A DNA stretch of 64,000 nt from a bacterium (GCA_021785655.1 JAJYET010000004.1:8907-72906), one strand, 5' to 3'; positions 1 through 64,000 are shown, counted from the first letter of the stretch. Numbers and translations are program-made. Notes: generated by a model not told the origin, from the letters alone.

Positions 1-345
1 GGCCACGCCGTGCACAGCTCATCGTAGAGGTAATGATGATTGGCGTCGACCTCCACTAGACCGGAAATGTCAGTTGCCGCTACTGCCCTCAATTGGATCA
101 GGCTGGTCTGCGCACTTGTTTGGGATCGATGTTTCTTGCCGCTGGCCGGACGAGGAGAGGGTTGCGCTTCGGACTGAAGATGGTGGACCTCGGCTGGTAA
201 CTCCTCGACTCCCCGAGCTACCACCGCTAACGCTTCAGGAATCCGGGGCACAATGAAACGACCCGCTGCCAGCGCGCCCATCACAACGATTCCGGACAAA
301 ACGAGACCTGGCACACACCCAACTGCCCGCCGCATGCCAGCTACC

Positions 346-633
346 CTAGAGTCGCAGTTTGCACGTGGGACAGACTCCCCGCTTGTCCAAATGTTTCCGG
401 TATCGCGCCCAGACCAAGAGCGCGCCTCCCAGGAAGCTGGCCGTGACGATGTACAGAGCCCATCCGTCCGTGAGGCGCCCGTGAAGCAACTTGCCTACCA
501 CGATGACAAGTAACGCTGCTGTGCCAATCAACATGAAACAACCGCATGCCAGCGAATCGAGCGTCACGAGGAACGGATGGTCCGCAGCAGGAGTAACGGC
601 TCTCTGGCACTGCGGGCACCAACGTACAGGCAC
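346..633 (-). CDS. hypothetical small membrane protein with terminal CxxC pairs (zinc-ribbon-like)
   Basis: 95-aa ORF; CPQC near N-terminus and CPTC at C-terminus flank two hydrophobic helices; region is visibly less GC-rich than the core. Confidence 0.3.
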   Translation of the reverse strand: MPVRWCPQCQRAVTPAADHPFLVTLDSLACGCFMLIGTAALLVIVVGKLLHGRLTDGWALYIVTASFLGGALLVWARYRKHLDKRGVCPTCKLRL

Positions 634-805
634 GGCTCGTACTCACGATGTCCTGTGCGAGTACATCAAGCTGATAGTACTCGCACCGTCCCCCAAACAA
701 TTGACCCCTTGTTTACCGCTTCGTGACCAGGCCCCGCTGAACTCGGACCGGGGCAGGTCGGGCGGGGACCATTGTTTAGGGGCCGGGAGCCATCTCCCGT
801 CACGC

Positions 806-1270
806 CTACCCTGGATCGTGGCGAAGCATCCGCACCTCGACACCAGTCGCCCCCACGTCAAGCCTGGCCCAGCTCCGGTCGGCGGTGAGCACCGGCCATC
901 CCAGACGGAGGCCAAGGGCCAGGCAGGCCCGATCCCCGAACGACAGCCCGGCAGTGCGCGTGGGAGGAACCAGGACTGCGACGTTCACGGCGTCGGCCAG
1001 AGTGAAGGGCTCGACTGTCACAGAGCCAGGGAGCATCAGTCCCTCACCAGTGCCGAGACTGGTGAGCCAAGCGGGCGACGCTTCGGGCTTCACTGCCCCA
1101 GCCAGCTTGTCGGCGATATCCGGCCGGTCCCGGACCAGGCGCGCCAGCGCCTCCCCGAGGTTCACCGTGGAGATAGCGACACCATCCACCATGGCCGTCT
1201 CAACCACTTCCCCGCCGGGCTCGTCCAGCCAGAAGGCGAGCAGGGCCGACGCGTCAAGGACCTGCTTCAC
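806..1270 (-). CDS. vapC: PIN-domain toxin, VapC-like (type II TA)
   Basis: 154 aa; N-terminal MKQVLDASALL.. and conserved acidic positions typical of PIN; start abuts/overlaps stop of upstream antitoxin ORF. Confidence 0.65.
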   Translation of the reverse strand: MKQVLDASALLAFWLDEPGGEVVETAMVDGVAISTVNLGEALARLVRDRPDIADKLAGAVKPEASPAWLTSLGTGEGLMLPGSVTVEPFTLADAVNVAVLVPPTRTAGLSFGDRACLALGLRLGWPVLTADRSWARLDVGATGVEVRMLRHDPG

Positions 1271-1578
1271 TACCGAGACAGCCGCCGGTGGGCCTCCGCA
1301 GCCGCTGACGAGTCCCCATCCGCTTCCGCAGCCTCCAGCTCGGCCTCAGCTCGTCGCTCGGCCTCCAGCTCGTCAATGACGCGCTCCGGATGGTCTGCGA
1401 ACCGCCTCCAGGCTCCCCGCAGCCGATGGGCTTCCCCCTGGGGTGACTCTAGGACCAGGCGTCCCTCCTCTGTTCTGGCCAGGAGCCGCGCCCCTGTCTC
1501 AAAGCCAAGCGCACGCCGAATCGCCGCTGGGATGACCAACCGGCCCTGGGGTCCGAGCCTTACCTCGGTCTGTGCCAT
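1270..1578 (-). CDS. vapB: AbrB/MazE/SpoVT-family antitoxin (VapB-like)
   Basis: 102 aa; N-terminal swapped-hairpin-like LGPQGRLVIPAAIRRALG; acidic Ala/Glu-rich tail; 1-nt overlap with vapC. Confidence 0.6.
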   Translation of the reverse strand: MAQTEVRLGPQGRLVIPAAIRRALGFETGARLLARTEEGRLVLESPQGEAHRLRGAWRRFADHPERVIDELEAERRAEAELEAAEADGDSSAAAEAHRRLSR

Positions 1579-1993
1579 AGCACGTCAATCATGCCACGAA
1601 GCGACCGCCGGTGCCAGCGGGTACCGACGCTGACCGCTGCTGAGGCGAGCGCGAGGGAGGGCTGAGGCGCCATCGTCCCCATGCGGACGGCCCGGGCCCC
1701 GATGGCGGAAGTGGAACCGGCCACCCGCTACGGACGCAAATTCCATGCCCGACCTGCTGCACCGCATCTCCAACCCAGGCGACGGCGGCGATACCGTCAT
1801 CACCGTCGCGGCCCTGCTGGAGGCGCACATCAGGGGCTGCGACACGTGCCGCGAGGGGAACACCGCCGCCTGCCCGGAGGGACTGGCACTGACCCATGCG
1901 CTGGCCGCCGCCATCGCGCGCGACGTGGCACGAGCCCTGGGCCAGGAGCCCGAGGGGTGAGCACCTGGCGCTGACCGACTACGGGGCGGCCGG

Positions 1994-2275
1994 CTACAGG
2001 GCCTCCGACGCCTCGGCCTTGTCGCTGACGGCTGCAGCCTCGGGCCCCGCCGCCTTGGGCTCGGCAGCCCCCGCCTCCAAGCGATACCCGCGGGCCTCGA
2101 GCTCGCGGGTGATGCACGTGCTCCAGCCCTCGGGCTGGAAGGCCTCACAGGCGGTCAGGGCGTGGCCCAGATCACCGAGCCGGATGGTGGGGGGCGCGAG
2201 CGCGGCTACGGGCGCGGCTGTCTCAGCCTTCGCCTTGCCGCTCTCCGCGGATTCCACCGCTACTTCATCGGCCAT
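1994..2275 (-). CDS. hypothetical Ala/Glu-rich protein (94 aa, starts MADEV..)
   Basis: in-frame tail of long minus-strand ORF beginning at an internal ATG just after the stop of the 2280..2906 ORF; no recognisable domain. Confidence 0.2.
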   Translation of the reverse strand: MADEVAVESAESGKAKAETAAPVAALAPPTIRLGDLGHALTACEAFQPEGWSTCITRELEARGYRLEAGAAEPKAAGPEAAAVSDKAEASEAL

Positions 2276-2279
2276 GCTC

Positions 2280-2906
2280 TCACCTCTGATCGCTTGTGGG
2301 GAGCCGGGCGGATCCAGTGCAGCCTGATGGTAACCCTGGCCCTGGAGCTGCGGACGCCCAGATGGCACGCAGCGGCTCCAGGGCCAGCTCCAAGCAGCGG
2401 TCAATGGCTCCACGGTACTCGCGCACCGCTTCCACGTACCGCCGGTGCTGGTCCCGTGCCAAGAAGTCCCGTTCATGCTCGCCGAGGTAGTCGAGCACCT
2501 GGTCTGCGAGCTCGTCCACCTGAGCGCGCCACTTGAAGAGCGCCGGAGCCGCCTGCCACCACCACCGCGGCTCCCGGGCCAGCTCTGGGTCCGGCTCCAG
2601 CCTGCCTGGGTGGTAGGCATCGGCCGCCACGGCCTGGAGCTGGTGCTCCGCCGCACGGTCCGCCTCGGCCAGCTCTCGCTGGAGTCTGGCGATCTCCGCC
2701 GCGGATGCGCGCTGGAGCTGCGCCAGCTCGATCCTGGCCGCCTTCCGCGCAGCGGCCTCCGCCCCAGCCCGACCGCGGGCCTCGGCCTCAGCGGCGGCAA
2801 CGTCCTGATCGGCGAGCGCGCCAAGGAGGATGGCGGTGAAGGTCTTGCCGTCAGCCGTCCGGCGGGGGTCGAGCCCCTGGTGGTGCGCTGGAGGCGGGCA
2901 AGCCAC
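2280..2906 (-). CDS. hypothetical Ala-rich coiled-coil protein (208 aa)
   Basis: long ORF with heptad-like AEAEARGRAGAEAAARKAARIELAQLQ repeats; lies inside decayed integrated element; no catalytic motifs. Confidence 0.25.
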   Translation of the reverse strand: MACPPPAHHQGLDPRRTADGKTFTAILLGALADQDVAAAEAEARGRAGAEAAARKAARIELAQLQRASAAEIARLQRELAEADRAAEHQLQAVAADAYHPGRLEPDPELAREPRWWWQAAPALFKWRAQVDELADQVLDYLGEHERDFLARDQHRRYVEAVREYRGAIDRCLELALEPLRAIWASAAPGPGLPSGCTGSARLPTSDQR

Positions 2907-3121
2907 TCAACGATCTTGGGGCGCGTCACCTCCGCCGCCCTCAGAGGCAGACCGTTCGCCTGTGAGTACTCAAGGAAGCTCCGGACCGAGTATCCGTAGC
3001 TGGCGAGAGTGGCCGGGCTCTTGCCCTCAGCCTCCATGGTGGGCAGGAACGCCTCCCGGAGCGTCCTGAGATCGGGACTGAATGCCTTGGGCCGCCTTGC
3101 CATGGCCTGAGGGCGCACCAC
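2880..3121 (-). pseudogene. truncated tyrosine recombinase/integrase (N-terminal SAM-like core-binding domain only)
   Basis: N-terminus MARRPKAFSPDLRTLREAFLPTMEAEGKSPATLASYGYSVRSFLEYSQANGLPLRAAEVTRPKIVEWLARLQ resembles XerD/phage-integrase N-domain; frame degenerates after ~80 aa, no R..HxxR..Y box; immediately downstream of tRNA-Thr 3' end. Confidence 0.45.
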
Positions 3122-3201
3122 AAGTAACTGGTCTTAGAGCGTTGTGCCCCACTAGCCAAGTCGCCAAATGTTCACTTATGTGGTCCCAATTAGATCCAAA
3201 G

Positions 3202-3273
3202 AGCCCAGGGCGGGGATTGAACCCGCGACCTCTTCCTTACCAAGGAAGCGCTCTACCACTGAGCTACCTGGGC
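3202..3273 (-). tRNA. tRNA-Thr (anticodon GGU)
   Basis: reverse complement gives GCCCAGGTAGCTCAGTGGTAGAGCGCTTCCTTGGTAAGGAAG..GGTTCAATCCCCGCCCTGGGCT cloverleaf; anticodon loop TTGGTAA; CCA not encoded. Confidence 0.85.
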
Positions 3274-3274
3274 G

Positions 3275-3356
3275 TGGGCGGGAGAGGATTCGAACCTCTG
3301 TAGGCGACGCCAGCTGATTTACAGTCAGCCCCGTTTGACCACTTCGGTACCCGCCC
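3275..3356 (-). tRNA. tRNA-Tyr (anticodon GUA), long variable arm
   Basis: reverse complement GGGCGGGTACCGAAGTGGTCAAACGGGGCTGACTGTAAATCAGC..AGAGGTTCGAATCCTCTCCCGCCCA; anticodon loop CTGTAAA; 1 nt from tRNA-Thr. Confidence 0.85.
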
Positions 3357-3415
3357 GCCGGCGAGTATACCGGGAGTCGACCCCGCCCCTGTTCTTCTAG
3401 GAGGTGAGCTCAGCC

Positions 3416-3775
3416 ATGCCCGACGGCGCCCTGCCGGAGATCGATTTCGGCCACTTCAGCGAGGTTGACATCCGCAGCGGGGTGGTCACGGCCGCCACCG
3501 CGTTCCCCGAGGCGCGCAAACCGGCGATCAAGCTGGAGGTCGACTTCGGGCCGGAGATCGGTATCCGCCGGTCCAGCGCCCAGCTCACCCGCCACTACCG
3601 GCCCGAGGAGCTGGTCGGATCCGAGGTGCTCGCGGTGGTCAACCTGCCCCCGCGGCGGGTGGCCGGGTTTCGAAGTGAGGTCCTGATCTTGGGGATGATC
3701 AACCCTCAGGATCCGGGCGAGGTGGTGCTTGTCCGCGCGGATCGGGCGGGCACCCGGGGCTGGCGCCTGGGCTGA
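3416..3775 (+). CDS. csaA: tRNA-binding protein (CsaA/Myf-domain family)
   Basis: MPDGALPEIDFGHFSEVDIRSGVVTAATAFPEARKPAIKLEVDFG matches OB-fold tRNA-binding domain; AGGAGG SD 7 nt upstream of ATG 3416. Confidence 0.65.
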   Translation: MPDGALPEIDFGHFSEVDIRSGVVTAATAFPEARKPAIKLEVDFGPEIGIRRSSAQLTRHYRPEELVGSEVLAVVNLPPRRVAGFRSEVLILGMINPQDPGEVVLVRADRAGTRGWRLG

Positions 3776-3851
3776 GTGATTGGGGGCCCGGACTCGGGAA
3801 CCGCTAACATCCCAACTGGAGGGAAGGAGTCCAACTGTGCCAAGGAGACGG

Positions 3852-4951
3852 CCATGAGCATCATGCGGCGGATGTCGGACCTGTTCCAGCAGAAGGCCAA
3901 CAAGGTCCTGGATCGGGCGGAGAACCCGGTCGAAGCGCTGGACCTCTCCTACCAGAAGCAGATGGAGTCCCTGCAGCAGGTGAGGCGGAGCGTGGCCGAT
4001 GTCCTCACCTCGGAGAAGCGGTTGGAGATCCAGGCCGCCCAGCTGCAGCAGAGCCAGGACAAGCTCCAGGGGCAGGCCAAGCTGGCCCTCCAACAGGGCC
4101 GAGAGGACCTCGCCCGCCTGGCTCTGACCCGGGCCCAGGACGCTCAGAACCAGCTCCAGAGCCTCCAAGTCCAGATTGCGCAAATGAAGGACCAGGAGCA
4201 GAAGCTGGAGCTGACCGCCCAGAAGCTGCAGGCCAAGGTCGAGGCCTTCCGCACCCAGCGCGAGACCATGAAGGCTCAGTATTCGGCGGCCAAGGCCACC
4301 ACCCAGGTGGGCGAGGCGGTGACCGGGCTCAGCGAGCACATGGCCGATGTGAACCTCATGATGGAGCGCGCCCAGGACAAGACCCAGCAGATGCAGGCAA
4401 GGGCAGCCGCCATTGACTCCCTGGTGGACAGCGGCACCCTGGACCAGATCGGGATCACCTCCGGGGACGACATAGAGCGCCAGCTCCAGAGCGGGCTGGC
4501 GACCTCCGAGGTGGATGCCCAACTCGCCCAGCTGAAGCAGGAGGTGCTTGGGGCCCCGGCCGAAGCACCCAAGCTAGAGGCGGCTGCGCCGGCCCCCCCA
4601 CCACCCCCCGCAGCGGCGCCAGCGGCCGCTCCCTCGGACACCACCAGAGCCACGGTGGTGGTGCGCATCCAGGGCGAGGACCAGTACCGGCTGGCCGTCT
4701 CCGAACAGCCGCAGCTCGAGCCGCTGGACCGGGCCCTCTCGGATGCCATATCCCGGCAGGACCAGGACAGCTACCGGACGGCGCTGGCGGCCCTGCTCAA
4801 CTTCGTCCGCGCCCATGGAACCAAGGTGCCCGCGGACGACCTGGTGCCCTCCGACGTGGTCCTGCCGTCCGAAGACATGACCCTGGAGGAGGCCACCGCC
4901 CTGTTGTCCGAAGACGGCAACGTGGTGGACGCCCCAGCCAGCCCGGCCTGA
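3852..4951 (+). CDS. pspA: PspA/IM30 family protein with Pro/Ala linker and ~120-aa C-terminal extension
   Basis: MSIMRRMSDLFQQKANKVLDRAENPVEALDLSYQKQMESLQQVRR.. coiled-coil PspA fold; AAGGAG SD 6 nt before ATG 3852; C-terminal APAPPPPPAAAPAAAP linker then extra domain. Confidence 0.8.
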
Positions 4952-4953
4952 GC

Positions 4954-5529
4954 TCAGACCGGCACTCCCCAGAGGGCGTACCAGCGCTCCAGGTCGGGCT
5001 CCACCGGGAGGTCCTCCTTAGCCACCGCTGCCAGCCGCATCTCGGTGGCATTGTCCCGACGCCGGTCCCCGGTCGGCACGAATGGGTAGAAGGTGGCCTC
5101 CTTGTAGCCGTAGATCCAGTAGGCCGGCCCCGACGCCGAGGTGAACGGGAACACAGCCGCCAGGAGGCAGTCTCCCAAGCCCTCGTCCAAGAGTCCGGTG
5201 GCGACCGCGTGCAGGGCGGCCAGCAGGGTGTCGAACTGACTGCCCTCCACCAGCAGCCACTCGAAGCCAAGGTCGTCCTTGACCTCCCGCACCTTGAGGG
5301 CGTCCTCTGGCGACGCCTGGTCCTGCAAGCCGAGCATGGCCACCGTGTCGGCGGTCAGCTGCTGGAACCGGCCGCTGGGTAGCGAGCGGAACACCACCCC
5401 CAACCGTCCCGTGGGCTTGAGTCCGGCCGCGGTCTCCAGGGTGAGCATGGCGGTGCTCATGGCGAAGATCTTGTCCTCGTTGGACTTGGGGAGCTTGGTC
5501 CGGCCGAGGATCGAGTCGAGGAAGCCCAT
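4954..5529 (-). CDS. conserved hypothetical protein in PspA/HtpX neighbourhood (191 aa)
   Basis: starts MGFLDSILGRTK..; no recognised catalytic motif; convergent with pspA, co-oriented with htpX. Confidence 0.5.
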   Translation of the reverse strand: MGFLDSILGRTKLPKSNEDKIFAMSTAMLTLETAAGLKPTGRLGVVFRSLPSGRFQQLTADTVAMLGLQDQASPEDALKVREVKDDLGFEWLLVEGSQFDTLLAALHAVATGLLDEGLGDCLLAAVFPFTSASGPAYWIYGYKEATFYPFVPTGDRRRDNATEMRLAAVAKEDLPVEPDLERWYALWGVPV

Positions 5530-5538
5530 GCCCCAACT

Positions 5539-6465
5539 CTAACTGGAAATCCTCGCCTCCAGCTCGCGGAGCTTGGCCAGTCGGTGCTCCAGGGAGGGGT
5601 GCGTGGAAAACACCTCTGCCAGACTCCCCTTGCCGGCGGCGATGGCCGGGAAGATCATGAAGGCGTTGGCTGATTGCACCTGGCGGAGGTCCCGGCTGGG
5701 GATCCTGGTCATCACGCCGCTGATCTTCTGCAGCGCCGAGGCGAGCTGGGAGGGCTCCTGAGTGATGATCGCCGAGCCCCGGTCTGCGGCGTACTCCCGG
5801 TAGCGGGAGAGCGCCCTGATCAGGACGAAGCTGATTGCCCAGACGACCGCGGCCACCAGGATGATGATGATCATCCCCTCACCCTCGTCCGAGCCCCGCC
5901 CCCGGCCGTACCCACCGCCGTAGCCGAAGCCGCCGAACATGCCGAACCACATCCCCGACTGCACGATCAGGGAGGCTACCGTGGCGAAGAAGCCAGCCAT
6001 GGCCATGACCTTGACATCGCGGTGGATCACATGGCTGAACTCGTGGGCCAGCACCGCCTCCAGCTCCTTGGGCTCGAGCTGGTCGAGGATGCCGGTGGTC
6101 ACGGCCACCACGGCGTGCTTGGGGTTGCGGCCGGTGGCGAGCGCGTTGGGCACCCGCGACGGGATCACAGCCACCTTGGGCATGGGCATCCCCGTGAGCT
6201 GGGCCAGCCGTCCCACGATGTCGTGCAGCTGCGGGTACTGCTGGGGAGTGACGATCTGGGCGTGGAGCGCCGAAAGCACCATGCGGTCCGAGAAGTAGTA
6301 CTGGGCCACCAGCAGCACAGCCACCACCAAGACGATGGTGACGATGCCGGTGTGCAGCAGCAGAAGCACCCCGACGAAGGCCAGGTAGACCACCGCCAGC
6401 AGGAAGAGGGTGAGGAACATCCGAGCCGTGAGCCCGACGTCGGTTCCCAACTTGCGTTGCATGCA
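5539..6465 (-). CDS. htpX: zinc metalloprotease HtpX (peptidase M48)
   Basis: HEFSHV (HExxH) motif, N-terminal TM helices, Gly-rich loop; likely start ATG 6465 (MQRKLG..) with TATATA 8 nt upstream (possible leaderless transcript). Confidence 0.85.
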   Translation of the reverse strand, partial: CMQRKLGTDVGLTARMFLTLFLLAVVYLAFVGVLLLLHTGIVTIVLVVAVLLVAQYYFSDRMVLSALHAQIVTPQQYPQLHDIVGRLAQLTGMPMPKVAVIPSRVPNALATGRNPKHAVVAVTTGILDQLEPKELEAVLAHEFSHVIHRDVKVMAMAGFFATVASLIVQSGMWFGMFGGFGYGGGYGRGRGSDEGEGMIIIILVAAVVWAISFVLIRALSRYREYAADRGSAIITQEPSQLASALQKISGVMTRIPSRDLRQVQSANAFMIFPAIAAGKGSLAEVFSTHPSLEHRLAKLRELEARISS

Positions 6466-6561
6466 CTCTCTATATACCCGTTTCCCGGCAACCGACGCAG
6501 AAGGGCATCTTCGGGGCCGCCTCGCCGGCGGCGCTACCATGGGCCGGAGCAGGTCGCAGAG

Positions 6562-7407
6562 GTGGTTTTCCCGTTGCTAGTCGATGCCCTGATTGCCGGA
6601 CTCACCCTGGGCGTGCTGGCCCTTGGGCTGCGGACCGGGGTGGGCCGTCGCCTCGCCCGCCTCGTTTCCCAGCGGGCCCACGCCCTCAGGAGCCGGACCG
6701 AGGATCCGCTTGACGCCCTGGATCTCGCCTACCACCGCCAGACCGAGGCCCTCCAGCAGGCACGACGAGGGATCGCCGAAGTGGTGACCTCACACAAGCG
6801 GCTGGAGCTCCAGGCCAACGGGTTTCGCCAGAGCCAGGTTCGGCTCCGCGATCAGGCCCGCCAGGCTCTTCTGTCCGGGCGTGAGGACCTTGCCCGGCTG
6901 TCCCTGACCCGGGCCCAGGCCGCCGCCGCCCAGCTGGCCTCCTTGGAACCGCAGGTAGCTGAGCTCCGCGAGCAGGAGGCGCGGCTGGAGCTGGCCGCCC
7001 AGCGCCTGAGGTCGAGGGTGGAAGAATTCCGGAGCCAAAAGGAGGTGTTCCGGGCGCAGTACTCGGCGGCGCAGGCCTCCGCGCGCATCGGGGAGTCGGT
7101 GACCGGCATCTCCCGGGAGATGGGGGACGTGGGCCGGATGCTGGAGGCCGCCCGGGAGCGTACCCGGGAGATGCAGGCCCGGGCGGCAGCCATCGATGAG
7201 CTCGTCGCCGCCTCCCACCTCGCTACCATGGGCCGAGGCGGAGACGCGATGAGCCGCCAGCCGAGAGCCGAGGAGGGAGAAACGGTCGGCGAGGCGCAGC
7301 TCCAGGGGCTGCCGCCGGGGCCCCCGCCACATCCCGGAGGGGCCGCTCTGCTAAATTCCAATTCCGCGTCCACGCCAGAGCCGTTCTCACTGCCAGAGGG
7401 AGGTTGA
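6562..7407 (+). CDS. PspA/IM30 paralogue with N-terminal hydrophobic helix
   Basis: C-terminal part of 5674..7407 ORF; DPLDALDLAYHRQTEALQQARRGIAEVVTSHKRLELQ aligns with first PspA; probable GTG start 6562 (VVFPLLVDALIAGLTLGVLALGL..); upstream part of ORF is antisense to htpX. Confidence 0.65.
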   Translation: MVFPLLVDALIAGLTLGVLALGLRTGVGRRLARLVSQRAHALRSRTEDPLDALDLAYHRQTEALQQARRGIAEVVTSHKRLELQANGFRQSQVRLRDQARQALLSGREDLARLSLTRAQAAAAQLASLEPQVAELREQEARLELAAQRLRSRVEEFRSQKEVFRAQYSAAQASARIGESVTGISREMGDVGRMLEAARERTREMQARAAAIDELVAASHLATMGRGGDAMSRQPRAEEGETVGEAQLQGLPPGPPPHPGGAALLNSNSASTPEPFSLPEGG

Positions 7408-7667
7408 ACCAAGTGCTCCACGTCATCGCTTTCATCGTCATCGGAGTGGTCATCGGGGCCCTCTACATTCGCCAGTCACGGGGAGCGGCGGCGACCATCC
7501 GGGTCATCGCCGGGCTGGCCGGGAGCCTCATCGGCGGCTTCGTCACCCTCGCGGTCCTGGGTGAGGGCCACACCTCCGGGAAGTACGGGAGCATCTTGGT
7601 GGCGATCGTACTGGCGGTGATCCTCTCCGCCCTGGCCACCGCGGGGACCCGCCCCCGCACGGCCTGA
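7404..7667 (+). CDS. GlsB/YeaQ/YmgE-family small membrane protein
   Basis: 87 aa, two-three TM helices with GxxxG-rich segments; TTG/GTG start overlapping stop of upstream PspA paralogue. Confidence 0.55.
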   Translation: MNQVLHVIAFIVIGVVIGALYIRQSRGAAATIRVIAGLAGSLIGGFVTLAVLGEGHTSGKYGSILVAIVLAVILSALATAGTRPRTA

Positions 7668-7679
7668 TCTCGATTCTGC

Positions 7680-8640
7680 CTAGGGGCTGCCCGAGAAGAA
7701 CTCCTCCGCCCGGCGACGGTCCTCGGCCATCTTGGCCACCAGCTCGGCGTCGGAGCGGAACGTCTCTTGGCCCCGGACCCGTTCCAGGACCTCGGCGATC
7801 AGCTCCTGCCCATAGAGGTCGGGGGTGGGGCCGAGCCCGTGGACCTCGAACCGCCGGTCGCGCCCCGAGAAGTGAGGTCGTGTGCCGACGCTCCCCACTG
7901 CCGGCCTCGGCTCTCCTCCAGAGGCCGGCCGCCAGGTCATGACGTAGACCCCGTCGGGGGGCAGGAGCTGAGCGGGCAGGGTCCTCAGGTTGGCGGTCGG
8001 GAAGCCCAGGACCCGGCCCAACCCCTCACCCCTCACCACCTCCCCCATCACCTGGAAGGGATGCCCCGCGAGGGCCGGGTATTCCGAGACGCGGCCCTCC
8101 TGCAGAAGGCGCCGAAGCTCAGAGCTGCTCACCGCCACGCCCCCGACCACCAGCTGGTCTACCACCTCGAGCTGCAGCCCTTGTTCTCGAGCGTAGGCGC
8201 GGACGAAGTCCACCCCCCCGCTGCCATCCCGACCCAGGGAGAGTCGGGGCCCGGCCGCCAACCCGACGACCGCCAGCTGATGACGCAAGCGCGAGAGGAA
8301 CTCAGCCGGCTCCTGCGCCCGCAGCCGGTCGTTGAAGGGAATGACCAGCACCTGGTCCACGCCGGCCTCCGCCAGCAGTCGTCGGCGAAGCCGCAGCGGG
8401 GTGAGGAGGCCGGGCACCGCCTGTGGACGCAGGAGGTGTGCCGGATGGGGCTCGAAGGTGACGGCCACCACCATCCCCCGCGGACCGGCGATCCGGCGCG
8501 CCGCCCCGAGGAGCCGCTGGTGGCCCAGGTGCACTCCATCGAAATTGCCCACCGCCAGAACCACCGGCGGGCCATCTGTGGGCGGGCCGTTCAGAGGGGT
8601 GCCGAAGACCCCCGGCACCCCGACCCCAAGGTCAGCCACC
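7680..8640 (-). CDS. ribF: bifunctional riboflavin kinase / FAD synthetase
   Basis: VLAVGNFDGVHLGHQ nucleotidyltransferase motif plus C-terminal riboflavin kinase domain; N-terminal 100 aa of track ORF is truB overlap artefact; start ~GTG near 8640. Confidence 0.85.
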
Positions 8641-9588
8641 GATGGGGGCGACCACCTTGAGAGGCTGGAATCGGAGGCCGGCCAGGGTGCCGACCGCCAA
8701 GAGCCGGCCGTCCGGGCCGTGGGCCCGCACCTCCCCCGCCGCCGGCTGTCCCTGGGGTCCACGCTGCAGCCAGGCGCCCTGGCCACGCTGGACGGAGGCC
8801 GCGGCCCCGGGCAGGAGGTCGACGCGGGGCATCCCCTGGACCGCGGCCTCCGGGGGCAGGAGGAGCGACCGGGGGTCGTCCGCCTCCAGCAGTTGGGAGA
8901 CGGACACCGACTGCTCCAGGTGAAACGGTCCGTAGGCGGTGCGTTCCAGCCAGGCCAGCACCCCACCCACGGCCAGCCGCTCCCCCAGGTCAGTCGCCAG
9001 CACCCTGAGGTAGGTGCCCTTGCCGCAGACGACCTCCACCTCCGCCTCGGCCACCTCCCCAGGGGTGAACGCCAGGACCCGGATGCTGTGGATCTCGGCC
9101 ACCCGGGGCTTGCGTTCCACGGTCACCCCCTGCCGCGCCAGCTCGTAGAGGTGGCGACCCTGATGGCGGACCGCGGAGTGCATCGGCGGAACTTGTTCTA
9201 TCCTGCCGACGAAGCCCTCCAGCGCCTTCTCCACCAGGGCTCGGTCCAGAGCCGCGGCGGAGGATCCGGGCCGAACCTCCCCCTCGAGATCACCCGTGTC
9301 GGATGTCTCTCCGAGTCGGAGGCGCGCCCGGTAGGTCTTGGGCTCGCGCAGGATGTACTCCACGAGCCTGGTGGCCCGCCCCACACACAGGGGCAGCACC
9401 CCGGTGGCAGCCGGGTCGAGGGTGCCGGCGTGCCCGATGTGCCGCTCCCCGAGCGCCCGGCGGGCGTCCCGAATGGCGGCGAACGAGGTGATGCCGGCGG
9501 GCTTGGCCAGATTGAGCACTCCGGTCACTCCCGGCGGCCGACCGGCGCGGCGGAGCGGGTTGGGAACCAGGTCGACCGGAGCCGTCAA
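8632..9588 (-). CDS. truB: tRNA pseudouridine(55) synthase
   Basis: GVLNLAKPAGITSFAAIRDARRALGERHIGHAGTLDPAATGVLPLCVG motif. Confidence 0.9.
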   Translation of the reverse strand: MTAPVDLVPNPLRRAGRPPGVTGVLNLAKPAGITSFAAIRDARRALGERHIGHAGTLDPAATGVLPLCVGRATRLVEYILREPKTYRARLRLGETSDTGDLEGEVRPGSSAAALDRALVEKALEGFVGRIEQVPPMHSAVRHQGRHLYELARQGVTVERKPRVAEIHSIRVLAFTPGEVAEAEVEVVCGKGTYLRVLATDLGERLAVGGVLAWLERTAYGPFHLEQSVSVSQLLEADDPRSLLLPPEAAVQGMPRVDLLPGAAASVQRGQGAWLQRGPQGQPAAGEVRAHGPDGRLLAVGTLAGLRFQPLKVVAPIGG

Positions 9589-10559
9589 ACCTCGCCCTCG
9601 TCCAGCACGGCAGCGCGCGCTCGCCGCAGCACGGCATCCTCGGCCTCCAACAGTCCGGAGCGAAGCTCGGCACCCGCTGCCCTGAAGTGGCCCCCACCGC
9701 CCAGGTCGGCCACCAGCTCGTGCGCCGCCAGCCTCCCGCGCGTCCTGAGGCTCACCTTGGTGAGCCCCTCACCCGCCTCCTTGAACAGGAGGGCGCAGCG
9801 CATGGTGTCCAGGGTCTGGAGGAGGTCGATGATCCCCTCGGTCTCCTCCAGGGCCGCCCCAGCCTCCCGCAGCATCTGCTGGGTCACCGCCGTCCAGATG
9901 AGTCGCCCCCCCAGCTCGTAGTGGGCGGCGCTGGCGGCCAGCGCCTGAAGGCGCAGGGTGGTGGCCGGTCTCCACTTGTAGGAGCGCAGTGCCACGAACG
10001 CCGGGTCAGCCCCCAGGTCCACCAGCTCGGCCGCCGCATGGAGCACCGGTCCCGAGGTGTTGTCATGCCGGAACCCACCCGTGTCGGTGAAGATGGCCGC
10101 ATACAGGTTGGTCGCCATGTCCGGGGTGATCTCCGCCCCCCACTGGCGCAGGAGGGAGAGCACCACCATCCCGGTGGCGGCAGCCTGACGGTCGACCACC
10201 CCGAGATCCCCGAAGCCGTCGTTGCTGATGTGATGGTCGAAGAGGATGGTGAGAGGAGCCGTGGCGATGCGCTGCCCCAGGTCGCCGAAGCGGGACGGAC
10301 TGCCGGCGTCGAAGGCAATCACCGTGGAACCCGGGGTGATGTCCTCCTGGTTGACGCGCCGGAAGCCGGGCAGGTAGGAGAGCCCCTGGGGCACCGGCCT
10401 GGGGGCCAGCACCGCCACCCGCTTCCCTCGCTGATCCAGGTATTCGGCAAAGGCCAGGGCGGATCCCAGGGAGTCGGCGTCGGCGTCCTGGTGGGCGACC
10501 AGTACGAAGTCCTCACTCTCATCCAGAGCCGCGGTGATCGCCGCCAGGCTCTCAATCAT
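9585..10559 (-). CDS. nrnA: DHH-family phosphoesterase (NrnA-like oligoribonuclease/pAp phosphatase)
   Basis: DHH motif (ILFDHHISND), DHHA1-like C-terminus GGGGH. Confidence 0.8.
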   Translation of the reverse strand: MIESLAAITAALDESEDFVLVAHQDADADSLGSALAFAEYLDQRGKRVAVLAPRPVPQGLSYLPGFRRVNQEDITPGSTVIAFDAGSPSRFGDLGQRIATAPLTILFDHHISNDGFGDLGVVDRQAAATGMVVLSLLRQWGAEITPDMATNLYAAIFTDTGGFRHDNTSGPVLHAAAELVDLGADPAFVALRSYKWRPATTLRLQALAASAAHYELGGRLIWTAVTQQMLREAGAALEETEGIIDLLQTLDTMRCALLFKEAGEGLTKVSLRTRGRLAAHELVADLGGGGHFRAAGAELRSGLLEAEDAVLRRARAAVLDEGEV

Positions 10560-10932
10560 CCGATCCAGCCCCGGGATCGGCGGCCAGGGAGGTGAGCAGC
10601 TGGTTCACTCTGGTGCCGCGGACGATGGAGTCGTCCAGCCGAAAGTCGAGCCGGGGAACCCGACGGAGGTTCTCCAGCCGGTCCCCGAGAAGATGGCGCA
10701 GATACCCGGTCATCCCCTTCAGGGCCGCCAGGGTGCGCCGCCGCTCGGCGTCGTCGCCCAGGGAACTCACCCGCACGAGCGCCACCGACAGGTCGGGGGC
10801 GCAATCCACCTCGAGCACCGACACCAGGTTCAGCCGCGGATCCTTGACGTCCTGGGCGAGCGCCACCGCCAGCTCCTGGCGCAGCTGCGCGTTGAGCCGC
10901 TCTCGCCGGTGGCCCGGGGAGGAGGGGCTCAT
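10552..10932 (-). CDS. rbfA: ribosome-binding factor A
   Basis: RERLNAQLRQELAVALAQDVKDPRL.. KH-like RbfA fold; conserved position after infB. Confidence 0.85.
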   Translation of the reverse strand: MSPSSPGHRRERLNAQLRQELAVALAQDVKDPRLNLVSVLEVDCAPDLSVALVRVSSLGDDAERRRTLAALKGMTGYLRHLLGDRLENLRRVPRLDFRLDDSIVRGTRVNQLLTSLAADPGAGSDD

Positions 10933-10953
10933 GCGCCGACTCCGCCACCACCA

Positions 10954-12738
10954 TCAGCGATTGCGCTGCTGCACCACATAGGACTCCAGCACGTCACCCT
11001 CAGCGAAGTCCTGGTAGGCGCCCAGGTCGATGCCGCACTCGTAGCCGGCGGCCACCTCGCGCACGTCGTCCTTGAACCGGCGCAGGGACTCGATCCGGGC
11101 CCGCTGCACCTCCTTGCCATCCCGCTTCACGACCACGGTGGAGCCCCGGGTGAGCTTGCCCTCTGTCACCTGCGAGCCGGCGATCATGCCGCTCCGGGGC
11201 ACCCGGATGGCCATCTTGACCTCGGCTCGGCCCTCGAACACCTCCTCGAAGGTGGGCTCGTGCATACCCTGGATGGCCCGCTCGATGTCGTCGGTGATCT
11301 GGTAGACCACGTCGTAGGTCCGTACGTCGATTCCCTGCCGCTCGGCAGCAGCTCGGGCACCGACATCGGGCCGGACGTTGAAGCCGACGACGATGGCGTT
11401 GGCGGCCGCCGCCAGATCGACATCGGCCTCGCTTATCGGACCAACGCCCTCATAGACCAGCCGCAGCCGAACTGTGGGATCGGAGAACTTGACCAGAGTG
11501 GAGCGGAGCGCTTCCAGGGCCCCGTGGGTGTCCGCCTTGACGACCAGGTCCAGGTCGCGAAGCTGCTCCTCCCCCTGGCGGCTGAGCTCCGCCAGGCTCA
11601 CCCGACGGGCATCCACGCGCCCCTGGCGAACGGCCGCCCTGGCGCCCTCGGCCAGCGCCTTCGCCTCCTTCTCGCTGGCCACCACCAGGAGTCGGTCCCC
11701 CGCGACGGCCACCTCTGGCAGTCCGGCCACCTGGGCGGGCAGCCCGGGAGGGCAACCGTCGATGCGCTTTCCGGTGTCGTCTATGAGGTCCCGGACCCGT
11801 CCCGCGACCGCCCCCACCACGAAGTGATCCTGGCGGCGCAGGGTCCCCTCCTGCACCAGGACGGACGCCACCGGACCGCGCCCTCGATCCATCTGGGAGT
11901 CGATCACCACCGCCTCCGCGGGAGCCTTGGGATCGGCCATCGGGGGATTCAGGTCGGTGACCAGAAGGATCATCTCCAGGAGGTGATCCAATCCCTCTCC
12001 GGTCTTCGCTGAGACGGGGACGCTGACCACGTCGCCGCCGAAGTCCTCGACCACCACCCCGTGCTCGGCGAGCTGCTGCTTCACCCGGTCGGGGTGGGCG
12101 TCCTCCAGGTCGATCTTGTTGATCGCCACCAGGATGGGGACCCCGGAGTTCCGCACATGCTGGATGGCCTCCTCGGTCTGGGGCATGACCCCGTCGTTGG
12201 CAGCCACCACCAGCACCGCCAGATCGGTGATGTTCGCTCCCCTGGCCCGCATGGCCGTGAAGGCGGCGTGGCCCGGGGTGTCGATGAAGGTGATCAGCCT
12301 CCCCTCCCGCCGCACCACCGAGGCGCCGATCCGCTGGGTGATGCCACCAGCCTCCCGTGCCGCCACGTTGGACTCGCGGATGGCATCCAGCAGGCTGGTC
12401 TTGCCGTGGTCGACATGCCCCAGGACGGTCACCACCGGAGGCCGGGGCGAGAGGCCCTTCCGGCCCTCGTCCCGCACCACCCGCCCCGTGGCCGGCGCCT
12501 CCTGGGGACCGGCCTCGGCCAACTCGATCTCCAGGGCTTCGGCCACCAGCCGGGCCGTGCCGAGATCGATGGACTGGTTGATGGTGGCCAGGATCCCTCG
12601 CTGAAGCAGGGCCTTCGACACCTCGGCGGAGGAAACCCCGAGAGCCTCGGCCAGCGACTTGACCGTGAGATTGGCGGGGAGTTCCACCCTCTTCAGCTTC
12701 GCGATTGCACTTCCTCCTGCCCCCGGACTGGGCCCCAT
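10954..12738 (-). CDS. infB: translation initiation factor IF-2 (short form)
   Basis: G-domain [21 protein letters not shown]; true start uncertain (possibly GTG ~12687 coupled to ylxR stop). Confidence 0.9.
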
Positions 12739-13094
12739 CCGGTCTCTGGGGCTGAATTGGAGATCATACTGGCCACCAGGCCAGCCACACGCTCTGGAAC
12801 TGGCACTCCGGCCGGAAGGTGCAGGGCCCGTTGCAACGCCCGCCTACGCCTGGCCGCCTCCCAGCACTCCATCTTGGCACAGATGTATGCCCCCCGTCCG
12901 GCGGCCCGCCCGCCCGCGTCCACGTCCAGCGTCTCGCCGAGCCGGCGCAGCCGGATCAGCTGCCACTTCGAGTGGGTCTCTCGACAGCCGACGCAGGTTC
13001 GCAGGGGCCAATGCTCGGGTGACCTCGGGGAGGGCCCGCTCCCCGGAGCCGGGAACGCCGGGGTCACGTCCGACTCGGGCCGGGGCCGGACCAC
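12693..13094 (-). CDS. ylxR: YlxR/DUF448 family RNA-binding protein
   Basis: RTCVGCRETHSKWQLIRL....GRGAYICAKMECWEAARRRRALQRAL motif; canonical nusA-ylxR-infB arrangement. Confidence 0.6.
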   Translation of the reverse strand: MVRPRPESDVTPAFPAPGSGPSPRSPEHWPLRTCVGCRETHSKWQLIRLRRLGETLDVDAGGRAAGRGAYICAKMECWEAARRRRALQRALHLPAGVPVPERVAGLVASMISNSAPETGWGPVRGQEEVQSRS

Positions 13095-13122
13095 CTGGTG
13101 ACCGCCGCCCCCGCACCCCGGA

Positions 13123-14100
13123 TCACTGCGCTGTCTCGGGCACCCGGATGTCTATGCGCCATCCCGTGAGTCGGGCCGCCAGCCGGGCATTCCGGCCCTC
13201 CTTGCCGATCGCCAGCGAGAGTAGCTCCGGGGCCACCTCGACCACCGCCCGGTGGCCGTCCTCGTCCAGCCGGACGCCGACCACCGGAGCCGGAGCCAGA
13301 GCCCGGGCCACGAAGGTGGCGGCGTCGTCCGCCCACTCGACGATGTCGACCTCCTCGCCCGCCAGCTCCCCGACCACCGCCCGGATCCGGGTGCTCTTCG
13401 GCCCGATACAGGCGCCCTTGGGGTCGAGGCCAGGTCGAAGCGACTCCACCGCGACCTTGGCCCGCACCCCGGGCTCGCGGGTGGCCGCGCGGATGACGAC
13501 CTCCCCCGAGGCGATCTCGGGGACCTCTATCTCCAGGAGACGGCGCAGGAGCAGCGGGGAGGTGCGGGAGGCCCGGACCTCGATCATCTCCGGCCCCCCG
13601 CGGCGGGACTCCAGCATGACAACCTTGAGGTGGCGCCCGAGCGCCAGGCGCTCACCCGGGATCTGCTCACTCGGGCCGAGCACCGCCTGGAGATGGCCGG
13701 CCCGCAGAAACCACGTGCCGCCGGCCTGGCGCTCCACCACCCCATCCATGAGCTGTCCACGGTGCTCGACCGCCTCCGCGGCCAAACGATCGCGCCTCGT
13801 CTCCTCCAGCTGCCGGGCGAGACGGACCCGGGCCAGCCGCGCCGCCCGCGCCACCACGTGCGGCGCCAGGGAGATGGGCGCCGGCTCCCCCTCTCCGAGG
13901 GACACCACCTCCACCGCACCCCCGGCGGCGAGCCTGACGGCGATGTGGCCGGCGACCGGATTCCCAGCCTCCGCCAGCGCCTCGGAGAGGGCGAGGGACA
14001 CCTCCTCCATGAGCCGCGCGGGGTCGACACCCAATTCCTCCCAGACCGCCGCCAGGGCCGAGTCCAGGTCGCGCGGAGAGCCGCCCCCCGGGGTCGTCAA
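13123..14100 (-). CDS. nusA: transcription termination/antitermination factor NusA (no C-terminal acidic repeats)
   Basis: N-terminal NusA domain, S1 and tandem KH (GACIGPKSTRIRAV..., AIGKEGRNARLAARLTGWRIDI). Confidence 0.9.
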   Translation of the reverse strand: MTTPGGGSPRDLDSALAAVWEELGVDPARLMEEVSLALSEALAEAGNPVAGHIAVRLAAGGAVEVVSLGEGEPAPISLAPHVVARAARLARVRLARQLEETRRDRLAAEAVEHRGQLMDGVVERQAGGTWFLRAGHLQAVLGPSEQIPGERLALGRHLKVVMLESRRGGPEMIEVRASRTSPLLLRRLLEIEVPEIASGEVVIRAATREPGVRAKVAVESLRPGLDPKGACIGPKSTRIRAVVGELAGEEVDIVEWADDAATFVARALAPAPVVGVRLDEDGHRAVVEVAPELLSLAIGKEGRNARLAARLTGWRIDIRVPETAQ

Positions 14101-14585
14101 AGATCCACCACCACCTGGACGGAGACCAGGTCTGACCGCTCCAGCTCGATCCGCTGGGGACGCCCGCTGCGGCGGCGAGCCTCCAGCTCCAGAAGCCGGT
14201 CCGAGACCGCGGTCAGCCGGCCCTCGACGACCGCCTCCTGACCGGATCGCGCCACCACCACCCGGAGGCGACGCCCAAGGCTGGCGCGCAACTCCTCATC
14301 GGTGGTCAGCTTCCGCTCCGCCCCGGGGGAACTGACCTCCAGCGAGTAGGACTCGGGGAGCTCGGCGCCGTGCAGGTCGAGCACCCCGGAGATGGCCAGG
14401 CTGGCGGCACCGCACTCGTCCACGGTTACCCCGCCGGGACGGTCCACGGTCACCCGCAGGGTCGGGCCGCCGCGGCCCCCAGCCCAGGAAACCCCGACCA
14501 GGGTGAGGCCCAGCTCCAGGACTGGAGCCCGCACCAGGCTCCCGAGGCGGGTGGGGTCGATCTGCGACCCAGGCTCGCCCTTCAC
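14097..14585 (-). CDS. rimP: ribosome maturation factor RimP
   Basis: LELGLTLVGVSWAG...TLRVTVDRPGGVTVDEC..SLEVSSPG signature; precedes nusA. Confidence 0.8.
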   Translation of the reverse strand: MKGEPGSQIDPTRLGSLVRAPVLELGLTLVGVSWAGGRGGPTLRVTVDRPGGVTVDECGAASLAISGVLDLHGAELPESYSLEVSSPGAERKLTTDEELRASLGRRLRVVVARSGQEAVVEGRLTAVSDRLLELEARRRSGRPQRIELERSDLVSVQVVVDL

Positions 14586-14609
14586 AACCTCCCCACCGGG
14601 GGCCAGCCC

Positions 14610-17177
14610 TCAGCGCCGGGTGGCGGGGATCGCCGCTACCCGAGACCCGCCGCCCCGGCGCACCACCGCCTGCCGGTCGAGTTGCCGCCAGGCGGTGAGC
14701 AGGGTCGCCGCGTTGAAGATGGAGGAATAGGTGCCCGAGAAGATGCCGATGAGCAGGGCGAGGACGAATCCCTGGACCGAGGCCCCTCCCAGGAGCACCA
14801 GGGTGAGCAGCACGAAGAGAACCGTGAGCGAGGTGTTCAGGGAGCGGGACATGGTCTGAGCGATCGAGAGGTTGACCACCTGGTCGAAGGTCATCCTCGG
14901 CCCCTGGACCCTCAGGTTCTCCCGGATCCGGTCGAAGACCACGATGGTGTCGTGGACGGAGAAACCGACCACGGTGAGCACCGCACTGACGAACAGGGCG
15001 TCGACCGAGCCCAGCTGGGTGAAGTGCCCCAGGATGGCCCACAACCCAACCAGCACGAAGACGTCGTGGAGCAGGGCCGCCATGGCACACAGGGCGAACC
15101 GGCGGGCGCTGATCATCGTCTGGGAGAAGCGGAAACCGAGATAGACCGAGATGAGGGCGGCGGCCACCACCACCAGAAGGACCGAGCTGACCACGAGGCT
15201 GCTGGCGATGGTCGGGCCGACCGTGCTCTCACTGAGGTTGAGGGAGCCCGAGTGGTCCTTGGTGATCCCGAAGTGCTGGTCGAGGGCCTGGTTGATCCTC
15301 GTGAGCTCACTCGCTGCGATGGGCTGGGTGGTGATCGAGTAGTAGTTGTTGGACTCCGCCAGCACCTGAGGGTGGCTGGGGCGGTAGGTGTCGGTGACCA
15401 CCCTCTGGACCACGGCCGCGGTGGTCGGCTGGTGTAGCTGCACGCTGATCGAGTCCCCCCCGGTGAAGTCGATGCCCAGGTTGAAGCCGGCGAAGAGGAT
15501 GGTGATGATCCCGGGAACGATGACGATCAGCGAGGCCGCGAAGTACCAGTTGCGGTGGGTGACGACATCGAATCGGCTGCCCGAGCTGAAGGTGGTCTTG
15601 AGGCGGTCGGTCGGCAGGATCCGGGTGTAGAGGGTGGGGCGGCGGGCGAAGGCGAACCAGCGCTGGACGTAGCGCAGCAAAGAGTGGGTGATCACGATGG
15701 CCGAGAACATGCTCACGGCCACCCCGATGAACAGGGTGAGGGCAAAGCCCTGCACGTCCGACGCCCCGAAGAAGTACAGGACGGTGCAGGTGATCATGGT
15801 GGCGATGTTGGAGTCCCGGATCGCCGGCCAGGCCCGGCGAAAGCCGTATTCGACCGCCAACTCCAGGGGCCGCCCCTGGCGCAGTTCCTCCTTGGTTCTT
15901 TCGAAGATCAGCACATTGGCGTCGACGGCCATCCCCACGCTGAGGATGAACCCCGCCAGGCCCGGCAGGGTGATGACCACCGGGATGAGCTCGTAGACCG
16001 CCAGGACGATGAGGGCGTAGCAGATGAGGGCCACGCTGGCCAGGAAGCCGGGGAAGCGGTAGTAGGCGATCATGAAGATGATCACCAGCGCCAGCCCCAG
16101 GGCCCCGGCCCGAAGGCTCTGGGCGACCGACTGCCGGCCCAGGGTGGCGGACACGGTCGTCGACTGCAGAACCCCGATCTGGGCCGGCAGCGCCCCGGCG
16201 TTGATGTTGTTGACCAGCGCCTGAGCCGAGTTGAAGGTGAAGTTCCCGGTGATCTCAGTCTGGTTGCTGCTCGGCCCCTCGACGCAGGGCGCGGTTAGGA
16301 CCTCGTTGTCCAGGAAGATCGCCACCTGGGCGGAAGGGGGCGGCGGGGTCGAACAGGAGCCGCCCGTCCCGGTGGTGCTGCAGAGGGGGTTGTTGGCGCA
16401 GGCCTTGGTGGTGACCTGGCTCCAGACCGACGCCCCCTGGCTGTCGAAGGTGATGTCCACGGCGTAGCCGCCGCCCGGGTTCTGGCCCACCGCCGCCGAG
16501 GCGACCGCCGAGGCGGGAAGGTTCTTGATGATCTTCCAGTGGTAGGCGGCTCCGGTGGACGACACCGGATAGAAGGTGGTGCTGTTGAACTGGCAGCTGG
16601 CCTTGGCATGCCCCGGGGGGAAGCACGAGCTGGGGACCAGCTGGTTCTGGTCGATGCAGGTCTGGGTGGTGCAGGTGCCGGGTTGACCGTTGACCGTGGG
16701 CTTGCCCGGCACGGCCACGGCGAAATGCAGCTGAGCCGTGGACCCCAGGGTCTTGAGGGCCTGGCCGATGCCCACCCCGGGGAGCTGGACCAGGATCTGA
16801 TTGCTCCCCTGGGCCTGGACCTGGGTGTCGGCGACCCCCAGCGAGTTCACCCGCCGCTGGATGATGGTGAGGCTGGCCGACTGCGCCTCGGCGAGGGTCT
16901 TCCCCTTGGGAAGGCCGGTGCGGCAGCCGATCCCCGGTGGGTTGTTGGGCCCAAGGCAGATGGCGAGGGTCAGTGAGGTGCCACCCTGCAGGTCCAGACC
17001 CTTGTGGATATAGGGCTGGGCCCCCAGCAGGGCCGGGTGCTGGTTCGCCGGATAGGAGGCAGTGACCGCCTTGTGGCGCACCAAGAGGTTGTAGATCTGG
17101 GGGTAGGCGTCCACCACGATGGCCCCCACGACCAGCACCAAGACGAGTCCCAGCCACCACCGGTTGATCCGGATCAA
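14610..17177 (-). CDS. secDF: fused protein translocase subunit SecDF with enlarged Cys/Thr/Ser-rich periplasmic domain
   Basis: 855 aa; 12 TM segments, SecD and SecF cores (GLDLQGG.., VLYFFGASDVQGFALTL.., GIDFTGG..); follows ruvCAB as in actinobacteria. Confidence 0.85.
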   Translation of the reverse strand: MIRINRWWLGLVLVLVVGAIVVDAYPQIYNLLVRHKAVTASYPANQHPALLGAQPYIHKGLDLQGGTSLTLAICLGPNNPPGIGCRTGLPKGKTLAEAQSASLTIIQRRVNSLGVADTQVQAQGSNQILVQLPGVGIGQALKTLGSTAQLHFAVAVPGKPTVNGQPGTCTTQTCIDQNQLVPSSCFPPGHAKASCQFNSTTFYPVSSTGAAYHWKIIKNLPASAVASAAVGQNPGGGYAVDITFDSQGASVWSQVTTKACANNPLCSTTGTGGSCSTPPPPSAQVAIFLDNEVLTAPCVEGPSSNQTEITGNFTFNSAQALVNNINAGALPAQIGVLQSTTVSATLGRQSVAQSLRAGALGLALVIIFMIAYYRFPGFLASVALICYALIVLAVYELIPVVITLPGLAGFILSVGMAVDANVLIFERTKEELRQGRPLELAVEYGFRRAWPAIRDSNIATMITCTVLYFFGASDVQGFALTLFIGVAVSMFSAIVITHSLLRYVQRWFAFARRPTLYTRILPTDRLKTTFSSGSRFDVVTHRNWYFAASLIVIVPGIITILFAGFNLGIDFTGGDSISVQLHQPTTAAVVQRVVTDTYRPSHPQVLAESNNYYSITTQPIAASELTRINQALDQHFGITKDHSGSLNLSESTVGPTIASSLVVSSVLLVVVAAALISVYLGFRFSQTMISARRFALCAMAALLHDVFVLVGLWAILGHFTQLGSVDALFVSAVLTVVGFSVHDTIVVFDRIRENLRVQGPRMTFDQVVNLSIAQTMSRSLNTSLTVLFVLLTLVLLGGASVQGFVLALLIGIFSGTYSSIFNAATLLTAWRQLDRQAVVRRGGGSRVAAIPATRR

Positions 17178-17276
17178 GTCTTCTGTGCCCGCCGGAGTGA
17201 GTTGCTGGTCATCGCGAGTCCTAGATTCTAGCCGTCCGGGCTCGCGGCTCCCGCTCGGGCCACGGGCGCGTGGCCC

Positions 17277-18326
17277 TCAATCCCCCGGGAAGAGAGGGGG
17301 CTCCGGCGGCGGAGCGACCAGATGTGGAGGTGGCGCCATCCCCAGGTGGCGGTAGGCGCCCGCGGTGGCCATCCGGCCCCGGGGAGTCCGCTGCAGCAGG
17401 CCCAGCTGGAGGAGGTAGGGCTCCACCACCTCCTCCAGAGTGTGGGGCTCCTCGGAGAGGGCGGCGCCCAGGGTGCCGAGCCCCACCGGCCCGCCGCCGA
17501 AGCTGGTGCAGATGAGCCGCAGGAGGCGGCGGTCGGAGTCCTGGAGCCCCAGGGAGTCGACCTCCAGGAGCTCCAGTGCCGCCTCCGTGGCCCGGCTCGT
17601 GACCGCGCCGCCCCCGCGAACCAGGGCGAAGTCGCGCACCCGGCGCAGCAGCCGGTTGGCGATCCTCGGAGTTCCCCGGGACCGGGCCGCGATCAGCGCC
17701 AGCGCCTCCGGATCCGCTGCCACCTGGAGGAGCCGGGCGGAGCGCGAAACGATGGCCAGCAGCTGCTCTGGGGTGTAGAAGTCCAGCCGGAAGGTGGCGC
17801 CGAAGCGGTCCCGGAGGGGTGCCGAGAGCATCCCCTCGCGGGTGGTGGCCCCGACGACCGTGAAGCGCTGCAGCGCCAGGCGCAGCGTCTGGGCTCCAGC
17901 CCCCTTGCCTGACACGAAGTCGAAGGCGAACTCCTCCATGGCTGGGTACAGGCTCTCCTCCACCGCCCGCTGGAGCCTGTGGACCTCGTCGATGAAGAGG
18001 ATGTCGCGCTCTCCCAGGCTGGTCAGCAGGCTCGCCAGGGCTCCCTGATGCTCCAGAGCCGGCCCGCTGGTGACCCTCAGGTTCACCCCCATCTCCGCCG
18101 CCACGATGTTGGCCAGGGTGGTCTTCCCCAGCCCCGGCGGTCCGCAGAGCAGCAGGTGCTCCACCGACTCGCGACGCATGCGAGCTGCCTCCAAGAGGAT
18201 GGCCAGCTGATCCTTGACCGGCTCCTGGCCCACGAATTCGGAGAGCCGCTGCGGACGCAGCTGGCGGTCGAGCTCCGGCTCGTCGGCGCCGACCTGCGGC
18301 TCGTAGATCCCGTCGGGCTCGCTCAC
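17277..18326 (-). CDS. ruvB: Holliday junction branch migration helicase RuvB
   Basis: Walker [15 protein letters not shown]+ and winged-helix C-terminus. Confidence 0.95.
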
Positions 18327-18940
18327 CGCCGGACCGCCGCAGGGCGGAGCCGTTGCAATGCGATCCTCACCAACTCCTCCACCGTGGGCGACTCCTCCCC
18401 CCGGGCGGCGTTAAGACCTGCTCCGACGGCCTCCCGCGCCTGCTGGGCGGAGAAGCCCAGCTGGACCAGCGCCTCGACCGCCCGCTCCACCGGGGCCCCG
18501 CTGGACGGTGCCCTCCCCGGGGCCGAGACGATCCCCATCTGGTCGACCGTTCCCTTGAGCTCCAGCACGATCCGCCTCGCGGTCTTGACGCCGATTCCGG
18601 GGACCGCGGCCAGCACCCCGTGGTCCTCTGAGGCGATGGCCTCGGCCAGGACCCCCCACTCGGTGCGCGAGAGGATGGCCAGCGCGGCCTTGGGACCGAT
18701 CCGCTCCACCCCCAACAGGTGCCGAAAGAACACCAGCTCCTGGGGGTCAAGGAAGCCATACAGGGAGATGGCGTCGTCCCGGACCACGGTGTGCACTTCG
18801 AGCCGGACCTCCCCCACCGCAGCGCGCAAGTGGGCCGCAGTCCGCTGGTGGACGAACACCTGGTAGCCGACACCGGCGACCTCGATCACCACCGACTCCT
18901 CGTCGACCCGGCCCACCGCGCCCCGGAGCGAGGCGATCAA
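18323..18940 (-). CDS. ruvA: Holliday junction DNA-binding protein RuvA
   Basis: MIASLRG.. OB-fold, tandem HhH ([11 protein letters not shown]), domain III. Confidence 0.9.
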
Positions 18941-19437
18941 GCCCGGCTCGCGGCGAGCGCCGAGCGAAGCCCGCTGGCGTGCTGGTGGCAGATCCCCACG
19001 GCGCAGGCATCGGTGACATCGTCCGGTGAGGTCGGCACCTTGGCCCCCAGGATCAGCTGGACCATCCGGGCCACCTGGCGCTTGTCCGCCGACCCGGACC
19101 CGGTCACGGCCCGCTTCACCTCGCCCGGGGTGTACTCGGCCACCGGGAGCCCGCGGCGCGCGGCGGCGCAGAGCAGGATGCCCCGGGCTTGGCTGACCGC
19201 CATGGCGGTGGAGACGTTCCGCCGGAAGTACAGCTTCTCGACCGCCACCACGTCGGCGCCCGCCATCCCCAGCAACTCCTCCGCCTGCTGGGAAAGCGCC
19301 AGCAGCCGCTGCGGCTCGCCCAGGTGGGCTGGGGTGGTGAGGCAGCCGGAGCCCTGCAGTCGCAGCATCCCTCCCCCACCATCCACCAGCGCCCAGCCGG
19401 TCAGGGCCAGGCCGGGGTCAAGCCCCAGGACCAACAA
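18937..19437 (-). CDS. ruvC: crossover junction endodeoxyribonuclease RuvC
   Basis: MLVLGLDPGLALTGWAL.. RNase-H-like fold with catalytic D/E. Confidence 0.9.
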   Translation of the reverse strand: MLVLGLDPGLALTGWALVDGGGGMLRLQGSGCLTTPAHLGEPQRLLALSQQAEELLGMAGADVVAVEKLYFRRNVSTAMAVSQARGILLCAAARRGLPVAEYTPGEVKRAVTGSGSADKRQVARMVQLILGAKVPTSPDDVTDACAVGICHQHASGLRSALAASRA

Positions 19438-19463
19438 CGCCCCGCCTCCGCGCGCCCCGCAGG

Positions 19464-20207
19464 TCAGACCTCGGCCAGGACGTCGTCAGGAAGGATGGCG
19501 TTGCAGTGGACCTCACGGACGTCGTCGTGCTCCTCCAGCGCCTCCAGTAGTCTGACCACCGCCGCGGCATGTTTGGCCTCCACCTCGACGGGATTGGTCG
19601 CTTGCATGGTGACCTCGGCCCGCTCCACCACCCGCCCGGCGTCCAGCAGGGCCTGGCGGAGCTCCTCCAGCCGCTCTGGAGCCACGTACACCTCGACCAG
19701 GTCCCCCTCGACCTGGACATCTTCGGCTCCCAGCTCGATCGCCTCCAACGCCAGCTGCTCCGGGTCCTTTCCCTTGGGATCCACCGTGATCAGCCCGGTG
19801 CGGTTGAACATCCAGGCCACGGAGTTGGTCTCTCCGAGGCTCCCCCCGGAGCGGGTGAACAGGTTGCGCAGCCCGGCCACCGTGCGGTTGCGATTGTCAG
19901 TCAGGGCGTCGACCAGAATCGCGACCCCCCCGGGACCGTAGCCCTCGTAGCGGATCTCCTCGATGGCCGCCCCCTGGAGCTCACCCGTGCCGCGCTTGAT
20001 GGCCCGCTCGATGTTGTCGGCGGGCATGTTGACCTCGCGGGCCTTCTGGATCGCCAGGCGCAGACGGAAGTTGCCGGCTGGGTCGCCGCCCCCTTCACGG
20101 GCCGCCACCGTGATCTCGCTGGCCACCTTGGTGAAGGTCTGGCCCTTCCGCGCGTCGACCACCGCCTTCTTGTGCTTGATTCCCGCCCACTTGGAGTGCC
20201 CTGACAC
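19464..20207 (-). CDS. yebC: YebC/PmpR family DNA-binding transcriptional regulator
   Basis: MSGHSKWAGIKHKKA N-terminus, full-length 247 aa. Confidence 0.9.
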   Translation of the reverse strand: MSGHSKWAGIKHKKAVVDARKGQTFTKVASEITVAAREGGGDPAGNFRLRLAIQKAREVNMPADNIERAIKRGTGELQGAAIEEIRYEGYGPGGVAILVDALTDNRNRTVAGLRNLFTRSGGSLGETNSVAWMFNRTGLITVDPKGKDPEQLALEAIELGAEDVQVEGDLVEVYVAPERLEELRQALLDAGRVVERAEVTMQATNPVEVEAKHAAAVVRLLEALEEHDDVREVHCNAILPDDVLAEV

Positions 20208-20308
20208 CGCCTACCTCCGTCGCCTGCCCCACCCGGGGCGGCCGGCACGAACATGCATTCCCTGAAGTGTACCGCTGCCCTCAAGCCTAGCAGTCCGCGG
20301 AGCGGGGC

Positions 20309-21556
20309 TCAGGGCCGGCCGGCCTCCGAGAGGATCAGCCTCACGACCCGCCTCGGGCCGACCCGCAGGATGGTTCCGGAGGGGAACTCCACGGGCTCGG
20401 GAGCCGCGGGGAGCCGGTGGTCTCCCAACCTCACCGCGCCCTGGCCCAGCAGGCGCAAGCCCGCGCTGCGGGAACTCGCCATCCCCGCCCGGACCAGCAG
20501 GTCGCGGGGGTCCAGAGGGCCCGGTGGGACCGCCACCACGGGGACCTCCGAGGGGAGCTCCTTGAGCCGGAAGCGGCGAAGAAACTCCTGGGCCGCCTGC
20601 TCAGCGGCGGCCTCGCCGTGGAATTCGGCGACCACCCGCCTCGCCATCAGCTCCTTCAGGTCGCGGGGATGAACAATCCCCGAACCCAGCTTCTGGGCCA
20701 GCTCCCGGGCCTCGCGCAGCGGAGTCGGGGTTGCCAGCTCCAGGTAGGGGAGGATCTGCGTATCGGGGATCGACATCAGGCGGCCGAACTGCTCGTCCGG
20801 GGCGTCGGCCACACCGACCGCGTTGCCCAGCGACTTGCTCATCTTGCGCTGACCGTCAATCCCCACCAGGAGCGGCACGGTGACCACATCCTGAGGGGCC
20901 ATCCCGTACGCCCGCTGAACCTCCCGACCCCGGAGGAGGTTGAAGAGCTGGTCTGTCCCGCCCAGTTCCACGTCGGCCGCCACCGCCACCGAGTCGTACC
21001 CCTGGAGCAACGGGTACAACAGCTCGTGGAGCCCGATCGGTCGCTCCTCGGCCATCCGCTGGCCGAAGTCCGACCGCTGCAGGAGCTGGGCCACCGTCGC
21101 GGTACCGGCCAGGCGCAGGACGTCCAGGAGCCCCAACTTCCCGAACCACTCGCTCTGCCAGCGCACCTCGGCTCCATCCCGGTCCACCACCGTGAAGAGC
21201 TGCTCCAGGTAGGTCCTGGCGTTGGCCGCCACCTCCTCCGAGGCGAGCTGGGGGCGGGTGACGGAGCGCCCGGTGGGATCGCCGATCTGCGCGGTGACGT
21301 CCCCAATGATCAGAACCGGGGTGTGCCCGAGCGCCTGCCAGCGTCGCAGCAGGCGCATGGGTACGGTGTGGCCGAGGTGGATGTCCGGGGCGCTGGGATC
21401 GATGCCGAACTTGATCCTGAGGTGCTCTCGGCGCTCCACCCTGGCCCGCAGGTGGGCCGCGTCCACGCAGTCCACCACCCCCTGCAGCAGGGCTTCCCAC
21501 CGGTCGGCGAGCGAAATGCTGGATTCCATGTCGGGGAACGTTACCGAACCGGCCAC
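20309..21556 (-). CDS. tyrS: tyrosine--tRNA ligase
   Basis: HIGH-type DIHLGHTVP and KMSKS motifs, C-terminal S4-like domain; start probably internal ATG (MESSISL, ~21529). Confidence 0.9.
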   Translation of the reverse strand: MAGSVTFPDMESSISLADRWEALLQGVVDCVDAAHLRARVERREHLRIKFGIDPSAPDIHLGHTVPMRLLRRWQALGHTPVLIIGDVTAQIGDPTGRSVTRPQLASEEVAANARTYLEQLFTVVDRDGAEVRWQSEWFGKLGLLDVLRLAGTATVAQLLQRSDFGQRMAEERPIGLHELLYPLLQGYDSVAVAADVELGGTDQLFNLLRGREVQRAYGMAPQDVVTVPLLVGIDGQRKMSKSLGNAVGVADAPDEQFGRLMSIPDTQILPYLELATPTPLREARELAQKLGSGIVHPRDLKELMARRVVAEFHGEAAAEQAAQEFLRRFRLKELPSEVPVVAVPPGPLDPRDLLVRAGMASSRSAGLRLLGQGAVRLGDHRLPAAPEPVEFPSGTILRVGPRRVVRLILSEAGRP

Positions 21557-21674
21557 CTGGTGCAGCCCCCTCCGCTCAGGGCGACCTCAGGTCGGGGCCG
21601 GGGGACGCCGGTCCATTCCGGCGCAGACGTCGCGAGGTGGCCCGGCGCCGGGCCGTCCCCGGTGGCGGTCTGGG

Positions 21675-23059
21675 GTGCAGACAGAGGTCCTGGAGACGCC
21701 CGAGCTGGGCGACCGCAGCTACGTGATCGCTGACCACCTGGAGGCGGCGGTGATCGACCCCCAGCGCGACCTGGACCGCCTCATGGGCCTCGTCGAGCGC
21801 CACGGCCGGAGGGTCCGGGTGGTCCTCGAGACCCACCTGCACAACGACTGCGTCACCGGTGGGCTGGAGCTCTCGAGGCGGACCGGGGCAACCTCTGTCG
21901 TGGCCGGCGGAGAGGAGGCCACCTTCGCCTGCTGCCCGGCGCGCGAGCAGGACACCTGGGAGGTCGGACGGGCCCGGAACAAGGTCATGCCGACACCGGG
22001 TCACACCCCCGGCCACTGCGCCTACCTGGTTCAGGGGCCGGGGCCCGAGGATCTCGCCATCTTCTCCGGAGGATCGATGCTCTTCGACACAGTTGGCCGG
22101 ACCGACCTGGTGGCGCCGGACCGGACCGAAGAGCTGAGCCGGCCCCAACACCGGTCAGTGCGCCGCTTGGCCTTCGAACTCCCAGAGTCCCTGGAGGTCC
22201 ATCCCACCCACGGCTTCGGAGGCTTCTGTGCCTCGTCGCCCGGCAGTGGCGGACAGCGCAGCTGGGTCGGAGGAGCGGCGGAGCAACCTGGCCTGCCGGA
22301 TTGAGGACGAGGCGGAGTTCGTCCGGACGCTCCGCGCCGGCCTGGGCGCCTATCCGAGCTTCTACGCCCACATGGGGCTTCTGAACCGAGCCGGCCCCGC
22401 AGCCTTGGACCTCTCGCCGCCTCCCCGCGCGACCCCGGGGGAGATCCCCTCCTGGATCGCCGCCGGCGATTGGGTGGTCGACCTTCGGCCCCGCCGCCAG
22501 TACGCCAGCTCGCACCTCCCGGGCACGGTGGGCGTGGAACACGACCCCGCCTCCTTCAACCACCTACCCGGGGTGGATGGTCCCCTGGGGCACCCCCATC
22601 ACCCTGGCGGCGAGCACCGAGGCCGAGCTGGCCTGCGCCCAGCGAGACCTCGTCAGGATCGGAATCAAGCGCCCCGCGGCCACCGTCCTCCTCCCGGCAG
22701 CCCTCGGCGACGCAGGCCGCGGGTACCGGGTCGCCAGGTGGGAGGAGCTGGCGGCCGAGCTCGACTCTCCCCGGCCCCCGGCAATCCTGGACGTCCGCGC
22801 CGAGGAGGAGTGGCGGCCCGGGCACCTGCCCGGGGCGACTTGGGTCCCCGTAGGGGGATTGCTGGCTCGCCTCGCCGACCTCCCGAAGGTGCCGACCTGG
22901 GTGCACTGGCAGGCTGGGTGCCGTGCCACCGTCGCGGCCAGCCTGCTCGACCGGGCGGACATACCGCCGGTGCTGGTCGACGATGAATTCGGGAGGGCGA
23001 CCGCTTCGGGCCTTGACTTGGTGGTTGAACTTGCCCCGAACGGGAGCGCGCCGGCCTGA
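21675..23059 (+). pseudogene. MBL-fold metallo-hydrolase fused to tandem rhodanese domains, split over three reading frames
   Basis: frame 0 (21675..22304) THLHNDCVTGG..PGHTPGH MBL; frame +1 (to ~22560) first rhodanese-like; frame +2 (22577..23059) ILDVRAEEEWRPGHLPGATWVP..VHWQAGCRAT rhodanese; two frame changes near 22290 and 22570. Confidence 0.5.
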
Positions 23060-23304
23060 CCGCGTCCTCGCGGTCCGGTGTCCCTTGACAGCTGCGGAGA
23101 AAGTGCTATGTTGGGCTCAGGTATCCGGGTTCAGACGGAGGTGTCACGTAGTGCGTACCGTCTGGAGCATGCTGAGGCACACCAGGGCGGAGTGAGCGGC
23201 CCCCCGGGGCCATCCCGGCGGAGGGTTCCGCCGCTTCGCATTGGGCCCCGGCAGAGGGCGTCTCGCCACGTTTTTCGTTCCGGCTTATCCGCCGGACGCG
23301 GTGC

Positions 23305-23895
23305 CTACAGCACCGGTGACACATGGGAGCGGGCCACTGAGCCCGCTCCTCTTTTTCCCCTCACCGTACCGGCCAGGTAGTACCGAAGGGGCGCGGGGTC
23401 TCGTACCCCTACCCGGGGACCGGACTCCACCGGCTGCGGCGCCGCACCGGCCTCCAGCCAGAGGTCTGTGCTCTCGGAGCAGAGGTCCACACGATTGTCC
23501 GCCAGGGTCACCTCGAGGGCGCGGCAGAGAAGTGCCGGGCCTCCCACCACCTCGCCGGAGGTCCGCCGGCCCGCCCGAAGGAGGACCGCCTCGGCTTCTC
23601 CGGCGGGCCCCGTCACCACGTTCAGGCAGTGATGCATCCCATAGATGAAATAGACGTAGGCGTGGCCCGCCGGTCCGTACATGGGCAGGTTGCGGGGCGT
23701 GGGGCCCCGGTGGGCATGCGACGCGGGATCCGATTCCCCTAGATAGGCCTCCACCTCCAGGAGCTCCAGCCTCACCAGTCCGTTCGGACCCCGCCGGACC
23801 AGCCAGCACCCCACCAGCTCTCGAGCCACCTCGGGGCTGGAGCGGGCGAAGAATCGTCGACCCAGGCGCGGCCCCACCTCGGTCACCGGGCCCTT
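23305..23895 (-). CDS. mpg: DNA-3-methyladenine glycosylase (Mpg/AAG family)
   Basis: MYGPAGHAYVYFIYGMHHCLNVV motif; N-terminal part of track ORF is pheT overlap artefact. Confidence 0.8.
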   Translation of the reverse strand, partial: KGPVTEVGPRLGRRFFARSSPEVARELVGCWLVRRGPNGLVRLELLEVEAYLGESDPASHAHRGPTPRNLPMYGPAGHAYVYFIYGMHHCLNVVTGPAGEAEAVLLRAGRRTSGEVVGGPALLCRALEVTLADNRVDLCSESTDLWLEAGAAPQPVESGPRVGVRDPAPLRYYLAGTVRGKRGAGSVARSHVSPVL

Positions 23896-26270
23896 GCGCC
23901 CACCTCCAGCTCCAGCACCCGCAGAACGGCCTGGCGAACCCCGTCCCCCTCGGCGGTCGTCAGGGTGCGCTCCGGGTGACGGAGGCGGAGCCGGAGTGTC
24001 CAGCCCTTGAATCCCGGGCCGAGCTGGTCCCCGAGGAACTCGTCGATGGGGGTTACCAGCTCCAATTCCGGTAGATCCAGCGCCGCTACCGCCCGGAGCG
24101 CTGGCCCCAAGAGGGCCCGGCTGGGGACCGTCACCGAGAGGTCGAGCACCAGCGCCGGGGTGCGCGGGAGGGACGGAGCGCGACCCGGGCGGCCCCCGGG
24201 CTTGAGCCAGCCATCCAGGCGGAGCTCGGCGACTTCCACCCGGCCCCGGATGTCGAAGGCGTCGGCCACCGGCTGGGCCACCTCGCCCACGATCCCGCGG
24301 CGCTCCGCGCCGGCCCACACCTCGGCTGCTCGGGCCCGGTGGAGAGCGGGCCACGTGACCGGCCGGAATTCCACCACCCCGCCACCGCCGACGCTGGATA
24401 GAGAGGCGATGAGGGCCATGAGGTGTCGCAGACGGGTGACCGCATCTGCGGCGCCGTCGTCTTCCAGGTCCAGGACAGCCAGCATCCAGGGCTCCTCCGG
24501 CCGCTCCTGGCCCCGAGCCCAGAAGGCCGCTCCCTGCTCGAAGAGACGGACCTTGTCCTGGCCGCGCGCCTGGTTGTGGTGGGCGCTCTGGAGCAGCCCC
24601 TGCAGCAGGCCCAGGCGCAGGCTCCCCAACTGCGCGGAGAGAGGATTGGCCAGCTCCAGGTGAGGAAGGTCCCTGCGCAGACGTGGCGCCAGCGCCTCTC
24701 TCTCCCCGGACACCAGGCTGAGGCTCAGAGCCTCGCTGAAGCCGGCGGCCCGGCAGGTGGTGGAGGTCAGGCGGGCAACCGGCTCCTCCAGCGCCTCCGG
24801 GGGGGGTGCTTGGCGGATTGGGGGCAGTGTCCCGGGGACCTCGCGGTACCCGATGATCCTCCCGACCTCCTCGGCGAGGTCCACGGCTGTCGAGACGTCG
24901 GTGCGGTAGGGGGGCGGGGTTGCGAGCACCTCCCCTCCCTCCTGACGCACTTCGAACTGGAGGCGACGCAAGGGACTGGCTACCTCGTCCGGTCCGAGCT
25001 CCATCCCCAGGATTGAGGAGATCCACACGGGGTCGCAGCGGATGGCCGCCGCCGGTGCCAGTGGCGCGCCCCCGACCGCGCCCGGTCCCAGGGTGGCCCC
25101 CAGGTGGCGCACCGCCAGGTGGATGAAGCGGTCCGCCCCCCGCCTGGCGAGATGGGGCGAGAGTTGGCGCTCGAAACGGCCGGAGGCCTCGGTCCGGAGA
25201 CGCAGCCGCCGCGAGGTGGAGCGCAGCAGCGCCCAGTTGAAGTTGGCGGCCTCCAGAAGCACCTGACTCGTGCCCCGTCCCACCGCGGACGCCTCCCCCC
25301 CAATCAGGCCGGCCACGGCCTGAGGGGCATCCCCCACGGTGATCACCAAGGTCTCGGCATCGAGCTCCCGCGCAACTCCGTCCAGGCAGGCGATGGACTC
25401 CCCTTCCCGGCCGCGCCTCACTCCCACCTCAAGCCCCCTCTCCACCCCCGGCAGCCGGTTCAGGTCGAAGGTGTGCAGCGGCTGCCCGATCTCGAACATG
25501 ACGTAGTTGGCGAGGTCCACGATCCCCCCCAGCGATCGCTGCCCGATAGCCGCCAGGCGCCGCCGGACGAAGTCCGGGGCTGGCGCCTCACTGAACCCGA
25601 TTAGGACCTCAGCGAGATAGACCGGACAGTCGGTTGGGGAATCGACGGTCACCTGGACCGAGGGGCTCAAGGAGGAGCGAGTGGGCCGGCTGGCCTCAGG
25701 GTCTCGCAGCGGCCGCGAGAGCAGTGCCGAGAGCTCCCGCGCCACGCCCCAGTGGGAGAGGCAGTCAGCGCGGTTGCTGAGGACCTCCAGCTCGTACAGG
25801 TGGTCGGCGGGGTAAAGCCGGTCCAGCGTCGTCCCGCGCTCGGCGTCGTCCGGGCTGAGGATGAGCACCCCGTCGTGGTCCGAGCCCAGCCCCAGCTCGT
25901 CCGGGGCGCAGAGCATCCCCTCGCTCCAGATTCCCCGGAGCCGCTTCCGCCCGATCTCCGCCCCGATCGGCAGCCGGGTGCCGGGACGGGCCCATGGCAC
26001 CAGCGCCCCCACAAAGAGGTTGTCGGCGCCACAGATCACCTCCCTGGGCTCCTGCCCGGGCGTGGCGACATGGGCCAGGAAGAGGTGGTCGCTCCCCTCC
26101 ACGCGGCGCAGACCGACCACTTCGCCTACCACGACCTGGTCCAACCCCACCCCGAACGCAGTGACCTTCTCCACCTCGGTCCCGCTCAGGGTGAGGAGAT
26201 CCGCGACCTGTGCGGGCTCGACGCCCTCCAGGTCGACCATCTCCCCCAGCCACTCGTGGCTCACCCTCAC
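23883..26270 (-). CDS. pheT: phenylalanine--tRNA ligase beta subunit
   Basis: 795 aa with tRNA-binding, B3/B4, B5 and C-terminal anticodon-binding domains. Confidence 0.95.
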   Translation of the reverse strand: MRVSHEWLGEMVDLEGVEPAQVADLLTLSGTEVEKVTAFGVGLDQVVVGEVVGLRRVEGSDHLFLAHVATPGQEPREVICGADNLFVGALVPWARPGTRLPIGAEIGRKRLRGIWSEGMLCAPDELGLGSDHDGVLILSPDDAERGTTLDRLYPADHLYELEVLSNRADCLSHWGVARELSALLSRPLRDPEASRPTRSSLSPSVQVTVDSPTDCPVYLAEVLIGFSEAPAPDFVRRRLAAIGQRSLGGIVDLANYVMFEIGQPLHTFDLNRLPGVERGLEVGVRRGREGESIACLDGVARELDAETLVITVGDAPQAVAGLIGGEASAVGRGTSQVLLEAANFNWALLRSTSRRLRLRTEASGRFERQLSPHLARRGADRFIHLAVRHLGATLGPGAVGGAPLAPAAAIRCDPVWISSILGMELGPDEVASPLRRLQFEVRQEGGEVLATPPPYRTDVSTAVDLAEEVGRIIGYREVPGTLPPIRQAPPPEALEEPVARLTSTTCRAAGFSEALSLSLVSGEREALAPRLRRDLPHLELANPLSAQLGSLRLGLLQGLLQSAHHNQARGQDKVRLFEQGAAFWARGQERPEEPWMLAVLDLEDDGAADAVTRLRHLMALIASLSSVGGGGVVEFRPVTWPALHRARAAEVWAGAERRGIVGEVAQPVADAFDIRGRVEVAELRLDGWLKPGGRPGRAPSLPRTPALVLDLSVTVPSRALLGPALRAVAALDLPELELVTPIDEFLGDQLGPGFKGWTLRLRLRHPERTLTTAEGDGVRQAVLRVLELEVGARAR

Positions 26271-27305
26271 TCAGAAACACTCCAAGAGGCGCAGATCGTT
26301 CTCGTACAGGTCGCGCAGATCGGTCAACCCGTAGCGCAGGACGGCGATCCGGTCCGGCCCCATGCCGAAGGCGAAGCCGCTGTGGGTCTCCGGGTCCACT
26401 CCGCCGTTGCGCAGCACCTCGGGGTGTACCATCCCCGACCCCAGGATCTCGATCCAGCCCTTCTGCAGACAGGTCCGGCAACCCACGCCCTGGCAGACAG
26501 CGCAGGCGACGTCCGCCTCCAGGCTGGGCTCGGTGTAAGGGAAGAAGCTGGCCCTGAGGCGCACCCGGCGATCCCCGCCGAACAGCGCCCGGATGACATA
26601 TTCCAGGGTGCCCTTCAAGTCCCCCAGCGTCACCCCGCGGTCGACGCACAGGCCCTCCACTTGGTGGAAGACCGGGGTGTGGGTGGGATCGGGGTTGTCC
26701 CGGCGGGCCACCCTTCCGGGGACGATGATCCGGAGCGGCGGCCGGGACCCCAGCATCGCCCGCATCTGGACCGGCGAGGTGTGGGTCCGGTAGAGCCAGC
26801 CGCCAGCGGGCGGGCTGAGGTAAAAGGTGTCGTGGGCATCCCGGGCGGGATGTTCCGGTGGCATGTTGAGCAGCTGGAAGTTGTGCTGGTCGTCCTCCAG
26901 CTCGGGTCCGGCCACCGACTGATAGCCGAGGAAGGCGAAGACATCCTCGATCTCCCGGATCAGCCCCGCCACCGGGTGCGGATGGCCCTGTCCTGGCTCC
27001 CGGAAGGGGTGGCTCATGTCCACCCACTCCGCATCCTCCCGCTCTGCCTCCTCCCCCGCCGCCAGCTCCCGCTGCCGGGTCTCCAGGGCCGCACGGAGCT
27101 CGCCGCTCGCTCGGTTGAACGCCTGACCGTAAGCGGCCCGCTGATCGGGGCTGAGCTCCCGGAGGCGCTGACCAGCCAGGGTCACCAGACCGTCCCTCCG
27201 GCCGAGGTAGCGCAGCCGCACCTCATCCAGCCCCTCTAGGCTGTCCGCCCCGGCGATCTCCTCCAGGGCCATCGCGGTGAGCTCCTGGAGGTCGACCGAG
27301 GTCAC
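26271..27305 (-). CDS. pheS: phenylalanine--tRNA ligase alpha subunit
   Basis: class II motifs (FRxE.., GxGxGxER), 344 aa, directly upstream of pheT. Confidence 0.95.
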   Translation of the reverse strand: MTSVDLQELTAMALEEIAGADSLEGLDEVRLRYLGRRDGLVTLAGQRLRELSPDQRAAYGQAFNRASGELRAALETRQRELAAGEEAEREDAEWVDMSHPFREPGQGHPHPVAGLIREIEDVFAFLGYQSVAGPELEDDQHNFQLLNMPPEHPARDAHDTFYLSPPAGGWLYRTHTSPVQMRAMLGSRPPLRIIVPGRVARRDNPDPTHTPVFHQVEGLCVDRGVTLGDLKGTLEYVIRALFGGDRRVRLRASFFPYTEPSLEADVACAVCQGVGCRTCLQKGWIEILGSGMVHPEVLRNGGVDPETHSGFAFGMGPDRIAVLRYGLTDLRDLYENDLRLLECF

Positions 27306-27664
27306 TGCGGGGTGGTCCCCTCCTTGGCCAGCTCGACCAGCTTGGCGAACGCCCCGGGGTCCCTAACGGCCAGCTCGGCCATCTCCTTGCGGGAGAGCAT
27401 CACCCCGGCCCCGCCGATGGCGGCCATGAAGCGGCTGTAGGTGATCCCGCTCTGCCGAACCGCGGCGTTGATGCGAGCGATCCACAGCCGGCGAAAGTCG
27501 CCCTTGCGGCGGCGGCGGTCGCGGTACTGGTAGGCCAGCTTGTGCATGACCGCCTCATGGGCGGGCCGGTAGAGGCGGTTGTGGGAGCCGGTGAGACCGG
27601 AGGCCTCCTCCAGGAGGCGCTTGTGGCGCTTGCGGGCCGTCACGCCCCGCTTGACCCGGGCCAC
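27302..27664 (-). CDS. rplT: 50S ribosomal protein L20
   Basis: MARVKRGVTARKRHKRLL. Confidence 0.95.
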   Translation of the reverse strand: MARVKRGVTARKRHKRLLEEASGLTGSHNRLYRPAHEAVMHKLAYQYRDRRRRKGDFRRLWIARINAAVRQSGITYSRFMAAIGGAGVMLSRKEMAELAVRDPGAFAKLVELAKEGTTPQ

Positions 27665-27667
27665 CGC

Positions 27668-27871
27668 TCAGCCCTCCAGGTACGGCGCGTTGCGCCGCAC
27701 CACCTTGGCGTCCCCGGAGTCGACCGCCTTCATCTGCGCGTACCCACGCTTGCGCTTGGCCGACTTGTGCTCCAGAAGATGGGACTGGAATGCTCCCCGG
27801 CGGAGCAGCTTGCCCCCGCCCGAGACCCGAAAGCGCTTCTGGGTCCCCTTATGGCTGCGGATCTTGGGCAT
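27668..27871 (-). CDS. rpmI: 50S ribosomal protein L35
   Basis: MPKIRSHKGTQKRFRVSGGGK. Confidence 0.9.
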   Translation of the reverse strand: MPKIRSHKGTQKRFRVSGGGKLLRRGAFQSHLLEHKSAKRKRGYAQMKAVDSGDAKVVRRNAPYLEG

Positions 27872-28415
27872 TGTGGTTCGCCTCTCCCCTGCTGGGCTTC
27901 TTCTGCACCGGATTGAGAATCATGATCATGTTGCGCCCCTCCAGGAGGGGCTGCCGCTCCACCTGGGCCACGTCCTTCACCTCTTCGGCCAGCCGCTGCA
28001 GCAGCGCCCGCCCGATTTCCTGGTGGACCAGCTCGCGGCCCCTGAACATGATAGTGAGCTTGACCTTGTCGCCATCCTCCAGGAAGTGACGCACGTATCC
28101 GTACTTGGTCTGGAAATCGTGGTCGCTGATCTTGGGACGGAGCTTCATCTCCTTGAGGCGGATGGCGTTGTGCTCCCGACGAGCCTCCTTCTCCCTCTTC
28201 AGGGCTTCGAACTTGAATCGGCCATAGTCCATGAGCCGACACACCGGAGGTTGGGCCTGGGGCGCCACCTCCACCAGGTCGAGTCCCCTCTCTTGGGCCA
28301 GCCGCTGGGCCTCCGCCAGGGTCACGATCCCCAGCGCCTCGTCGGTCGTGTCGTCGAAGAGCCGGACCTGCGGGGTCCGGATCTGGTCATTGATGTGCAG
28401 CTCGCGAAACGCTAT
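27849..28415 (-). CDS. infC: translation initiation factor IF-3 with probable non-AUG (AUA) start
   Basis: in-frame upstream extension IAFRELHINDQIRTPQVRLFDDTTDEALGIV.. matches IF-3 N-domain; GAGGAGGA SD then ATA at 28415..28413; track ORF began at an internal GTG. Confidence 0.8.
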   Translation of the reverse strand: MAFRELHINDQIRTPQVRLFDDTTDEALGIVTLAEAQRLAQERGLDLVEVAPQAQPPVCRLMDYGRFKFEALKREKEARREHNAIRLKEMKLRPKISDHDFQTKYGYVRHFLEDGDKVKLTIMFRGRELVHQEIGRALLQRLAEEVKDVAQVERQPLLEGRNMIMILNPVQKKPSRGEANHNAQDPQP

Positions 28416-28486
28416 GGACGCATCCTCCTCAGCTCAGGCCAGAGGGGCCGATGCTATCACGTGCAAGGCCATGCGCCCTGGGGCCT

Positions 28487-30229
28487 TCAACCTCCGTCCA
28501 TCTCCTCGGCCAGCCTCGCCGCCACCTCCTCGATCCCAAGGAGGGTCTTGGTCCCGCGCCGCGCATCACGGAGATTGACCTGGTGGGCCTCCACCTCCCG
28601 GCGCCCGACCACGGCCAGGTACGGGACCTTGGCGAGTTCCCCGTCCCGGATCTGGGCCGGCATCGTCTCCCCAGGGCGGGGAGCGGAGATCCTGATTCCC
28701 CTGGCCTCCAGAGCCGCCACCACCTCGAGGGCATACGGCAGCTGGTCGTCGCTGACCGTGACCATGCGCACCTGCTCCGGGCTCAGCCAGAAGGGCAGGG
28801 CGCCGCCGTAGTGCTCCAACAGCACCCCGAAGAAGCGCTCCAGGGATCCCAGCAAGGCCCGGTGGACCATGATGGGCCTGTGGGCGGCGCCGTCCGCACC
28901 GATGTACTCCAGCTGGAAGCGTTCCGGCTCGTTGAAGTCGAACTGCACCGTGCTGCACTGCCAGCGGCGACCCATCGCGTCCCGGATGTGGATGTCCACC
29001 TTGGGGCCGTAGAAGGCGCCCTCTCCGGGGTTGACCTTGAACTCCATCCCCCGCCGCCGAAGGGCGCGGTCCAGAGCGGCCTCGGCCAGCTCCCACATCC
29101 GATCCGCACCCGCGGCCTTGGCCGGCTTGGTGCTGAGGTCCACCTCCAGTTCCTTGAAGCCGAATCGGGAGAGCATCTCCGAGGCCAGCTGAAGGACCCC
29201 CACGACCTCCTCCTCGGCCTGCTCCTCGGTGCAGAAGATGTGCGCGTCGTCCTGGGTGATCCCCCTGACCCGCAGGAGCCCGTGCAGAGTGCCGCTGCGC
29301 TGGAAACGGTAGACCGAGGCGATCTCGGCCAGCCGCAGCGGCAGCTCGCGATAGCTGCGGGGACGGGAGCGGTAGATGAGGATGTGGAAGGGGCAGCTCA
29401 TCGGCTTCACCCGATAGCGATCCCCCTCGACGGCGATCGGCCCGTACATCTCGTCCGCGAAGAAGCCAAGGTGGCCGCTGACCTCCCAGAGGTGCTCCCG
29501 GGCCAGGTGAGGGGTGTACACGAGCTGGTATCCGCCCCGCTGGTGCTCACGCCGCCAGTAGTCCTCCATGACCGTCCGAACCACGGCCCCCCGGGGATGC
29601 CAGAGCACCAGTCCGCCGCCCAGCTCCTCGGGTAGGGAGAAAAGGTCCAGCTCTCGCCCCAGCCGGCGGTGGTCCCGCTGCCGGGCCATCTCCAGCCGCT
29701 CCAGGTACTCCTCCAGCTCCCTGGAGCTGAGGAAGGCGGTGCCGTAAACCCGCTGGAGCATCGGTTGGTTCTCGTCCCCGTGCCAGTAGGCGCCAGCCGT
29801 GTGGAGCAGCCGGAAGGCCGGGATGTGGGAGGCCCGCGGGACGTGGGGCCCGCGGCAGAGGTCGAAGAAATCGCCGGTCCGGTAGCAGGTGATCAGCTCC
29901 CCCTCGGGGATCCTCTCGATCAGCTCCACCTTGAAGCGCTGGGAGCGGCCGCGGAACTCCGAGAGCGCGCCGTTTCGATCCACCTCCAACCGCTCGTAGG
30001 CGGGATCCCGAGCCTGGATCTCCCGCATCCGCTGCTCGATGGCGGGGAGATCGGAGTCGCTGATCCTGGCTCCCCCCGGCAAGAGGAAGTCGTAGTAGAA
30101 GCCGTCCTCGATGGCCGGCCCGATGGCGTACTCGGCCCCCGGGTACAGCTCGCACACCGCCGCCGCCATAAGGTGGGCGGCGCTGTGGCGCAGAACATCC
30201 AGATCGATCCCTTCCATCTGATCTCGCAT
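28487..30229 (-). CDS. thrS: threonine--tRNA ligase (short form without N-terminal extension)
   Basis: class II catalytic core and C-terminal anticodon-binding domain; 580 aa. Confidence 0.9.
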   Translation of the reverse strand: MRDQMEGIDLDVLRHSAAHLMAAAVCELYPGAEYAIGPAIEDGFYYDFLLPGGARISDSDLPAIEQRMREIQARDPAYERLEVDRNGALSEFRGRSQRFKVELIERIPEGELITCYRTGDFFDLCRGPHVPRASHIPAFRLLHTAGAYWHGDENQPMLQRVYGTAFLSSRELEEYLERLEMARQRDHRRLGRELDLFSLPEELGGGLVLWHPRGAVVRTVMEDYWRREHQRGGYQLVYTPHLAREHLWEVSGHLGFFADEMYGPIAVEGDRYRVKPMSCPFHILIYRSRPRSYRELPLRLAEIASVYRFQRSGTLHGLLRVRGITQDDAHIFCTEEQAEEEVVGVLQLASEMLSRFGFKELEVDLSTKPAKAAGADRMWELAEAALDRALRRRGMEFKVNPGEGAFYGPKVDIHIRDAMGRRWQCSTVQFDFNEPERFQLEYIGADGAAHRPIMVHRALLGSLERFFGVLLEHYGGALPFWLSPEQVRMVTVSDDQLPYALEVVAALEARGIRISAPRPGETMPAQIRDGELAKVPYLAVVGRREVEAHQVNLRDARRGTKTLLGIEEVAARLAEEMDGG

Positions 30230-30272
30230 TCTAGGGGCGGGGCCCCGCTCTGGGAACGGACGAGCGGCGGCT

Positions 30273-30278
30273 ATAATC
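30273..30278 (+). promoter_or_regulatory. -10 hexamer TATAAT for tRNA-Val
   Basis: perfect TATAAT 13 nt upstream of mature tRNA 5' end. Confidence 0.4.
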
Positions 30279-30291
30279 CGAACCCTGCGGC

Positions 30292-30368
30292 GGGCGCATA
30301 GCTCAGGTGGTTAGAGCGCTACCCTGACACGGTAGAGGCCCCAGGTTCGACTCCTGGTGCGCCCACCA
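30292..30368 (+). tRNA. tRNA-Val (anticodon GAC), CCA encoded; integration target
   Basis: GGGCGCATAGCTCAGGTGGTTAGAGCGCTACCCTGACACGGTAGAGGCCCCAGGTTCGACTCCTGGTGCGCCCACCA; anticodon loop CTGACAC. Confidence 0.9.
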
Positions 30369-30372
30369 GCCT
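30319..30372 (+). repeat. attL core (54 bp, 3' part of tRNA-Val)
   Basis: ctaccctgacacggtagaggccccaggttcgactcctggtgcgcccaccagcct identical to 49839..49892. Confidence 0.85.
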
Positions 30373-30408
30373 CCGCTTTTTCCGGGTTTCAAAAGGGATT
30401 TCGGGCCC

Positions 30409-30437
30409 TTGACAGAAAGTGCAGGGAGTGCTAATCT
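30409..30437 (+). promoter_or_regulatory. sigma70-like promoter upstream of integrase (TTGACA-17-TAATCT)
   Basis: TTGACA at 30409, 17-nt spacer, TAATCT at 30432. Confidence 0.4.
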
Positions 30438-30526
30438 GGCCCAAATATTGACATGGGTACCGCTCTGGAGCAGAGGCTTTGACTTGAAAGCGGCTGCAGG
30501 CAGAGCGGACCTTGAAGGAGCCTCCG

Positions 30527-31480
30527 ATGCCGACTCTCAAAGTGGTCGAGTCCCCGGCGCCCACCGCCGTCGAGCGCTGCGTCCAGGACTACCTGACCTC
30601 CTGCCGGGCCCGGGGCCTCGCCCCGGGGACCATCGTCCAGCTCACCTACTCGCTCCGGAGCGTCTTCCTGCCCTGGGCTGCCCAACAAGCGCTCACCGAG
30701 ATCGCCGACTTGACCCCGCGCATGCTGGAGCGGATGGCCGCCGATCTCCTGACCGCCGGGGGCAGGCGCGGACCGCTCGCTCGCCAGACCGTCCGCACCT
30801 ACCTGAGGGCCGTGAACCTCTGCCTCAAGTGGGCTAGGGCTGAGGGGGAACCCGTACCGGACCGGGCTGCCGCTCCACTCCCGAGGCTGCCCAAGACCCT
30901 CCCGCAGGTGCTGAGCCGGGAGCAGATCGCCGCCATCGAGTCTGCCTGCGCCACCGAACGCGACCGGTTGATCGTACGCCTCCTCGCCGACACCGGGATG
31001 CGGGTGGGAGAGCTCGCGGGCCTCCGCCTCGGAGACCTGCTGCAGCGCAGCCGCGGCTCCTTCCTGCGCCTGCGGGGCAAGGGGGACCGGGAGCGCCAGG
31101 TGCCAGTCATGCCCCACCTGGCCAACCGGATCCAGCGCTACGCCGCCCGGACCAGACCCGCCGATCCGGGGACCGATCGCCTCTTCGTCAGCCTCCGGCG
31201 CAGCCCCCGCACCGGGACCTACGAGCCGCTCACGACCTCCGGGATCCAGCAGATCATTCGCCATGCGGCCGGTCGGGCGGGGATCCCCCAGCGAGTCCAT
31301 CCGCATCTGTTCCGGCACTCTTTCGTGACCTGGGCGATCACGCGCGGAATGAACCCCATCCAGCTCGCCGAGATCGTCGGCCACTCGTCCACGGCAATGA
31401 TCCAGCAGGTCTACTCCCACCTCTCCCCCAGCGACGCCTATGAAGCCATGGCAGCGGCCCTCCTCGGGAAGGGGAGCTGA
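30527..31480 (+). CDS. int: tyrosine-type site-specific integrase
   Basis: R..HxxR..Y catalytic residues (HPHLFRHSFVTWA, ..VYSHL); GAAGGAG SD 6 nt upstream of ATG 30527; adjacent to tRNA-Val 3' end. Confidence 0.9.
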   Translation: MPTLKVVESPAPTAVERCVQDYLTSCRARGLAPGTIVQLTYSLRSVFLPWAAQQALTEIADLTPRMLERMAADLLTAGGRRGPLARQTVRTYLRAVNLCLKWARAEGEPVPDRAAAPLPRLPKTLPQVLSREQIAAIESACATERDRLIVRLLADTGMRVGELAGLRLGDLLQRSRGSFLRLRGKGDRERQVPVMPHLANRIQRYAARTRPADPGTDRLFVSLRRSPRTGTYEPLTTSGIQQIIRHAAGRAGIPQRVHPHLFRHSFVTWAITRGMNPIQLAEIVGHSSTAMIQQVYSHLSPSDAYEAMAAALLGKGS

Positions 31481-31594
31481 CGGCAGGGTGCTCTCCTGAC
31501 CCCCGGTCCGCCGTCCCGAGCGCCCCGGGACCGTCACCCTGCGTGGGAGCCACGGCAGGACGGGTCAAGGCACGCCGCATCCCGGTCGGATCCC

Positions 31595-31843
31595 TCAGCT
31601 CTTCGGGGCCGGTCGCCTCGGAGCATGGAAAGCTGGCAGGATCTCGTCCACACCGGAGACCGGGGGGGCCGCCGCGAGGGCGACCGCGATCTTCCGCAAC
31701 GTGTTGGGACTCACCGGCCGTCCAGCTGTCGCCGTGGTGACGGTGGCAGCACTGACACCAGCGGCCCGGGCAAGGTCCACATTGTTCCAACCTCTGCGGG
31801 CAATCTCAAACCTCAAGCGGTCGGCCGCCAGGATCACGCTCAC
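31595..31843 (-). CDS. XRE-family helix-turn-helix regulator (possible excision/immunity regulator)
   Basis: 82 aa; WNNVDLARAAGVSAATVTTATAGRPVSPNTLRKIA HTH; 4-nt overlap with upstream Rep-like ORF. Confidence 0.55.
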   Translation of the reverse strand: MSVILAADRLRFEIARRGWNNVDLARAAGVSAATVTTATAGRPVSPNTLRKIAVALAAAPPVSGVDEILPAFHAPRRPAPKS

Positions 31844-33065
31844 GGCCGGTCCAGCCCAGTGGGCTCGAACCCCGAGTTTCGAGGCTCAGTTCCTTTCCCG
31901 GCACTTCCCGTGTCGAGTAGACCCCGGCCAGCGGCCGTGGAGGCGGCCACCTCCATCCTCTGGCGGCCCTTGCGGTCGACGGTCTCGCTGAAGGTCGCAC
32001 CCCGCCGCTCCAGATAGTCGTAGACCCCGCGCACGGTGCGCCCCAGCGCGGCGCCGAGGCCGTGAGCGGCGCCCATCGCGGGCAGTCTGGAGACGCAGCC
32101 GACCAGCCCCCGGATGATCAGCAGCTCGTCCGTGGAGCGGACCAGGTCCCGCACCAGCGGAGACGCGGGCGAACCGATCTCCGCCTCCCGGATCACCTGC
32201 CACTCCCGGGCCCCCGGCCAGCGGGAACGGTGGGAGTCCGAGGTCGGAACCTCGAGCGAGACCCACTGGGTCGTGCAGCGCCACAGCTCCCGGCGCGCCT
32301 CCAGCGCCTCGGCCGGAGAGGAGTCTCCCAGTGACACCAGGGAGCGGCGGCGGAACTGGAACTCCACCCGCCAGACCGGCTGCTCCCGGTCCCAACCCTT
32401 CCAGATCGCCTTTGGCCACTCCCCTCCCCACCCCCTGAGCTCCAGGGTCTTGACGTAGCAGCGGGCCATCACGGCAACGCCACCGAAGACGAAGCCGCTC
32501 GGTCGGCGGCCCCGGAGATGGGCCCGTGCATAGATCGGCACCATGCAGGTGCGGCGGCGGACCGCGCGGCAGTGGAAGTGTCGAAGTCTTCGACAGCCGG
32601 AAACCAGCCCTGGGTGTCGCGGTACAGGTCCAGTCGCGAGATCCCGGGGAGAGGCTCATCTCGCATCACGTTTGCGGCCAGCCGCTCCGAGATTTCAGCC
32701 ACGGCGTCATCCACCCCCTGGGAGTGGAGGGAGGCGGAGTGGGTCTGGATGAAGACCGGCGGGAAGGGGGACGGCGCCCCGATCGCCACCTCCATGTTGG
32801 GAGAGCTGGCCCAGAACGGATAGCTCCGCCAGCCGTGGGGGTGCAGGGCTACCGAGAGGCACTGCTCGCCCCAGGGGACCACCTGGAACTCGTTGGTGCG
32901 CTGAGACTCCTCCTTGAGCGCCTCGAGGAAGACCAGCAGACCGTCCTGCAGCTCCCCACGGACGGAGCAGGGGAGCGTGTCCACCCCGGCGGCCGGAATC
33001 CTCAGGTCTGCCGCCACGATCGATCCGAGAGCCCGTCTGAGGTGGAGTGTGTATTTTCCCACCAC
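31840..33065 (-). pseudogene. replication initiator protein, RepSA-like (putative HUH/rolling-circle type), split across two frames
   Basis: N-terminal frame 32469..33065 (..LHPHGW..) and C-terminal frame 31840..32544 (..CYVKTLELRGWGGEW..WRVEFQF..YDYLERRG); frame change in overlap ~32470-32545. Confidence 0.4.
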
Positions 33066-34377
33066 TGTGTGACAGGCACTCGTGGTGGGAGAGGGCCTTG
33101 CCGCTCCACCTGGCGAGGGGCATCTGGTGGCTCCCCTCCAGGGAGCATTCCACCGCCTGGAACTCCTCCAGGGTCTCCTCCCGCCAGATGGCCCGCGGGG
33201 AATGGGGCGGGAGGAGAGCGGCCCTGTCGCTGTCCAGGCAGATGTGGCTGTTCACGGCGGCCCGGACCCGGAAGGCGACCGCGCCCTGGAGATGGGCCTT
33301 CAGCTGCCCCGGCATCGCCTCGGCATCCTGGCGCTGGGTGCAGCAGACGAGGTGGACCCCCACCGACCGCCCCAGCCTGGCGACCTCCCCGAGCCGCCCG
33401 CTGGCCGCCTGCTGGGCGGCGCGGTCGGCCCGGTCGTCGCCCAGGTCGAGACAGGTCAGCTCCGCCACCTCGTCCACCGCGACCGGCAGCCGGGGCCAGC
33501 TCGGCGGGGAAGCCGGTCTCTCCGAGGAAGCAGCCTCCCGCACCTCCCGGAGCCGCCGGTCCACCTCCTGCCGGACCCGCCCCAGAGTGTCGGCCGCCGC
33601 CAGGAGGCCGTCCGCCAGGGGGTAGATGGCGTGAGGTAGGCCCCTGAAAGGGGCGAGCTCCACCCCACCTTCGAGGTCGATGACGGCCACCTGGAGGTCC
33701 TCCGGTTCGTGCTCCCGGCAGAGGACGGTGAGCACCTGCCGTAGGAAGACAGGCTTGCCCCCTCCGGTCATCCCGCCCGCCAAGAGGTGGGGGCGGGCGT
33801 TCAGGTCCACCCAGAAGGATCCCCGGCGCCCTCTGCCGAGGCCGATGAGGAACCTCTCCGGCGGCCGGGGCGAGCTGTACATCTCCCGGTACGCGAGGTG
33901 GTACGGGATGCGGTGCCGCAGCACCTCGGTCACCAGGCCCCCGCGCTCCTCACACACCCGCAGCGAACACTCACTGCGGGCCTCCAGGGGCTCCTGCCGC
34001 TGCGGGACGTCCCACAGGGTGACCACGGGCGGCACCCGCCAACGCAGGGTCACGGTGCGCCGCTGCCACCTCGCGTTTGGCCGCGCTCCCGGCGCCACCA
34101 CCCGGCCCCTCCGGTCCACACCCACAACGCCGCACTCCACCATCGCCCGGCGCAGTCTGGCCGCCGGGGACCTGCCCCTCCCGTCGACCGTGAGAAGCGC
34201 TGCGGCCGAGGCCGCGATGAGGGTCCCGCACGATGAGGCACCTTCGCCCCAGTGCAGTTCGGATGCCGCGACCGGGTCGGCCACCAGTACCCAGTCGGCC
34301 GGCTGCCCGAGGAGCCACGTCCCGACGGCCCCGGGATCCGATAGGGCCCTGGGGTCGGCCAGGTACCTGCCGCCCAT
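32707..34377 (-). CDS. traB: FtsK/SpoIIIE-family DNA translocase TraB/TraSA-like; 3' end uncertain
   Basis: Walker A GMTGGGKPVF, Walker B-like VAVDEVAEL, ..HLVCCTQR; ATG 34377 overlaps stop of upstream small ORF (TGATG); recognisable domain ends near 33120, remainder low-complexity read-through. Confidence 0.65.
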   Translation of the reverse strand: MGGRYLADPRALSDPGAVGTWLLGQPADWVLVADPVAASELHWGEGASSCGTLIAASAAALLTVDGRGRSPAARLRRAMVECGVVGVDRRGRVVAPGARPNARWQRRTVTLRWRVPPVVTLWDVPQRQEPLEARSECSLRVCEERGGLVTEVLRHRIPYHLAYREMYSSPRPPERFLIGLGRGRRGSFWVDLNARPHLLAGGMTGGGKPVFLRQVLTVLCREHEPEDLQVAVIDLEGGVELAPFRGLPHAIYPLADGLLAAADTLGRVRQEVDRRLREVREAASSERPASPPSWPRLPVAVDEVAELTCLDLGDDRADRAAQQAASGRLGEVARLGRSVGVHLVCCTQRQDAEAMPGQLKAHLQGAVAFRVRAAVNSHICLDSDRAALLPPHSPRAIWREETLEEFQAVECSLEGSHQMPLARWSGKALSHHECLSHSGGKIHTPPQTGSRIDRGGRPEDSGRRGGHAPLLRPWGAAGRSAGLPRGAQGGVSAHQRVPGGPLGRAVPLGSPAPPRLAELSVLGQLSQHGGGDRGAVPLPAGLHPDPLRLPPLPGGG

Positions 34378-34622
34378 CAGAACGAGGAGGCCGCCGGGGC
34401 CGGATGTGAAGCACGCAGCGGCGGGCTCGGGCTCCCCTCCGCGATGAAGCCCGAGATCAGCCAGATGGCGAGGAGCAGCGCCAGCAGGACCCAGCAGCCG
34501 ATGCGTCCCCCCGGGGTACCCCGGAGGAGGGAGCGGAGGACCGCCAGCACGACCATGACGCTGAACAGGACGGCGGCCGCCACCACCACGAAGGTGAGGA
34601 TCGCCCCCAGGACGCCGGTCAC
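34377..34622 (-). CDS. small two-TM membrane protein (Spd-like spread protein candidate)
   Basis: 81 aa, two hydrophobic helices; translationally coupled between the SSB-like ORF and traB. Confidence 0.35.
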   Translation of the reverse strand: MTGVLGAILTFVVVAAAVLFSVMVVLAVLRSLLRGTPGGRIGCWVLLALLLAIWLISGFIAEGSPSPPLRASHPAPAASSF

Positions 34623-34985
34623 TTCCGGGCCCTTGCCTGGGTCTCAGTGGCACCCTCCTTCCGGAGAGGCGAGAGGTACGTGATGTGGTCCGCCACCACT
34701 ACCAGGCGAAGCTGGCCTCCCCCCTCCGTGCCTTCCGGGTTGTAGAAGATGCCGCGGAGCCGGCCGGTCACCGCGACCCTTGAGCCCTTGCCAATAAAGC
34801 GCACCCGGTTCCTCGCCTGGCCCCCCGGGCCTCGACCCGACCCAGTCCGGCTCCTGGGTGCGGTCCCGCCGACACACCGCGCAGAGGGCGCTCTCCTTCA
34901 CCTGCGGGTCCGGCTCCCCTGCCGTGAGGAACTCCTGGACCCGAACCTCAGAGGCGACCACCCCGATCAGCTCGACGTGGGTCAT
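34619..34985 (-). pseudogene. small SSB-like OB-fold protein split over two frames
   Basis: frame A MTHVELIGVVASEVRV..ALCAVCRR; frame B ..GSRVAVTGRLRGIFYNPEGTEGGGQLRLVVVADHITYL resembles SSB L45/beta strands; frame change ~34800. Confidence 0.35.
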
Positions 34986-35185
34986 CGCCCCACCTCCCGC
35001 TCCCCCACCTGCCGCTCTGGCCCTCCCAGCCCTCGGGCGGGCGTCCTCCCGGCATCACCGCCCACCAGGGCAGGTGGCACATCTCCTGGCCCCCGTTGTC
35101 TTCGTCCTCATGCTTATCGCCCCGAGGTCTCCGCAGGTCCTTTGACATCTCTCACCTTCTGTGCTGGCGGTGCTCCGGCCCGGGT

Positions 35186-35195
35186 GGACCGGTCC
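35186..35195 (+). promoter_or_regulatory. perfect 10-bp palindrome GGACCGGTCC upstream of the ssb-traB-rep operon (candidate KorSA operator)
   Basis: located in the 325-bp gap between korSA 3' end and the transfer operon start. Confidence 0.25.
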
Positions 35196-35309
35196 AGATT
35201 AGCAGGTCCGCAAGGGATGTCAAGAGGTGGCGCGGACCACTTTTGGAGGCTGCGGGGAGCTACTAGGAGGAGATCTGCCCCGAGGGGCCGGGGGGTCAGG
35301 GGATGGTTC

Positions 35310-36101
35310 TCAATACCCCTCTGGCACCCGGGGGAAGACCAGGGTGGTCATGTCGCCCGGAAGGTGGCTCTCGATCACCGCCACCACCTGCTCCTGTTCC
35401 CGCATCACCCGGTACAGCTGCAGCACCGGCACCCCGTCCGGTAGCGCCAGCAGCGCCTTCAGGTGGGAAGTCGGCATGGAGGCCTCTACCACGTCCTCCC
35501 CCTCCTCCCCTGGCAGCCCCCTGAACTTGAGCAGGTCCGGGAGCCAGAAGCCGGTCAGCTCCTCTTCCCGGATCCCCGCCTCCTCCTCCGCCACCGGGTG
35601 AAGCCACACCCGGGCCAGGATCGGGGCCCCGGTGACGTCGATCCCGGTACCCTCCTGGACCAGCACCACCGTGCCTGGAGCCACCTGGAGAAGCTCCCCC
35701 ACCCAAGGGGTGACCGGGATCCTCCGAGTGAGGTCCCCCAGCAGCCCCTGAATCTTGAAGGCGCGCCCGGTGGAGGGATCAGCTGCCGGCTCCTCAACCG
35801 GCCCGACCTGCGGCCGGGCGGTGCCCACCGCCCGGGCTTGCACCCTCTGGCGCTCAGCCTTGGGGTCGCGGACGAAGCTCCCGGAGCCGTGCTCGGACGC
35901 CACCCTCCCTTCCTGCTTCAGCACCCCCAACGCGCTGCGCACCGTGGAACGGGTCACGTGGTACCTCGCCATGAGCTTGCGCTCAGAGGGGAAGGCCACC
36001 CCCGGCGGCAGACGTCCCTCCTCGATCTCGAGCCGGAGGGCCGCCGCCAGCTGCTGGTACAGAGGATCAGAGCTGTCTCGGTCCAAGCAGTACGTCGCCA
36101 T
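35310..36101 (-). CDS. korSA: GntR-family (HutC/UTRA subfamily) transcriptional repressor, KorSA-like
   Basis: N-terminal wHTH (SERKLMARYHVTRSTVRSALGVLKQEGRV) and UTRA effector domain. Confidence 0.8.
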   Translation of the reverse strand: MATYCLDRDSSDPLYQQLAAALRLEIEEGRLPPGVAFPSERKLMARYHVTRSTVRSALGVLKQEGRVASEHGSGSFVRDPKAERQRVQARAVGTARPQVGPVEEPAADPSTGRAFKIQGLLGDLTRRIPVTPWVGELLQVAPGTVVLVQEGTGIDVTGAPILARVWLHPVAEEEAGIREEELTGFWLPDLLKFRGLPGEEGEDVVEASMPTSHLKALLALPDGVPVLQLYRVMREQEQVVAVIESHLPGDMTTLVFPRVPEGY

Positions 36102-36254
36102 AGGTGCAGCTTATTTGGTCCGGACCAGTCTTGCAACTTTCCGCTCTTGGAGCACCGCCGGGGACCTGGCGGAGCGAACCGGGGAAGGGGTTGGGATGAA
36201 TCTCCCCAGGCGCCGGCTTAGGATCGCCGACGTCCCACGGTCGTCCTCCGGCTT

Positions 36255-37412
36255 CTAGTGGTCCGGCGGCCAAATAGGTGAAGCCCATAAGCTGGCAGTA
36301 TGAAGATGATGCCAGCGGCGGAACCTTTGCCGGTGACCAGGGAAGACCGGGCGGCGTTGGAGAGGCTCGCGAAGTCGACTTCGCGGAGTCACCGAGCGGT
36401 GCTGCAAGCGCGAGGACTGCTGTTGGCTAGCGAAGGGGTGGCCAACTACGAGATCGCTCGGCGCGTGGGCGTGTGCTCCAACACAGTCCGGAGTTGGCGG
36501 CGGAGCTTTCCACAACGGGGTGTGGCGGGGGTGGGAGTGATTCGCCCCGGTCGGGGCCGCAAGCCGTGGCTGCCCGAGGGGACGGTGGCGGAGGTGGTGC
36601 GATTGACGCAGCAAGAACTGCCGGCTGATGGCTCCACCCACTGGACCACTCGGAGCTTGGCCCGACGAGTGGGGATCGGCAAGGACAGTGTGGGGCAGAT
36701 CTGGAAGGACCACGACCTCAAGCCGTGGAAGGTGGAGACCTTCAAGATCTCCAATGATCCTGCCTTCGAAGAGAAGCTGGTGGACGTGGTGGGGCTGTAC
36801 CTGAACCCGCCCGAGCGCGCTGTGGTGTTCAGCGTCGACGAGAAGACCCAGTGCCAAGCCCTGGACCGGACCCAGCCAGGACTGCCCATGCGGCCGGGCC
36901 GAGCGGGAACCATGACCCACGACTACAAGCGCAACGGCACCACCGACCTGTATGCGGCCCTCAACATCGCCACCGGGCAAATGCTGACCGACTGTCGGGA
37001 TCGACACACCGCCAAGGACTTCGTGCGCTTCCTGCGGATCATTGACCGCAACGTGCCGGTCCAGTTGGACGTGCACCTGGTCTTGGACAACCTCTCCGCG
37101 CACAAAGCCCCCGAGGTGCAGGCCTGGTTGGCACATCCGCAGCGACGTCGCTTTCACCTCCACTTCACGCCGACCAGCTCCAGCTGGGTCAATCTGGTCG
37201 AGCGCTGGTTCAAAGAGCTGACCGACAAACGCCCGCGGCGCGGCACCTTCAGCAACGTGCCCGCCCTCATCGACGCCATCAAACTCTGGGTGTCCCACTG
37301 GAACGACAACCCCCAGCCTTTTGTATGGCACACACCCGCGGACGAGATCATCGCCAAGGTCCGCAGGGGCCGCGCTGCACTAGCCCAACTTAATTCACCG
37401 ACGGACCACTAG
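36255..37412 (+). mobile_element. IS630-family insertion sequence, copy 1
   Basis: imperfect terminal inverted repeats CTAGTGGTCCGGCGG.. / ..CCGACGGACCACTAG; TA target duplication; single transposase ORF filling element. Confidence 0.75.
36300..37412 (+). CDS. IS630-family DDE transposase
   Basis: 370 aa; N-terminal HTH, DDE core (..VFSVDEKTQCQALDR.., ..VHLVLDNLSAHK.., ..YSSWVNLVERWF). Confidence 0.85.
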   Translation: MKMMPAAEPLPVTREDRAALERLAKSTSRSHRAVLQARGLLLASEGVANYEIARRVGVCSNTVRSWRRSFPQRGVAGVGVIRPGRGRKPWLPEGTVAEVVRLTQQELPADGSTHWTTRSLARRVGIGKDSVGQIWKDHDLKPWKVETFKISNDPAFEEKLVDVVGLYLNPPERAVVFSVDEKTQCQALDRTQPGLPMRPGRAGTMTHDYKRNGTTDLYAALNIATGQMLTDCRDRHTAKDFVRFLRIIDRNVPVQLDVHLVLDNLSAHKAPEVQAWLAHPQRRRFHLHFTPTSSSWVNLVERWFKELTDKRPRRGTFSNVPALIDAIKLWVSHWNDNPQPFVWHTPADEIIAKVRRGRAALAQLNSPTDH

Positions 37413-39937
37413 AGCCTGGGGTCGACCGGCTCGCTCTCCAGTGCGAGGATTCCGAAGACGCACTCGTGAACCCGGTGCAGGCCTTCTGATCGGACGAACC
37501 TCTCTAAGGCCTCGATCCCCAGGGCAAACTCGCGAACCGCCAGCGAGCGCTTGAGCCCGAGCGAGCGTTCCCGGAGCCGGCTGAGGTTGGCGGGCAGCGT
37601 GTACTCGGGACCGTAGATGATGCGGAGGTACTCCGGTCCGCGGCACTTGACGGCGGGCTGGAGCAGCCCTCGGCGGCCCGTCGCCACAAAGGGCAGGGGT
37701 TTCACCACCATGCCCTCTGCGCCCCTCTGAACCAGGTCCTCCCACCAGCGGATCGCGGTCCGCTCGCTGACCGGGTCGGTGAGGTCAACCGAGGCGTGGG
37801 CAGTGGCGACGATGACGGAATCGGCGTCCGACGCCAGGCGGGCCAGGGTGGCCATGTGCCACACATGGTCTCGATCTGCATGCACCACCGCCCCGCTGGC
37901 GAGGAGGTGGAACGGAGCGATCCGCAGATCGTCGACGGACTTCACGTCCCAGCAGTAGCGGCGATAGGCATCCCGGTACCCGCTAATGAGCCGGGCTCTG
38001 GCCTGGGTGCGATCGGCCAAGTCGCCGACGTCGACTCCGCGCGCACGCGCAGCGTCGAGGGCTGGCAGCGCCGCCGCGAACGCCTGCTCCGCGGCCGAAG
38101 CTACTGCGGAGTACTGGCTGACCAAGAGCTCTCCTGCCTTGACCGACCAGGGCATCACCTCCATGTCGAGGGCAGCCCAGTCGCTAGCGAGCTCGTCCCA
38201 GAGGCCGGCCCGGTCCAGAGCGTTGCGCAGCCGCTCTAGAACAGCCGCCTCAAAGGCGCGGTCGGCGAAGAACCTCCGGCCGGTCCGTGTGTACACGATC
38301 CCCCCCGCGTCACTGGCGATGTGAAACCGGCGCTCGATCGCGCCCGGATCACGGCCCGCGATGGCGACGGCGCGCGACCCCATGTGCTTCTCTTGGCACA
38401 CAACCTGTTCCACCCCGCCGCGACGGAAATAGTCAAAGGCCTCGGCGGGGTGCTCGAGCAGGCCCTCGTTCGCGGTCGTTGCCGGGGGAGACATGGTGGG
38501 CGGCAGATAGACGATCCAGCGAGGATCGACGGCGAAGCGGCTCACGGCCTCGAGGGCAGCAGCGGCGTTCTCGTCGGGGATCGTGACGTTGCCCACGAGG
38601 CGCGTGGTGATCGTCCGCCGTCCCAGGACGTCCGCGGCGTACAGGGCTAGGCTGTCACGCTCGCTGGGAGCCTGAGCAGCCGACAGCGGCCGGGTGGGCT
38701 GGTAGTACATGCGCGCGGCGGGTACCTCGACGAGCTCCCGCTCGGGGTAACGTAGGGCGGTGAGCCGACCGCCAAAGACGCAGCCCGTGTCGATGCAGAT
38801 CGTGTTGTTCAGCCACTCGGCAGCGGGTACGGGCGTATGACCGTAGACCACCATGGCGGCACCACGGTAGTCGGCGGCCCAGTTGTAGCGAACGGGAAGC
38901 CCGAACTCATCGGTCTCCCCGGTCGTCTCCCCATAGAGGGCGAATTCCCGAACCCGGCGGGAGGCGCGTCCCTGGAGCCTCTCGGCCATCCCAGCGTGAG
39001 CGACCACCAGCCGTCCGTCATCAAGAACCAAGTGGCTTACCAGCGTGTCGATGAAGGAGGCGACCTCCTGGCGGAACTCGAACGGCTCGGCTTCTAGCTG
39101 CGCCAGCGATTCGGCCAGGCCGTGGCTCACCGTCACTTGCCGCCCTTGGAGGGCGCGCATCAGCTTGATGTCGTGATTGCCGGGGACGCAGAGTGCGCTG
39201 CCGGTCCGAGTCATGGCCATAACGGTGCGGAGGACCCCGGGGGTCGAGGGGCCGCGATCGACCAGGTCGCCGAGGAAGATGACCTTCCGTCCCTCCGGAT
39301 GGCTGTACCCGCCGTCGGCCGGCTGATAGCCGAGACGGCCGAGGAGGGCGACCAGCTCCTCATGGCAGCCATGGACGTCCCCGATCACATCGAATGGCCC
39401 GTGCCAGTCGCGGCGGTCGGTCCAGAGCCGCTGGCGCTCGACGACCGCGGCATCGACCTCCTCTTGGGAGCGGAGGATGGTCACATAACGGAAGCCCTCG
39501 CGCTGCAGATCCCGTGCCGACCGGTGGAGCTGGAAGATCTGGTTGCGGACCACGTGGGGCCCCAGATTCCGGTCCGGGCGCTCGCGCGAGCGCTGCTGAA
39601 GAACCGACTCCTGGAGATCGAAGACGATCGCCACCGCGAGTACGTCGTTGTCACGAGCGAGCTCGACCAGCGGACGGCGCGCTTCCTTCTGGACGTTGGT
39701 CGCGTCGATGACCGCGAGGCGCCTTAGACCGAGCCTCGCCGAGGCGACGGCGTGCATCACCGCGAAGGCCGGCTGGTTGACGTCGAGGGCATTCTCGTCG
39801 TCGGCCACCATGGCCCTGCAGGCGTCGGAGGAGATAACCTCGGTGGGGAGGAAGTGCTTGCGGGCGAAGCTGGACTTGCCCGAGGAGGTCGCGCCGACCA
39901 GTACCACGAGGGAGAGCTCAGGGATGGTGATGGTCAT
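37409..39937 (-). CDS. pnkp: polynucleotide kinase-phosphatase Pnkp (kinase/phosphatase/ligase)
   Basis: P-loop GATSSGKSS, calcineurin-like GDVHGC..GNHD phosphoesterase, C-terminal adenylyltransferase/ligase domain; 842 aa; 4-nt overlap with hen1. Confidence 0.85.
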   Translation of the reverse strand: MTITIPELSLVVLVGATSSGKSSFARKHFLPTEVISSDACRAMVADDENALDVNQPAFAVMHAVASARLGLRRLAVIDATNVQKEARRPLVELARDNDVLAVAIVFDLQESVLQQRSRERPDRNLGPHVVRNQIFQLHRSARDLQREGFRYVTILRSQEEVDAAVVERQRLWTDRRDWHGPFDVIGDVHGCHEELVALLGRLGYQPADGGYSHPEGRKVIFLGDLVDRGPSTPGVLRTVMAMTRTGSALCVPGNHDIKLMRALQGRQVTVSHGLAESLAQLEAEPFEFRQEVASFIDTLVSHLVLDDGRLVVAHAGMAERLQGRASRRVREFALYGETTGETDEFGLPVRYNWAADYRGAAMVVYGHTPVPAAEWLNNTICIDTGCVFGGRLTALRYPERELVEVPAARMYYQPTRPLSAAQAPSERDSLALYAADVLGRRTITTRLVGNVTIPDENAAAALEAVSRFAVDPRWIVYLPPTMSPPATTANEGLLEHPAEAFDYFRRGGVEQVVCQEKHMGSRAVAIAGRDPGAIERRFHIASDAGGIVYTRTGRRFFADRAFEAAVLERLRNALDRAGLWDELASDWAALDMEVMPWSVKAGELLVSQYSAVASAAEQAFAAALPALDAARARGVDVGDLADRTQARARLISGYRDAYRRYCWDVKSVDDLRIAPFHLLASGAVVHADRDHVWHMATLARLASDADSVIVATAHASVDLTDPVSERTAIRWWEDLVQRGAEGMVVKPLPFVATGRRGLLQPAVKCRGPEYLRIIYGPEYTLPANLSRLRERSLGLKRSLAVREFALGIEALERFVRSEGLHRVHECVFGILALESEPVDPRL

Positions 39938-41382
39938 CGCTGGAAGACGGCCATCTGGGTAGGGGGCCCGAGTCGATCGTCAGCGTCACCGATGGGACGG
40001 AACGACACCGAGTATCCAAAGCGGGACGCAGCCGATTCGGCCCAGGCGTGGAACTCGGAGCGGGTCCACTCGAATCGGTGGTCCGGATGACGAGTTCGCC
40101 GGGGTCCGAGGGTCGGGAACAGCTGGTTGTATTCCGCGTTCGGGGTGGTCACGACCACGGTGGATGGTCGAGCGTGGCCCAGCACCGAGGCGCTGAAGGC
40201 TTCCAGGCGATCTAGATCCAGGTGCTCGATGACCTCGACCGCCACGGCGGCATCCCAGCCCGTGAGCCGTTCGTCGCGGTAGGTGAGCGAGCCGTGCACG
40301 AGCGAGAGGCGCTCGCGCTGGCGTGGGGCCAGGGAGTTGAGGTGGAGCTTCCGTGCCGCCCTTTCCAGGGCTCGCACCGAGACGTCCACACCGAGGATGC
40401 GGGTGAACCTCGGGTCGGCAAGGAGCAGTTCGATGAGGTGCCCCTCGCCGCAGCCGAGATCAGCGACCGTGGACGCACCCGCTTGGCGGATCGTCTCGAC
40501 CACGGCCTGGAGCCGTTGCTGGTTGAGGTTCAATGGGCGCTCCAGTCCCGCCTCGAGAGCGTCGCCCCGATTGACCCGCGCCTCCGGGTCGATGTCGTCC
40601 TCCTCGGTGAGACGACGCAGCGCCTCCCGGGTGAGGCCGCGCTGGTCGCGCAGGTACCGCCTCACAATCAGCTCGCGTTCCGGGTGCGTCCCCAGCCACT
40701 CCCCCGCTCGTTGCAGGAGCTTGTCCACCTCGGCGTCTCCCACCCAGTAGTGCTTCTCGCCGTCGAGGGCTGGGATGAGGACGGTGAGATGAGTGAGTAG
40801 ATCCGCGAGCCGGAGCGTGCCACGGAGCGTCGTTCGGTGGTACCGGGATAGGCCCCAGGCTGGGAAGCTGCTGTCGAGGAGCTCAGAAGCAACGTCGACC
40901 GTATACCCGAGCGGCTCGAAGAGCCGGTGCACTAGGTCCTTGCCTCCCTCCGACGGCAGTGCGGCGATGGTCGCCTCTAGGGGGATGGCCTGAGCCGCGA
41001 GCTCCGGCCGGTCGGTCGAGCGCCCGCTCCGGGCCGACGCGAACGCCTTGCCGAGTGCCACCGAGAGGAGGGACGTCGCGGCGTACGGGCGGTCGTTGAC
41101 GTAGTGGTCCACCCCGCCGGCTGCCGGGGTCCGCGACCCACGGCCTCGCCGCCGCACCAGGTCGATCGGGTCGATCTCGAGGAGGAGGGCGACGGTGCAG
41201 CGCTCGGCGGTCGCCTCCGGGTAGAAGACGTGGGCCACTCCGCCGAACACGTCGAACGTGTTGACGCGAGCTGGGTTCTTGTGGAGCAGGAATCCGAGAT
41301 CGGTGGCCGGCAGGTGGGTCGTGGTAACGGTCAAGAACATGAGGCCCGAAGTCTCGCATACCGAGCGGGGCCGTCTGGCCAC
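39934..41382 (-). CDS. hen1: 3'-terminal RNA ribose 2'-O-methyltransferase Hen1
   Basis: 482 aa; SAM-binding motif VADLGCGEG, ..VEVIEHLD..; N-terminal Hen1-specific domain; operon partner of pnkp. Confidence 0.85.
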   Translation of the reverse strand: MARRPRSVCETSGLMFLTVTTTHLPATDLGFLLHKNPARVNTFDVFGGVAHVFYPEATAERCTVALLLEIDPIDLVRRRGRGSRTPAAGGVDHYVNDRPYAATSLLSVALGKAFASARSGRSTDRPELAAQAIPLEATIAALPSEGGKDLVHRLFEPLGYTVDVASELLDSSFPAWGLSRYHRTTLRGTLRLADLLTHLTVLIPALDGEKHYWVGDAEVDKLLQRAGEWLGTHPERELIVRRYLRDQRGLTREALRRLTEEDDIDPEARVNRGDALEAGLERPLNLNQQRLQAVVETIRQAGASTVADLGCGEGHLIELLLADPRFTRILGVDVSVRALERAARKLHLNSLAPRQRERLSLVHGSLTYRDERLTGWDAAVAVEVIEHLDLDRLEAFSASVLGHARPSTVVVTTPNAEYNQLFPTLGPRRTRHPDHRFEWTRSEFHAWAESAASRFGYSVSFRPIGDADDRLGPPTQMAVFQR

Positions 41383-41665
41383 AAAGGGCTGGGAACGGCC
41401 TGAGCACCGTTGCCCCAGGGACGACTACCGGAAGACCGCGGCGGTGACACCTTGCCTGACACCTTCCCGTCCCGCACGAGACGAGTTTTCGCCTGTCAAC
41501 GGCCATCCGAGGTCGGCCGGAACTCAGCACCGTCGGGGTCGCGGAATCCAACCTCGGACGACTCGGACGCCCCTGGCACCCACGGACACCGACCGAGGCA
41601 ATTTGCGGACCCGCCTCTTCGCTTCCGTTGATCCGGGGTGGGGTAAGCCTCAGCCCGATCTGATG

Positions 41666-42754
41666 CTAGTGTCCTGCTTCCGAAGTAGCTACGCAAGAGC
41701 GAGCGATGCTGGCGAGGATCTGGTCGGCGGTCTTGACCCAGGTGAAGGGCTTGGGGTGCTCGTTGTTGGCCTTGAGGTAGACGCGGATTGCGTCCTCCAG
41801 AGCGCGCACGCTCTGGTGTGAACCCCGTCGGACCTGGCGCTCCGTGAGCAGTCCGAACCAGCGCTCCACCTGGTTGATCCAGGACGAATAGGTCGGGGTG
41901 AAGTGCAGCTGAAACCGGGGATGGAGCAACAGCCAACGATGGACCGAACGAGTCTTGTGGGTGCCGTAGTTGTCGAGTACCAGATGAACGCCGAGGTCGG
42001 CGGGGACCTCGGCGTCGATGCGCTGCAGAAAGCTGAGGAACTCGGTACTGCGATGGCGCCGGTGAAGGTCGCCGATCACCCTGCCGGTGCCGATGTCCAG
42101 GGCGGCGAACAAGGTGGTGGTCCCGTGGCGGTGGTAGTCATGGGTCTGGCGCTCGGGGAGCCCGGGCCGCATGGGCAGCAGCGGCTGGGTACGGTCCAGC
42201 GCCTGAATCTGGCTCTTCTCGTCGACGCAGAGGACCAGCGCCGCCTCCGGGGGGTGCAGGTACAGGCCCACGATGTCCCGCACCTTCTCCACCAGCTGCG
42301 GATCGTTGGAGAGCTTGAAGCTCTCGCTGCGGTGCGGCTGCAGACCGAAGGCATGCCAGATGCGCAGCACGCTGGTGTCGCTCAGCCCACTGGCTTCGGC
42401 CATACTCCTGGTGGTCCAGTCGGTGGCGTTGGCCGGCTTGGTCTCCAGAGTTCGCACCACCACCTGCTCCACCTGCTCGTCGGTGATTCGCCGAGGGGCC
42501 CCACACCGGGGCTCGTCCAGAAGACCCGCCAGCCCCCGGCCGATGTACCGCTTTCGCCACTTCCCCACCGTGGCAGCGCTCACCCGCAGCTGGGCCGCCA
42601 CATCCCGGTTGCTGACCCCGTCGGCGCAGCGCAGTACGATGTCCGCCCGGCGCGCCAGCCCGTTTGAGGTGGTCCTGCGCCGCCGCCACCGCAGGAGATG
42701 CTCCCGGTCCTCCGGGCTGACCAGCAGGTCGGGTTTGGGACGGCCACGGAGCAT
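41666..42754 (-). CDS. IS630-family DDE transposase
   Basis: 362 aa; same architecture and conserved blocks as 36300..37412. Confidence 0.85.
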
Positions 42755-42826
42755 GATCTGGCCCTCATTGTGAGGCCTCCAACGACCGCTCCATTATAAC
42801 CAGTATCTTCAGAAGCAAGACGCTAG
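41666..42826 (-). mobile_element. IS630-family insertion sequence, copy 2 (diverged paralogue)
   Basis: terminal inverted repeats CTAGTGTCCTGCTTCCGAAGTAGCT / AGTATCTTCAGAAGCAAGACGCTAG. Confidence 0.75.
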
Positions 42827-43220
42827 CGGCCTAGTAGCGAATTGATTGCGCCTCTCCTGGAGCTGTCGTACCCCGTTTGCGGTACCAGCTGAGCTGGACC
42901 CGGGCCAGGGGGTCCGGTCACTCACGCCAAGTCTGGGTCGGAACCTGCCAGTCGGCCCGGGATGGGGTCCTGCCTGCCAGACGTGGCGCAAGCGCCTCCC
43001 GGATCTCCTCAAGTGTGAGTCCCACCTGCTGGGCGGCGGCCATCAAGGCGAGCCGTCGCAGAGTAGCTCGAGCGAACCGGCGCTGTGTTGGTGGCACCAC
43101 TGGGTGAGGCAGTAGGAAGGGGGAAACGGCAGAGCTACTCGAGGCTGGCGGGGACGGGAACGGCTGGCCGCAGTACTGAAGCTGCCGCTACCCCGGGGGG
43201 CCATGTGTACCGTATAGTTG

Positions 43221-43249
43221 TCTTCTTGTTGTACTTCTGCTATGGTGCG
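43221..43249 (+). promoter_or_regulatory. candidate promoter (TTGTCT-17-TATGGT) and TGTAC repeats upstream of XRE operon
   Basis: AT-richer 190-bp intergenic; TGTAC direct repeats at ~43203 and ~43229. Confidence 0.25.
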
Positions 43250-43292
43250 TAAGACCAGTGTGGAAAGGCCGCGATGAAGGGGTAGGACTGGC

Positions 43293-43571
43293 GTGAAGCA
43301 GACTTCGCTTCATAACCGGGTCGCGGTTCTGCGCACCGAGCACGGACTGAGCCGGCACGAACTGGCCGAGGCGGTGGGCGTCAACTACCAGACCATCGGC
43401 TACATCGAACGTGGCGAATACAGCCCCAGCCTGGACCTGGCCTTCCGCCTGGCTGAGGTATTCGAACTCCCGATCGAAGCGATTTTCTCGCGGCGACCCA
43501 TGAGGCCGATGAGCCAGCAGCTCTTCGCCCCGGATCGGGCGCCGGCCGTGGGGCCTGGGACCGAGAGGTGA
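43293..43571 (+). CDS. XRE-family HTH transcriptional regulator (YozG-like)
   Basis: LRTEHGLSRHELAEAVGVNYQTIGYIERGEYSPSLDLAFRLAEVFELPIEAIF; stop overlaps GTG of next gene (GTGA). Confidence 0.7.
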   Translation: MKQTSLHNRVAVLRTEHGLSRHELAEAVGVNYQTIGYIERGEYSPSLDLAFRLAEVFELPIEAIFSRRPMRPMSQQLFAPDRAPAVGPGTER

Positions 43572-44638
43572 CCAGCACCACGACCCGTCTAACTCGCTAC
43601 CGCCGCCCCGACTTCCTGGTCGGAGCTGTGCTTGCCCTTTACGCCGTGATTATCGCGACCTTGACCTTCGCACTTCCGGGACGGTGGCAGGCGTACAAGG
43701 TCTACCTGGTCTTCGTCGCGGTGACCATTCTGGCGGTCAGGCTGGTCCCCGTCGAGCCAGGGTCCCTACTTCGGCGCCGGGTGGCGCGGCGGACTCTGGT
43801 CGGAGTTATCGTCGGAGTCTGTCTGCTGATGGTGGTCGTCGGAAGTGGCCTGGGCTACTACCTGTGGCTCGGGATCCTCTGCCTGGTTTTCTGCGACGTG
43901 CTGTTGGGGCGGGCCACCCAGCGGATTGCCACTGCCCCTGACGACCATGTCGATGAGTGGCAGGAGTCGCTGCGCAACCGGGCCCATCGCACTGCGTACT
44001 GGGTCATCGCGGCGTCCTTTGTGGTGTTGTTCTTCAGCACCTATGTGGCCACCGAGCAGACGAGGGCATGGCTGTTCCAGGGCCGTGGAGGAGGGCTTTG
44101 GATCGTCTCCGCTGAACTGCTCTTCTGCCTACCCGCCATGGTGATCGCCTGGGGCCAGTCGGACCCTGTCTCCGAGTTTCTATCCCCACCGCGGCACCTG
44201 GCGTGGCTGCGACGGGCGACCGTTGCGATGGTGAGCGCATCACTGCTGGCGCCGGTGCTGGCCAGTCTCGCACTGCCCGTACTGCCAATCACAACCCAGT
44301 CCTCCGTCCGGCCGAGCCAAGGCCGGTGTCTGAACTTCAGAGCGACGGAGACCGTCGGGATCCTAGTCGAGGCTCAGTTGCCTCTCGCGGCTCTGGCCTG
44401 TTGGAACGGGCGGCGCGCGGTCGAAATGTATGGGATGAACCGGAGTGACTGCGTGCAGGCCGACACCCAGCTAGCCACAACAGAGACCATCGCATGCCGG
44501 CGCATGGTCTCCACGACTGGGACGCTGCGCTTCGTCTACACCGCCAGAGTTGGCTCTCCGTTCTTGCCCTTCATGGCAAGGGTTGTGACCCTCCGAGTGA
44601 CGCTCACGCGTACCGGCAGGGTGCTGCAGTTCCCGTGA
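43568..44638 (+). CDS. polytopic membrane protein (7 predicted TM) with Cys-containing C-terminal domain, paralogue A
   Basis: 356 aa; cytoplasmic-loop motif DEWQESLRNRAHRTAYWVI; C-terminal ~110 aa with CWNGRRAV..C..C; GTG start overlapping XRE stop. Confidence 0.5.
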   Translation: MTSTTTRLTRYRRPDFLVGAVLALYAVIIATLTFALPGRWQAYKVYLVFVAVTILAVRLVPVEPGSLLRRRVARRTLVGVIVGVCLLMVVVGSGLGYYLWLGILCLVFCDVLLGRATQRIATAPDDHVDEWQESLRNRAHRTAYWVIAASFVVLFFSTYVATEQTRAWLFQGRGGGLWIVSAELLFCLPAMVIAWGQSDPVSEFLSPPRHLAWLRRATVAMVSASLLAPVLASLALPVLPITTQSSVRPSQGRCLNFRATETVGILVEAQLPLAALACWNGRRAVEMYGMNRSDCVQADTQLATTETIACRRMVSTTGTLRFVYTARVGSPFLPFMARVVTLRVTLTRTGRVLQFP

Positions 44639-45627
44639 ACGTTGTCAGACCGGTGAGGACCTGGAAAGGTCGCCGCCGAGGGCACCTTCGGAGAGCTTGC
44701 GTGGTCATAGCGGGGGCGCTGTGGCTCCTCCTAGCCTCTCCCGTACCGGAGTCATTGAGCGGGTGGGGGATAGCTGTGGTGCTCACGATTGTCGCCATCG
44801 TCCTGGCCCTGGGGGCTGGCACCGGATGGATTGCCTTCCAGCGAGCAGATCGAGTCGATGAGTTCAGTCGGGAGCTGCGAGATCGTGCCTACCGGCTCGC
44901 GTTCAGGTTCTTCGTGTTGGGAGTGCTCCTCCTGGCTCTTGCGTGGTTCGTGAGCCAAGTGCTCCATGGGCAGATCACTTGGGCGGTCCCCGACCCGGTA
45001 GGCGCCAGACGCATGGCGGCGCTACTGGTTCTGTTGGCCACGCTGCCGACTGCGATGACGGTCTGGATGGCTCCCGCTGCAGGGGATGACCCCCGGGCTG
45101 CGGGCTCGCCAGCGCGGGCCGGCCGACTCACTTGGCGTTGGCTGCCCTTGATTTCCGTCCCAGCGCTGTTCACGGTGTGGTTGTCCGGCGTGGCCCTCAT
45201 GCCGGTAAGTGGGGCGACCCTGGTCACCCTGCCAGATCCCGGGTTCGCTATGACAAATGGACATTGCGGTGCATTCGCGGCCACGCAGCAGGTGGCGCGC
45301 GGCTTTGGCCCGACAGTCCGACTCCTCGCCCAGGTGTGCTGGAATGGTCGGGAAGCGTGGGTGATCAACGACCCCGGAGCGCCGACACCTCGCTACTTCG
45401 GACCTTTGTCGTCAGGCGTGGAGCCGACCCTCTGTTCTCCCGCCAACGACGGTACCGACTTCGGAGTGGTCAGGCGAGTGGGCTGCCGAGTGTGGATCAA
45501 TGGGGCGGGAACTGTCCACGTGCGCCTTAGGGCCCAGGCGGGGTCTGGTCTGCTGAGCATCGGGCGGAAATGGATCCAGATCACCTTGGTGGTGACCAGG
45601 AGCGGTCGAGTTCTGATATTTACGTGA
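44635..45627 (+). CDS. polytopic membrane protein, paralogue B
   Basis: shares DEFSRELRDRAYRLAF loop motif, CWNGREAW and terminal ..TRSGRVLIFT with paralogue A; probable GTG start 44635 overlapping stop of paralogue A (GTGA). Confidence 0.5.
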   Translation: MNVVRPVRTWKGRRRGHLRRACVVIAGALWLLLASPVPESLSGWGIAVVLTIVAIVLALGAGTGWIAFQRADRVDEFSRELRDRAYRLAFRFFVLGVLLLALAWFVSQVLHGQITWAVPDPVGARRMAALLVLLATLPTAMTVWMAPAAGDDPRAAGSPARAGRLTWRWLPLISVPALFTVWLSGVALMPVSGATLVTLPDPGFAMTNGHCGAFAATQQVARGFGPTVRLLAQVCWNGREAWVINDPGAPTPRYFGPLSSGVEPTLCSPANDGTDFGVVRRVGCRVWINGAGTVHVRLRAQAGSGLLSIGRKWIQITLVVTRSGRVLIFT

Positions 45628-45829
45628 GAGGACGGCCTGGGCACTGAAGCCCGGAAGTCGATGTCCCCCAACGTGGCTTGGTGCCGCAGCTTGGCCGCCT
45701 TGAGCCGGGTCGCCAGCCGCCGGCTCTCCCCCCAGCTCATCTCCCGGTCCTCAGGCAGCCCGATGCAGTCCTCGAAGGGCAGCTCCAGGCCCTGGGTCTG
45801 CTCCAGCTGCTCCCGCAGCGCCGGAACGG

Positions 45830-46100
45830 CTGCTGTTGGCGAATCGAGCTCGCGCGCCGTGCCTGGGGCCAGGCCGAGCTATCGCGTGCTGCTCGTCTCC
45901 GAGCCCCGGCTGTGCGAGTCGGCTCTCTCGGGCGGGCCGATCGCTCCCAGGACGCTCCGGAAGATAGCCATGGCGCTGGCGACGGCTCCAACGCTGGCCG
46001 CTCTCGATTCGATCCTTCCGCCAGTGCGTGGAGTGGCGAAGGACCGCGACGGCGCCAGGCCGGAGGTTCGTCCCACTTTGATTCCGTACCGGCGTCCAGC
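45830..46100 (+). pseudogene. frameshifted remnant of an XRE-like regulator gene (paralogue of 31595..31843)
   Basis: ..WRIELARRAWGQAELSRAARL.. in one frame and ..TLRKIAMALATAPTLAALDSILPP.. in another; compare LRFEIARRGWNNVDLARAAG / TLRKIAVALAAAPPVSGVDEILPA. Confidence 0.35.
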
Positions 46101-46344
46101 GCTCTCAGTCGCCGATACTCGAAGCTGCCCGCAGAACTGACGCTCGCTCCTGATCGTGTACAGCGTCATCAAGGCATAGCTCTCCAGCAACGGCTTCGGG
46201 GGGCGGGGGGCGCCCAACTGCGCCTACAGTTCTTGAAGGGACAGTTCCAGTTGCCAAGGTGCCGCCTCTGCCAGCGGCTTCATTCTGCGGATCGGGTAGT
46301 TCGCCGGAATCACCGCAGTCGGGCGTTCAAGCGGGTAGCGCTAT

Positions 46345-46356
46345 CCCCCCCCCCCC
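46345..46356 (+). repeat. homopolymeric C12 tract abutting transposon inverted repeat
   Basis: cccccccccccc directly followed by tggag and the left IR. Confidence 0.8.
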
Positions 46357-46409
46357 CTGGAGTCAAACTTGGGTAATAATAGACTTGACGCACGCCGGAT
46401 AGGGGTGCC

Positions 46410-47375
46410 ATGATCTCCACGGCATGGGAAGTTGGCGGCGTGATGGGACGGCTGAGCCGGGTGGTACACCCGTGGTCGAGCCGTGAGCGACTGTTCGCCA
46501 TGCTTGAACTGACCGCCTTTTCGGACGAGAGCTACACGGAGCACGAGGTTTATTGCGTCGCGGGCTACTGGGCAAGCGCGCGTGCATGGTCCCACTTTGA
46601 TGACCAGTGGAAACAAGAACTAGCGCGTTGCGGCCTCTCGGAGTTCCACGCGGAAGACTGTGAGCAAGGCCATGGAGAATATGCCAATAGGAAGGACCGC
46701 GCGAAGCTACGCGCAAGATTCACCAAGATTGTGAACGCCAATATGCTTCACGGGGTTTTCGCTTGCATTGACCTTCGTGGCTGGGACGACATTGCCGACG
46801 AAGTTGCCTACCTGCGTCCCGACGCGAGAGATCCGTTCTACATCCCCTTCCAGATGTTCCTGGAAGGCGCTACTAAAGAGGTTGACTGCTTTGCCCCCAA
46901 CGAACGCCTCGCGGTAGTCTTCGACGACCGCGAGGGTGCTGGCAAAGTGGTTGAGCTTTACAACTCGCTTAGGCGCGATGCGGACCCGGCCTTCAAAGTT
47001 TTGAACGCTCGTCTCGGGAGTGCGGTGTCTGGGGCGTCTAGTGAATATGCCGGTCTCCAGGCCGCCGATCTCCTGGCGTATGAGGCGCGACTCTATGTAA
47101 GCGGTCCAATCTGGGGAGTGCGCGGGTCCGAGCGGCGCCCAGCGTGGGAGCCGTTGTCTTCTAAGCTTCGCCACGGCAGCGTGATTACTCGCGAGCAGAT
47201 GCCGGCCCTAGCCCGGCAAATGCGCGTGAAGGGCGGCGAGGGTGCTATGCGTCGGGCGGCTGTTCTGGCGGCTCGGAAGGCCGACCGCGATGCCCATGGG
47301 GCCGTCTATCGCGCTCGTACTTCTCCCGCTGCTCCGCAATCTCCTGAGCCGGGACGGCCAGAAGAGACCGCATAA
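46410..47375 (+). CDS. DUF3800-family protein (cargo gene; C-terminal tail possibly read-through)
   Basis: FSDESYTEH (DES motif) and EYAGLQAADLLAYE (QxxD motif); low-GC codon usage (ttt, aaa, gaa). Confidence 0.55.
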   Translation: MISTAWEVGGVMGRLSRVVHPWSSRERLFAMLELTAFSDESYTEHEVYCVAGYWASARAWSHFDDQWKQELARCGLSEFHAEDCEQGHGEYANRKDRAKLRARFTKIVNANMLHGVFACIDLRGWDDIADEVAYLRPDARDPFYIPFQMFLEGATKEVDCFAPNERLAVVFDDREGAGKVVELYNSLRRDADPAFKVLNARLGSAVSGASSEYAGLQAADLLAYEARLYVSGPIWGVRGSERRPAWEPLSSKLRHGSVITREQMPALARQMRVKGGEGAMRRAAVLAARKADRDAHGAVYRARTSPAAPQSPEPGRPEETA

Positions 47376-47422
47376 AACGGTCGAGGGGTGTCTGCGCCCG
47401 CTTGCTCTCATCGGTCATTGCC

Positions 47423-47528
47423 AGCACCTACGATAGCGGGTCCATCCAAACGGTGACATCAGGAAGGGGATTGCCAGCACCTACGATAGCGGGTCCATCC
47501 AAACGGTGACATCAGGAAGGGGATTGCC
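47423..47528 (+). repeat. perfect tandem duplication, 2 x 53 bp
   Basis: agcacctacgatagcgggtccatccaaacggtgacatcaggaaggggattgcc twice; ends 3 nt before ATG 47532. Confidence 0.9.
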
Positions 47529-47771
47529 TAAATGCATTCGAACGAATCGGCAGGACTTGCACACGGCCATAGCGATCGACATGTCAGCGCGGACGGCATT
47601 CCCCTCCGCCCCCCGCTCAGCACGGACGAAGACCGGCTCGAGGACAAAGTGCCAATCGTCGACCCCGCATATCGGGCACTCTTGTCGTCCGAGGCGTTTG
47701 TCAAGGCCGTCGAAGAAATCTGCGACCGTCGGTGGTTCCGCCGGGGCCCCCTCGTCCCGTTCTGATGTCAT
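47481..47771 (-). CDS. hypothetical zinc-ribbon protein downstream of IS1595 transposase (alternative: plus-strand ORF 47532..47765)
   Basis: 96 aa; CPICG ... CKSC; 33-nt gap after transposase stop, same strand; C-terminal codons lie in the tandem repeat. Confidence 0.3.
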   Translation of the reverse strand: MTSERDEGAPAEPPTVADFFDGLDKRLGRQECPICGVDDWHFVLEPVFVRAERGAEGNAVRADMSIAMAVCKSCRFVRMHLGNPLPDVTVWMDPLS

Positions 47772-47804
47772 GCCTAAGCCCTCCTGCCGCGCCCCTGCCG
47801 CTTC

Positions 47805-48758
47805 TTAGCAGGGGATGACTGTTTGGCCGGTCAGGTCACGATAGGTCAGCCGCCTACCCGAGACCTGACCGAGCACCTTCTCGAACCGCTCGCCGTCGCC
47901 TTCCTCGCGGGTGTTGAACCGTAGCGCCTGCTCATCGAGGTACCGGAACAGGTGAAAGGGCTCCACGCTGACGTAGGTACCGCGAAGCGACCGCTTCAAC
48001 AGGCTCCAGAAGTTCTCGATCCCGTTGGTGTGAACATTCCCCTCGACGTAGGTCACCGCATGGTTGATGACTTGGTGAACATAGTCGGAGTCAAGATCGG
48101 CGTATGAGGCAAGTGCATCGGTGAACACCTGAACCCCCGCCGATACGTTAGCCCGGACCTCGGGGGCCAAGGTCTTCCGGCGAACGTTCTCAACCACCTT
48201 GGCGCGGACTACACTGTGACGTTCGGGGCTGGTGCGCTCCAGCAGGCCCATCACGGCGGCCTTGCCGACACTACCCCGCCCCAGGTGCTTGCGCTTCGCC
48301 TCGTGCTGGAACCTGGCCTTGCCTCCGATGAAAGTCTCGTCAACCTCAACCTGGCCGCTCATCTTCTCGAAACTGTTGGTCCTCATGGCCAGCCGAATCC
48401 GGTGGAGCATGAACCAAGCGGACTTCTGGGAGACGCCGAGCGAGCGGTGGAGTTCGTAGGAGCTGATCCCGTTCCTGGCGCTAGTGATTAGCCAGATGGC
48501 GGGGAGCCACTTGTCGAACCCAAGTGGCGAGTCCTCAAAGATGGTCCCAATCTTGATCGAGAACTGCTGCCGGGGGTGCTTGGCCTTGCAACGCCAGACG
48601 CGGCGGGTAGCGATGAAGTGAACCTCGTGGCTCCCGCAAGTCGGGCAGGTGACCTTGCCATCCGGCCACCGCTGCGCGATGAGGTACTCAAGGCAGCGAT
48701 CCGGGTCAGAGAAGTAGCGGACCGCCTCGAGCAGGGTCTTGATTTCGGGCTTTGCCAT
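47805..48758 (-). CDS. IS1595-family transposase (zinc-ribbon + DDE_Tnp_IS1595)
   Basis: N-terminal CPTCGS..WRCKAK zinc ribbon; DDE core; 317 aa. Confidence 0.85.
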   Translation of the reverse strand: MAKPEIKTLLEAVRYFSDPDRCLEYLIAQRWPDGKVTCPTCGSHEVHFIATRRVWRCKAKHPRQQFSIKIGTIFEDSPLGFDKWLPAIWLITSARNGISSYELHRSLGVSQKSAWFMLHRIRLAMRTNSFEKMSGQVEVDETFIGGKARFQHEAKRKHLGRGSVGKAAVMGLLERTSPERHSVVRAKVVENVRRKTLAPEVRANVSAGVQVFTDALASYADLDSDYVHQVINHAVTYVEGNVHTNGIENFWSLLKRSLRGTYVSVEPFHLFRYLDEQALRFNTREEGDGERFEKVLGQVSGRRLTYRDLTGQTVIPC

Positions 48759-48901
48759 GCCTCAGAGTATAGCACATCTTGTGAGTGAAGTCTATTATTG
48801 CCCAAACTTGGGCTGGGCGGGCCCAAAGTAATCGGAGGGTATTGCCTTGGCGGCAGGTTTCGACCTCCACCAACCGGGACTGTGAGGTTATCGCCCGACA
48901 A

Positions 48902-49099
48902 TCACTCCCACTGCATGGAGTCGGCCGCTGGCCTATGCCTACCGCTTCTAGTCGTGAGCGTGCGCCCCAGCCACGGGGGCCCGAAGCGCAAGTGCCCCAG
49001 GCTGTCGATCTTCATAACGAAATCCGTCTGGCCCTCGGTCACAGCCCGCTGCAGCCTATCGTAGAACTCCAGTTTGAACTCATCGATGACTTCAGCCAC
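48902..49099 (-). CDS. N-terminal gene fragment (MAEVIDEFKLEFYDRLQRAVTEGQTDFV..), possibly disrupted by the transposon
   Basis: 65-aa ORF with lower GC immediately outside right IR. Confidence 0.2.
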   Translation of the reverse strand: MAEVIDEFKLEFYDRLQRAVTEGQTDFVMKIDSLGHLRFGPPWLGRTLTTRSGRHRPAADSMQWE

Positions 49100-49838
49100 G
49101 CCCTATCCTCCAGCGGAACCCGCAGTCATGGACCAGCTTGGAGTCTATGCGGTCTGCCCGGTCCACCTACCTTCCGGCCTTCTTCGCCGCGGCTCGGCTA
49201 CCATGACACGGAGCCGCCCCGCCACTCGCCTCTCTCGATTCGACGCTTCCGACGGCTCGTAACCAACGACCGGCACGGCACCAGTCCGGAGGTTCGTCCG
49301 GATTTCACCGCGCATCTGCGTCCAGGGTCCTCAGCCGCGACTGATCCATCGGCTCCCGGGGCTCTTCCCGAACGGCAGGCGTCCGACCCCTGGGAGCCTG
49401 GCGGCAACGGGAACCCTCCGTAGCCTCTGGCTCGGCAACCGAGTGGCAACTCCGAAGGCCAAGTACCTTCCGCATTCCCTGCGAGCGGCGCCCGGGCGCC
49501 ACCGGTAGGTTCGCTCCCAAGATTGCGCCCGGGCGACGGCAGCGCATCCCTGACCGGGTCACACCCTCTTTACTTTGGGTCCTTTGCCCTGGCGAAAGTA
49601 ACCCGGGTCCGATCCGCGACCTCCACCCTTGCCCGCAAGCCAACGTCGACGAATACTCTCCGGGGCCAGCCCCCCCGGCGCCGCGGGGGTCATGGCTGGA
49701 GGTAGCCGCACTCGTGGCTAACGCCCTGTCAGGCGCGCCTAGCCCCCGCATGGGTAGCGCTCTTTAGAAGCGCATCTGTGGAATACTCCTTTGCACTTAC
49801 AGTCAGAACGCACACTTGTGCGACGTCTCGGTAGAGGC

Positions 49839-49892
49839 CTACCCTGACACGGTAGAGGCCCCAGGTTCGACTCCTGGTGCGCCCACCAGCCT
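49839..49892 (+). repeat. attR core (54 bp copy of tRNA-Val 3' part)
   Basis: identical to 30319..30372. Confidence 0.85.
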
Positions 49893-51309
49893 GCCGCGCC
49901 GGTCCATCCGCCGCGGGAGCGGTTGCTGGGTTGGGCTTCATTTGGGGAGCCAGCCCGGAGCCTAACGCACACTCGTCATCACCCGCCCCCTGCGGGATGA
50001 GAGCAGGGGAATGAACAGCCATCCCAACGCGTACCCCAAGTCAGACCTGAACCAGTCGATAGGCTCGGCGCGGGCTGGCGGGAGGGCTGGGGGATGCGGC
50101 GCACGCACCAATTGGGCGCGGTCGCGGGCATGGCTGCCGGTCACAGATGGTGTTCTGGAGGGCCCGGAACAGGTGTGGAGGGGCCGCCGAGGGCGCCATG
50201 GACCCCAGGTAGCCGCGGGGGCGGTCGTGGCGGGTGGCGGGTGCCCTACCCGGTCCGGTCCACGCGAAGGTGGGCCGGGGCCAAGAACTCCTCCTTGTGG
50301 AACATTCCGGAGGCCAGCCGCAGGCGTAGCCGCCGTCGACCCCGAACCAGCCTGGCCGGCCGAAAGCGGCCAGCGGCGCAGCCTCTGGGTGTTGTGGGGC
50401 TGGCCCACGGCCGCGAGCTGCTCACGGGTGAGGATGCCCCGCCAGCGGCCTCGGCCTCGTGCCGCCCCCGGCAGACGTTGCCCGCCGCGAGCACGTAGGT
50501 CGGTGGCGGTCACGGCCACCGTGGCCACCATGTCCCCCGGCTGCCCCAAGCAGGCGGTCTGGCCCACGCCTCGGGATCCGCACCTCGAAATCTCGCACCG
50601 ATCCTCATCAGACCCCGATGTGCGGGGGATGGGGTCTTGACACCGCCCGGTCGGATCGCCGGGACCTCACCTTCCTCACCGCAGGTGTGCCTTCGCGCCC
50701 TTCCCAGACCAGGTCAGTGGATCCTAGGCGCCGCCTTCGCGCTCCACTGCTGGCGCCGCTCGCCATGGGTGAGTTCGATCACAAGCCGCTGCACCGCCTC
50801 CCTGGCCTCGGTGAGCCGGGCAGGCTGGGGTCGTCCGCGGAGAGCGCCGTGGCTGCCAGGGTTTCCAGCCGGCGCCGGACGGATCGGGCATCGCGGAGCA
50901 GGGCGACTCGGGCCTCGGTTCTGCCCGAAAAGGGGACAGAGCAACCGGATGCCCTCTCCACCACCTCGCCCTGCCGGTGCCGATGCACAGCGTTGCCGTC
51001 CTCAGCTCGACCTTTGTCCCTGGAGCGGCTTGCACCTGCTTTAGGAGGATGACCGCCATCTGCTACCCGACCGTGGTGCTACCCCCGAAGACGCTGGGGA
51101 ACGTCCCATCACCGAGGCTCCTCCCGGCAAGCCCCTCACGCTGCCGCGGGGAACTCCATTCGCGGGATGACAATTGCGCTCACCCCGTTTCTCCGGTGTC
51201 CGCTGCCCCTGGGCCCGGGCGTGGGCTACCGCCGGGCCAACTCACCGCCTTCGGTTCCAGGTGGAGAACACGCGGTTCGCCGAGGGGATTGTGCTACCGT
51301 GTGGACACC

Positions 51310-51594
51310 ATGAGTAGCACTGTGGGCATAAGGGAGCTGAGGCAGCAGGCCAGCGCGGTGCTCCGGCGGGTTGTCGCGGGCGAGGTAGTGGATGTCACTG
51401 AGCACGGGCATCCCATCGCCCGGATTGTCCCGCTCCGTCCGGGTGTGCTCGACCAGTTGGTGCTCGAGGGGCGCGCCACAGAACAGCAGGATGACCTCCT
51501 CGACCTGCTTGACAACCTGGGCCTGCCGGCGACCGCGGCCGGGGATACGCTCCCCTCCGCAGCGCTGGCTGAGCTGCGTGCGGATGAACGGTAG
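51310..51594 (+). CDS. Phd/YefM-family antitoxin
   Basis: MSSTVGIRELRQQASAVLRRVVAGEVVDVTEHGHPIARIVPL. Confidence 0.75.
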   Translation: MSSTVGIRELRQQASAVLRRVVAGEVVDVTEHGHPIARIVPLRPGVLDQLVLEGRATEQQDDLLDLLDNLGLPATAAGDTLPSAALAELRADER

Positions 51595-51985
51595 GGTCGC
51601 CTACCTCGACTCCTCTGCGTTCGTCAAGCTCCTGGTCATGGAGCCGGAGTCCGCCGCCCTGCGCATGGCCCTGGCAAGATGGCCCGAGCGCGCCTCGGCA
51701 GACCTGCTGCGGACCGAAGTGGTGCGCTCCCTCCGCCGATCGGGCAACGGCGCATTGGTCGGCTCAGCGCGCCGGCTTTTTCGCTCCCTTCGCCTTCTCC
51801 GCGTCGACGAGCTGCTGCTAGACCGGGCCGGGGACCTGGATCCCTTCAAGCTGCGATCTCTGGATGCCATCCACCTGGCGGCGGCGATGACGATCGGGAG
51901 TGATCTCAGCGTCGTCCTTACCTACGACGATCGTCTTCGGGACGCGGCGCAGGCCAGCGGGCTGGTGGTCATGGCGCCTGCCTGA
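51584..51985 (+). CDS. vapC: PIN-domain toxin VapC
   Basis: VAYLDSSAFVKLLVMEPES.., ..DAIHLAAA.., 133 aa; ATG overlaps antitoxin end by 11 nt. Confidence 0.75.
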   Translation: MNGRVAYLDSSAFVKLLVMEPESAALRMALARWPERASADLLRTEVVRSLRRSGNGALVGSARRLFRSLRLLRVDELLLDRAGDLDPFKLRSLDAIHLAAAMTIGSDLSVVLTYDDRLRDAAQASGLVVMAPA

Positions 51986-52261
51986 CTGCCCCACCTCCGC
52001 GGCCCATCCCTGAATCGGGATGTCGACCGCCTGGCGCAGGGAGACAAGCCACCTCTCCAGCGCCGCCACTATCACTCTCCAAGCTACGGCCCGCCATCGT
52101 CAGTCTTGCTGACTTCAGCCTCCAGCAAGGCAAGGTCCGCGCGACATCTGATGGCCGAAAACGACCATGCTGGTGCCGCCATGCCACATTCGGCAGCACT
52201 CGGCAGGATGAACACAGCGAAGCTGCTGGGATCGCATGCGCCGGCGAATGCCCCACGTCGC

Positions 52262-53167
52262 TCAGTGCCTGCGTGTACCCCAGGATGCGCGATCTTCTCC
52301 TCCTGTGAGGTCCATGCGGCCTCGCTTGATTGAATCTGAGTATCCCTTAAGGAGCAGGAACGCAACCACGTAGCAGCCGATCAGCAGAGCAGTCAAGGCG
52401 ACGAGGTACGGGAGGCTCAGGCCCTGCACCACCGGAGCTGTGTCCATCCTTTCCTCGACCAGGTCCACCGTATTCTGCAGTGTGTAGAGCGGAATGGCTT
52501 GGCAGCACCTGCCGATGTCCACAACGGCGCGGTATTGTCCGTAACGAACGATTGCAGTGGCATCGTAGTACGGCAGCAGCCCTCGACCGCTCGCATACAT
52601 CGACTCGCTTTCGAAAGCGACGCCGGGTCGGATGACGTCGATAATCAACGGTGAAACGGAGGTCGCCCCTACTACCTGAAGTCCCGCCGTGTTCAGTGAG
52701 TATGTGGTTCGTTTTGCGTAGCACGTTCGATATCGGTTAGTTGTCACTTGCCGCTCCAACGCCGCTGCCACGGCACTCGAGGGCTCCACGATGGTGTTGA
52801 TCGTCATGCTGGCTTGATCCGATCCCTTGATGGTCGGGGAGTCGTTGTAGTAGTAGCTGCTGGTCGCAAAGCCCAACAACGTATGCGTGTTGCGAGTGCA
52901 GTTGTTTTCCGGCGGGACGTTCTCATAGGTTTGGGTGCCTGTCGGCGTCCAGCCGTTGGGTCCGGTGCCTGGATACGCCCTGCTGGGCGGGTCTCCTGGC
53001 ATGATGGGCAAGGAGCTGGTCACGGGAACTAGATTCCTCGCCGCATTGGCTGCGGCTGACTGACTCCCGATGAGATATGCGACCAGCAGGCCAATTCCAG
53101 CAAGACCGCCGATCATGGCGATCACCGCGCCAAACAACTTCAATCGAGGCGCGTACATGATGACCAT
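52262..53167 (-). CDS. low-GC hypothetical double-anchored (N- and C-terminal TM) surface protein, Thr/Ser/Tyr/Asn-rich ectodomain
   Basis: 301 aa; coding region visibly far less GC-rich than host; flanked by TA pair and transposase remnant. Confidence 0.5.
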   Translation of the reverse strand: MVIMYAPRLKLFGAVIAMIGGLAGIGLLVAYLIGSQSAAANAARNLVPVTSSLPIMPGDPPSRAYPGTGPNGWTPTGTQTYENVPPENNCTRNTHTLLGFATSSYYYNDSPTIKGSDQASMTINTIVEPSSAVAAALERQVTTNRYRTCYAKRTTYSLNTAGLQVVGATSVSPLIIDVIRPGVAFESESMYASGRGLLPYYDATAIVRYGQYRAVVDIGRCCQAIPLYTLQNTVDLVEERMDTAPVVQGLSLPYLVALTALLIGCYVVAFLLLKGYSDSIKRGRMDLTGGEDRASWGTRRH

Positions 53168-53399
53168 CGGCGCACGTTAGCACACCAGGTCTGACCTGGC
53201 GAGGTGAATCAGCGCCCGGTAGCGCGCTTGGCGCAGGCGACGTGAGTGCCTCGCTGACATAGAGGATTGGGGTTGTCACTAACCCATCGACTCCAAGCGG
53301 GAGGCACCCAGTGGGTGAGGCGCACCGCATCCGGCCCCACGGTTCACGGAGGGGCTGACGACCCTACGGTCCCCGGCCACCCCGGCTGCTCCTGGCCCG

Positions 53400-54270
53400 G
53401 CAGCTGAACCCGAATCTGCACCTGATGGAGCGACTGGACGACGCGCTTGCGGGAGTGCGGCAGTTCAAGCGGAGGCGACGGGGGCTGGGCGGCGCCCAGC
53501 TGCTCTTCTGCCTGGCGGAGTCGATCCTGGCGGGAGGCAGCCATCCGGCCCATCTGGATCCGCCGCGCGGGGATGACGCCGGTCGGGTGCCGTGAGCGGT
53601 GGCGGAGGTGCGCGCTCTGGAGACCACAGCCAGGTGCCGCCGGGGCGCAACCGGCCAGTGCCCGGCGGTGGTCGCCGAGCTGGCCCGGACCGGTGCGGAG
53701 CTGGACCGAGTGCTGGGGCTGCCGGAGTGGTGCCCGGTGCCCCTGGACCTCGACTCCACCACCGCCGAGGCCCAGGGTGAACTGAAGGACCGCACCCCCG
53801 ACAACTACCAGGGGGAGCTCAGGTTTGGCTCCCTGTTCCGCACCTGGGCGGAGCGGCGGCGGGTGCTGGCCGACGGTCTGCGGCCGGGGATCGCGTCGGA
53901 CAGGTCGATCTCCCCTCAGCTGGTTCTGCAGGCCGTGCGCGCCCGGCCCGAGGAGCATGGGGAGGTGCGGCTGCGGGGGACAGCGGATTCTCCGGCGCCG
54001 AGTTGCTTGACCAGTGCCGGCGCCACCGGCTGTGGTTCGGGGTGGCGCCCCACTACCAAGTCATGTGGCACCTGCGGCCGCATTTCTTGCCCACCGGCTG
54101 GCGGCCAGGCCGGGAGGTGGCGGGGGTGCGGTCATCCCCCCCTCGCTGGAGGCACGAGCGGCTGCGGCTTCCGATGCGGCAGGTACGGGACAGAGGCGAA
54201 GGACATCTCCCAGAGCCCTGAGAGCCGGCGGCGGAAGGGCATCCCAAGCGTCAACGGCGACTGGCCCTGA
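53400..54270 (+). pseudogene. IS1380/IS4-like DDE transposase remnant, multiple frameshifts
   Basis: ..DDALAGVRQFKRRRRGLGGAQLLFCLAESILAGG.. then ..PVPLDLDSTTAEAQGELKD..YQGELRF.. in shifted frames; no intact ORF. Confidence 0.4.
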
Positions 54271-54507
54271 AGGGACTGGTGGGCCACACCTACCCCTATT
54301 CCCTCGGCCCGGACCACCAGTGCCGCTGAGGTTCGTCCAGACCACGAACTTGGGTGATTCGTCCCAGAATACCCTGGCCAGAGTGGAGGCCCAGAGCTGC
54401 CGCTGCAGCGGGCGGCTCACCAGGTGTGGGGGATCGCCACTTAGCGATAGTCTTGGTGCCGACGCCATGCCACCGCCAGCGTGGCGAGGACAGTGCTGGA
54501 GGTGTCG

Positions 54508-55149
54508 ATGGCAGGAGACGGAGGCCGGGCCTGGGCGGAGGCTCACATGGAGCGTGCCGCGCTGGCCGAGGAACTTGCATCCCTCACGGACGTGCAGTGG
54601 GCGCTGCCGTCGCTTTGCGGGCGTTGGGTGATCGAGGACGTGGTCGCCCACCTCACCGCTGCCGCCAGCGTCGGCCCTGGGCGCTGGCTCGCGAGTGTCA
54701 TTAGCGCACGGTTCGACTTCGACCGGCACAACGATCGGCGCCTGGCCGAGCATCGTGGCTCCAGGCCGGCCGAGACCCTCGAACGCTTTCGCCGGGTTGT
54801 GACGAGCACCAGATCCGCCCCCGGGCCCACCGTGGCCTGGTTGGGGGAAATTGTGGTCCACAGTCATGACATCCGCCGGCCCCTGGGGATGCCCCGCACG
54901 CCACCCGTGGAAGTGGTCACCGAGGTCGCCCGCTTCTACGTCCGGCGCAACTTCGCGGTGCCGAGTCGCACCCGCGCGGAGGGGCTCCGCATCGAGGCGA
55001 CCGACGGCCCCTTCGCGGCCGGAGCCGGACCCCTGGTCAGCGGGACGACGCTGGCGCTGACCATGGCCATGGCGGGACGCCGCGCCTACTGCGAGGACCT
55101 CACCGGCCCCGGCGTGTCCACCCTGCTCGCCCGCTGTCCCACCTCCTGA
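54508..55149 (+). CDS. mycothiol-dependent maleylpyruvate isomerase family protein (DinB/YfiT-like fold)
   Basis: AEAHMERAALAEELASLTDVQWALPSLCGRWVIEDVVAHLTAAA N-terminal metal-binding domain typical of the actinobacterial family. Confidence 0.6.
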   Translation: MAGDGGRAWAEAHMERAALAEELASLTDVQWALPSLCGRWVIEDVVAHLTAAASVGPGRWLASVISARFDFDRHNDRRLAEHRGSRPAETLERFRRVVTSTRSAPGPTVAWLGEIVVHSHDIRRPLGMPRTPPVEVVTEVARFYVRRNFAVPSRTRAEGLRIEATDGPFAAGAGPLVSGTTLALTMAMAGRRAYCEDLTGPGVSTLLARCPTS

Positions 55150-55463
55150 CCCGGGGCAGCGGAGAGCGACCGCGCCGTCACCCACGGAGGCGGGCGTGGT
55201 CTCGTCGCAAACCGCCCACGGGGGCACCCGGCCCCTGGCCCGAAGCGGCACGGGTGTTCGTCGACTGGCCACGGTTCTGCCCGTGCCCAGGGAGACCCCG
55301 CACCTGGGGACACACTCTGGAGCCCCGAGGGAGCCGGGTTGTCCACACCCGAAGTGGGGAAAAAGAGGATAAGCCAGTTCCTGACCGTGGAGCCGAAATC
55401 ACTTAATTTCTGAGGCTTTTCGCCATTGACAGGGGGCCTTAAGCAGGGCTTAACATGGGCCCC

Positions 55464-55740
55464 CGTGACACCTCCTCGCAGCCCCCGTCCGCCCCGCATC
55501 TGCGCCCGCGCCGGGTGCGGCGCCCCGGTCAAGAAGCCCACGGCCCGGTATTGCAGCGTGGCCTGCTCGTCCCAGGACCCGGAGCGCCGGGCGCGGCTCC
55601 GGGAGCGGGCGCGCTGCGGTCGGATACTCCCTTTGGCACGCCAGCTGCCCCTGGACTTCGACGGCGAGGAGCAGAGGATCGCGGCCCTGGCCGGAGCCCG
55701 GGAGGAGGTGCCCCAGGGACTCTCGCGCTGGGCCGTCTGA
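55464..55740 (+). CDS. hypothetical zinc-ribbon protein (C-x4-C ... C-x3-C)
   Basis: ICARAGCGAPVKKPTARYCSVAC; TTGACA-type promoter ~55395; alternative overlapping frame 55455..55805 is Pro/Gly-rich and less protein-like. Confidence 0.35.
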
Positions 55741-55743
55741 GGC

Positions 55744-55983
55744 TCAGGAGATCGCCGTCCGGGGGCGAACCATCGCCTCGGCGGTGCGGATGTCGGCGGC
55801 CGTGACGGTGACGCGCAGGCTCTGCTCGCAGTGGTGACAGATCAGGTGGAAGGTGGTGGGCCGGGGGATGTCTCGCGCCACCTCCTGTCGAAAGCCACAG
55901 GCCTCGCAGCTGACCACCGCACGCATGTGGCCATTGAAGTCGAAGGAGCGGCGGTGAGCGCCGCCGCCAACGGACTGCCACAC
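55744..55983 (-). CDS. hypothetical small 4-Cys protein
   Basis: 79 aa; SCEACGF ... ICHHCEQ; immediately downstream of MFS transporter. Confidence 0.3.
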   Translation of the reverse strand: MWQSVGGGAHRRSFDFNGHMRAVVSCEACGFRQEVARDIPRPTTFHLICHHCEQSLRVTVTAADIRTAEAMVRPRTAIS

Positions 55984-55987
55984 GCCG

Positions 55988-57316
55988 CTACCGGGCTGTA
56001 ACCGGGCCCTGCCCCCAGGAACGACCCAGGGCCAGGCCCCCGGCGGCCACCAGGCAGACCCCCAGGAAGGCGATGACGTCGCTGGCCCCCACCACGTCCG
56101 CCACCGCCCCCGCCACCAGCAGCGGCAGGGCGATCGCCAGGTTGATGAGCAGGAAGGCGCCTCCGAAGATCCTGCCCCGGGTCGCCTCCTCGGTGCCCTC
56201 TTGGATCAGCACCAGGCAGGGGATCAACACGGCGCCCAGGCCGGCTCCGAAGATGACCGCCAGCCCGATGGCCAGGGGGACCAGCGCCCCGTCCACCCCC
56301 AACTGCCGGAGGACGGGAGGCAGAACTCCCAGGACCAGCATCGCGGCCCCAGCCAGGGTCAGCCCAAGCGACGCCCTCCTCGCCCCTCCGGCGATCCCGG
56401 GGCGCCGGCTGATGAGAGTCCCGGCCAGCACCATGCCGAAGGTGGCGGGGACCAGGAGGATGTAGCTGTCCTGGGGTCGGCGAAGCAGCACATGCTGCAT
56501 GTAGCCGGCGGAGAGAGCGAAGATCGTGAACACGATCACCAGGGCCAGGGTCAACATCCCGAAGGCGAACGGCAGGATGGGACTCTCCCGAATCACCACC
56601 AGCACCTCGCGCACCTCGACCACGGTCCGGCCGATCCCGCGAGAGACCGGCGAGGACTCCGTGTGGGTGGCCGCCAGCCGGGCGCGGATCAGCCAGATGG
56701 CACCCGAGGCGAGGGCGAAGAGGCTGGCGCCGAAGTAGTAGGGGCCCTCCTGCCCGAGCACCCGCTGGGCCAGGGACGCCAGGGGGACCGAGACGACGAT
56801 GGTCATGACGATGGTCACGGTGAACAGCGAGGTGGCCGCCGGCACGTCCTCGCGCCGGACCAGGCTGGGGATGCTGGCCGCTTCGGCGGGAGCGAACAGC
56901 TGCCCCACCCCCGCGAACACCAGGGTGATGGCATAGAGCGGGGCCGCCTGGTGCTGCGCCACTCCCGTCAACTCCAGCAGCGGCACGCCCAGGACCATGA
57001 TCCCCCGGCTGAGGTTGGTCCACATCATGAGGACCTTCTTGTCGTACCGGTCGGCGAAGATGCCGGCCGGTACCGAGAGGAACACGGCGGGGATGGTGTA
57101 GGCCAGGAGGAGGGCGGCGTCGCTGAGGTACAGGTGGGTGAGGGAGTAGATGGACAGCAAGAGGGAGAAGGCGAAGAACTTGTCCCCCAACTGAGCCGCC
57201 ACCTGAGCGCCCCAGAGGAGCCGGAAATCCCGGCTGGCCAAAGCCTGGCGGAAGCCGGCGGGGCCAGGGGAGGGGGGCCCCTGGGTCCCAGGGACCCTCT
57301 GGCCCACAGCCGTCAT
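55988..57316 (-). CDS. MFS transporter
   Basis: 12 predicted TM helices, motif-A-like loop (ADRYDKKVL); start probably MTAVGQRV. Confidence 0.75.
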   Translation of the reverse strand: MTAVGQRVPGTQGPPSPGPAGFRQALASRDFRLLWGAQVAAQLGDKFFAFSLLLSIYSLTHLYLSDAALLLAYTIPAVFLSVPAGIFADRYDKKVLMMWTNLSRGIMVLGVPLLELTGVAQHQAAPLYAITLVFAGVGQLFAPAEAASIPSLVRREDVPAATSLFTVTIVMTIVVSVPLASLAQRVLGQEGPYYFGASLFALASGAIWLIRARLAATHTESSPVSRGIGRTVVEVREVLVVIRESPILPFAFGMLTLALVIVFTIFALSAGYMQHVLLRRPQDSYILLVPATFGMVLAGTLISRRPGIAGGARRASLGLTLAGAAMLVLGVLPPVLRQLGVDGALVPLAIGLAVIFGAGLGAVLIPCLVLIQEGTEEATRGRIFGGAFLLINLAIALPLLVAGAVADVVGASDVIAFLGVCLVAAGGLALGRSWGQGPVTAR

Positions 57317-57329
57317 GGGGCGGAATATA

Positions 57330-58181
57330 TCACCGCCACTCCCCTGCTCCACCCGTCAACACCGCTCCCAGCCGGACCCACTCACCAAGGTCGATCGCCC
57401 CCGGACGCTGGGCGGGGTCGATCTGCGCCAGCTCCAGCAGCTGCCCCGCCCTCAGGGGGCTCACCCCCATGGCCACGGCTACCCCGTGCCGCAGCTGCTT
57501 GCGCCGCTGCTGGAAGATGGGGCGCGCCAGCTGCAGGAGCGCTTCCCGCGCCGAGCGTTGGAGCGCCCTCCGGGGCACCAGCTCGACCAGGGCGCTACTC
57601 ACTTTGGGGCGCGGCCAGAAGCTCTCCGGGCCCATCTTGAGCCGCACCTCACAGGTGGCCGCGAGCTGGACCGCCAGGGTGGCCAGGGACCAGCGTCCCA
57701 CCGGGGCCGCCAGACGCAGCGCCACCTCGTGCTGGAGCAGGACGTGGCAGCTAAGTGGGGCCGGCTCCATGTCCAGCAGGTGGCTCAGGAGGGCACCGGT
57801 GATGCTGTAAGGCAGGTTCCCCACCACGATGTAGGGCGGGCTCAGCCCCAGCTCCGAGGGGCCGACGCGGAGGGCGCTCTCCTCCACCACCCGAAGCTCG
57901 GAATGGCGGACTCGGAGCAGCCCCAGCGCCGCCACCGCGCGGTGGTCGACCTCAACCCCGACGACCGTCCGGCCCGCCTCCAGCAGCCCCTGGGTCAGGG
58001 CGCCGAGACCGGGCCCGACCTCCAGGACCAGCCGGGGACTCTCGGGCAGTGAGGCCACGATGGCATCCCGCACCTCGCGGTCGACCAAGAAGCTCTGGCC
58101 CCGACCCCGCTCGGGGGAGAGGCCGAAGCGCCGGGCCACCGCCCGGGTGGTCGACTCCCGGCAGAGGTCCAGCCCCTTCAC
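57330..58181 (-). CDS. rsmA: 16S rRNA (adenine1518/1519-N6)-dimethyltransferase
   Basis: RGQSFLVD, ..VVGVEVD.., NLPYSI motifs; likely GTG start 58181. Confidence 0.85.
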   Translation of the reverse strand: MKGLDLCRESTTRAVARRFGLSPERGRGQSFLVDREVRDAIVASLPESPRLVLEVGPGLGALTQGLLEAGRTVVGVEVDHRAVAALGLLRVRHSELRVVEESALRVGPSELGLSPPYIVVGNLPYSITGALLSHLLDMEPAPLSCHVLLQHEVALRLAAPVGRWSLATLAVQLAATCEVRLKMGPESFWPRPKVSSALVELVPRRALQRSAREALLQLARPIFQQRRKQLRHGVAVAMGVSPLRAGQLLELAQIDPAQRPGAIDLGEWVRLGAVLTGGAGEWR

Positions 58182-58972
58182 GGCAATGGAAGCCGGAAGA
58201 ACGCCCGGGTGGTGGAGGTGCTCCACTCCGCCACCACCTCCAGCCCGACCCCGAGATTGGTGGCCAGCCACGACGCCGTCAGCCTCACCAGGGCCGGGTG
58301 GCAGAGGCGGCCCCGGAGGGGATGCGGTGCCAGGAACGGGGAGTCCGTCTCCAGGAGGAGCAGCCCGGGCGGCACCACCGCAACCGCCTCCCGGAGCTGG
58401 GCGGCGGACCTGAAGGTGAGGTTGCCGGCGAAGGAGCAGTAGAGCTTCCGGGAGACGGCGGCCCGGGCGAACTCCGCCCCGCCGCTGAAGCAGTGCAGCA
58501 TGGTGGGCACCCTGGGGGAGGCGTCCAGCACCTCCAGCAGGTCCCGGCCGGCGTCCCGCTGGTGGATGACCACCGGCTTGGCGGCCTCCGCGGCCAGCTC
58601 CAGCATCGACCGCAGGAGGTGGCGCTGCTCCCCCGGATCCCAGATAGAGCCACCATCCCGCCGGTGGTAGTCCAGCCCCACCTCCCCCAGGGCCACGGCC
58701 CGCGGGTGGTCGAGCAGTTCCCGAAGTTCCCTCCTCTCCGCGCTTGACGGTGGACGTCCGTTGCCGGGATGCCAGCCGGGGGTGAAGAACACCCCCTCGT
58801 TCCCCTCGGCCAGCTCTCGCGCCCGGCGGTTCTCGGCCGGGGAGTCTCCACTGGTGACCATCTGCACCACCCCGGAGGCCGCGGCCGCGGAGATGGCCTC
58901 CTCCGCCGGCATCCCCCGCCGCTCCAGCTCGTCCAGATGGCAGTGGGCGTCCACCAGCTGGACCTCACCCAC
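58178..58972 (-). CDS. tatD: TatD-family deoxyribonuclease/hydrolase
   Basis: VDAHCHLD metal-binding motif; GTG start 58972 overlapping rsmI stop. Confidence 0.8.
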   Translation of the reverse strand: MGEVQLVDAHCHLDELERRGMPAEEAISAAAASGVVQMVTSGDSPAENRRARELAEGNEGVFFTPGWHPGNGRPPSSAERRELRELLDHPRAVALGEVGLDYHRRDGGSIWDPGEQRHLLRSMLELAAEAAKPVVIHQRDAGRDLLEVLDASPRVPTMLHCFSGGAEFARAAVSRKLYCSFAGNLTFRSAAQLREAVAVVPPGLLLLETDSPFLAPHPLRGRLCHPALVRLTASWLATNLGVGLEVVAEWSTSTTRAFFRLPLP

Positions 58973-59645
58973 GCCGCACGTCCCGGGCCGGGGCCTCCAC
59001 CACCACCGTGCACTCCCCGCGCGCCGGCGCCGAGCGGAATTGCGCCGCCAGCTCGGCGGCGGTGCCGAGGTGCCAGCTCTCATGCAGCTTGGAGATCTCG
59101 CGGGCCACCGCCAGCTGCCGATCTGGGAGTAGCTCGGCGCACAGGGCGAGGGTCGCGGGCAACCGCTGCGGGGCCTCGAAGAAGACCAGGGCGAGTTCGG
59201 GAGCCGAGCCGAGGACCCGGGCCATCCGCCCGCGCGTTCGCGGCAGGAAGCCGAGGAAGGCGAAGCGGTCTGCGCGCAGCCCACTGGCAGCCACCGCGGC
59301 CACGACCGCCGACGGGCCGGGGATCGCCAGCACCTGGTGGCCCGCGGCCCGCGCCGCGGCGACCAGCCTCCTGCCGGGGTCGCTGATCCCCGGGGTGCCG
59401 GCGTCCGAGATCAGGGCGACGTCAACACCCTCCAGGGCCGCGAGAACTGTCCCGATGCGCTCCGCCTCCCGGGGGGCGGGCAGGGAGATCAGCTGTGGCC
59501 TGACCCCCAGATGGTCGAGCAGCCGGCGGCTGTGCCGCGGGTCCTCCGCGACCACCACCTGGGCCGAGCGCAGAACCTGCGCGGCGCGGTCGGAGATGTC
59601 GCCAAGGTTGCCAATCGGGGTGGCGACCACGTGGAGGGTTCCCAT
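58965..59645 (-). CDS. rsmI: 16S rRNA (cytidine1402-2'-O)-methyltransferase
   Basis: MGTLHVVATPIGNLGDISDRA tetrapyrrole-methylase-like N-terminus. Confidence 0.85.
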   Translation of the reverse strand: MGTLHVVATPIGNLGDISDRAAQVLRSAQVVVAEDPRHSRRLLDHLGVRPQLISLPAPREAERIGTVLAALEGVDVALISDAGTPGISDPGRRLVAAARAAGHQVLAIPGPSAVVAAVAASGLRADRFAFLGFLPRTRGRMARVLGSAPELALVFFEAPQRLPATLALCAELLPDRQLAVAREISKLHESWHLGTAAELAAQFRSAPARGECTVVVEAPARDVRRG

Positions 59646-59656
59646 TTGGCGGCGCC

Positions 59657-62449
59657 TCAGGGGGAAGGCCGCGGTCCCCGCCGCGCCCGTACGAACTCCC
59701 CCACCAGGGCGGCGACGGCCTCCACCGGCTGGTCGGAGACAGTTGCCCGGGGCAGTGCCTCGACGAAGCTCTGCCCGTAGCGGCGCTGGTGGATCCGGGG
59801 GTCACAGATCACCACGGCGCCCCTGTCCTCGCGACCGCGCACCAGCCGGCCGAACCCCTGTTTGAGACGTAACACGGCCTCCGGGAGGGAGAGCTGGGTG
59901 AAGGAGTCGGGACGGCCCCGGGCCCGGGCCTGGAAGATCGGGTCCGAGGGCACCGGGAAGGGCAGCTTGTCGATGACGACACACTGGAGCAGGTCGCCAG
60001 GCAGATCTATCCCCTCCCAGAAGCTGCTGGTGCCCATGAGCACGGTGCGCGGGTGGTCGCGGAAGCCACGCAGGAGCTGGTTCCGGGTGCCGTCGAGGCC
60101 CTGGGCCAAAAGGGCGATCCCGCGGGCCTGGAGCCGCGGGCGCAGGCGGGAGGCCACCTCCCGTAGTGCGGCGTAGCCGGTGAAGAGGACCAGGGTGCGG
60201 CCGCCCAGTCCGGTGGCCACCTCGTCGACCAGCCGGGCCACCACCTCGGCATGCCGCGGATCGTCGTGGGGTGGGATCCCCCGCGGGATGCAGAGGAGAG
60301 CCTGGCTCAGAAAGTCGAACGGGGATGCCAGCACCAGCTCCTCCCCACCGTCGAAGCCCAGGCGCTCCCGCACGTATCGGAACGACCCGGCCACCGCCAG
60401 GGTGGCCGAGGTTAGCACCACGGTGTCCATCCGCGAGAAGAGCTGCTCGGCGAGCGTGGCACCGACCTCGTAAGGGGCGGACCGCAGCACCGCGCGCCCC
60501 CTCGCCTCCAGCTCGGCCCAGACTACCCGCTGCCTTACCGCCGGCTCCCCGGCCACCGCGGCGAGGGCGAATGCCAGGAAGTCGGCGCAGCTCTGGAGCG
60601 CCTCGGCCGCCAGCAGGCACTCCCGAGCGGCATTGTCCGGTTGGGGCCAGAGCATCTCCTGCAAGGGAGCGGCCACTGCCGCCTGCCGAAGCCCCACCGC
60701 AGCTCGCTGAGCGGCCGACTGGGCCCGGCTCAGCGAGCGGGCGCATCGGGCCCAGGCTGGATCCCCGGCCAGCCGCGGGTCCAGAACCAGGGCCCCTCGC
60801 TCACCTTCCACGGCGCGCTGCTCCAGCAGCTGGCGTAGCTCCGCGAAGGCGTTCTGGGCCCCTTCGCGGGCCGAGCGCAGCCAAGCTGACAGAGGCGCCT
60901 CGCCGAACCGCGGCAGCCGGTCGACCACGGCCGACACTCGACCCGGGCCCAGGCGGCCCGACTGGGCCTGGGTGGCTGCCTCTTCGAGGTGGTGGGCCTC
61001 GTCCACCACAAGCCGCCGGGACTCCGGGAGGATCGACCCCCCGCTGTCAGCGTCCGCCAGGAGCAGGGCGTGGTTGACGATGACCAGGTCCGCCTCGCGA
61101 GCCTCCGACCGGGCCCGGACCATGAAGCAACGCCGGTCCCGCCAGTTGTGGCAGGCCGGGCCCAGGCAGTCGTCCACGGTCGAACCCACCTGCTCCCACA
61201 GCTCGGGGTCGCGGCCCGCCAGCCGCAGCTCCCCCCGGTCGCCGGTGTCGGTCTGCTCCGCCCAGACCACCAGGCGCAGCTGGAAGCGCAGCTCGTCGAG
61301 GTCCCGGCGCCGGCCCCCGGAGGGAGCGGAGCGGAGCCATCGCTCCAGCCGCCTCAGGCTTAGGTAGTTGCCCCGGCCCTTGAGCACCACGGCGTTCACC
61401 GGCAGGGGGCGCGCCGCCTCCAGGGCGGGCAGGTCCTTCCCCACCAGCTGCTCCTGAAGGGTGATGGTGTGGGTGGATATGAGGACGCGCTCGCCCGTCC
61501 GGCCGGCCCACTCGCGCGCCGGGTGGAGGTAGGCGAGCGACTTACCCACCCCGGTCCCCGCCTCCACCAGGAGCCGCTTCTCCCGGTTGAAGGCCTGGGT
61601 CACCGCCACCGCCATCTGTTGCTGCTCCTCGCGAAGCTCGAAGGTGGGATCGGCCGCCGCCAGCACCCCTCCCTCAGCAAAGTCCGCAGCCACCTGGGCC
61701 GGGTCTAGGCGACCACCGGGGTGGGCGGCCGCCAGGGGGAGCGGGGCCGGCGGCCGGACCGCGAGCCGGTCCTGGACGCCGGGGGCGACGGGCTGGACCT
61801 GGCTGGCGATGAACTCGCCCGAAGCCCAGCCACTCCCGGCGGACATCGCCGCCAGCCGGGCTCTCAGGCCGGGGGCCAGCTGGCGCATCTCGTCCACCAG
61901 CCGCCAGAGGAGCAGCCTTGTGGTGTCCGCGTCGGACAGCGCACGGTGGGGACGATCGTGGACCAGGCCCAGGGCTCGACCGAGCTGCTCCAGGCTGTGG
62001 CTGGGTGCCCGCGGCAAGATGATCCGCGCCAGCTCCGAGGTGTCCACCGCCGGGCGCTGGGCGAATTCGGACGGCAGGACGGCCGAGCAGAAGGCGAGGT
62101 CGAAGGACACCCCGTGGCCGACCAGGACCGCGCCCTTGGCGAAGTCCGCCAGCTGGGCCACCACCTCGGCGGGGCTCGGCTGGCCAGCAAGGTCGTGATC
62201 GGAGAGCCCGCAGAGGCGCTGGATGGCGAGGGGCAAGGGGAGGCCCGGGTCCGCCAGGGAGGTGAGCTGGGCCAAGGGACCCTCTTCCGTGAACCGGACG
62301 GCGCCCACCTCGATGATCCGGTCAGACCGGGGGGAGAGCCCGGTCGTCTCCAGATCGAAGGCCACATACTCAGTTCCGGGGCCGCACTCCAGCGGTGGGG
62401 CTCCCACGTCAGCTGCGCTGGTGGGTCGTGGGTTGAGCCCCAAGCTCAT
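59657..62449 (-). CDS. dinG: bifunctional DnaQ-like 3'-5' exonuclease / DinG-family ATP-dependent helicase
   Basis: YVAFDLETTGL exonuclease motif; DEAH-box helicase motifs (..EAGTGVGKSLAYL.., VVDEAHHL..); start uncertain (track ORF to 62506 overlaps cmk). Confidence 0.85.
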   Translation of the reverse strand: MSLGLNPRPTSAADVGAPPLECGPGTEYVAFDLETTGLSPRSDRIIEVGAVRFTEEGPLAQLTSLADPGLPLPLAIQRLCGLSDHDLAGQPSPAEVVAQLADFAKGAVLVGHGVSFDLAFCSAVLPSEFAQRPAVDTSELARIILPRAPSHSLEQLGRALGLVHDRPHRALSDADTTRLLLWRLVDEMRQLAPGLRARLAAMSAGSGWASGEFIASQVQPVAPGVQDRLAVRPPAPLPLAAAHPGGRLDPAQVAADFAEGGVLAAADPTFELREEQQQMAVAVTQAFNREKRLLVEAGTGVGKSLAYLHPAREWAGRTGERVLISTHTITLQEQLVGKDLPALEAARPLPVNAVVLKGRGNYLSLRRLERWLRSAPSGGRRRDLDELRFQLRLVVWAEQTDTGDRGELRLAGRDPELWEQVGSTVDDCLGPACHNWRDRRCFMVRARSEAREADLVIVNHALLLADADSGGSILPESRRLVVDEAHHLEEAATQAQSGRLGPGRVSAVVDRLPRFGEAPLSAWLRSAREGAQNAFAELRQLLEQRAVEGERGALVLDPRLAGDPAWARCARSLSRAQSAAQRAAVGLRQAAVAAPLQEMLWPQPDNAARECLLAAEALQSCADFLAFALAAVAGEPAVRQRVVWAELEARGRAVLRSAPYEVGATLAEQLFSRMDTVVLTSATLAVAGSFRYVRERLGFDGGEELVLASPFDFLSQALLCIPRGIPPHDDPRHAEVVARLVDEVATGLGGRTLVLFTGYAALREVASRLRPRLQARGIALLAQGLDGTRNQLLRGFRDHPRTVLMGTSSFWEGIDLPGDLLQCVVIDKLPFPVPSDPIFQARARGRPDSFTQLSLPEAVLRLKQGFGRLVRGREDRGAVVICDPRIHQRRYGQSFVEALPRATVSDQPVEAVAALVGEFVRARRGPRPSP

Positions 62450-63110
62450 AGCAGCGGCTGAGGATCCGGCGGGCCACCTCCTCGGCGTCGATCGGCGCCG
62501 TGTCAATCACCATCGCACCATCAGGGATGGCGAGCGGCGCGGCCTCGCGGGTGCTGTCCCTGTGATCCCGCTCGGCCAGGTCCTCGCGCACCGCGACCTC
62601 CGCGCTGGCGAGGCCCAGCCGCTCCAGCTCAGAGCGGCGGCGCTCCATCCTGACCTCGAAGGGGGCGTCCAGGTACACCTTCACCTCCGCGCTGGGGAAC
62701 ACCGTCGAACCGGCGTCCCGGCCCACCGCCACCACGCCTTCGCTCCCCAGCTTGCGCTGCAGCGGAAGGAGGGCGGCACGGACCGCCGGCTCGGCGGCGA
62801 CCCTCGCCAGAAGGACCGCGTTTCCAGGCGCCCACAGTTCGGCACCCAGGTCGCGCTCACCTATGCGCGCCCGCCACGCCCCCTCTGGAGCTGTGGGGTC
62901 GAGGTTGATCGCGAGCCCGAGGCCGTGGACCAGCTCCGCGGCCCCCTCGGGCCCGACCGAGCGCTCGGCCGCCACCAGCGCCACGGCCCGGTACAGAAGC
63001 CCCGTGTCGAGGAACGGAAGCTGCAGTTCGCGAGCTACCCTCCGCCCCACGGTGGATTTGCCCACTCCCGCAGGCCCGTCGATGGTCACGGAGATGGGCA
63101 TGGCTGTCAC
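62409..63110 (-). CDS. cmk: cytidylate kinase
   Basis: P-loop GPAGVGKST, NMP-binding and LID segments. Confidence 0.85.
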   Translation of the reverse strand: MTAMPISVTIDGPAGVGKSTVGRRVARELQLPFLDTGLLYRAVALVAAERSVGPEGAAELVHGLGLAINLDPTAPEGAWRARIGERDLGAELWAPGNAVLLARVAAEPAVRAALLPLQRKLGSEGVVAVGRDAGSTVFPSAEVKVYLDAPFEVRMERRRSELERLGLASAEVAVREDLAERDHRDSTREAAPLAIPDGAMVIDTAPIDAEEVARRILSRCYELGAQPTTHQRS

Positions 63111-63826
63111 CCGAGGCCGGCCTGAAGGCGGAGCCGGGCCACCTCTGACCGGCTCAGCTCCCTCACCGCGCCCGCGGGGAGGGTGCCGAGGCGGATCCCG
63201 GCGAACTCCACCCTCTCCAGGTCGAGGACGGTGGCACCCACCTGGTCCAGCATGCGCCGCAGCTCCCGGTTGCGCCCCTCCCGCAGGGTGACGTAAAGGA
63301 CTTCGCCTCCGGCCTCGGGCCGGACCGCCGTGGGGTGGGTCGGGCCGTCCACCAGCACAGGGCCATCTCGCAGCTCCTGCAGCTGGCGGCGCGAGATCGG
63401 CTGGCCCAGGCGCACCCGGTAGGTCTTGGATGCGCCGTACCGGGGATGGGTCAGCCGCTGGGAGAGCTCGCCGTCGTCGGTGAGGAAGAGAAGCCCCCGC
63501 GAGTCCCGGTCCAAACGCCCCACTGGGAAGAGGCCAGCCCCGTCTGGGACCAGGTCGAGGACGGTCGGGCGGCCCTGCGGGTCCCGTACCGTGGATACCA
63601 CCCCGACGGGCTTGTGGAGAGCCAGGTACCTCCGGGGACGCCTCTCGGCTTCGACTCGCCGGCCGTCGACCTCGATCAGGTCCCGGTCCGGGTCTACGAG
63701 CTGGCCGCTGGCAGGCGCCGGGGCCTGGTTGACCCGCACCCGGCCCTGGCGCAGGAGGTCATCGGCGCCCCTCCGGGAGGCGATCCCCTGGCGGGCCAGC
63801 CACCGCCCCAGCCGCTCAGCCGGCAT
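63107..63826 (-). CDS. rluB: pseudouridine synthase (RluB/RsuA family)
   Basis: S4 domain then ..VGRLDRDSRGLLFLTDDG.. catalytic Asp motif. Confidence 0.8.
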   Translation of the reverse strand: MPAERLGRWLARQGIASRRGADDLLRQGRVRVNQAPAPASGQLVDPDRDLIEVDGRRVEAERRPRRYLALHKPVGVVSTVRDPQGRPTVLDLVPDGAGLFPVGRLDRDSRGLLFLTDDGELSQRLTHPRYGASKTYRVRLGQPISRRQLQELRDGPVLVDGPTHPTAVRPEAGGEVLYVTLREGRNRELRRMLDQVGATVLDLERVEFAGIRLGTLPAGAVRELSRSEVARLRLQAGLG

Positions 63827-63837
63827 CTGACCTCTCC

Positions 63838-64000
63838 ACCACCCGGAGCAGCCACTCATTGCCTCCAGCAGGCTCCAGCGGGGGAAGCTCGTCGATGGAT
63901 GAGAGCCCCACGACCTGCAGGAACCTCAGGGTGGTGGCGAAGAGGCGCGGGCGCCCCGGCCCCTCGCCCCTCCCCACCTCGGTGATGAGGTCGTGGGCCT
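63838..64000 (-). CDS. scpB: segregation and condensation protein B, C-terminal part (gene continues beyond window)
   Basis: reverse translation ..AHDLITEVGRGEGPGRPRLFATTLRFLQVVGLSSIDELPPLEP typical ScpB winged-helix C-terminus. Confidence 0.5.

Follow-up and report, generated by a model that had tools for sequence, protein, structure and literature searches.

Results

Organization of the element

The window, by which we mean the whole 64,000-nt stretch of bacterial DNA analyzed, contains at 46372-48802 an insertion sequence with an IS1595-family transposase gene, a DUF3800 gene convergent with it, and two small ORFs, here termed zn96 and orfS (Table 1).

Table 1. Features of the element and its immediate flanks, in window coordinates
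Feature	Position	Strand	Remarks
Left TSD copy (8 bp), CAAACTTG	46364-46371		identical 8-mer abuts both ends; 8-bp TSD also in verified relatives
IRL, GGTAATAATAGACTTGACGCAC	46372-46393	+	19/22 match to IRR; fits consensus GGcAATaATAtACTTGACTcAc; core window-unique
Candidate sigma-70-like site, inward-facing, TTGACG-18-CATGAT	46385-46414	+	in IRL; consensus match only
DUF3800 cargo gene, 321 aa, predicted RNase HII/H2-like nuclease	46410-47375	+	PF12686, structure model
orfS	47245-47427	-	60 aa from GTG 47427, or 57 aa from ATG 47418; conservation, codon statistics
Perfect 53-bp tandem duplication (47417-47469, 47470-47522)	47417-47522		polymorphic
zn96, 96-aa CPxCG...CxxC zinc-ribbon ORF	47481-47771	-	variable slot between transposase and orfS
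IS1595-family DDE transposase, 317 aa, N-terminal zinc ribbon	47805-48758	-	PF12762, PF12760, NF033547
Candidate sigma-70-like promoter, inward-facing, TAGACT-17-TATACT	48766-48794	-	in IRR; consensus match only
IRR, GGCAATAATAGACTTCACTCAC on minus strand	48781-48802	-	22 nt, pairs with IRL
Right TSD copy (8 bp), CAAACTTG	48803-48810		perfect match to left copy

The preliminary description of this locus had proposed inverted repeats of about 25 bp enclosing a unit of roughly 2.45 kb. The repeats are real, with arms located at 46364-46393 and 48781-48810, and do enclose the unit, but the inverted portion is 22 nt and imperfect, while the outer 8 nt are a target site duplication (TSD) in direct rather than inverted orientation; after correction of the ends the exact size is 2,431 bp. 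The repeat core TTGGGYAATAATAGACTT occurs at two sites in the whole 64-kb window against none expected from 100 shuffles, and the repeats are conserved in homologous elements (family end consensus GGcAATaATAtACTTGACTcAc, built from 40 ends), contrary to the chance similarity for which the preliminary description had allowed. The 8-bp target duplications that it had suggested looking for were found as a perfect CAAACTTG outside both ends. This target is AT-rich and fits a loose consensus across relatives, C-T/A-n-n-n-n-A/T-G; the uninterrupted (empty-site) sequence would be …GGAGTCAAACTTGGGCTGGG…. DUF3800, zn96 and orfS all lie between 46372 and 48802 with a single TSD outside, the arrangement that characterizes a transporter IS. 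The perfect 8-bp TSD flanks the whole unit, which was therefore inserted as one piece, the target being cut in its two strands at an offset of 8 bp.

Around the element is an island of low GC, rich in mobile elements and integrated at tRNA-Val. The GC content of the element is 60.8%, compared with 69.3% elsewhere in the window, and ranks lowest among 308 sliding windows of 2,431 bp, in agreement with the low interior GC reported earlier. A homopolymer of 12 C had been described as abutting the left repeat; a C run is present, but consists of 13 C (46345-46357) and lies 6 nt from the left TSD and 14 nt from the element end, and its length was constant in all metagenome copies. No gene disrupted by the insertion was evident, as the frames of the flanking ORFs do not match when joined. 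No second identical copy of the element and no empty site was found, all seven contigs with the exact transposase having the context of the window. The DUF3800 gene was also looked for at the same site in strains lacking the transposase, which the preliminary description had regarded as contrary to its proposal, and no such case was found; homologous units occupy other genomic contexts.

Transposase and promoter-like sites

Assignment of the transposase to the IS1595 family, as first suggested, is upheld by PF12762 (E=1.2e-37, profile positions 2-153 of 153), the zinc-ribbon family PF12760 (E=6.5e-12, residues 20-59) and NF033547 (188 bits, cut-off 75). The protein is full length as judged against relatives 68-92% identical, and has zinc-ribbon motifs CPTCG at 38 and WRCK at 55 with candidate catalytic residues D140, D214, N245/E248/N249 and K255, the latter chosen by motif inspection rather than by alignment to a characterized member. 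The plasmid collection searched with the transposase contained only relatives less than 42% identical, all named "IS1595 family transposase", too general a name to help in assigning a subgroup. Between 46300 and 48900 there are just two sigma-70-like sites, one per repeat, compared with 0.6 expected. The one in IRR stops 7 nt short of the transposase ATG, which suggests that the transposase mRNA may be leaderless or nearly so, with its start site deduced from this promoter-like sequence. On the DUF3800 side, where the element tip is only 38 nt from the DUF3800 ATG, the site is of uncertain role because its putative -10 hexamer overlaps that ATG.

The DUF3800 gene

DUF3800 had been recognized from its DES and QxxD motifs, and this holds: the protein matches PF12686 at 24.0 bits (threshold 21), weakly and 3 bits above the gathering cut-off, and the DES and LQAAD motifs are invariant across 21 homologues, in which D39-E40 and Q217-x-x-D220 are invariant or nearly so. 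The acidic residues D39, E40, D172 and D220 are conserved. Members of the wider family show little identity to the protein, and even other IS-borne copies reach only 22-30%; a profile of the clade retrieved 10,409 representatives at E<=1e-3. Members of the clade share a specific, conserved N-terminal extension of 33 aa. A structured 5′ leader in its place was ruled out, because the differences among sequences fall overwhelmingly on the third base of codons, with arginine codons also switching between CGN and AGG. The structure model predicts an RNase HII-like fold, of a superfamily to which DDE transposases also belong. Compared with RNase HII and RNase H2A, to which sequence identity is 10-13%, the modeled protein has a disordered N-terminus and, at its C-terminal end, an additional long helix (residues 261-304), and the likeness is, on this model, a resemblance of fold and not membership of the family.

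zn96 and the 53-bp repeat

As noted in the preliminary description, a 96-aa C-x2-C...C-x2-C ORF begins exactly 33 nt beyond the transposase stop. Homologues about 30% identical occupy the same slot on the same strand in elements L020 and L173, with P, C, W, C, C, F, R and H invariant, and closer homologues (P0040 and P0041, 64% and 58%) lie outside any IS. The content of the slot varies among relatives, and zn96 is missing from most of them. Searches of Pfam, NCBIfam and PADLOC with zn96 gave no match. Its structure model, built from 3 sequences, was poor (pLDDT 63.7), and the best Foldseek match, the NrdR zinc ribbon, was dropped as meaningless, all matches having E>0.2.

A perfect 53-bp tandem duplication, which the preliminary description had overlooked, covers the 3′ end of zn96 and the start of orfS. 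The unit is single-copy in metagenome contigs that are otherwise 100% identical, and Logan contigs break there. Repeat RNA of a type III toxin-antitoxin system was ruled out, there being only two copies here and one in the identical contigs, within coding sequence of zn96 and orfS.

orfS

Antisense over the 3′ end of DUF3800 lies orfS, also overlooked at first, its core peptide, FDRFMRSLLAVPAQEIAEQREKYER, preceding a basic tail. The overlap covers the last approximately 43 DUF3800 codons, and the orfS frame is open and conserved in all six elements of the clade. Nucleotide conservation runs on beyond the DUF3800 stop codon, and synonymous to non-synonymous codon differences are 94:92 in the orfS frame versus 41:127 in that of DUF3800; conservation of the DUF3800 "C-terminal tail" in the clade is due to the gene on the opposite strand. 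The orfS motif was found in 38 of 52 verified elements of any cargo, the remaining 14 being without orfS by the model used, and always adjoins the 3′ end of the cargo or of the transposase; in element P0200 it lies on the DUF3800 strand, 10 nt downstream of that gene. Homologues form at least 1,183 protein clusters of about 50-60 aa, the great majority unnamed or "hypothetical", and Pfam and NCBIfam gave no match at E<=10.

Related elements and exchange of cargo

IS1595 elements bearing DUF3800 recur in many soil bacteria of several phyla. Four independent relatives from the clade of the window, with DUF3800 46-57% identical, have the same repeats and their own perfect 8-bp TSDs in different genomes. 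The same architecture was seen in L011 (TSD CCAATTCC), in L012/L022 (CTTTTTAG) and, in a Dormibacterota MAG, in L016-19 (ATATAAGT). Fifteen further, distant pairs of DUF3800 and transposase (22-30%) likewise had the same repeat type and individual perfect 8-bp TSDs. Frequencies in this census are rough, the sample being metagenome contigs picked by similarity: an IS1595 transposase match lay within the flanks of 23 of 70 distant DUF3800 loci, 19 of 24 distinct pairs (the window included) were enclosed by same-type repeats with a perfect 8/8 TSD, and the TSD was perfect in 51 of 52 related elements with verified ends, the other, L132, having 7/8. The negative control, DUF3800 loci without a transposase, gave no repeat or TSD signal.

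From more than 578 relatives of the transposase, the best 80 (56-79% identical) yielded 31 complete elements of 1.8-5.7 kb, most of them without DUF3800. Its place was taken by AIPR, GmrSD, an N6_N4 methylase with or without Mrr_cat, PIN, NYN, SLFN_AlbA_2 with HATPase_c_4, Trypsin_2, an SDH/ClpP-like protease, DUF4145 or DUF7689. None of the 31 complete elements in this sampled clade was a cargo-free member of about 1.1 kb. One apparent minimal element of 1.45 kb, L151, was discarded because its contig is chimeric and terminates in a Nextera adaptor. Pairwise identities of transposase and DUF3800 in 25 elements were uncorrelated (Spearman about 0), a flat result to which saturation of DUF3800 identity near 25% may contribute, and in a distance tree the IS-borne DUF3800 genes are intermingled with the free ones.

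Discussion

The present analysis identifies what is, at a probability of roughly 0.8, a complete and probably still mobile transporter IS of the IS1595 family with passenger genes inside its repeats. Occurrence of homologous units at different sites with their own TSDs is a trace, read from sequence, of past movement of this type of unit and not of current activity of this copy. To this extent units of this type, whose intact movement the preliminary description had suggested checking, have moved as a whole: homologues with transposases 68-92% identical occupy other sites with individual TSDs, although a second identical copy was not among them. An alternative explanation could be a plain IS1595 copy that landed beside a resident DUF3800 gene, the left repeat being a chance match, and this would be in keeping with the single copy seen in this genome. 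It would not account for the perfect TSD outside both ends, for a left end that fits the conserved family consensus, or for 18 independent elements with DUF3800 and transposase in the same layout, and chance repeat matches were expected to number zero while the control loci were clean. We regard this juxtaposition as refuted by the TSD, the layout of relatives and the control, and its probability as practically negligible.

Rather different is the possibility that DUF3800 is itself part of the transposition machinery, a nuclease that cuts the second strand or processes an intermediate, making this a two-enzyme transposon. DUF3800 and transposase do co-occur inside one pair of repeats in several phyla, every member of the clade of the window carries DUF3800, and its fold belongs to the same superfamily as the DDE transposases. 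Against such a role, most of the closest transposase relatives are complete, with TSDs, and have unrelated genes replacing DUF3800, the divergence of the two proteins is uncorrelated, and roughly two in three of the related DUF3800 genes are not surrounded by an IS. The accessory role thus appears very improbable, and from the swaps of cargo and the uncorrelated divergence we infer that DUF3800 is cargo.

What this cargo does may be approached through its relatives. DUF3800 with an RNase H-like fold accompanies Cas12a2 (PMC10910872), and DUF3800 also adjoins Cas12a3 (PMC13594972), occurs as Csx32 in Cas13-CASK loci (bioRxiv 10.64898/2026.08.25.746378), and is fused or adjacent to the reverse transcriptase (RT) in type VII retrons (PMC7736814). 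The protein of the window shares with these defence-linked forms the N-terminal DE, the C-terminal QxxD and an RNase H2-like fold (PMC7736814, PMC10910872, PMC13594972). It differs in its 33-aa N-terminal extension and in being carried by an IS, and whereas the TPR-DUF3800 proteins beside Cas12a2 and Cas12a3 and those of retrons and CASK are partnered, here DUF3800 is solitary, lacking an RT, Cas, TPR or kinase partner. We infer a role in defence or addiction, the former by guilt by association. Most likely the protein would act by itself as a nucleic-acid-cleaving effector to the benefit of host or element; we put defence, whether anti-phage or by abortive infection, a little below even odds, and addiction well below that. 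PADLOC-DB v2 contained no family matching DUF3800, zn96 or the transposase at E<=1, and the literature searched yielded no experimental study of a stand-alone DUF3800 protein.

It is also conceivable, if unlikely, that DUF3800 with zn96 and/or orfS forms a toxin-antitoxin-like addiction module stabilizing the element or island instead of acting on phage. The compact layout with convergent, overlapping genes would be consistent with this, as would a small, basic orfS always placed at the 3′ end of cargo or transposase, its position just behind DUF3800 on the same strand in P0200, and PIN- and NYN-type cargo in sister elements. Yet most DUF3800 elements lack zn96, whose closest homologues are solitary, 14 of the 52 elements are without orfS by our model, and since orfS is found with many cargos that are unrelated, methylases and GmrSD among them, it is not a partner specific to DUF3800. 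For orfS we lean, with slightly less assurance than for the defence role, toward a regulator or nucleic-acid-binding accessory associated with the IS backbone. Much further down in likelihood than an addiction module is an element-encoded structured noncoding RNA with which DUF3800 would work, the apparent ORFs between the large genes being in reality an RNA gene. Such cooperation has been suggested for the eleven unrelated RNA motifs that Weinberg et al. (2017, PMC5737381) found adjoining DUF3800 genes, their side and orientation relative to the gene being variable, and 429 nt separate the two large genes of the window, including the 53-bp tandem repeat. However, this gap is merely 89 nt in L012, identical contigs have one copy of the repeat, and conservation is at the level of protein, with invariant Cys, Trp and His in zn96 and a synonymous excess in orfS. 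Rfam scanned over 45500-49800 at E<=10 gave no relevant family, with no DUF3800-I to XI, drum or skipping-rope and the only matches being two at noise level (unrelated families, E about 7, with scores far below gathering).

A broader conjecture, which we consider doubtful, is that this IS1595 clade, common in soil Acidobacteriota, Dormibacterota and neighboring phyla, may be a minimal shuttle for one-gene immunity or addiction modules, with orfS as a new component of the backbone; stand-alone DUF3800 would then be an anti-phage nuclease of a new, one-gene kind. The DUF3800 domain, RNase H-like and widespread, neighbors CRISPR effectors, retrons and eleven RNA motifs that lack an explanation, and here it occurs in a clean, self-contained context; as a single gene on a 2.4-kb mobile unit it could be cloned directly and tested for phage resistance, toxicity and nuclease activity. 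Besides Tn7-like elements or islands, very small transposons can spread defence-type genes across phyla. The findings also flag a very common protein family of about 55 aa without annotation as tied to IS1595 elements, and repeats with TSD permit automatic delimiting of such elements in annotation.

The passenger-carrying transporter IS is an established class whose original definition came from the IS1595 family (Siguier, Gagnevin and Chandler 2009, as cited in PMC3129680; PMC9330008), so that the existence of such relatives, as stated in the preliminary description, is well founded. No described IS1595 member with a DUF3800 passenger or a conserved ORF of about 55 aa was found in the literature searched. 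The view that this cargo is undescribed stands insofar as no paper linking IS1595 and DUF3800 was found in that literature, but the cargo is not a one-off, as it recurs across several phyla. With known IS1595 transporter IS the element shares a single DDE transposase with an N-terminal zinc ribbon, short terminal repeats starting GG..AAT(A/T)AT, the 8-bp TSD, the 2.4-kb size, and genes not involved in transposition inside the repeats. Within the family, the ISNwi1 group of ISfinder has ends ggnnatTAT, 8-bp TSDs and sizes of 1.75-4.75 kb when carrying passengers. The ends observed here, GGTAATAAT/GGCAATAAT, and GGCAATTAT in some relatives, resemble that consensus, and the element may belong to this subgroup. 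Tn7-like and other larger transposons also ferry defence genes, and likewise have exchangeable defence-type cargo between the transposition module and the distal end; compared with them, the IS1595 elements are far smaller, about 1.8-5.7 kb, with one transposase gene and usually one cargo gene.

Results

The preliminary description had placed three genes between inverted repeats, and when window positions 46000-49200 were read and the ORFs listed, all three were found where claimed, with the 96-aa ORF zn96 starting exactly 33 nt past the stop of the 317-aa ORF. The latter is an IS1595-family transposase, as had been proposed (PF12762 at 1.2e-37, zinc ribbon PF12760 at 6.5e-12, NF033547 at 188 bits versus 75), and the 321-aa protein matches DUF3800 in Pfam at 24 bits, the threshold being 21. 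The inverted repeats are indeed present at both ends, and their core TTGGGYAATAATAGACTT is confined to the two arms in the 64 kb (0 expected from 100 shuffles), but the outer CAAACTTG that had been counted within them stands in direct orientation on both sides. Alignment of the ends with each other and with relatives showed it to be a perfect 8-bp target-site duplication outside an element that starts with GGTAATAATAGACTT..., finishes with ...AAGTCTATTATTGCC, is 2,431 bp long and has terminal inverted repeats of 22 nt, matched at 19/22. A perfect duplication around 2,431 bp shows that the complete unit went in together with its DUF3800 gene, in a single event. The low GC reported for the interior was confirmed (60.8% in the element, 69.3% elsewhere in the window), this being the lowest-GC 2.4-kb stretch there. 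A C run does lie to the left, but it has 13 C rather than 12 and ends 6 nt short of the target duplication; its length was the same in all contigs covering it, with no hint of phase variation.

Coordinates of features in and around the element (window positions)
Feature	Position	Strand	Basis or remark
tRNA-Val	30292-30368		island bound
ORF next to tRNA-Val	30431-31537	-	no integrase domain found
FtsK/SpoIIIE-family protein	32707-34653	-	inside island
IS630-family (DDE_3) transposase	36300-37412	+	inverted to second copy, flanks Pnkp/Hen1
Pnkp	37409-39937	-	RNA-repair pair
Hen1	39934-41382	-	RNA-repair pair
IS630-family (DDE_3) transposase	41666-42754	-	inverted to first copy, flanks Pnkp/Hen1
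Diverged direct repeats	45985-46112 / 49216-49338		astride element
13-C run	46345-46357
Arms of inverted repeat	46364-46393 / 48781-48810		repeat finder
Target-site duplication	46364-46371 / 48803-48810		perfect, 8 bp
Element	46372-48802		2,431 bp
DUF3800 ORF, 321 aa	46410-47375	+	ORF listing of 46000-49200; Pfam
orfS	47245-47427	- (transposase's strand)	opposite-strand translation
53-bp tandem duplication	47417-47522		perfect
zn96, 96 aa	47481-47771	-	ORF listing of 46000-49200
Transposase ORF, 317 aa	47805-48758	-	ORF listing; Pfam and NCBIfam
Direct copy of tRNA 3' part	~49839-49893		perfect, ~55 nt; island bound

The exact window proteins occurred only on metagenome contigs with the window's own flanks, 100% identical except at a 53-bp repeat, so neither a second copy nor an empty site was found. 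The DUF3800 protein belongs to a small clade of homologues, most of them from metagenomes. Four of these homologues, 52–57% identical, were examined by locus; three genes were convergent with a complete IS1595 transposase gene (68–84% identical), and the fourth, at locus L020, was followed by just the last 35 transposase codons (80% identical) and the contig end. In every complete relative the longest inverted repeat surrounds both genes and is of the type GGCAATAA[CT]A..CTTGACTCAC. The elements at loci L011, L012 and L016 each have their own perfect 8-bp duplication (CCAATTCC, CTTTTTAG and ATATAAGT, respectively) and different neighbouring genes, which shows that units of this type have moved in the past. 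The closest relative, L173 (transposase 92%, DUF3800 70%), has the layout of the window. Loci L014/L015 share the insertion site and DUF3800 element of L012 and carry in addition a nested rve-type (integrase-core) IS, 65 nt past the DUF3800 stop in the variable intergenic slot.

The pairing extends well beyond this clade. A one-genome-per-species scan with the DUF3800 alignment gave 71 loci, chiefly from Acidobacteriota and Dormibacterota MAGs; one (L022) repeats the L012 element and the other 70 are all distant, at 22–33% identity. An IS1595 transposase match was present in the flanks of 23 of these 70. Terminal complementarity over 22 nt, and agreement between the 8 nt beyond each end, were scored by script. 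Of 24 distinct DUF3800 and transposase pairs (window included), 19 proved to lie within repeats of the GG..AAT.ATATACTTGAC type with an 8/8 duplication; in three of the 19 the two genes are in tandem, not convergent. The same script never found the signal at DUF3800 loci without a transposase, which served as negative control. The consensus from 40 ends was GGcAATaATAtACTTGACTcAc, and A+T makes up 65% of the 51 duplications; they share the loose consensus C-T/A-n-n-n-n-A/T-G, which the window's duplication fits.

A reverse census used the transposase as query in metagenome contigs and drew on its 80 closest relatives, 56–79% identical (L093-L172). A DUF3800 gene lay near about 13 of the 80 by its own profile, and near at least one more by Pfam. 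Ends could be verified in 31, with element lengths of 1.8–5.7 kb; none of these 31 complete elements was free of cargo, and none was near the ~1.1 kb expected of a bare IS. Past the transposase, sister elements carried AIPR, GmrSD_N with GmrSD_C, an N6_N4 methylase fused to Mrr_cat, another methylase, PIN, NYN, SLFN_AlbA_2 with HATPase_c_4, Trypsin_2 (twice), an SDH/ClpP-like protease, DUF4145 and DUF7689. A candidate minimal element, L151, was rejected as a chimeric assembly with a Nextera adaptor at the contig end beside a duplicated piece of IS end. Loci L126/L127 have perfect 22/22 repeats and flanks that agree only after a one-base shift (CCTAATTA / CTAATTAG). Methylobacterium oryzae plasmid pMOC1 (L182, 757-3114) has a gene annotated as IS1595-family transposase and, after it on the same strand, genes for a hypothetical protein and a VapC toxin; L136, with its 263-aa and PIN cargo, has this layout too.

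Between transposase and orfS, a small antisense ORF, lies a slot whose content varies among clade members: the window, L020 and L173 have a zinc-ribbon ORF (~30% mutual identity; P33, C35, W40, C71, C74, F76, R78 and H80 invariant), L011 and L016 have unrelated ORFs of 154 and 153 aa, L012 has nothing there, and L014/L015 have the nested IS. The nearest homologues of zn96 (64% and 58%) are not part of any IS, so zn96 is a genuine but optional passenger. It had no Pfam or NCBIfam match and no fold match from a poor structure model; PADLOC models matched neither it, the DUF3800 protein nor the transposase. The database protein P0040 (64% to zn96; L175-L180, 1-542) is encoded by a stand-alone gene and has its first Cys replaced by Ser; the 190 nt upstream share 79% identity with window 50040-50227, a segment that lies 1.2 kb away from the IS and past the island end. 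The 53-bp tandem duplication covers the last 14 zn96 codons and the orfS start and leaves both proteins unchanged. Where the 53 bp are single-copy, the orfS GTG directly follows the zn96 TAG; in the window, as read from the sequence, the extra copy moves the two apart and adds a frame of 21 codons with a TGA that overlaps the orfS ATG. Metagenome contigs that are 100% identical in every other respect are single-copy, and Logan contigs, built from short reads, break at this point; the duplication is probably a population polymorphism.

A consensus scan of the element found exactly two sigma-70-like sites (0.6 expected), one per inverted repeat and both directed inward, and no intrinsic terminators. 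The right-hand site stops 7 nt ahead of the transposase ATG, which suggests that the transposase message is leaderless. The -10 of the left-hand site overlaps the DUF3800 ATG, so this site leaves cargo transcription unexplained.

The element lies within a stretch of ~19.5 kb, between tRNA-Val and a copy of its 3' part, that looks like an integrated island. Its FtsK/SpoIIIE-family protein brings to mind the integrative conjugative elements of actinomycetes, and it also carries an HTH gene. The two IS630-family transposase genes have diverged (~75% identical in DNA), and with Pnkp and Hen1 between them (36300-42754) could form an old composite arrangement. The direct repeats astride the element (~120 nt, 70–74% identical, ~3.2 kb apart) are no part of the IS.

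Discussion

The repeated pairing of DUF3800 with IS1595 transposases could reflect either a component of the transposition machinery or a passenger. Pairwise identities are steady, at ~52% for DUF3800, only inside the window's own clade (transposase at least 65%); over 25 elements those of transposase and DUF3800 are uncorrelated (Spearman about 0). Other genes fill the same place in sister elements, free and IS-borne DUF3800 genes are interleaved on a rough distance tree, and a DUF3800 profile against 1.84 billion proteins gave 10,409 representatives, just 194 at E<=1e-30. Together these results indicate that DUF3800 is cargo, repeatedly captured or swapped on a backbone that is itself conserved, rather than a transposition enzyme.

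The element has a fourth gene. The C-terminal tail of the DUF3800 protein (…RARTSPAAPQSPEPxPPEETS) is modelled as disordered yet is conserved, because the opposite strand codes for orfS, an antisense frame open in 6/6 clade elements that reads …FDRFM(K/R)SLLAVPAQEIAEQ(K/R)AKYERER and then a basic tail. Nucleotide conservation runs ~15 nt past the DUF3800 stop codon, the 27-codon core, read antisense, has 10/8/17 variable sites at codon positions 1/2/3, and synonymous to non-synonymous codon differences are 94:92 in the orfS frame versus 41:127 in that of DUF3800, all of which supports the antisense frame as the one under selection. A profile of the peptide found the motif F-E/D-x-F…L/M-x-AVPKxE-I/L…KYE, with its K/R-rich tail, in 75 of the loci retrieved, with all kinds of cargo, and in 38 of the 52 elements whose ends were verified, mostly no more than about 100 nt from the transposase stop and on either strand. 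At least 1,183 database clusters hold orfS-like proteins of 50–60 aa, the great majority 'hypothetical' or unnamed; none has a Pfam domain, nor has the window peptide in Pfam or NCBIfam. One homologue is arranged DUF3800→orfS←transposase and another has no transposase nearby. We regard orfS as a real, unannotated, backbone-associated gene, and would guess its product to be a small nucleic-acid-binding regulator.

The RNase HII/H2-like model of the window's DUF3800 protein agrees with the RNase H2-like fold in published statements (PMC7736814, PMC10910872). The residues D39, E40, D172 and D220 vary little or not at all among homologues, from which we infer that the protein may plausibly be an active nuclease. 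Its first 33 residues (MISxAWEIGGxxGRLSRVVHPWSS) are strongly conserved and disordered in the model; substitutions in the DNA alignment fall mostly at third positions, indicating that the stretch is translated and that the gene begins just 38 nt from the element tip. DUF3800 has been reported in retron type VII (PMC7736814), Cas12a2/a3 loci (PMC10910872, PMC13594972) and a Cas13-kinase operon (bioRxiv 10.64898/2026.08.25.746378), and its slot in sister elements holds recognised defence or abortive-infection genes (AIPR, GmrSD) as well as restriction-modification-, toxin- and Schlafen-like domains. From these two kinds of context, our best guess is that the cargo would serve in defence or addiction. 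The literature searched yielded no experiment on a stand-alone DUF3800 protein.

The ends and 8-bp duplication presumably resemble those of the ISNwi1 group of ISfinder, which includes passenger-carrying members of 1.75–4.75 kb. The element belongs to a described kind, an IS1595-family IS with passengers, and is not categorically new; passenger-carrying insertion sequences were defined as a class on this very family (Siguier et al. 2009, cited in PMC3129680; PMC9330008). The recurrent carriage of DUF3800 by IS1595 elements, the defence-like cargo spectrum of this clade and the conserved orfS are apparently undescribed in the literature searched, and they offer a practical way into testing DUF3800 function.
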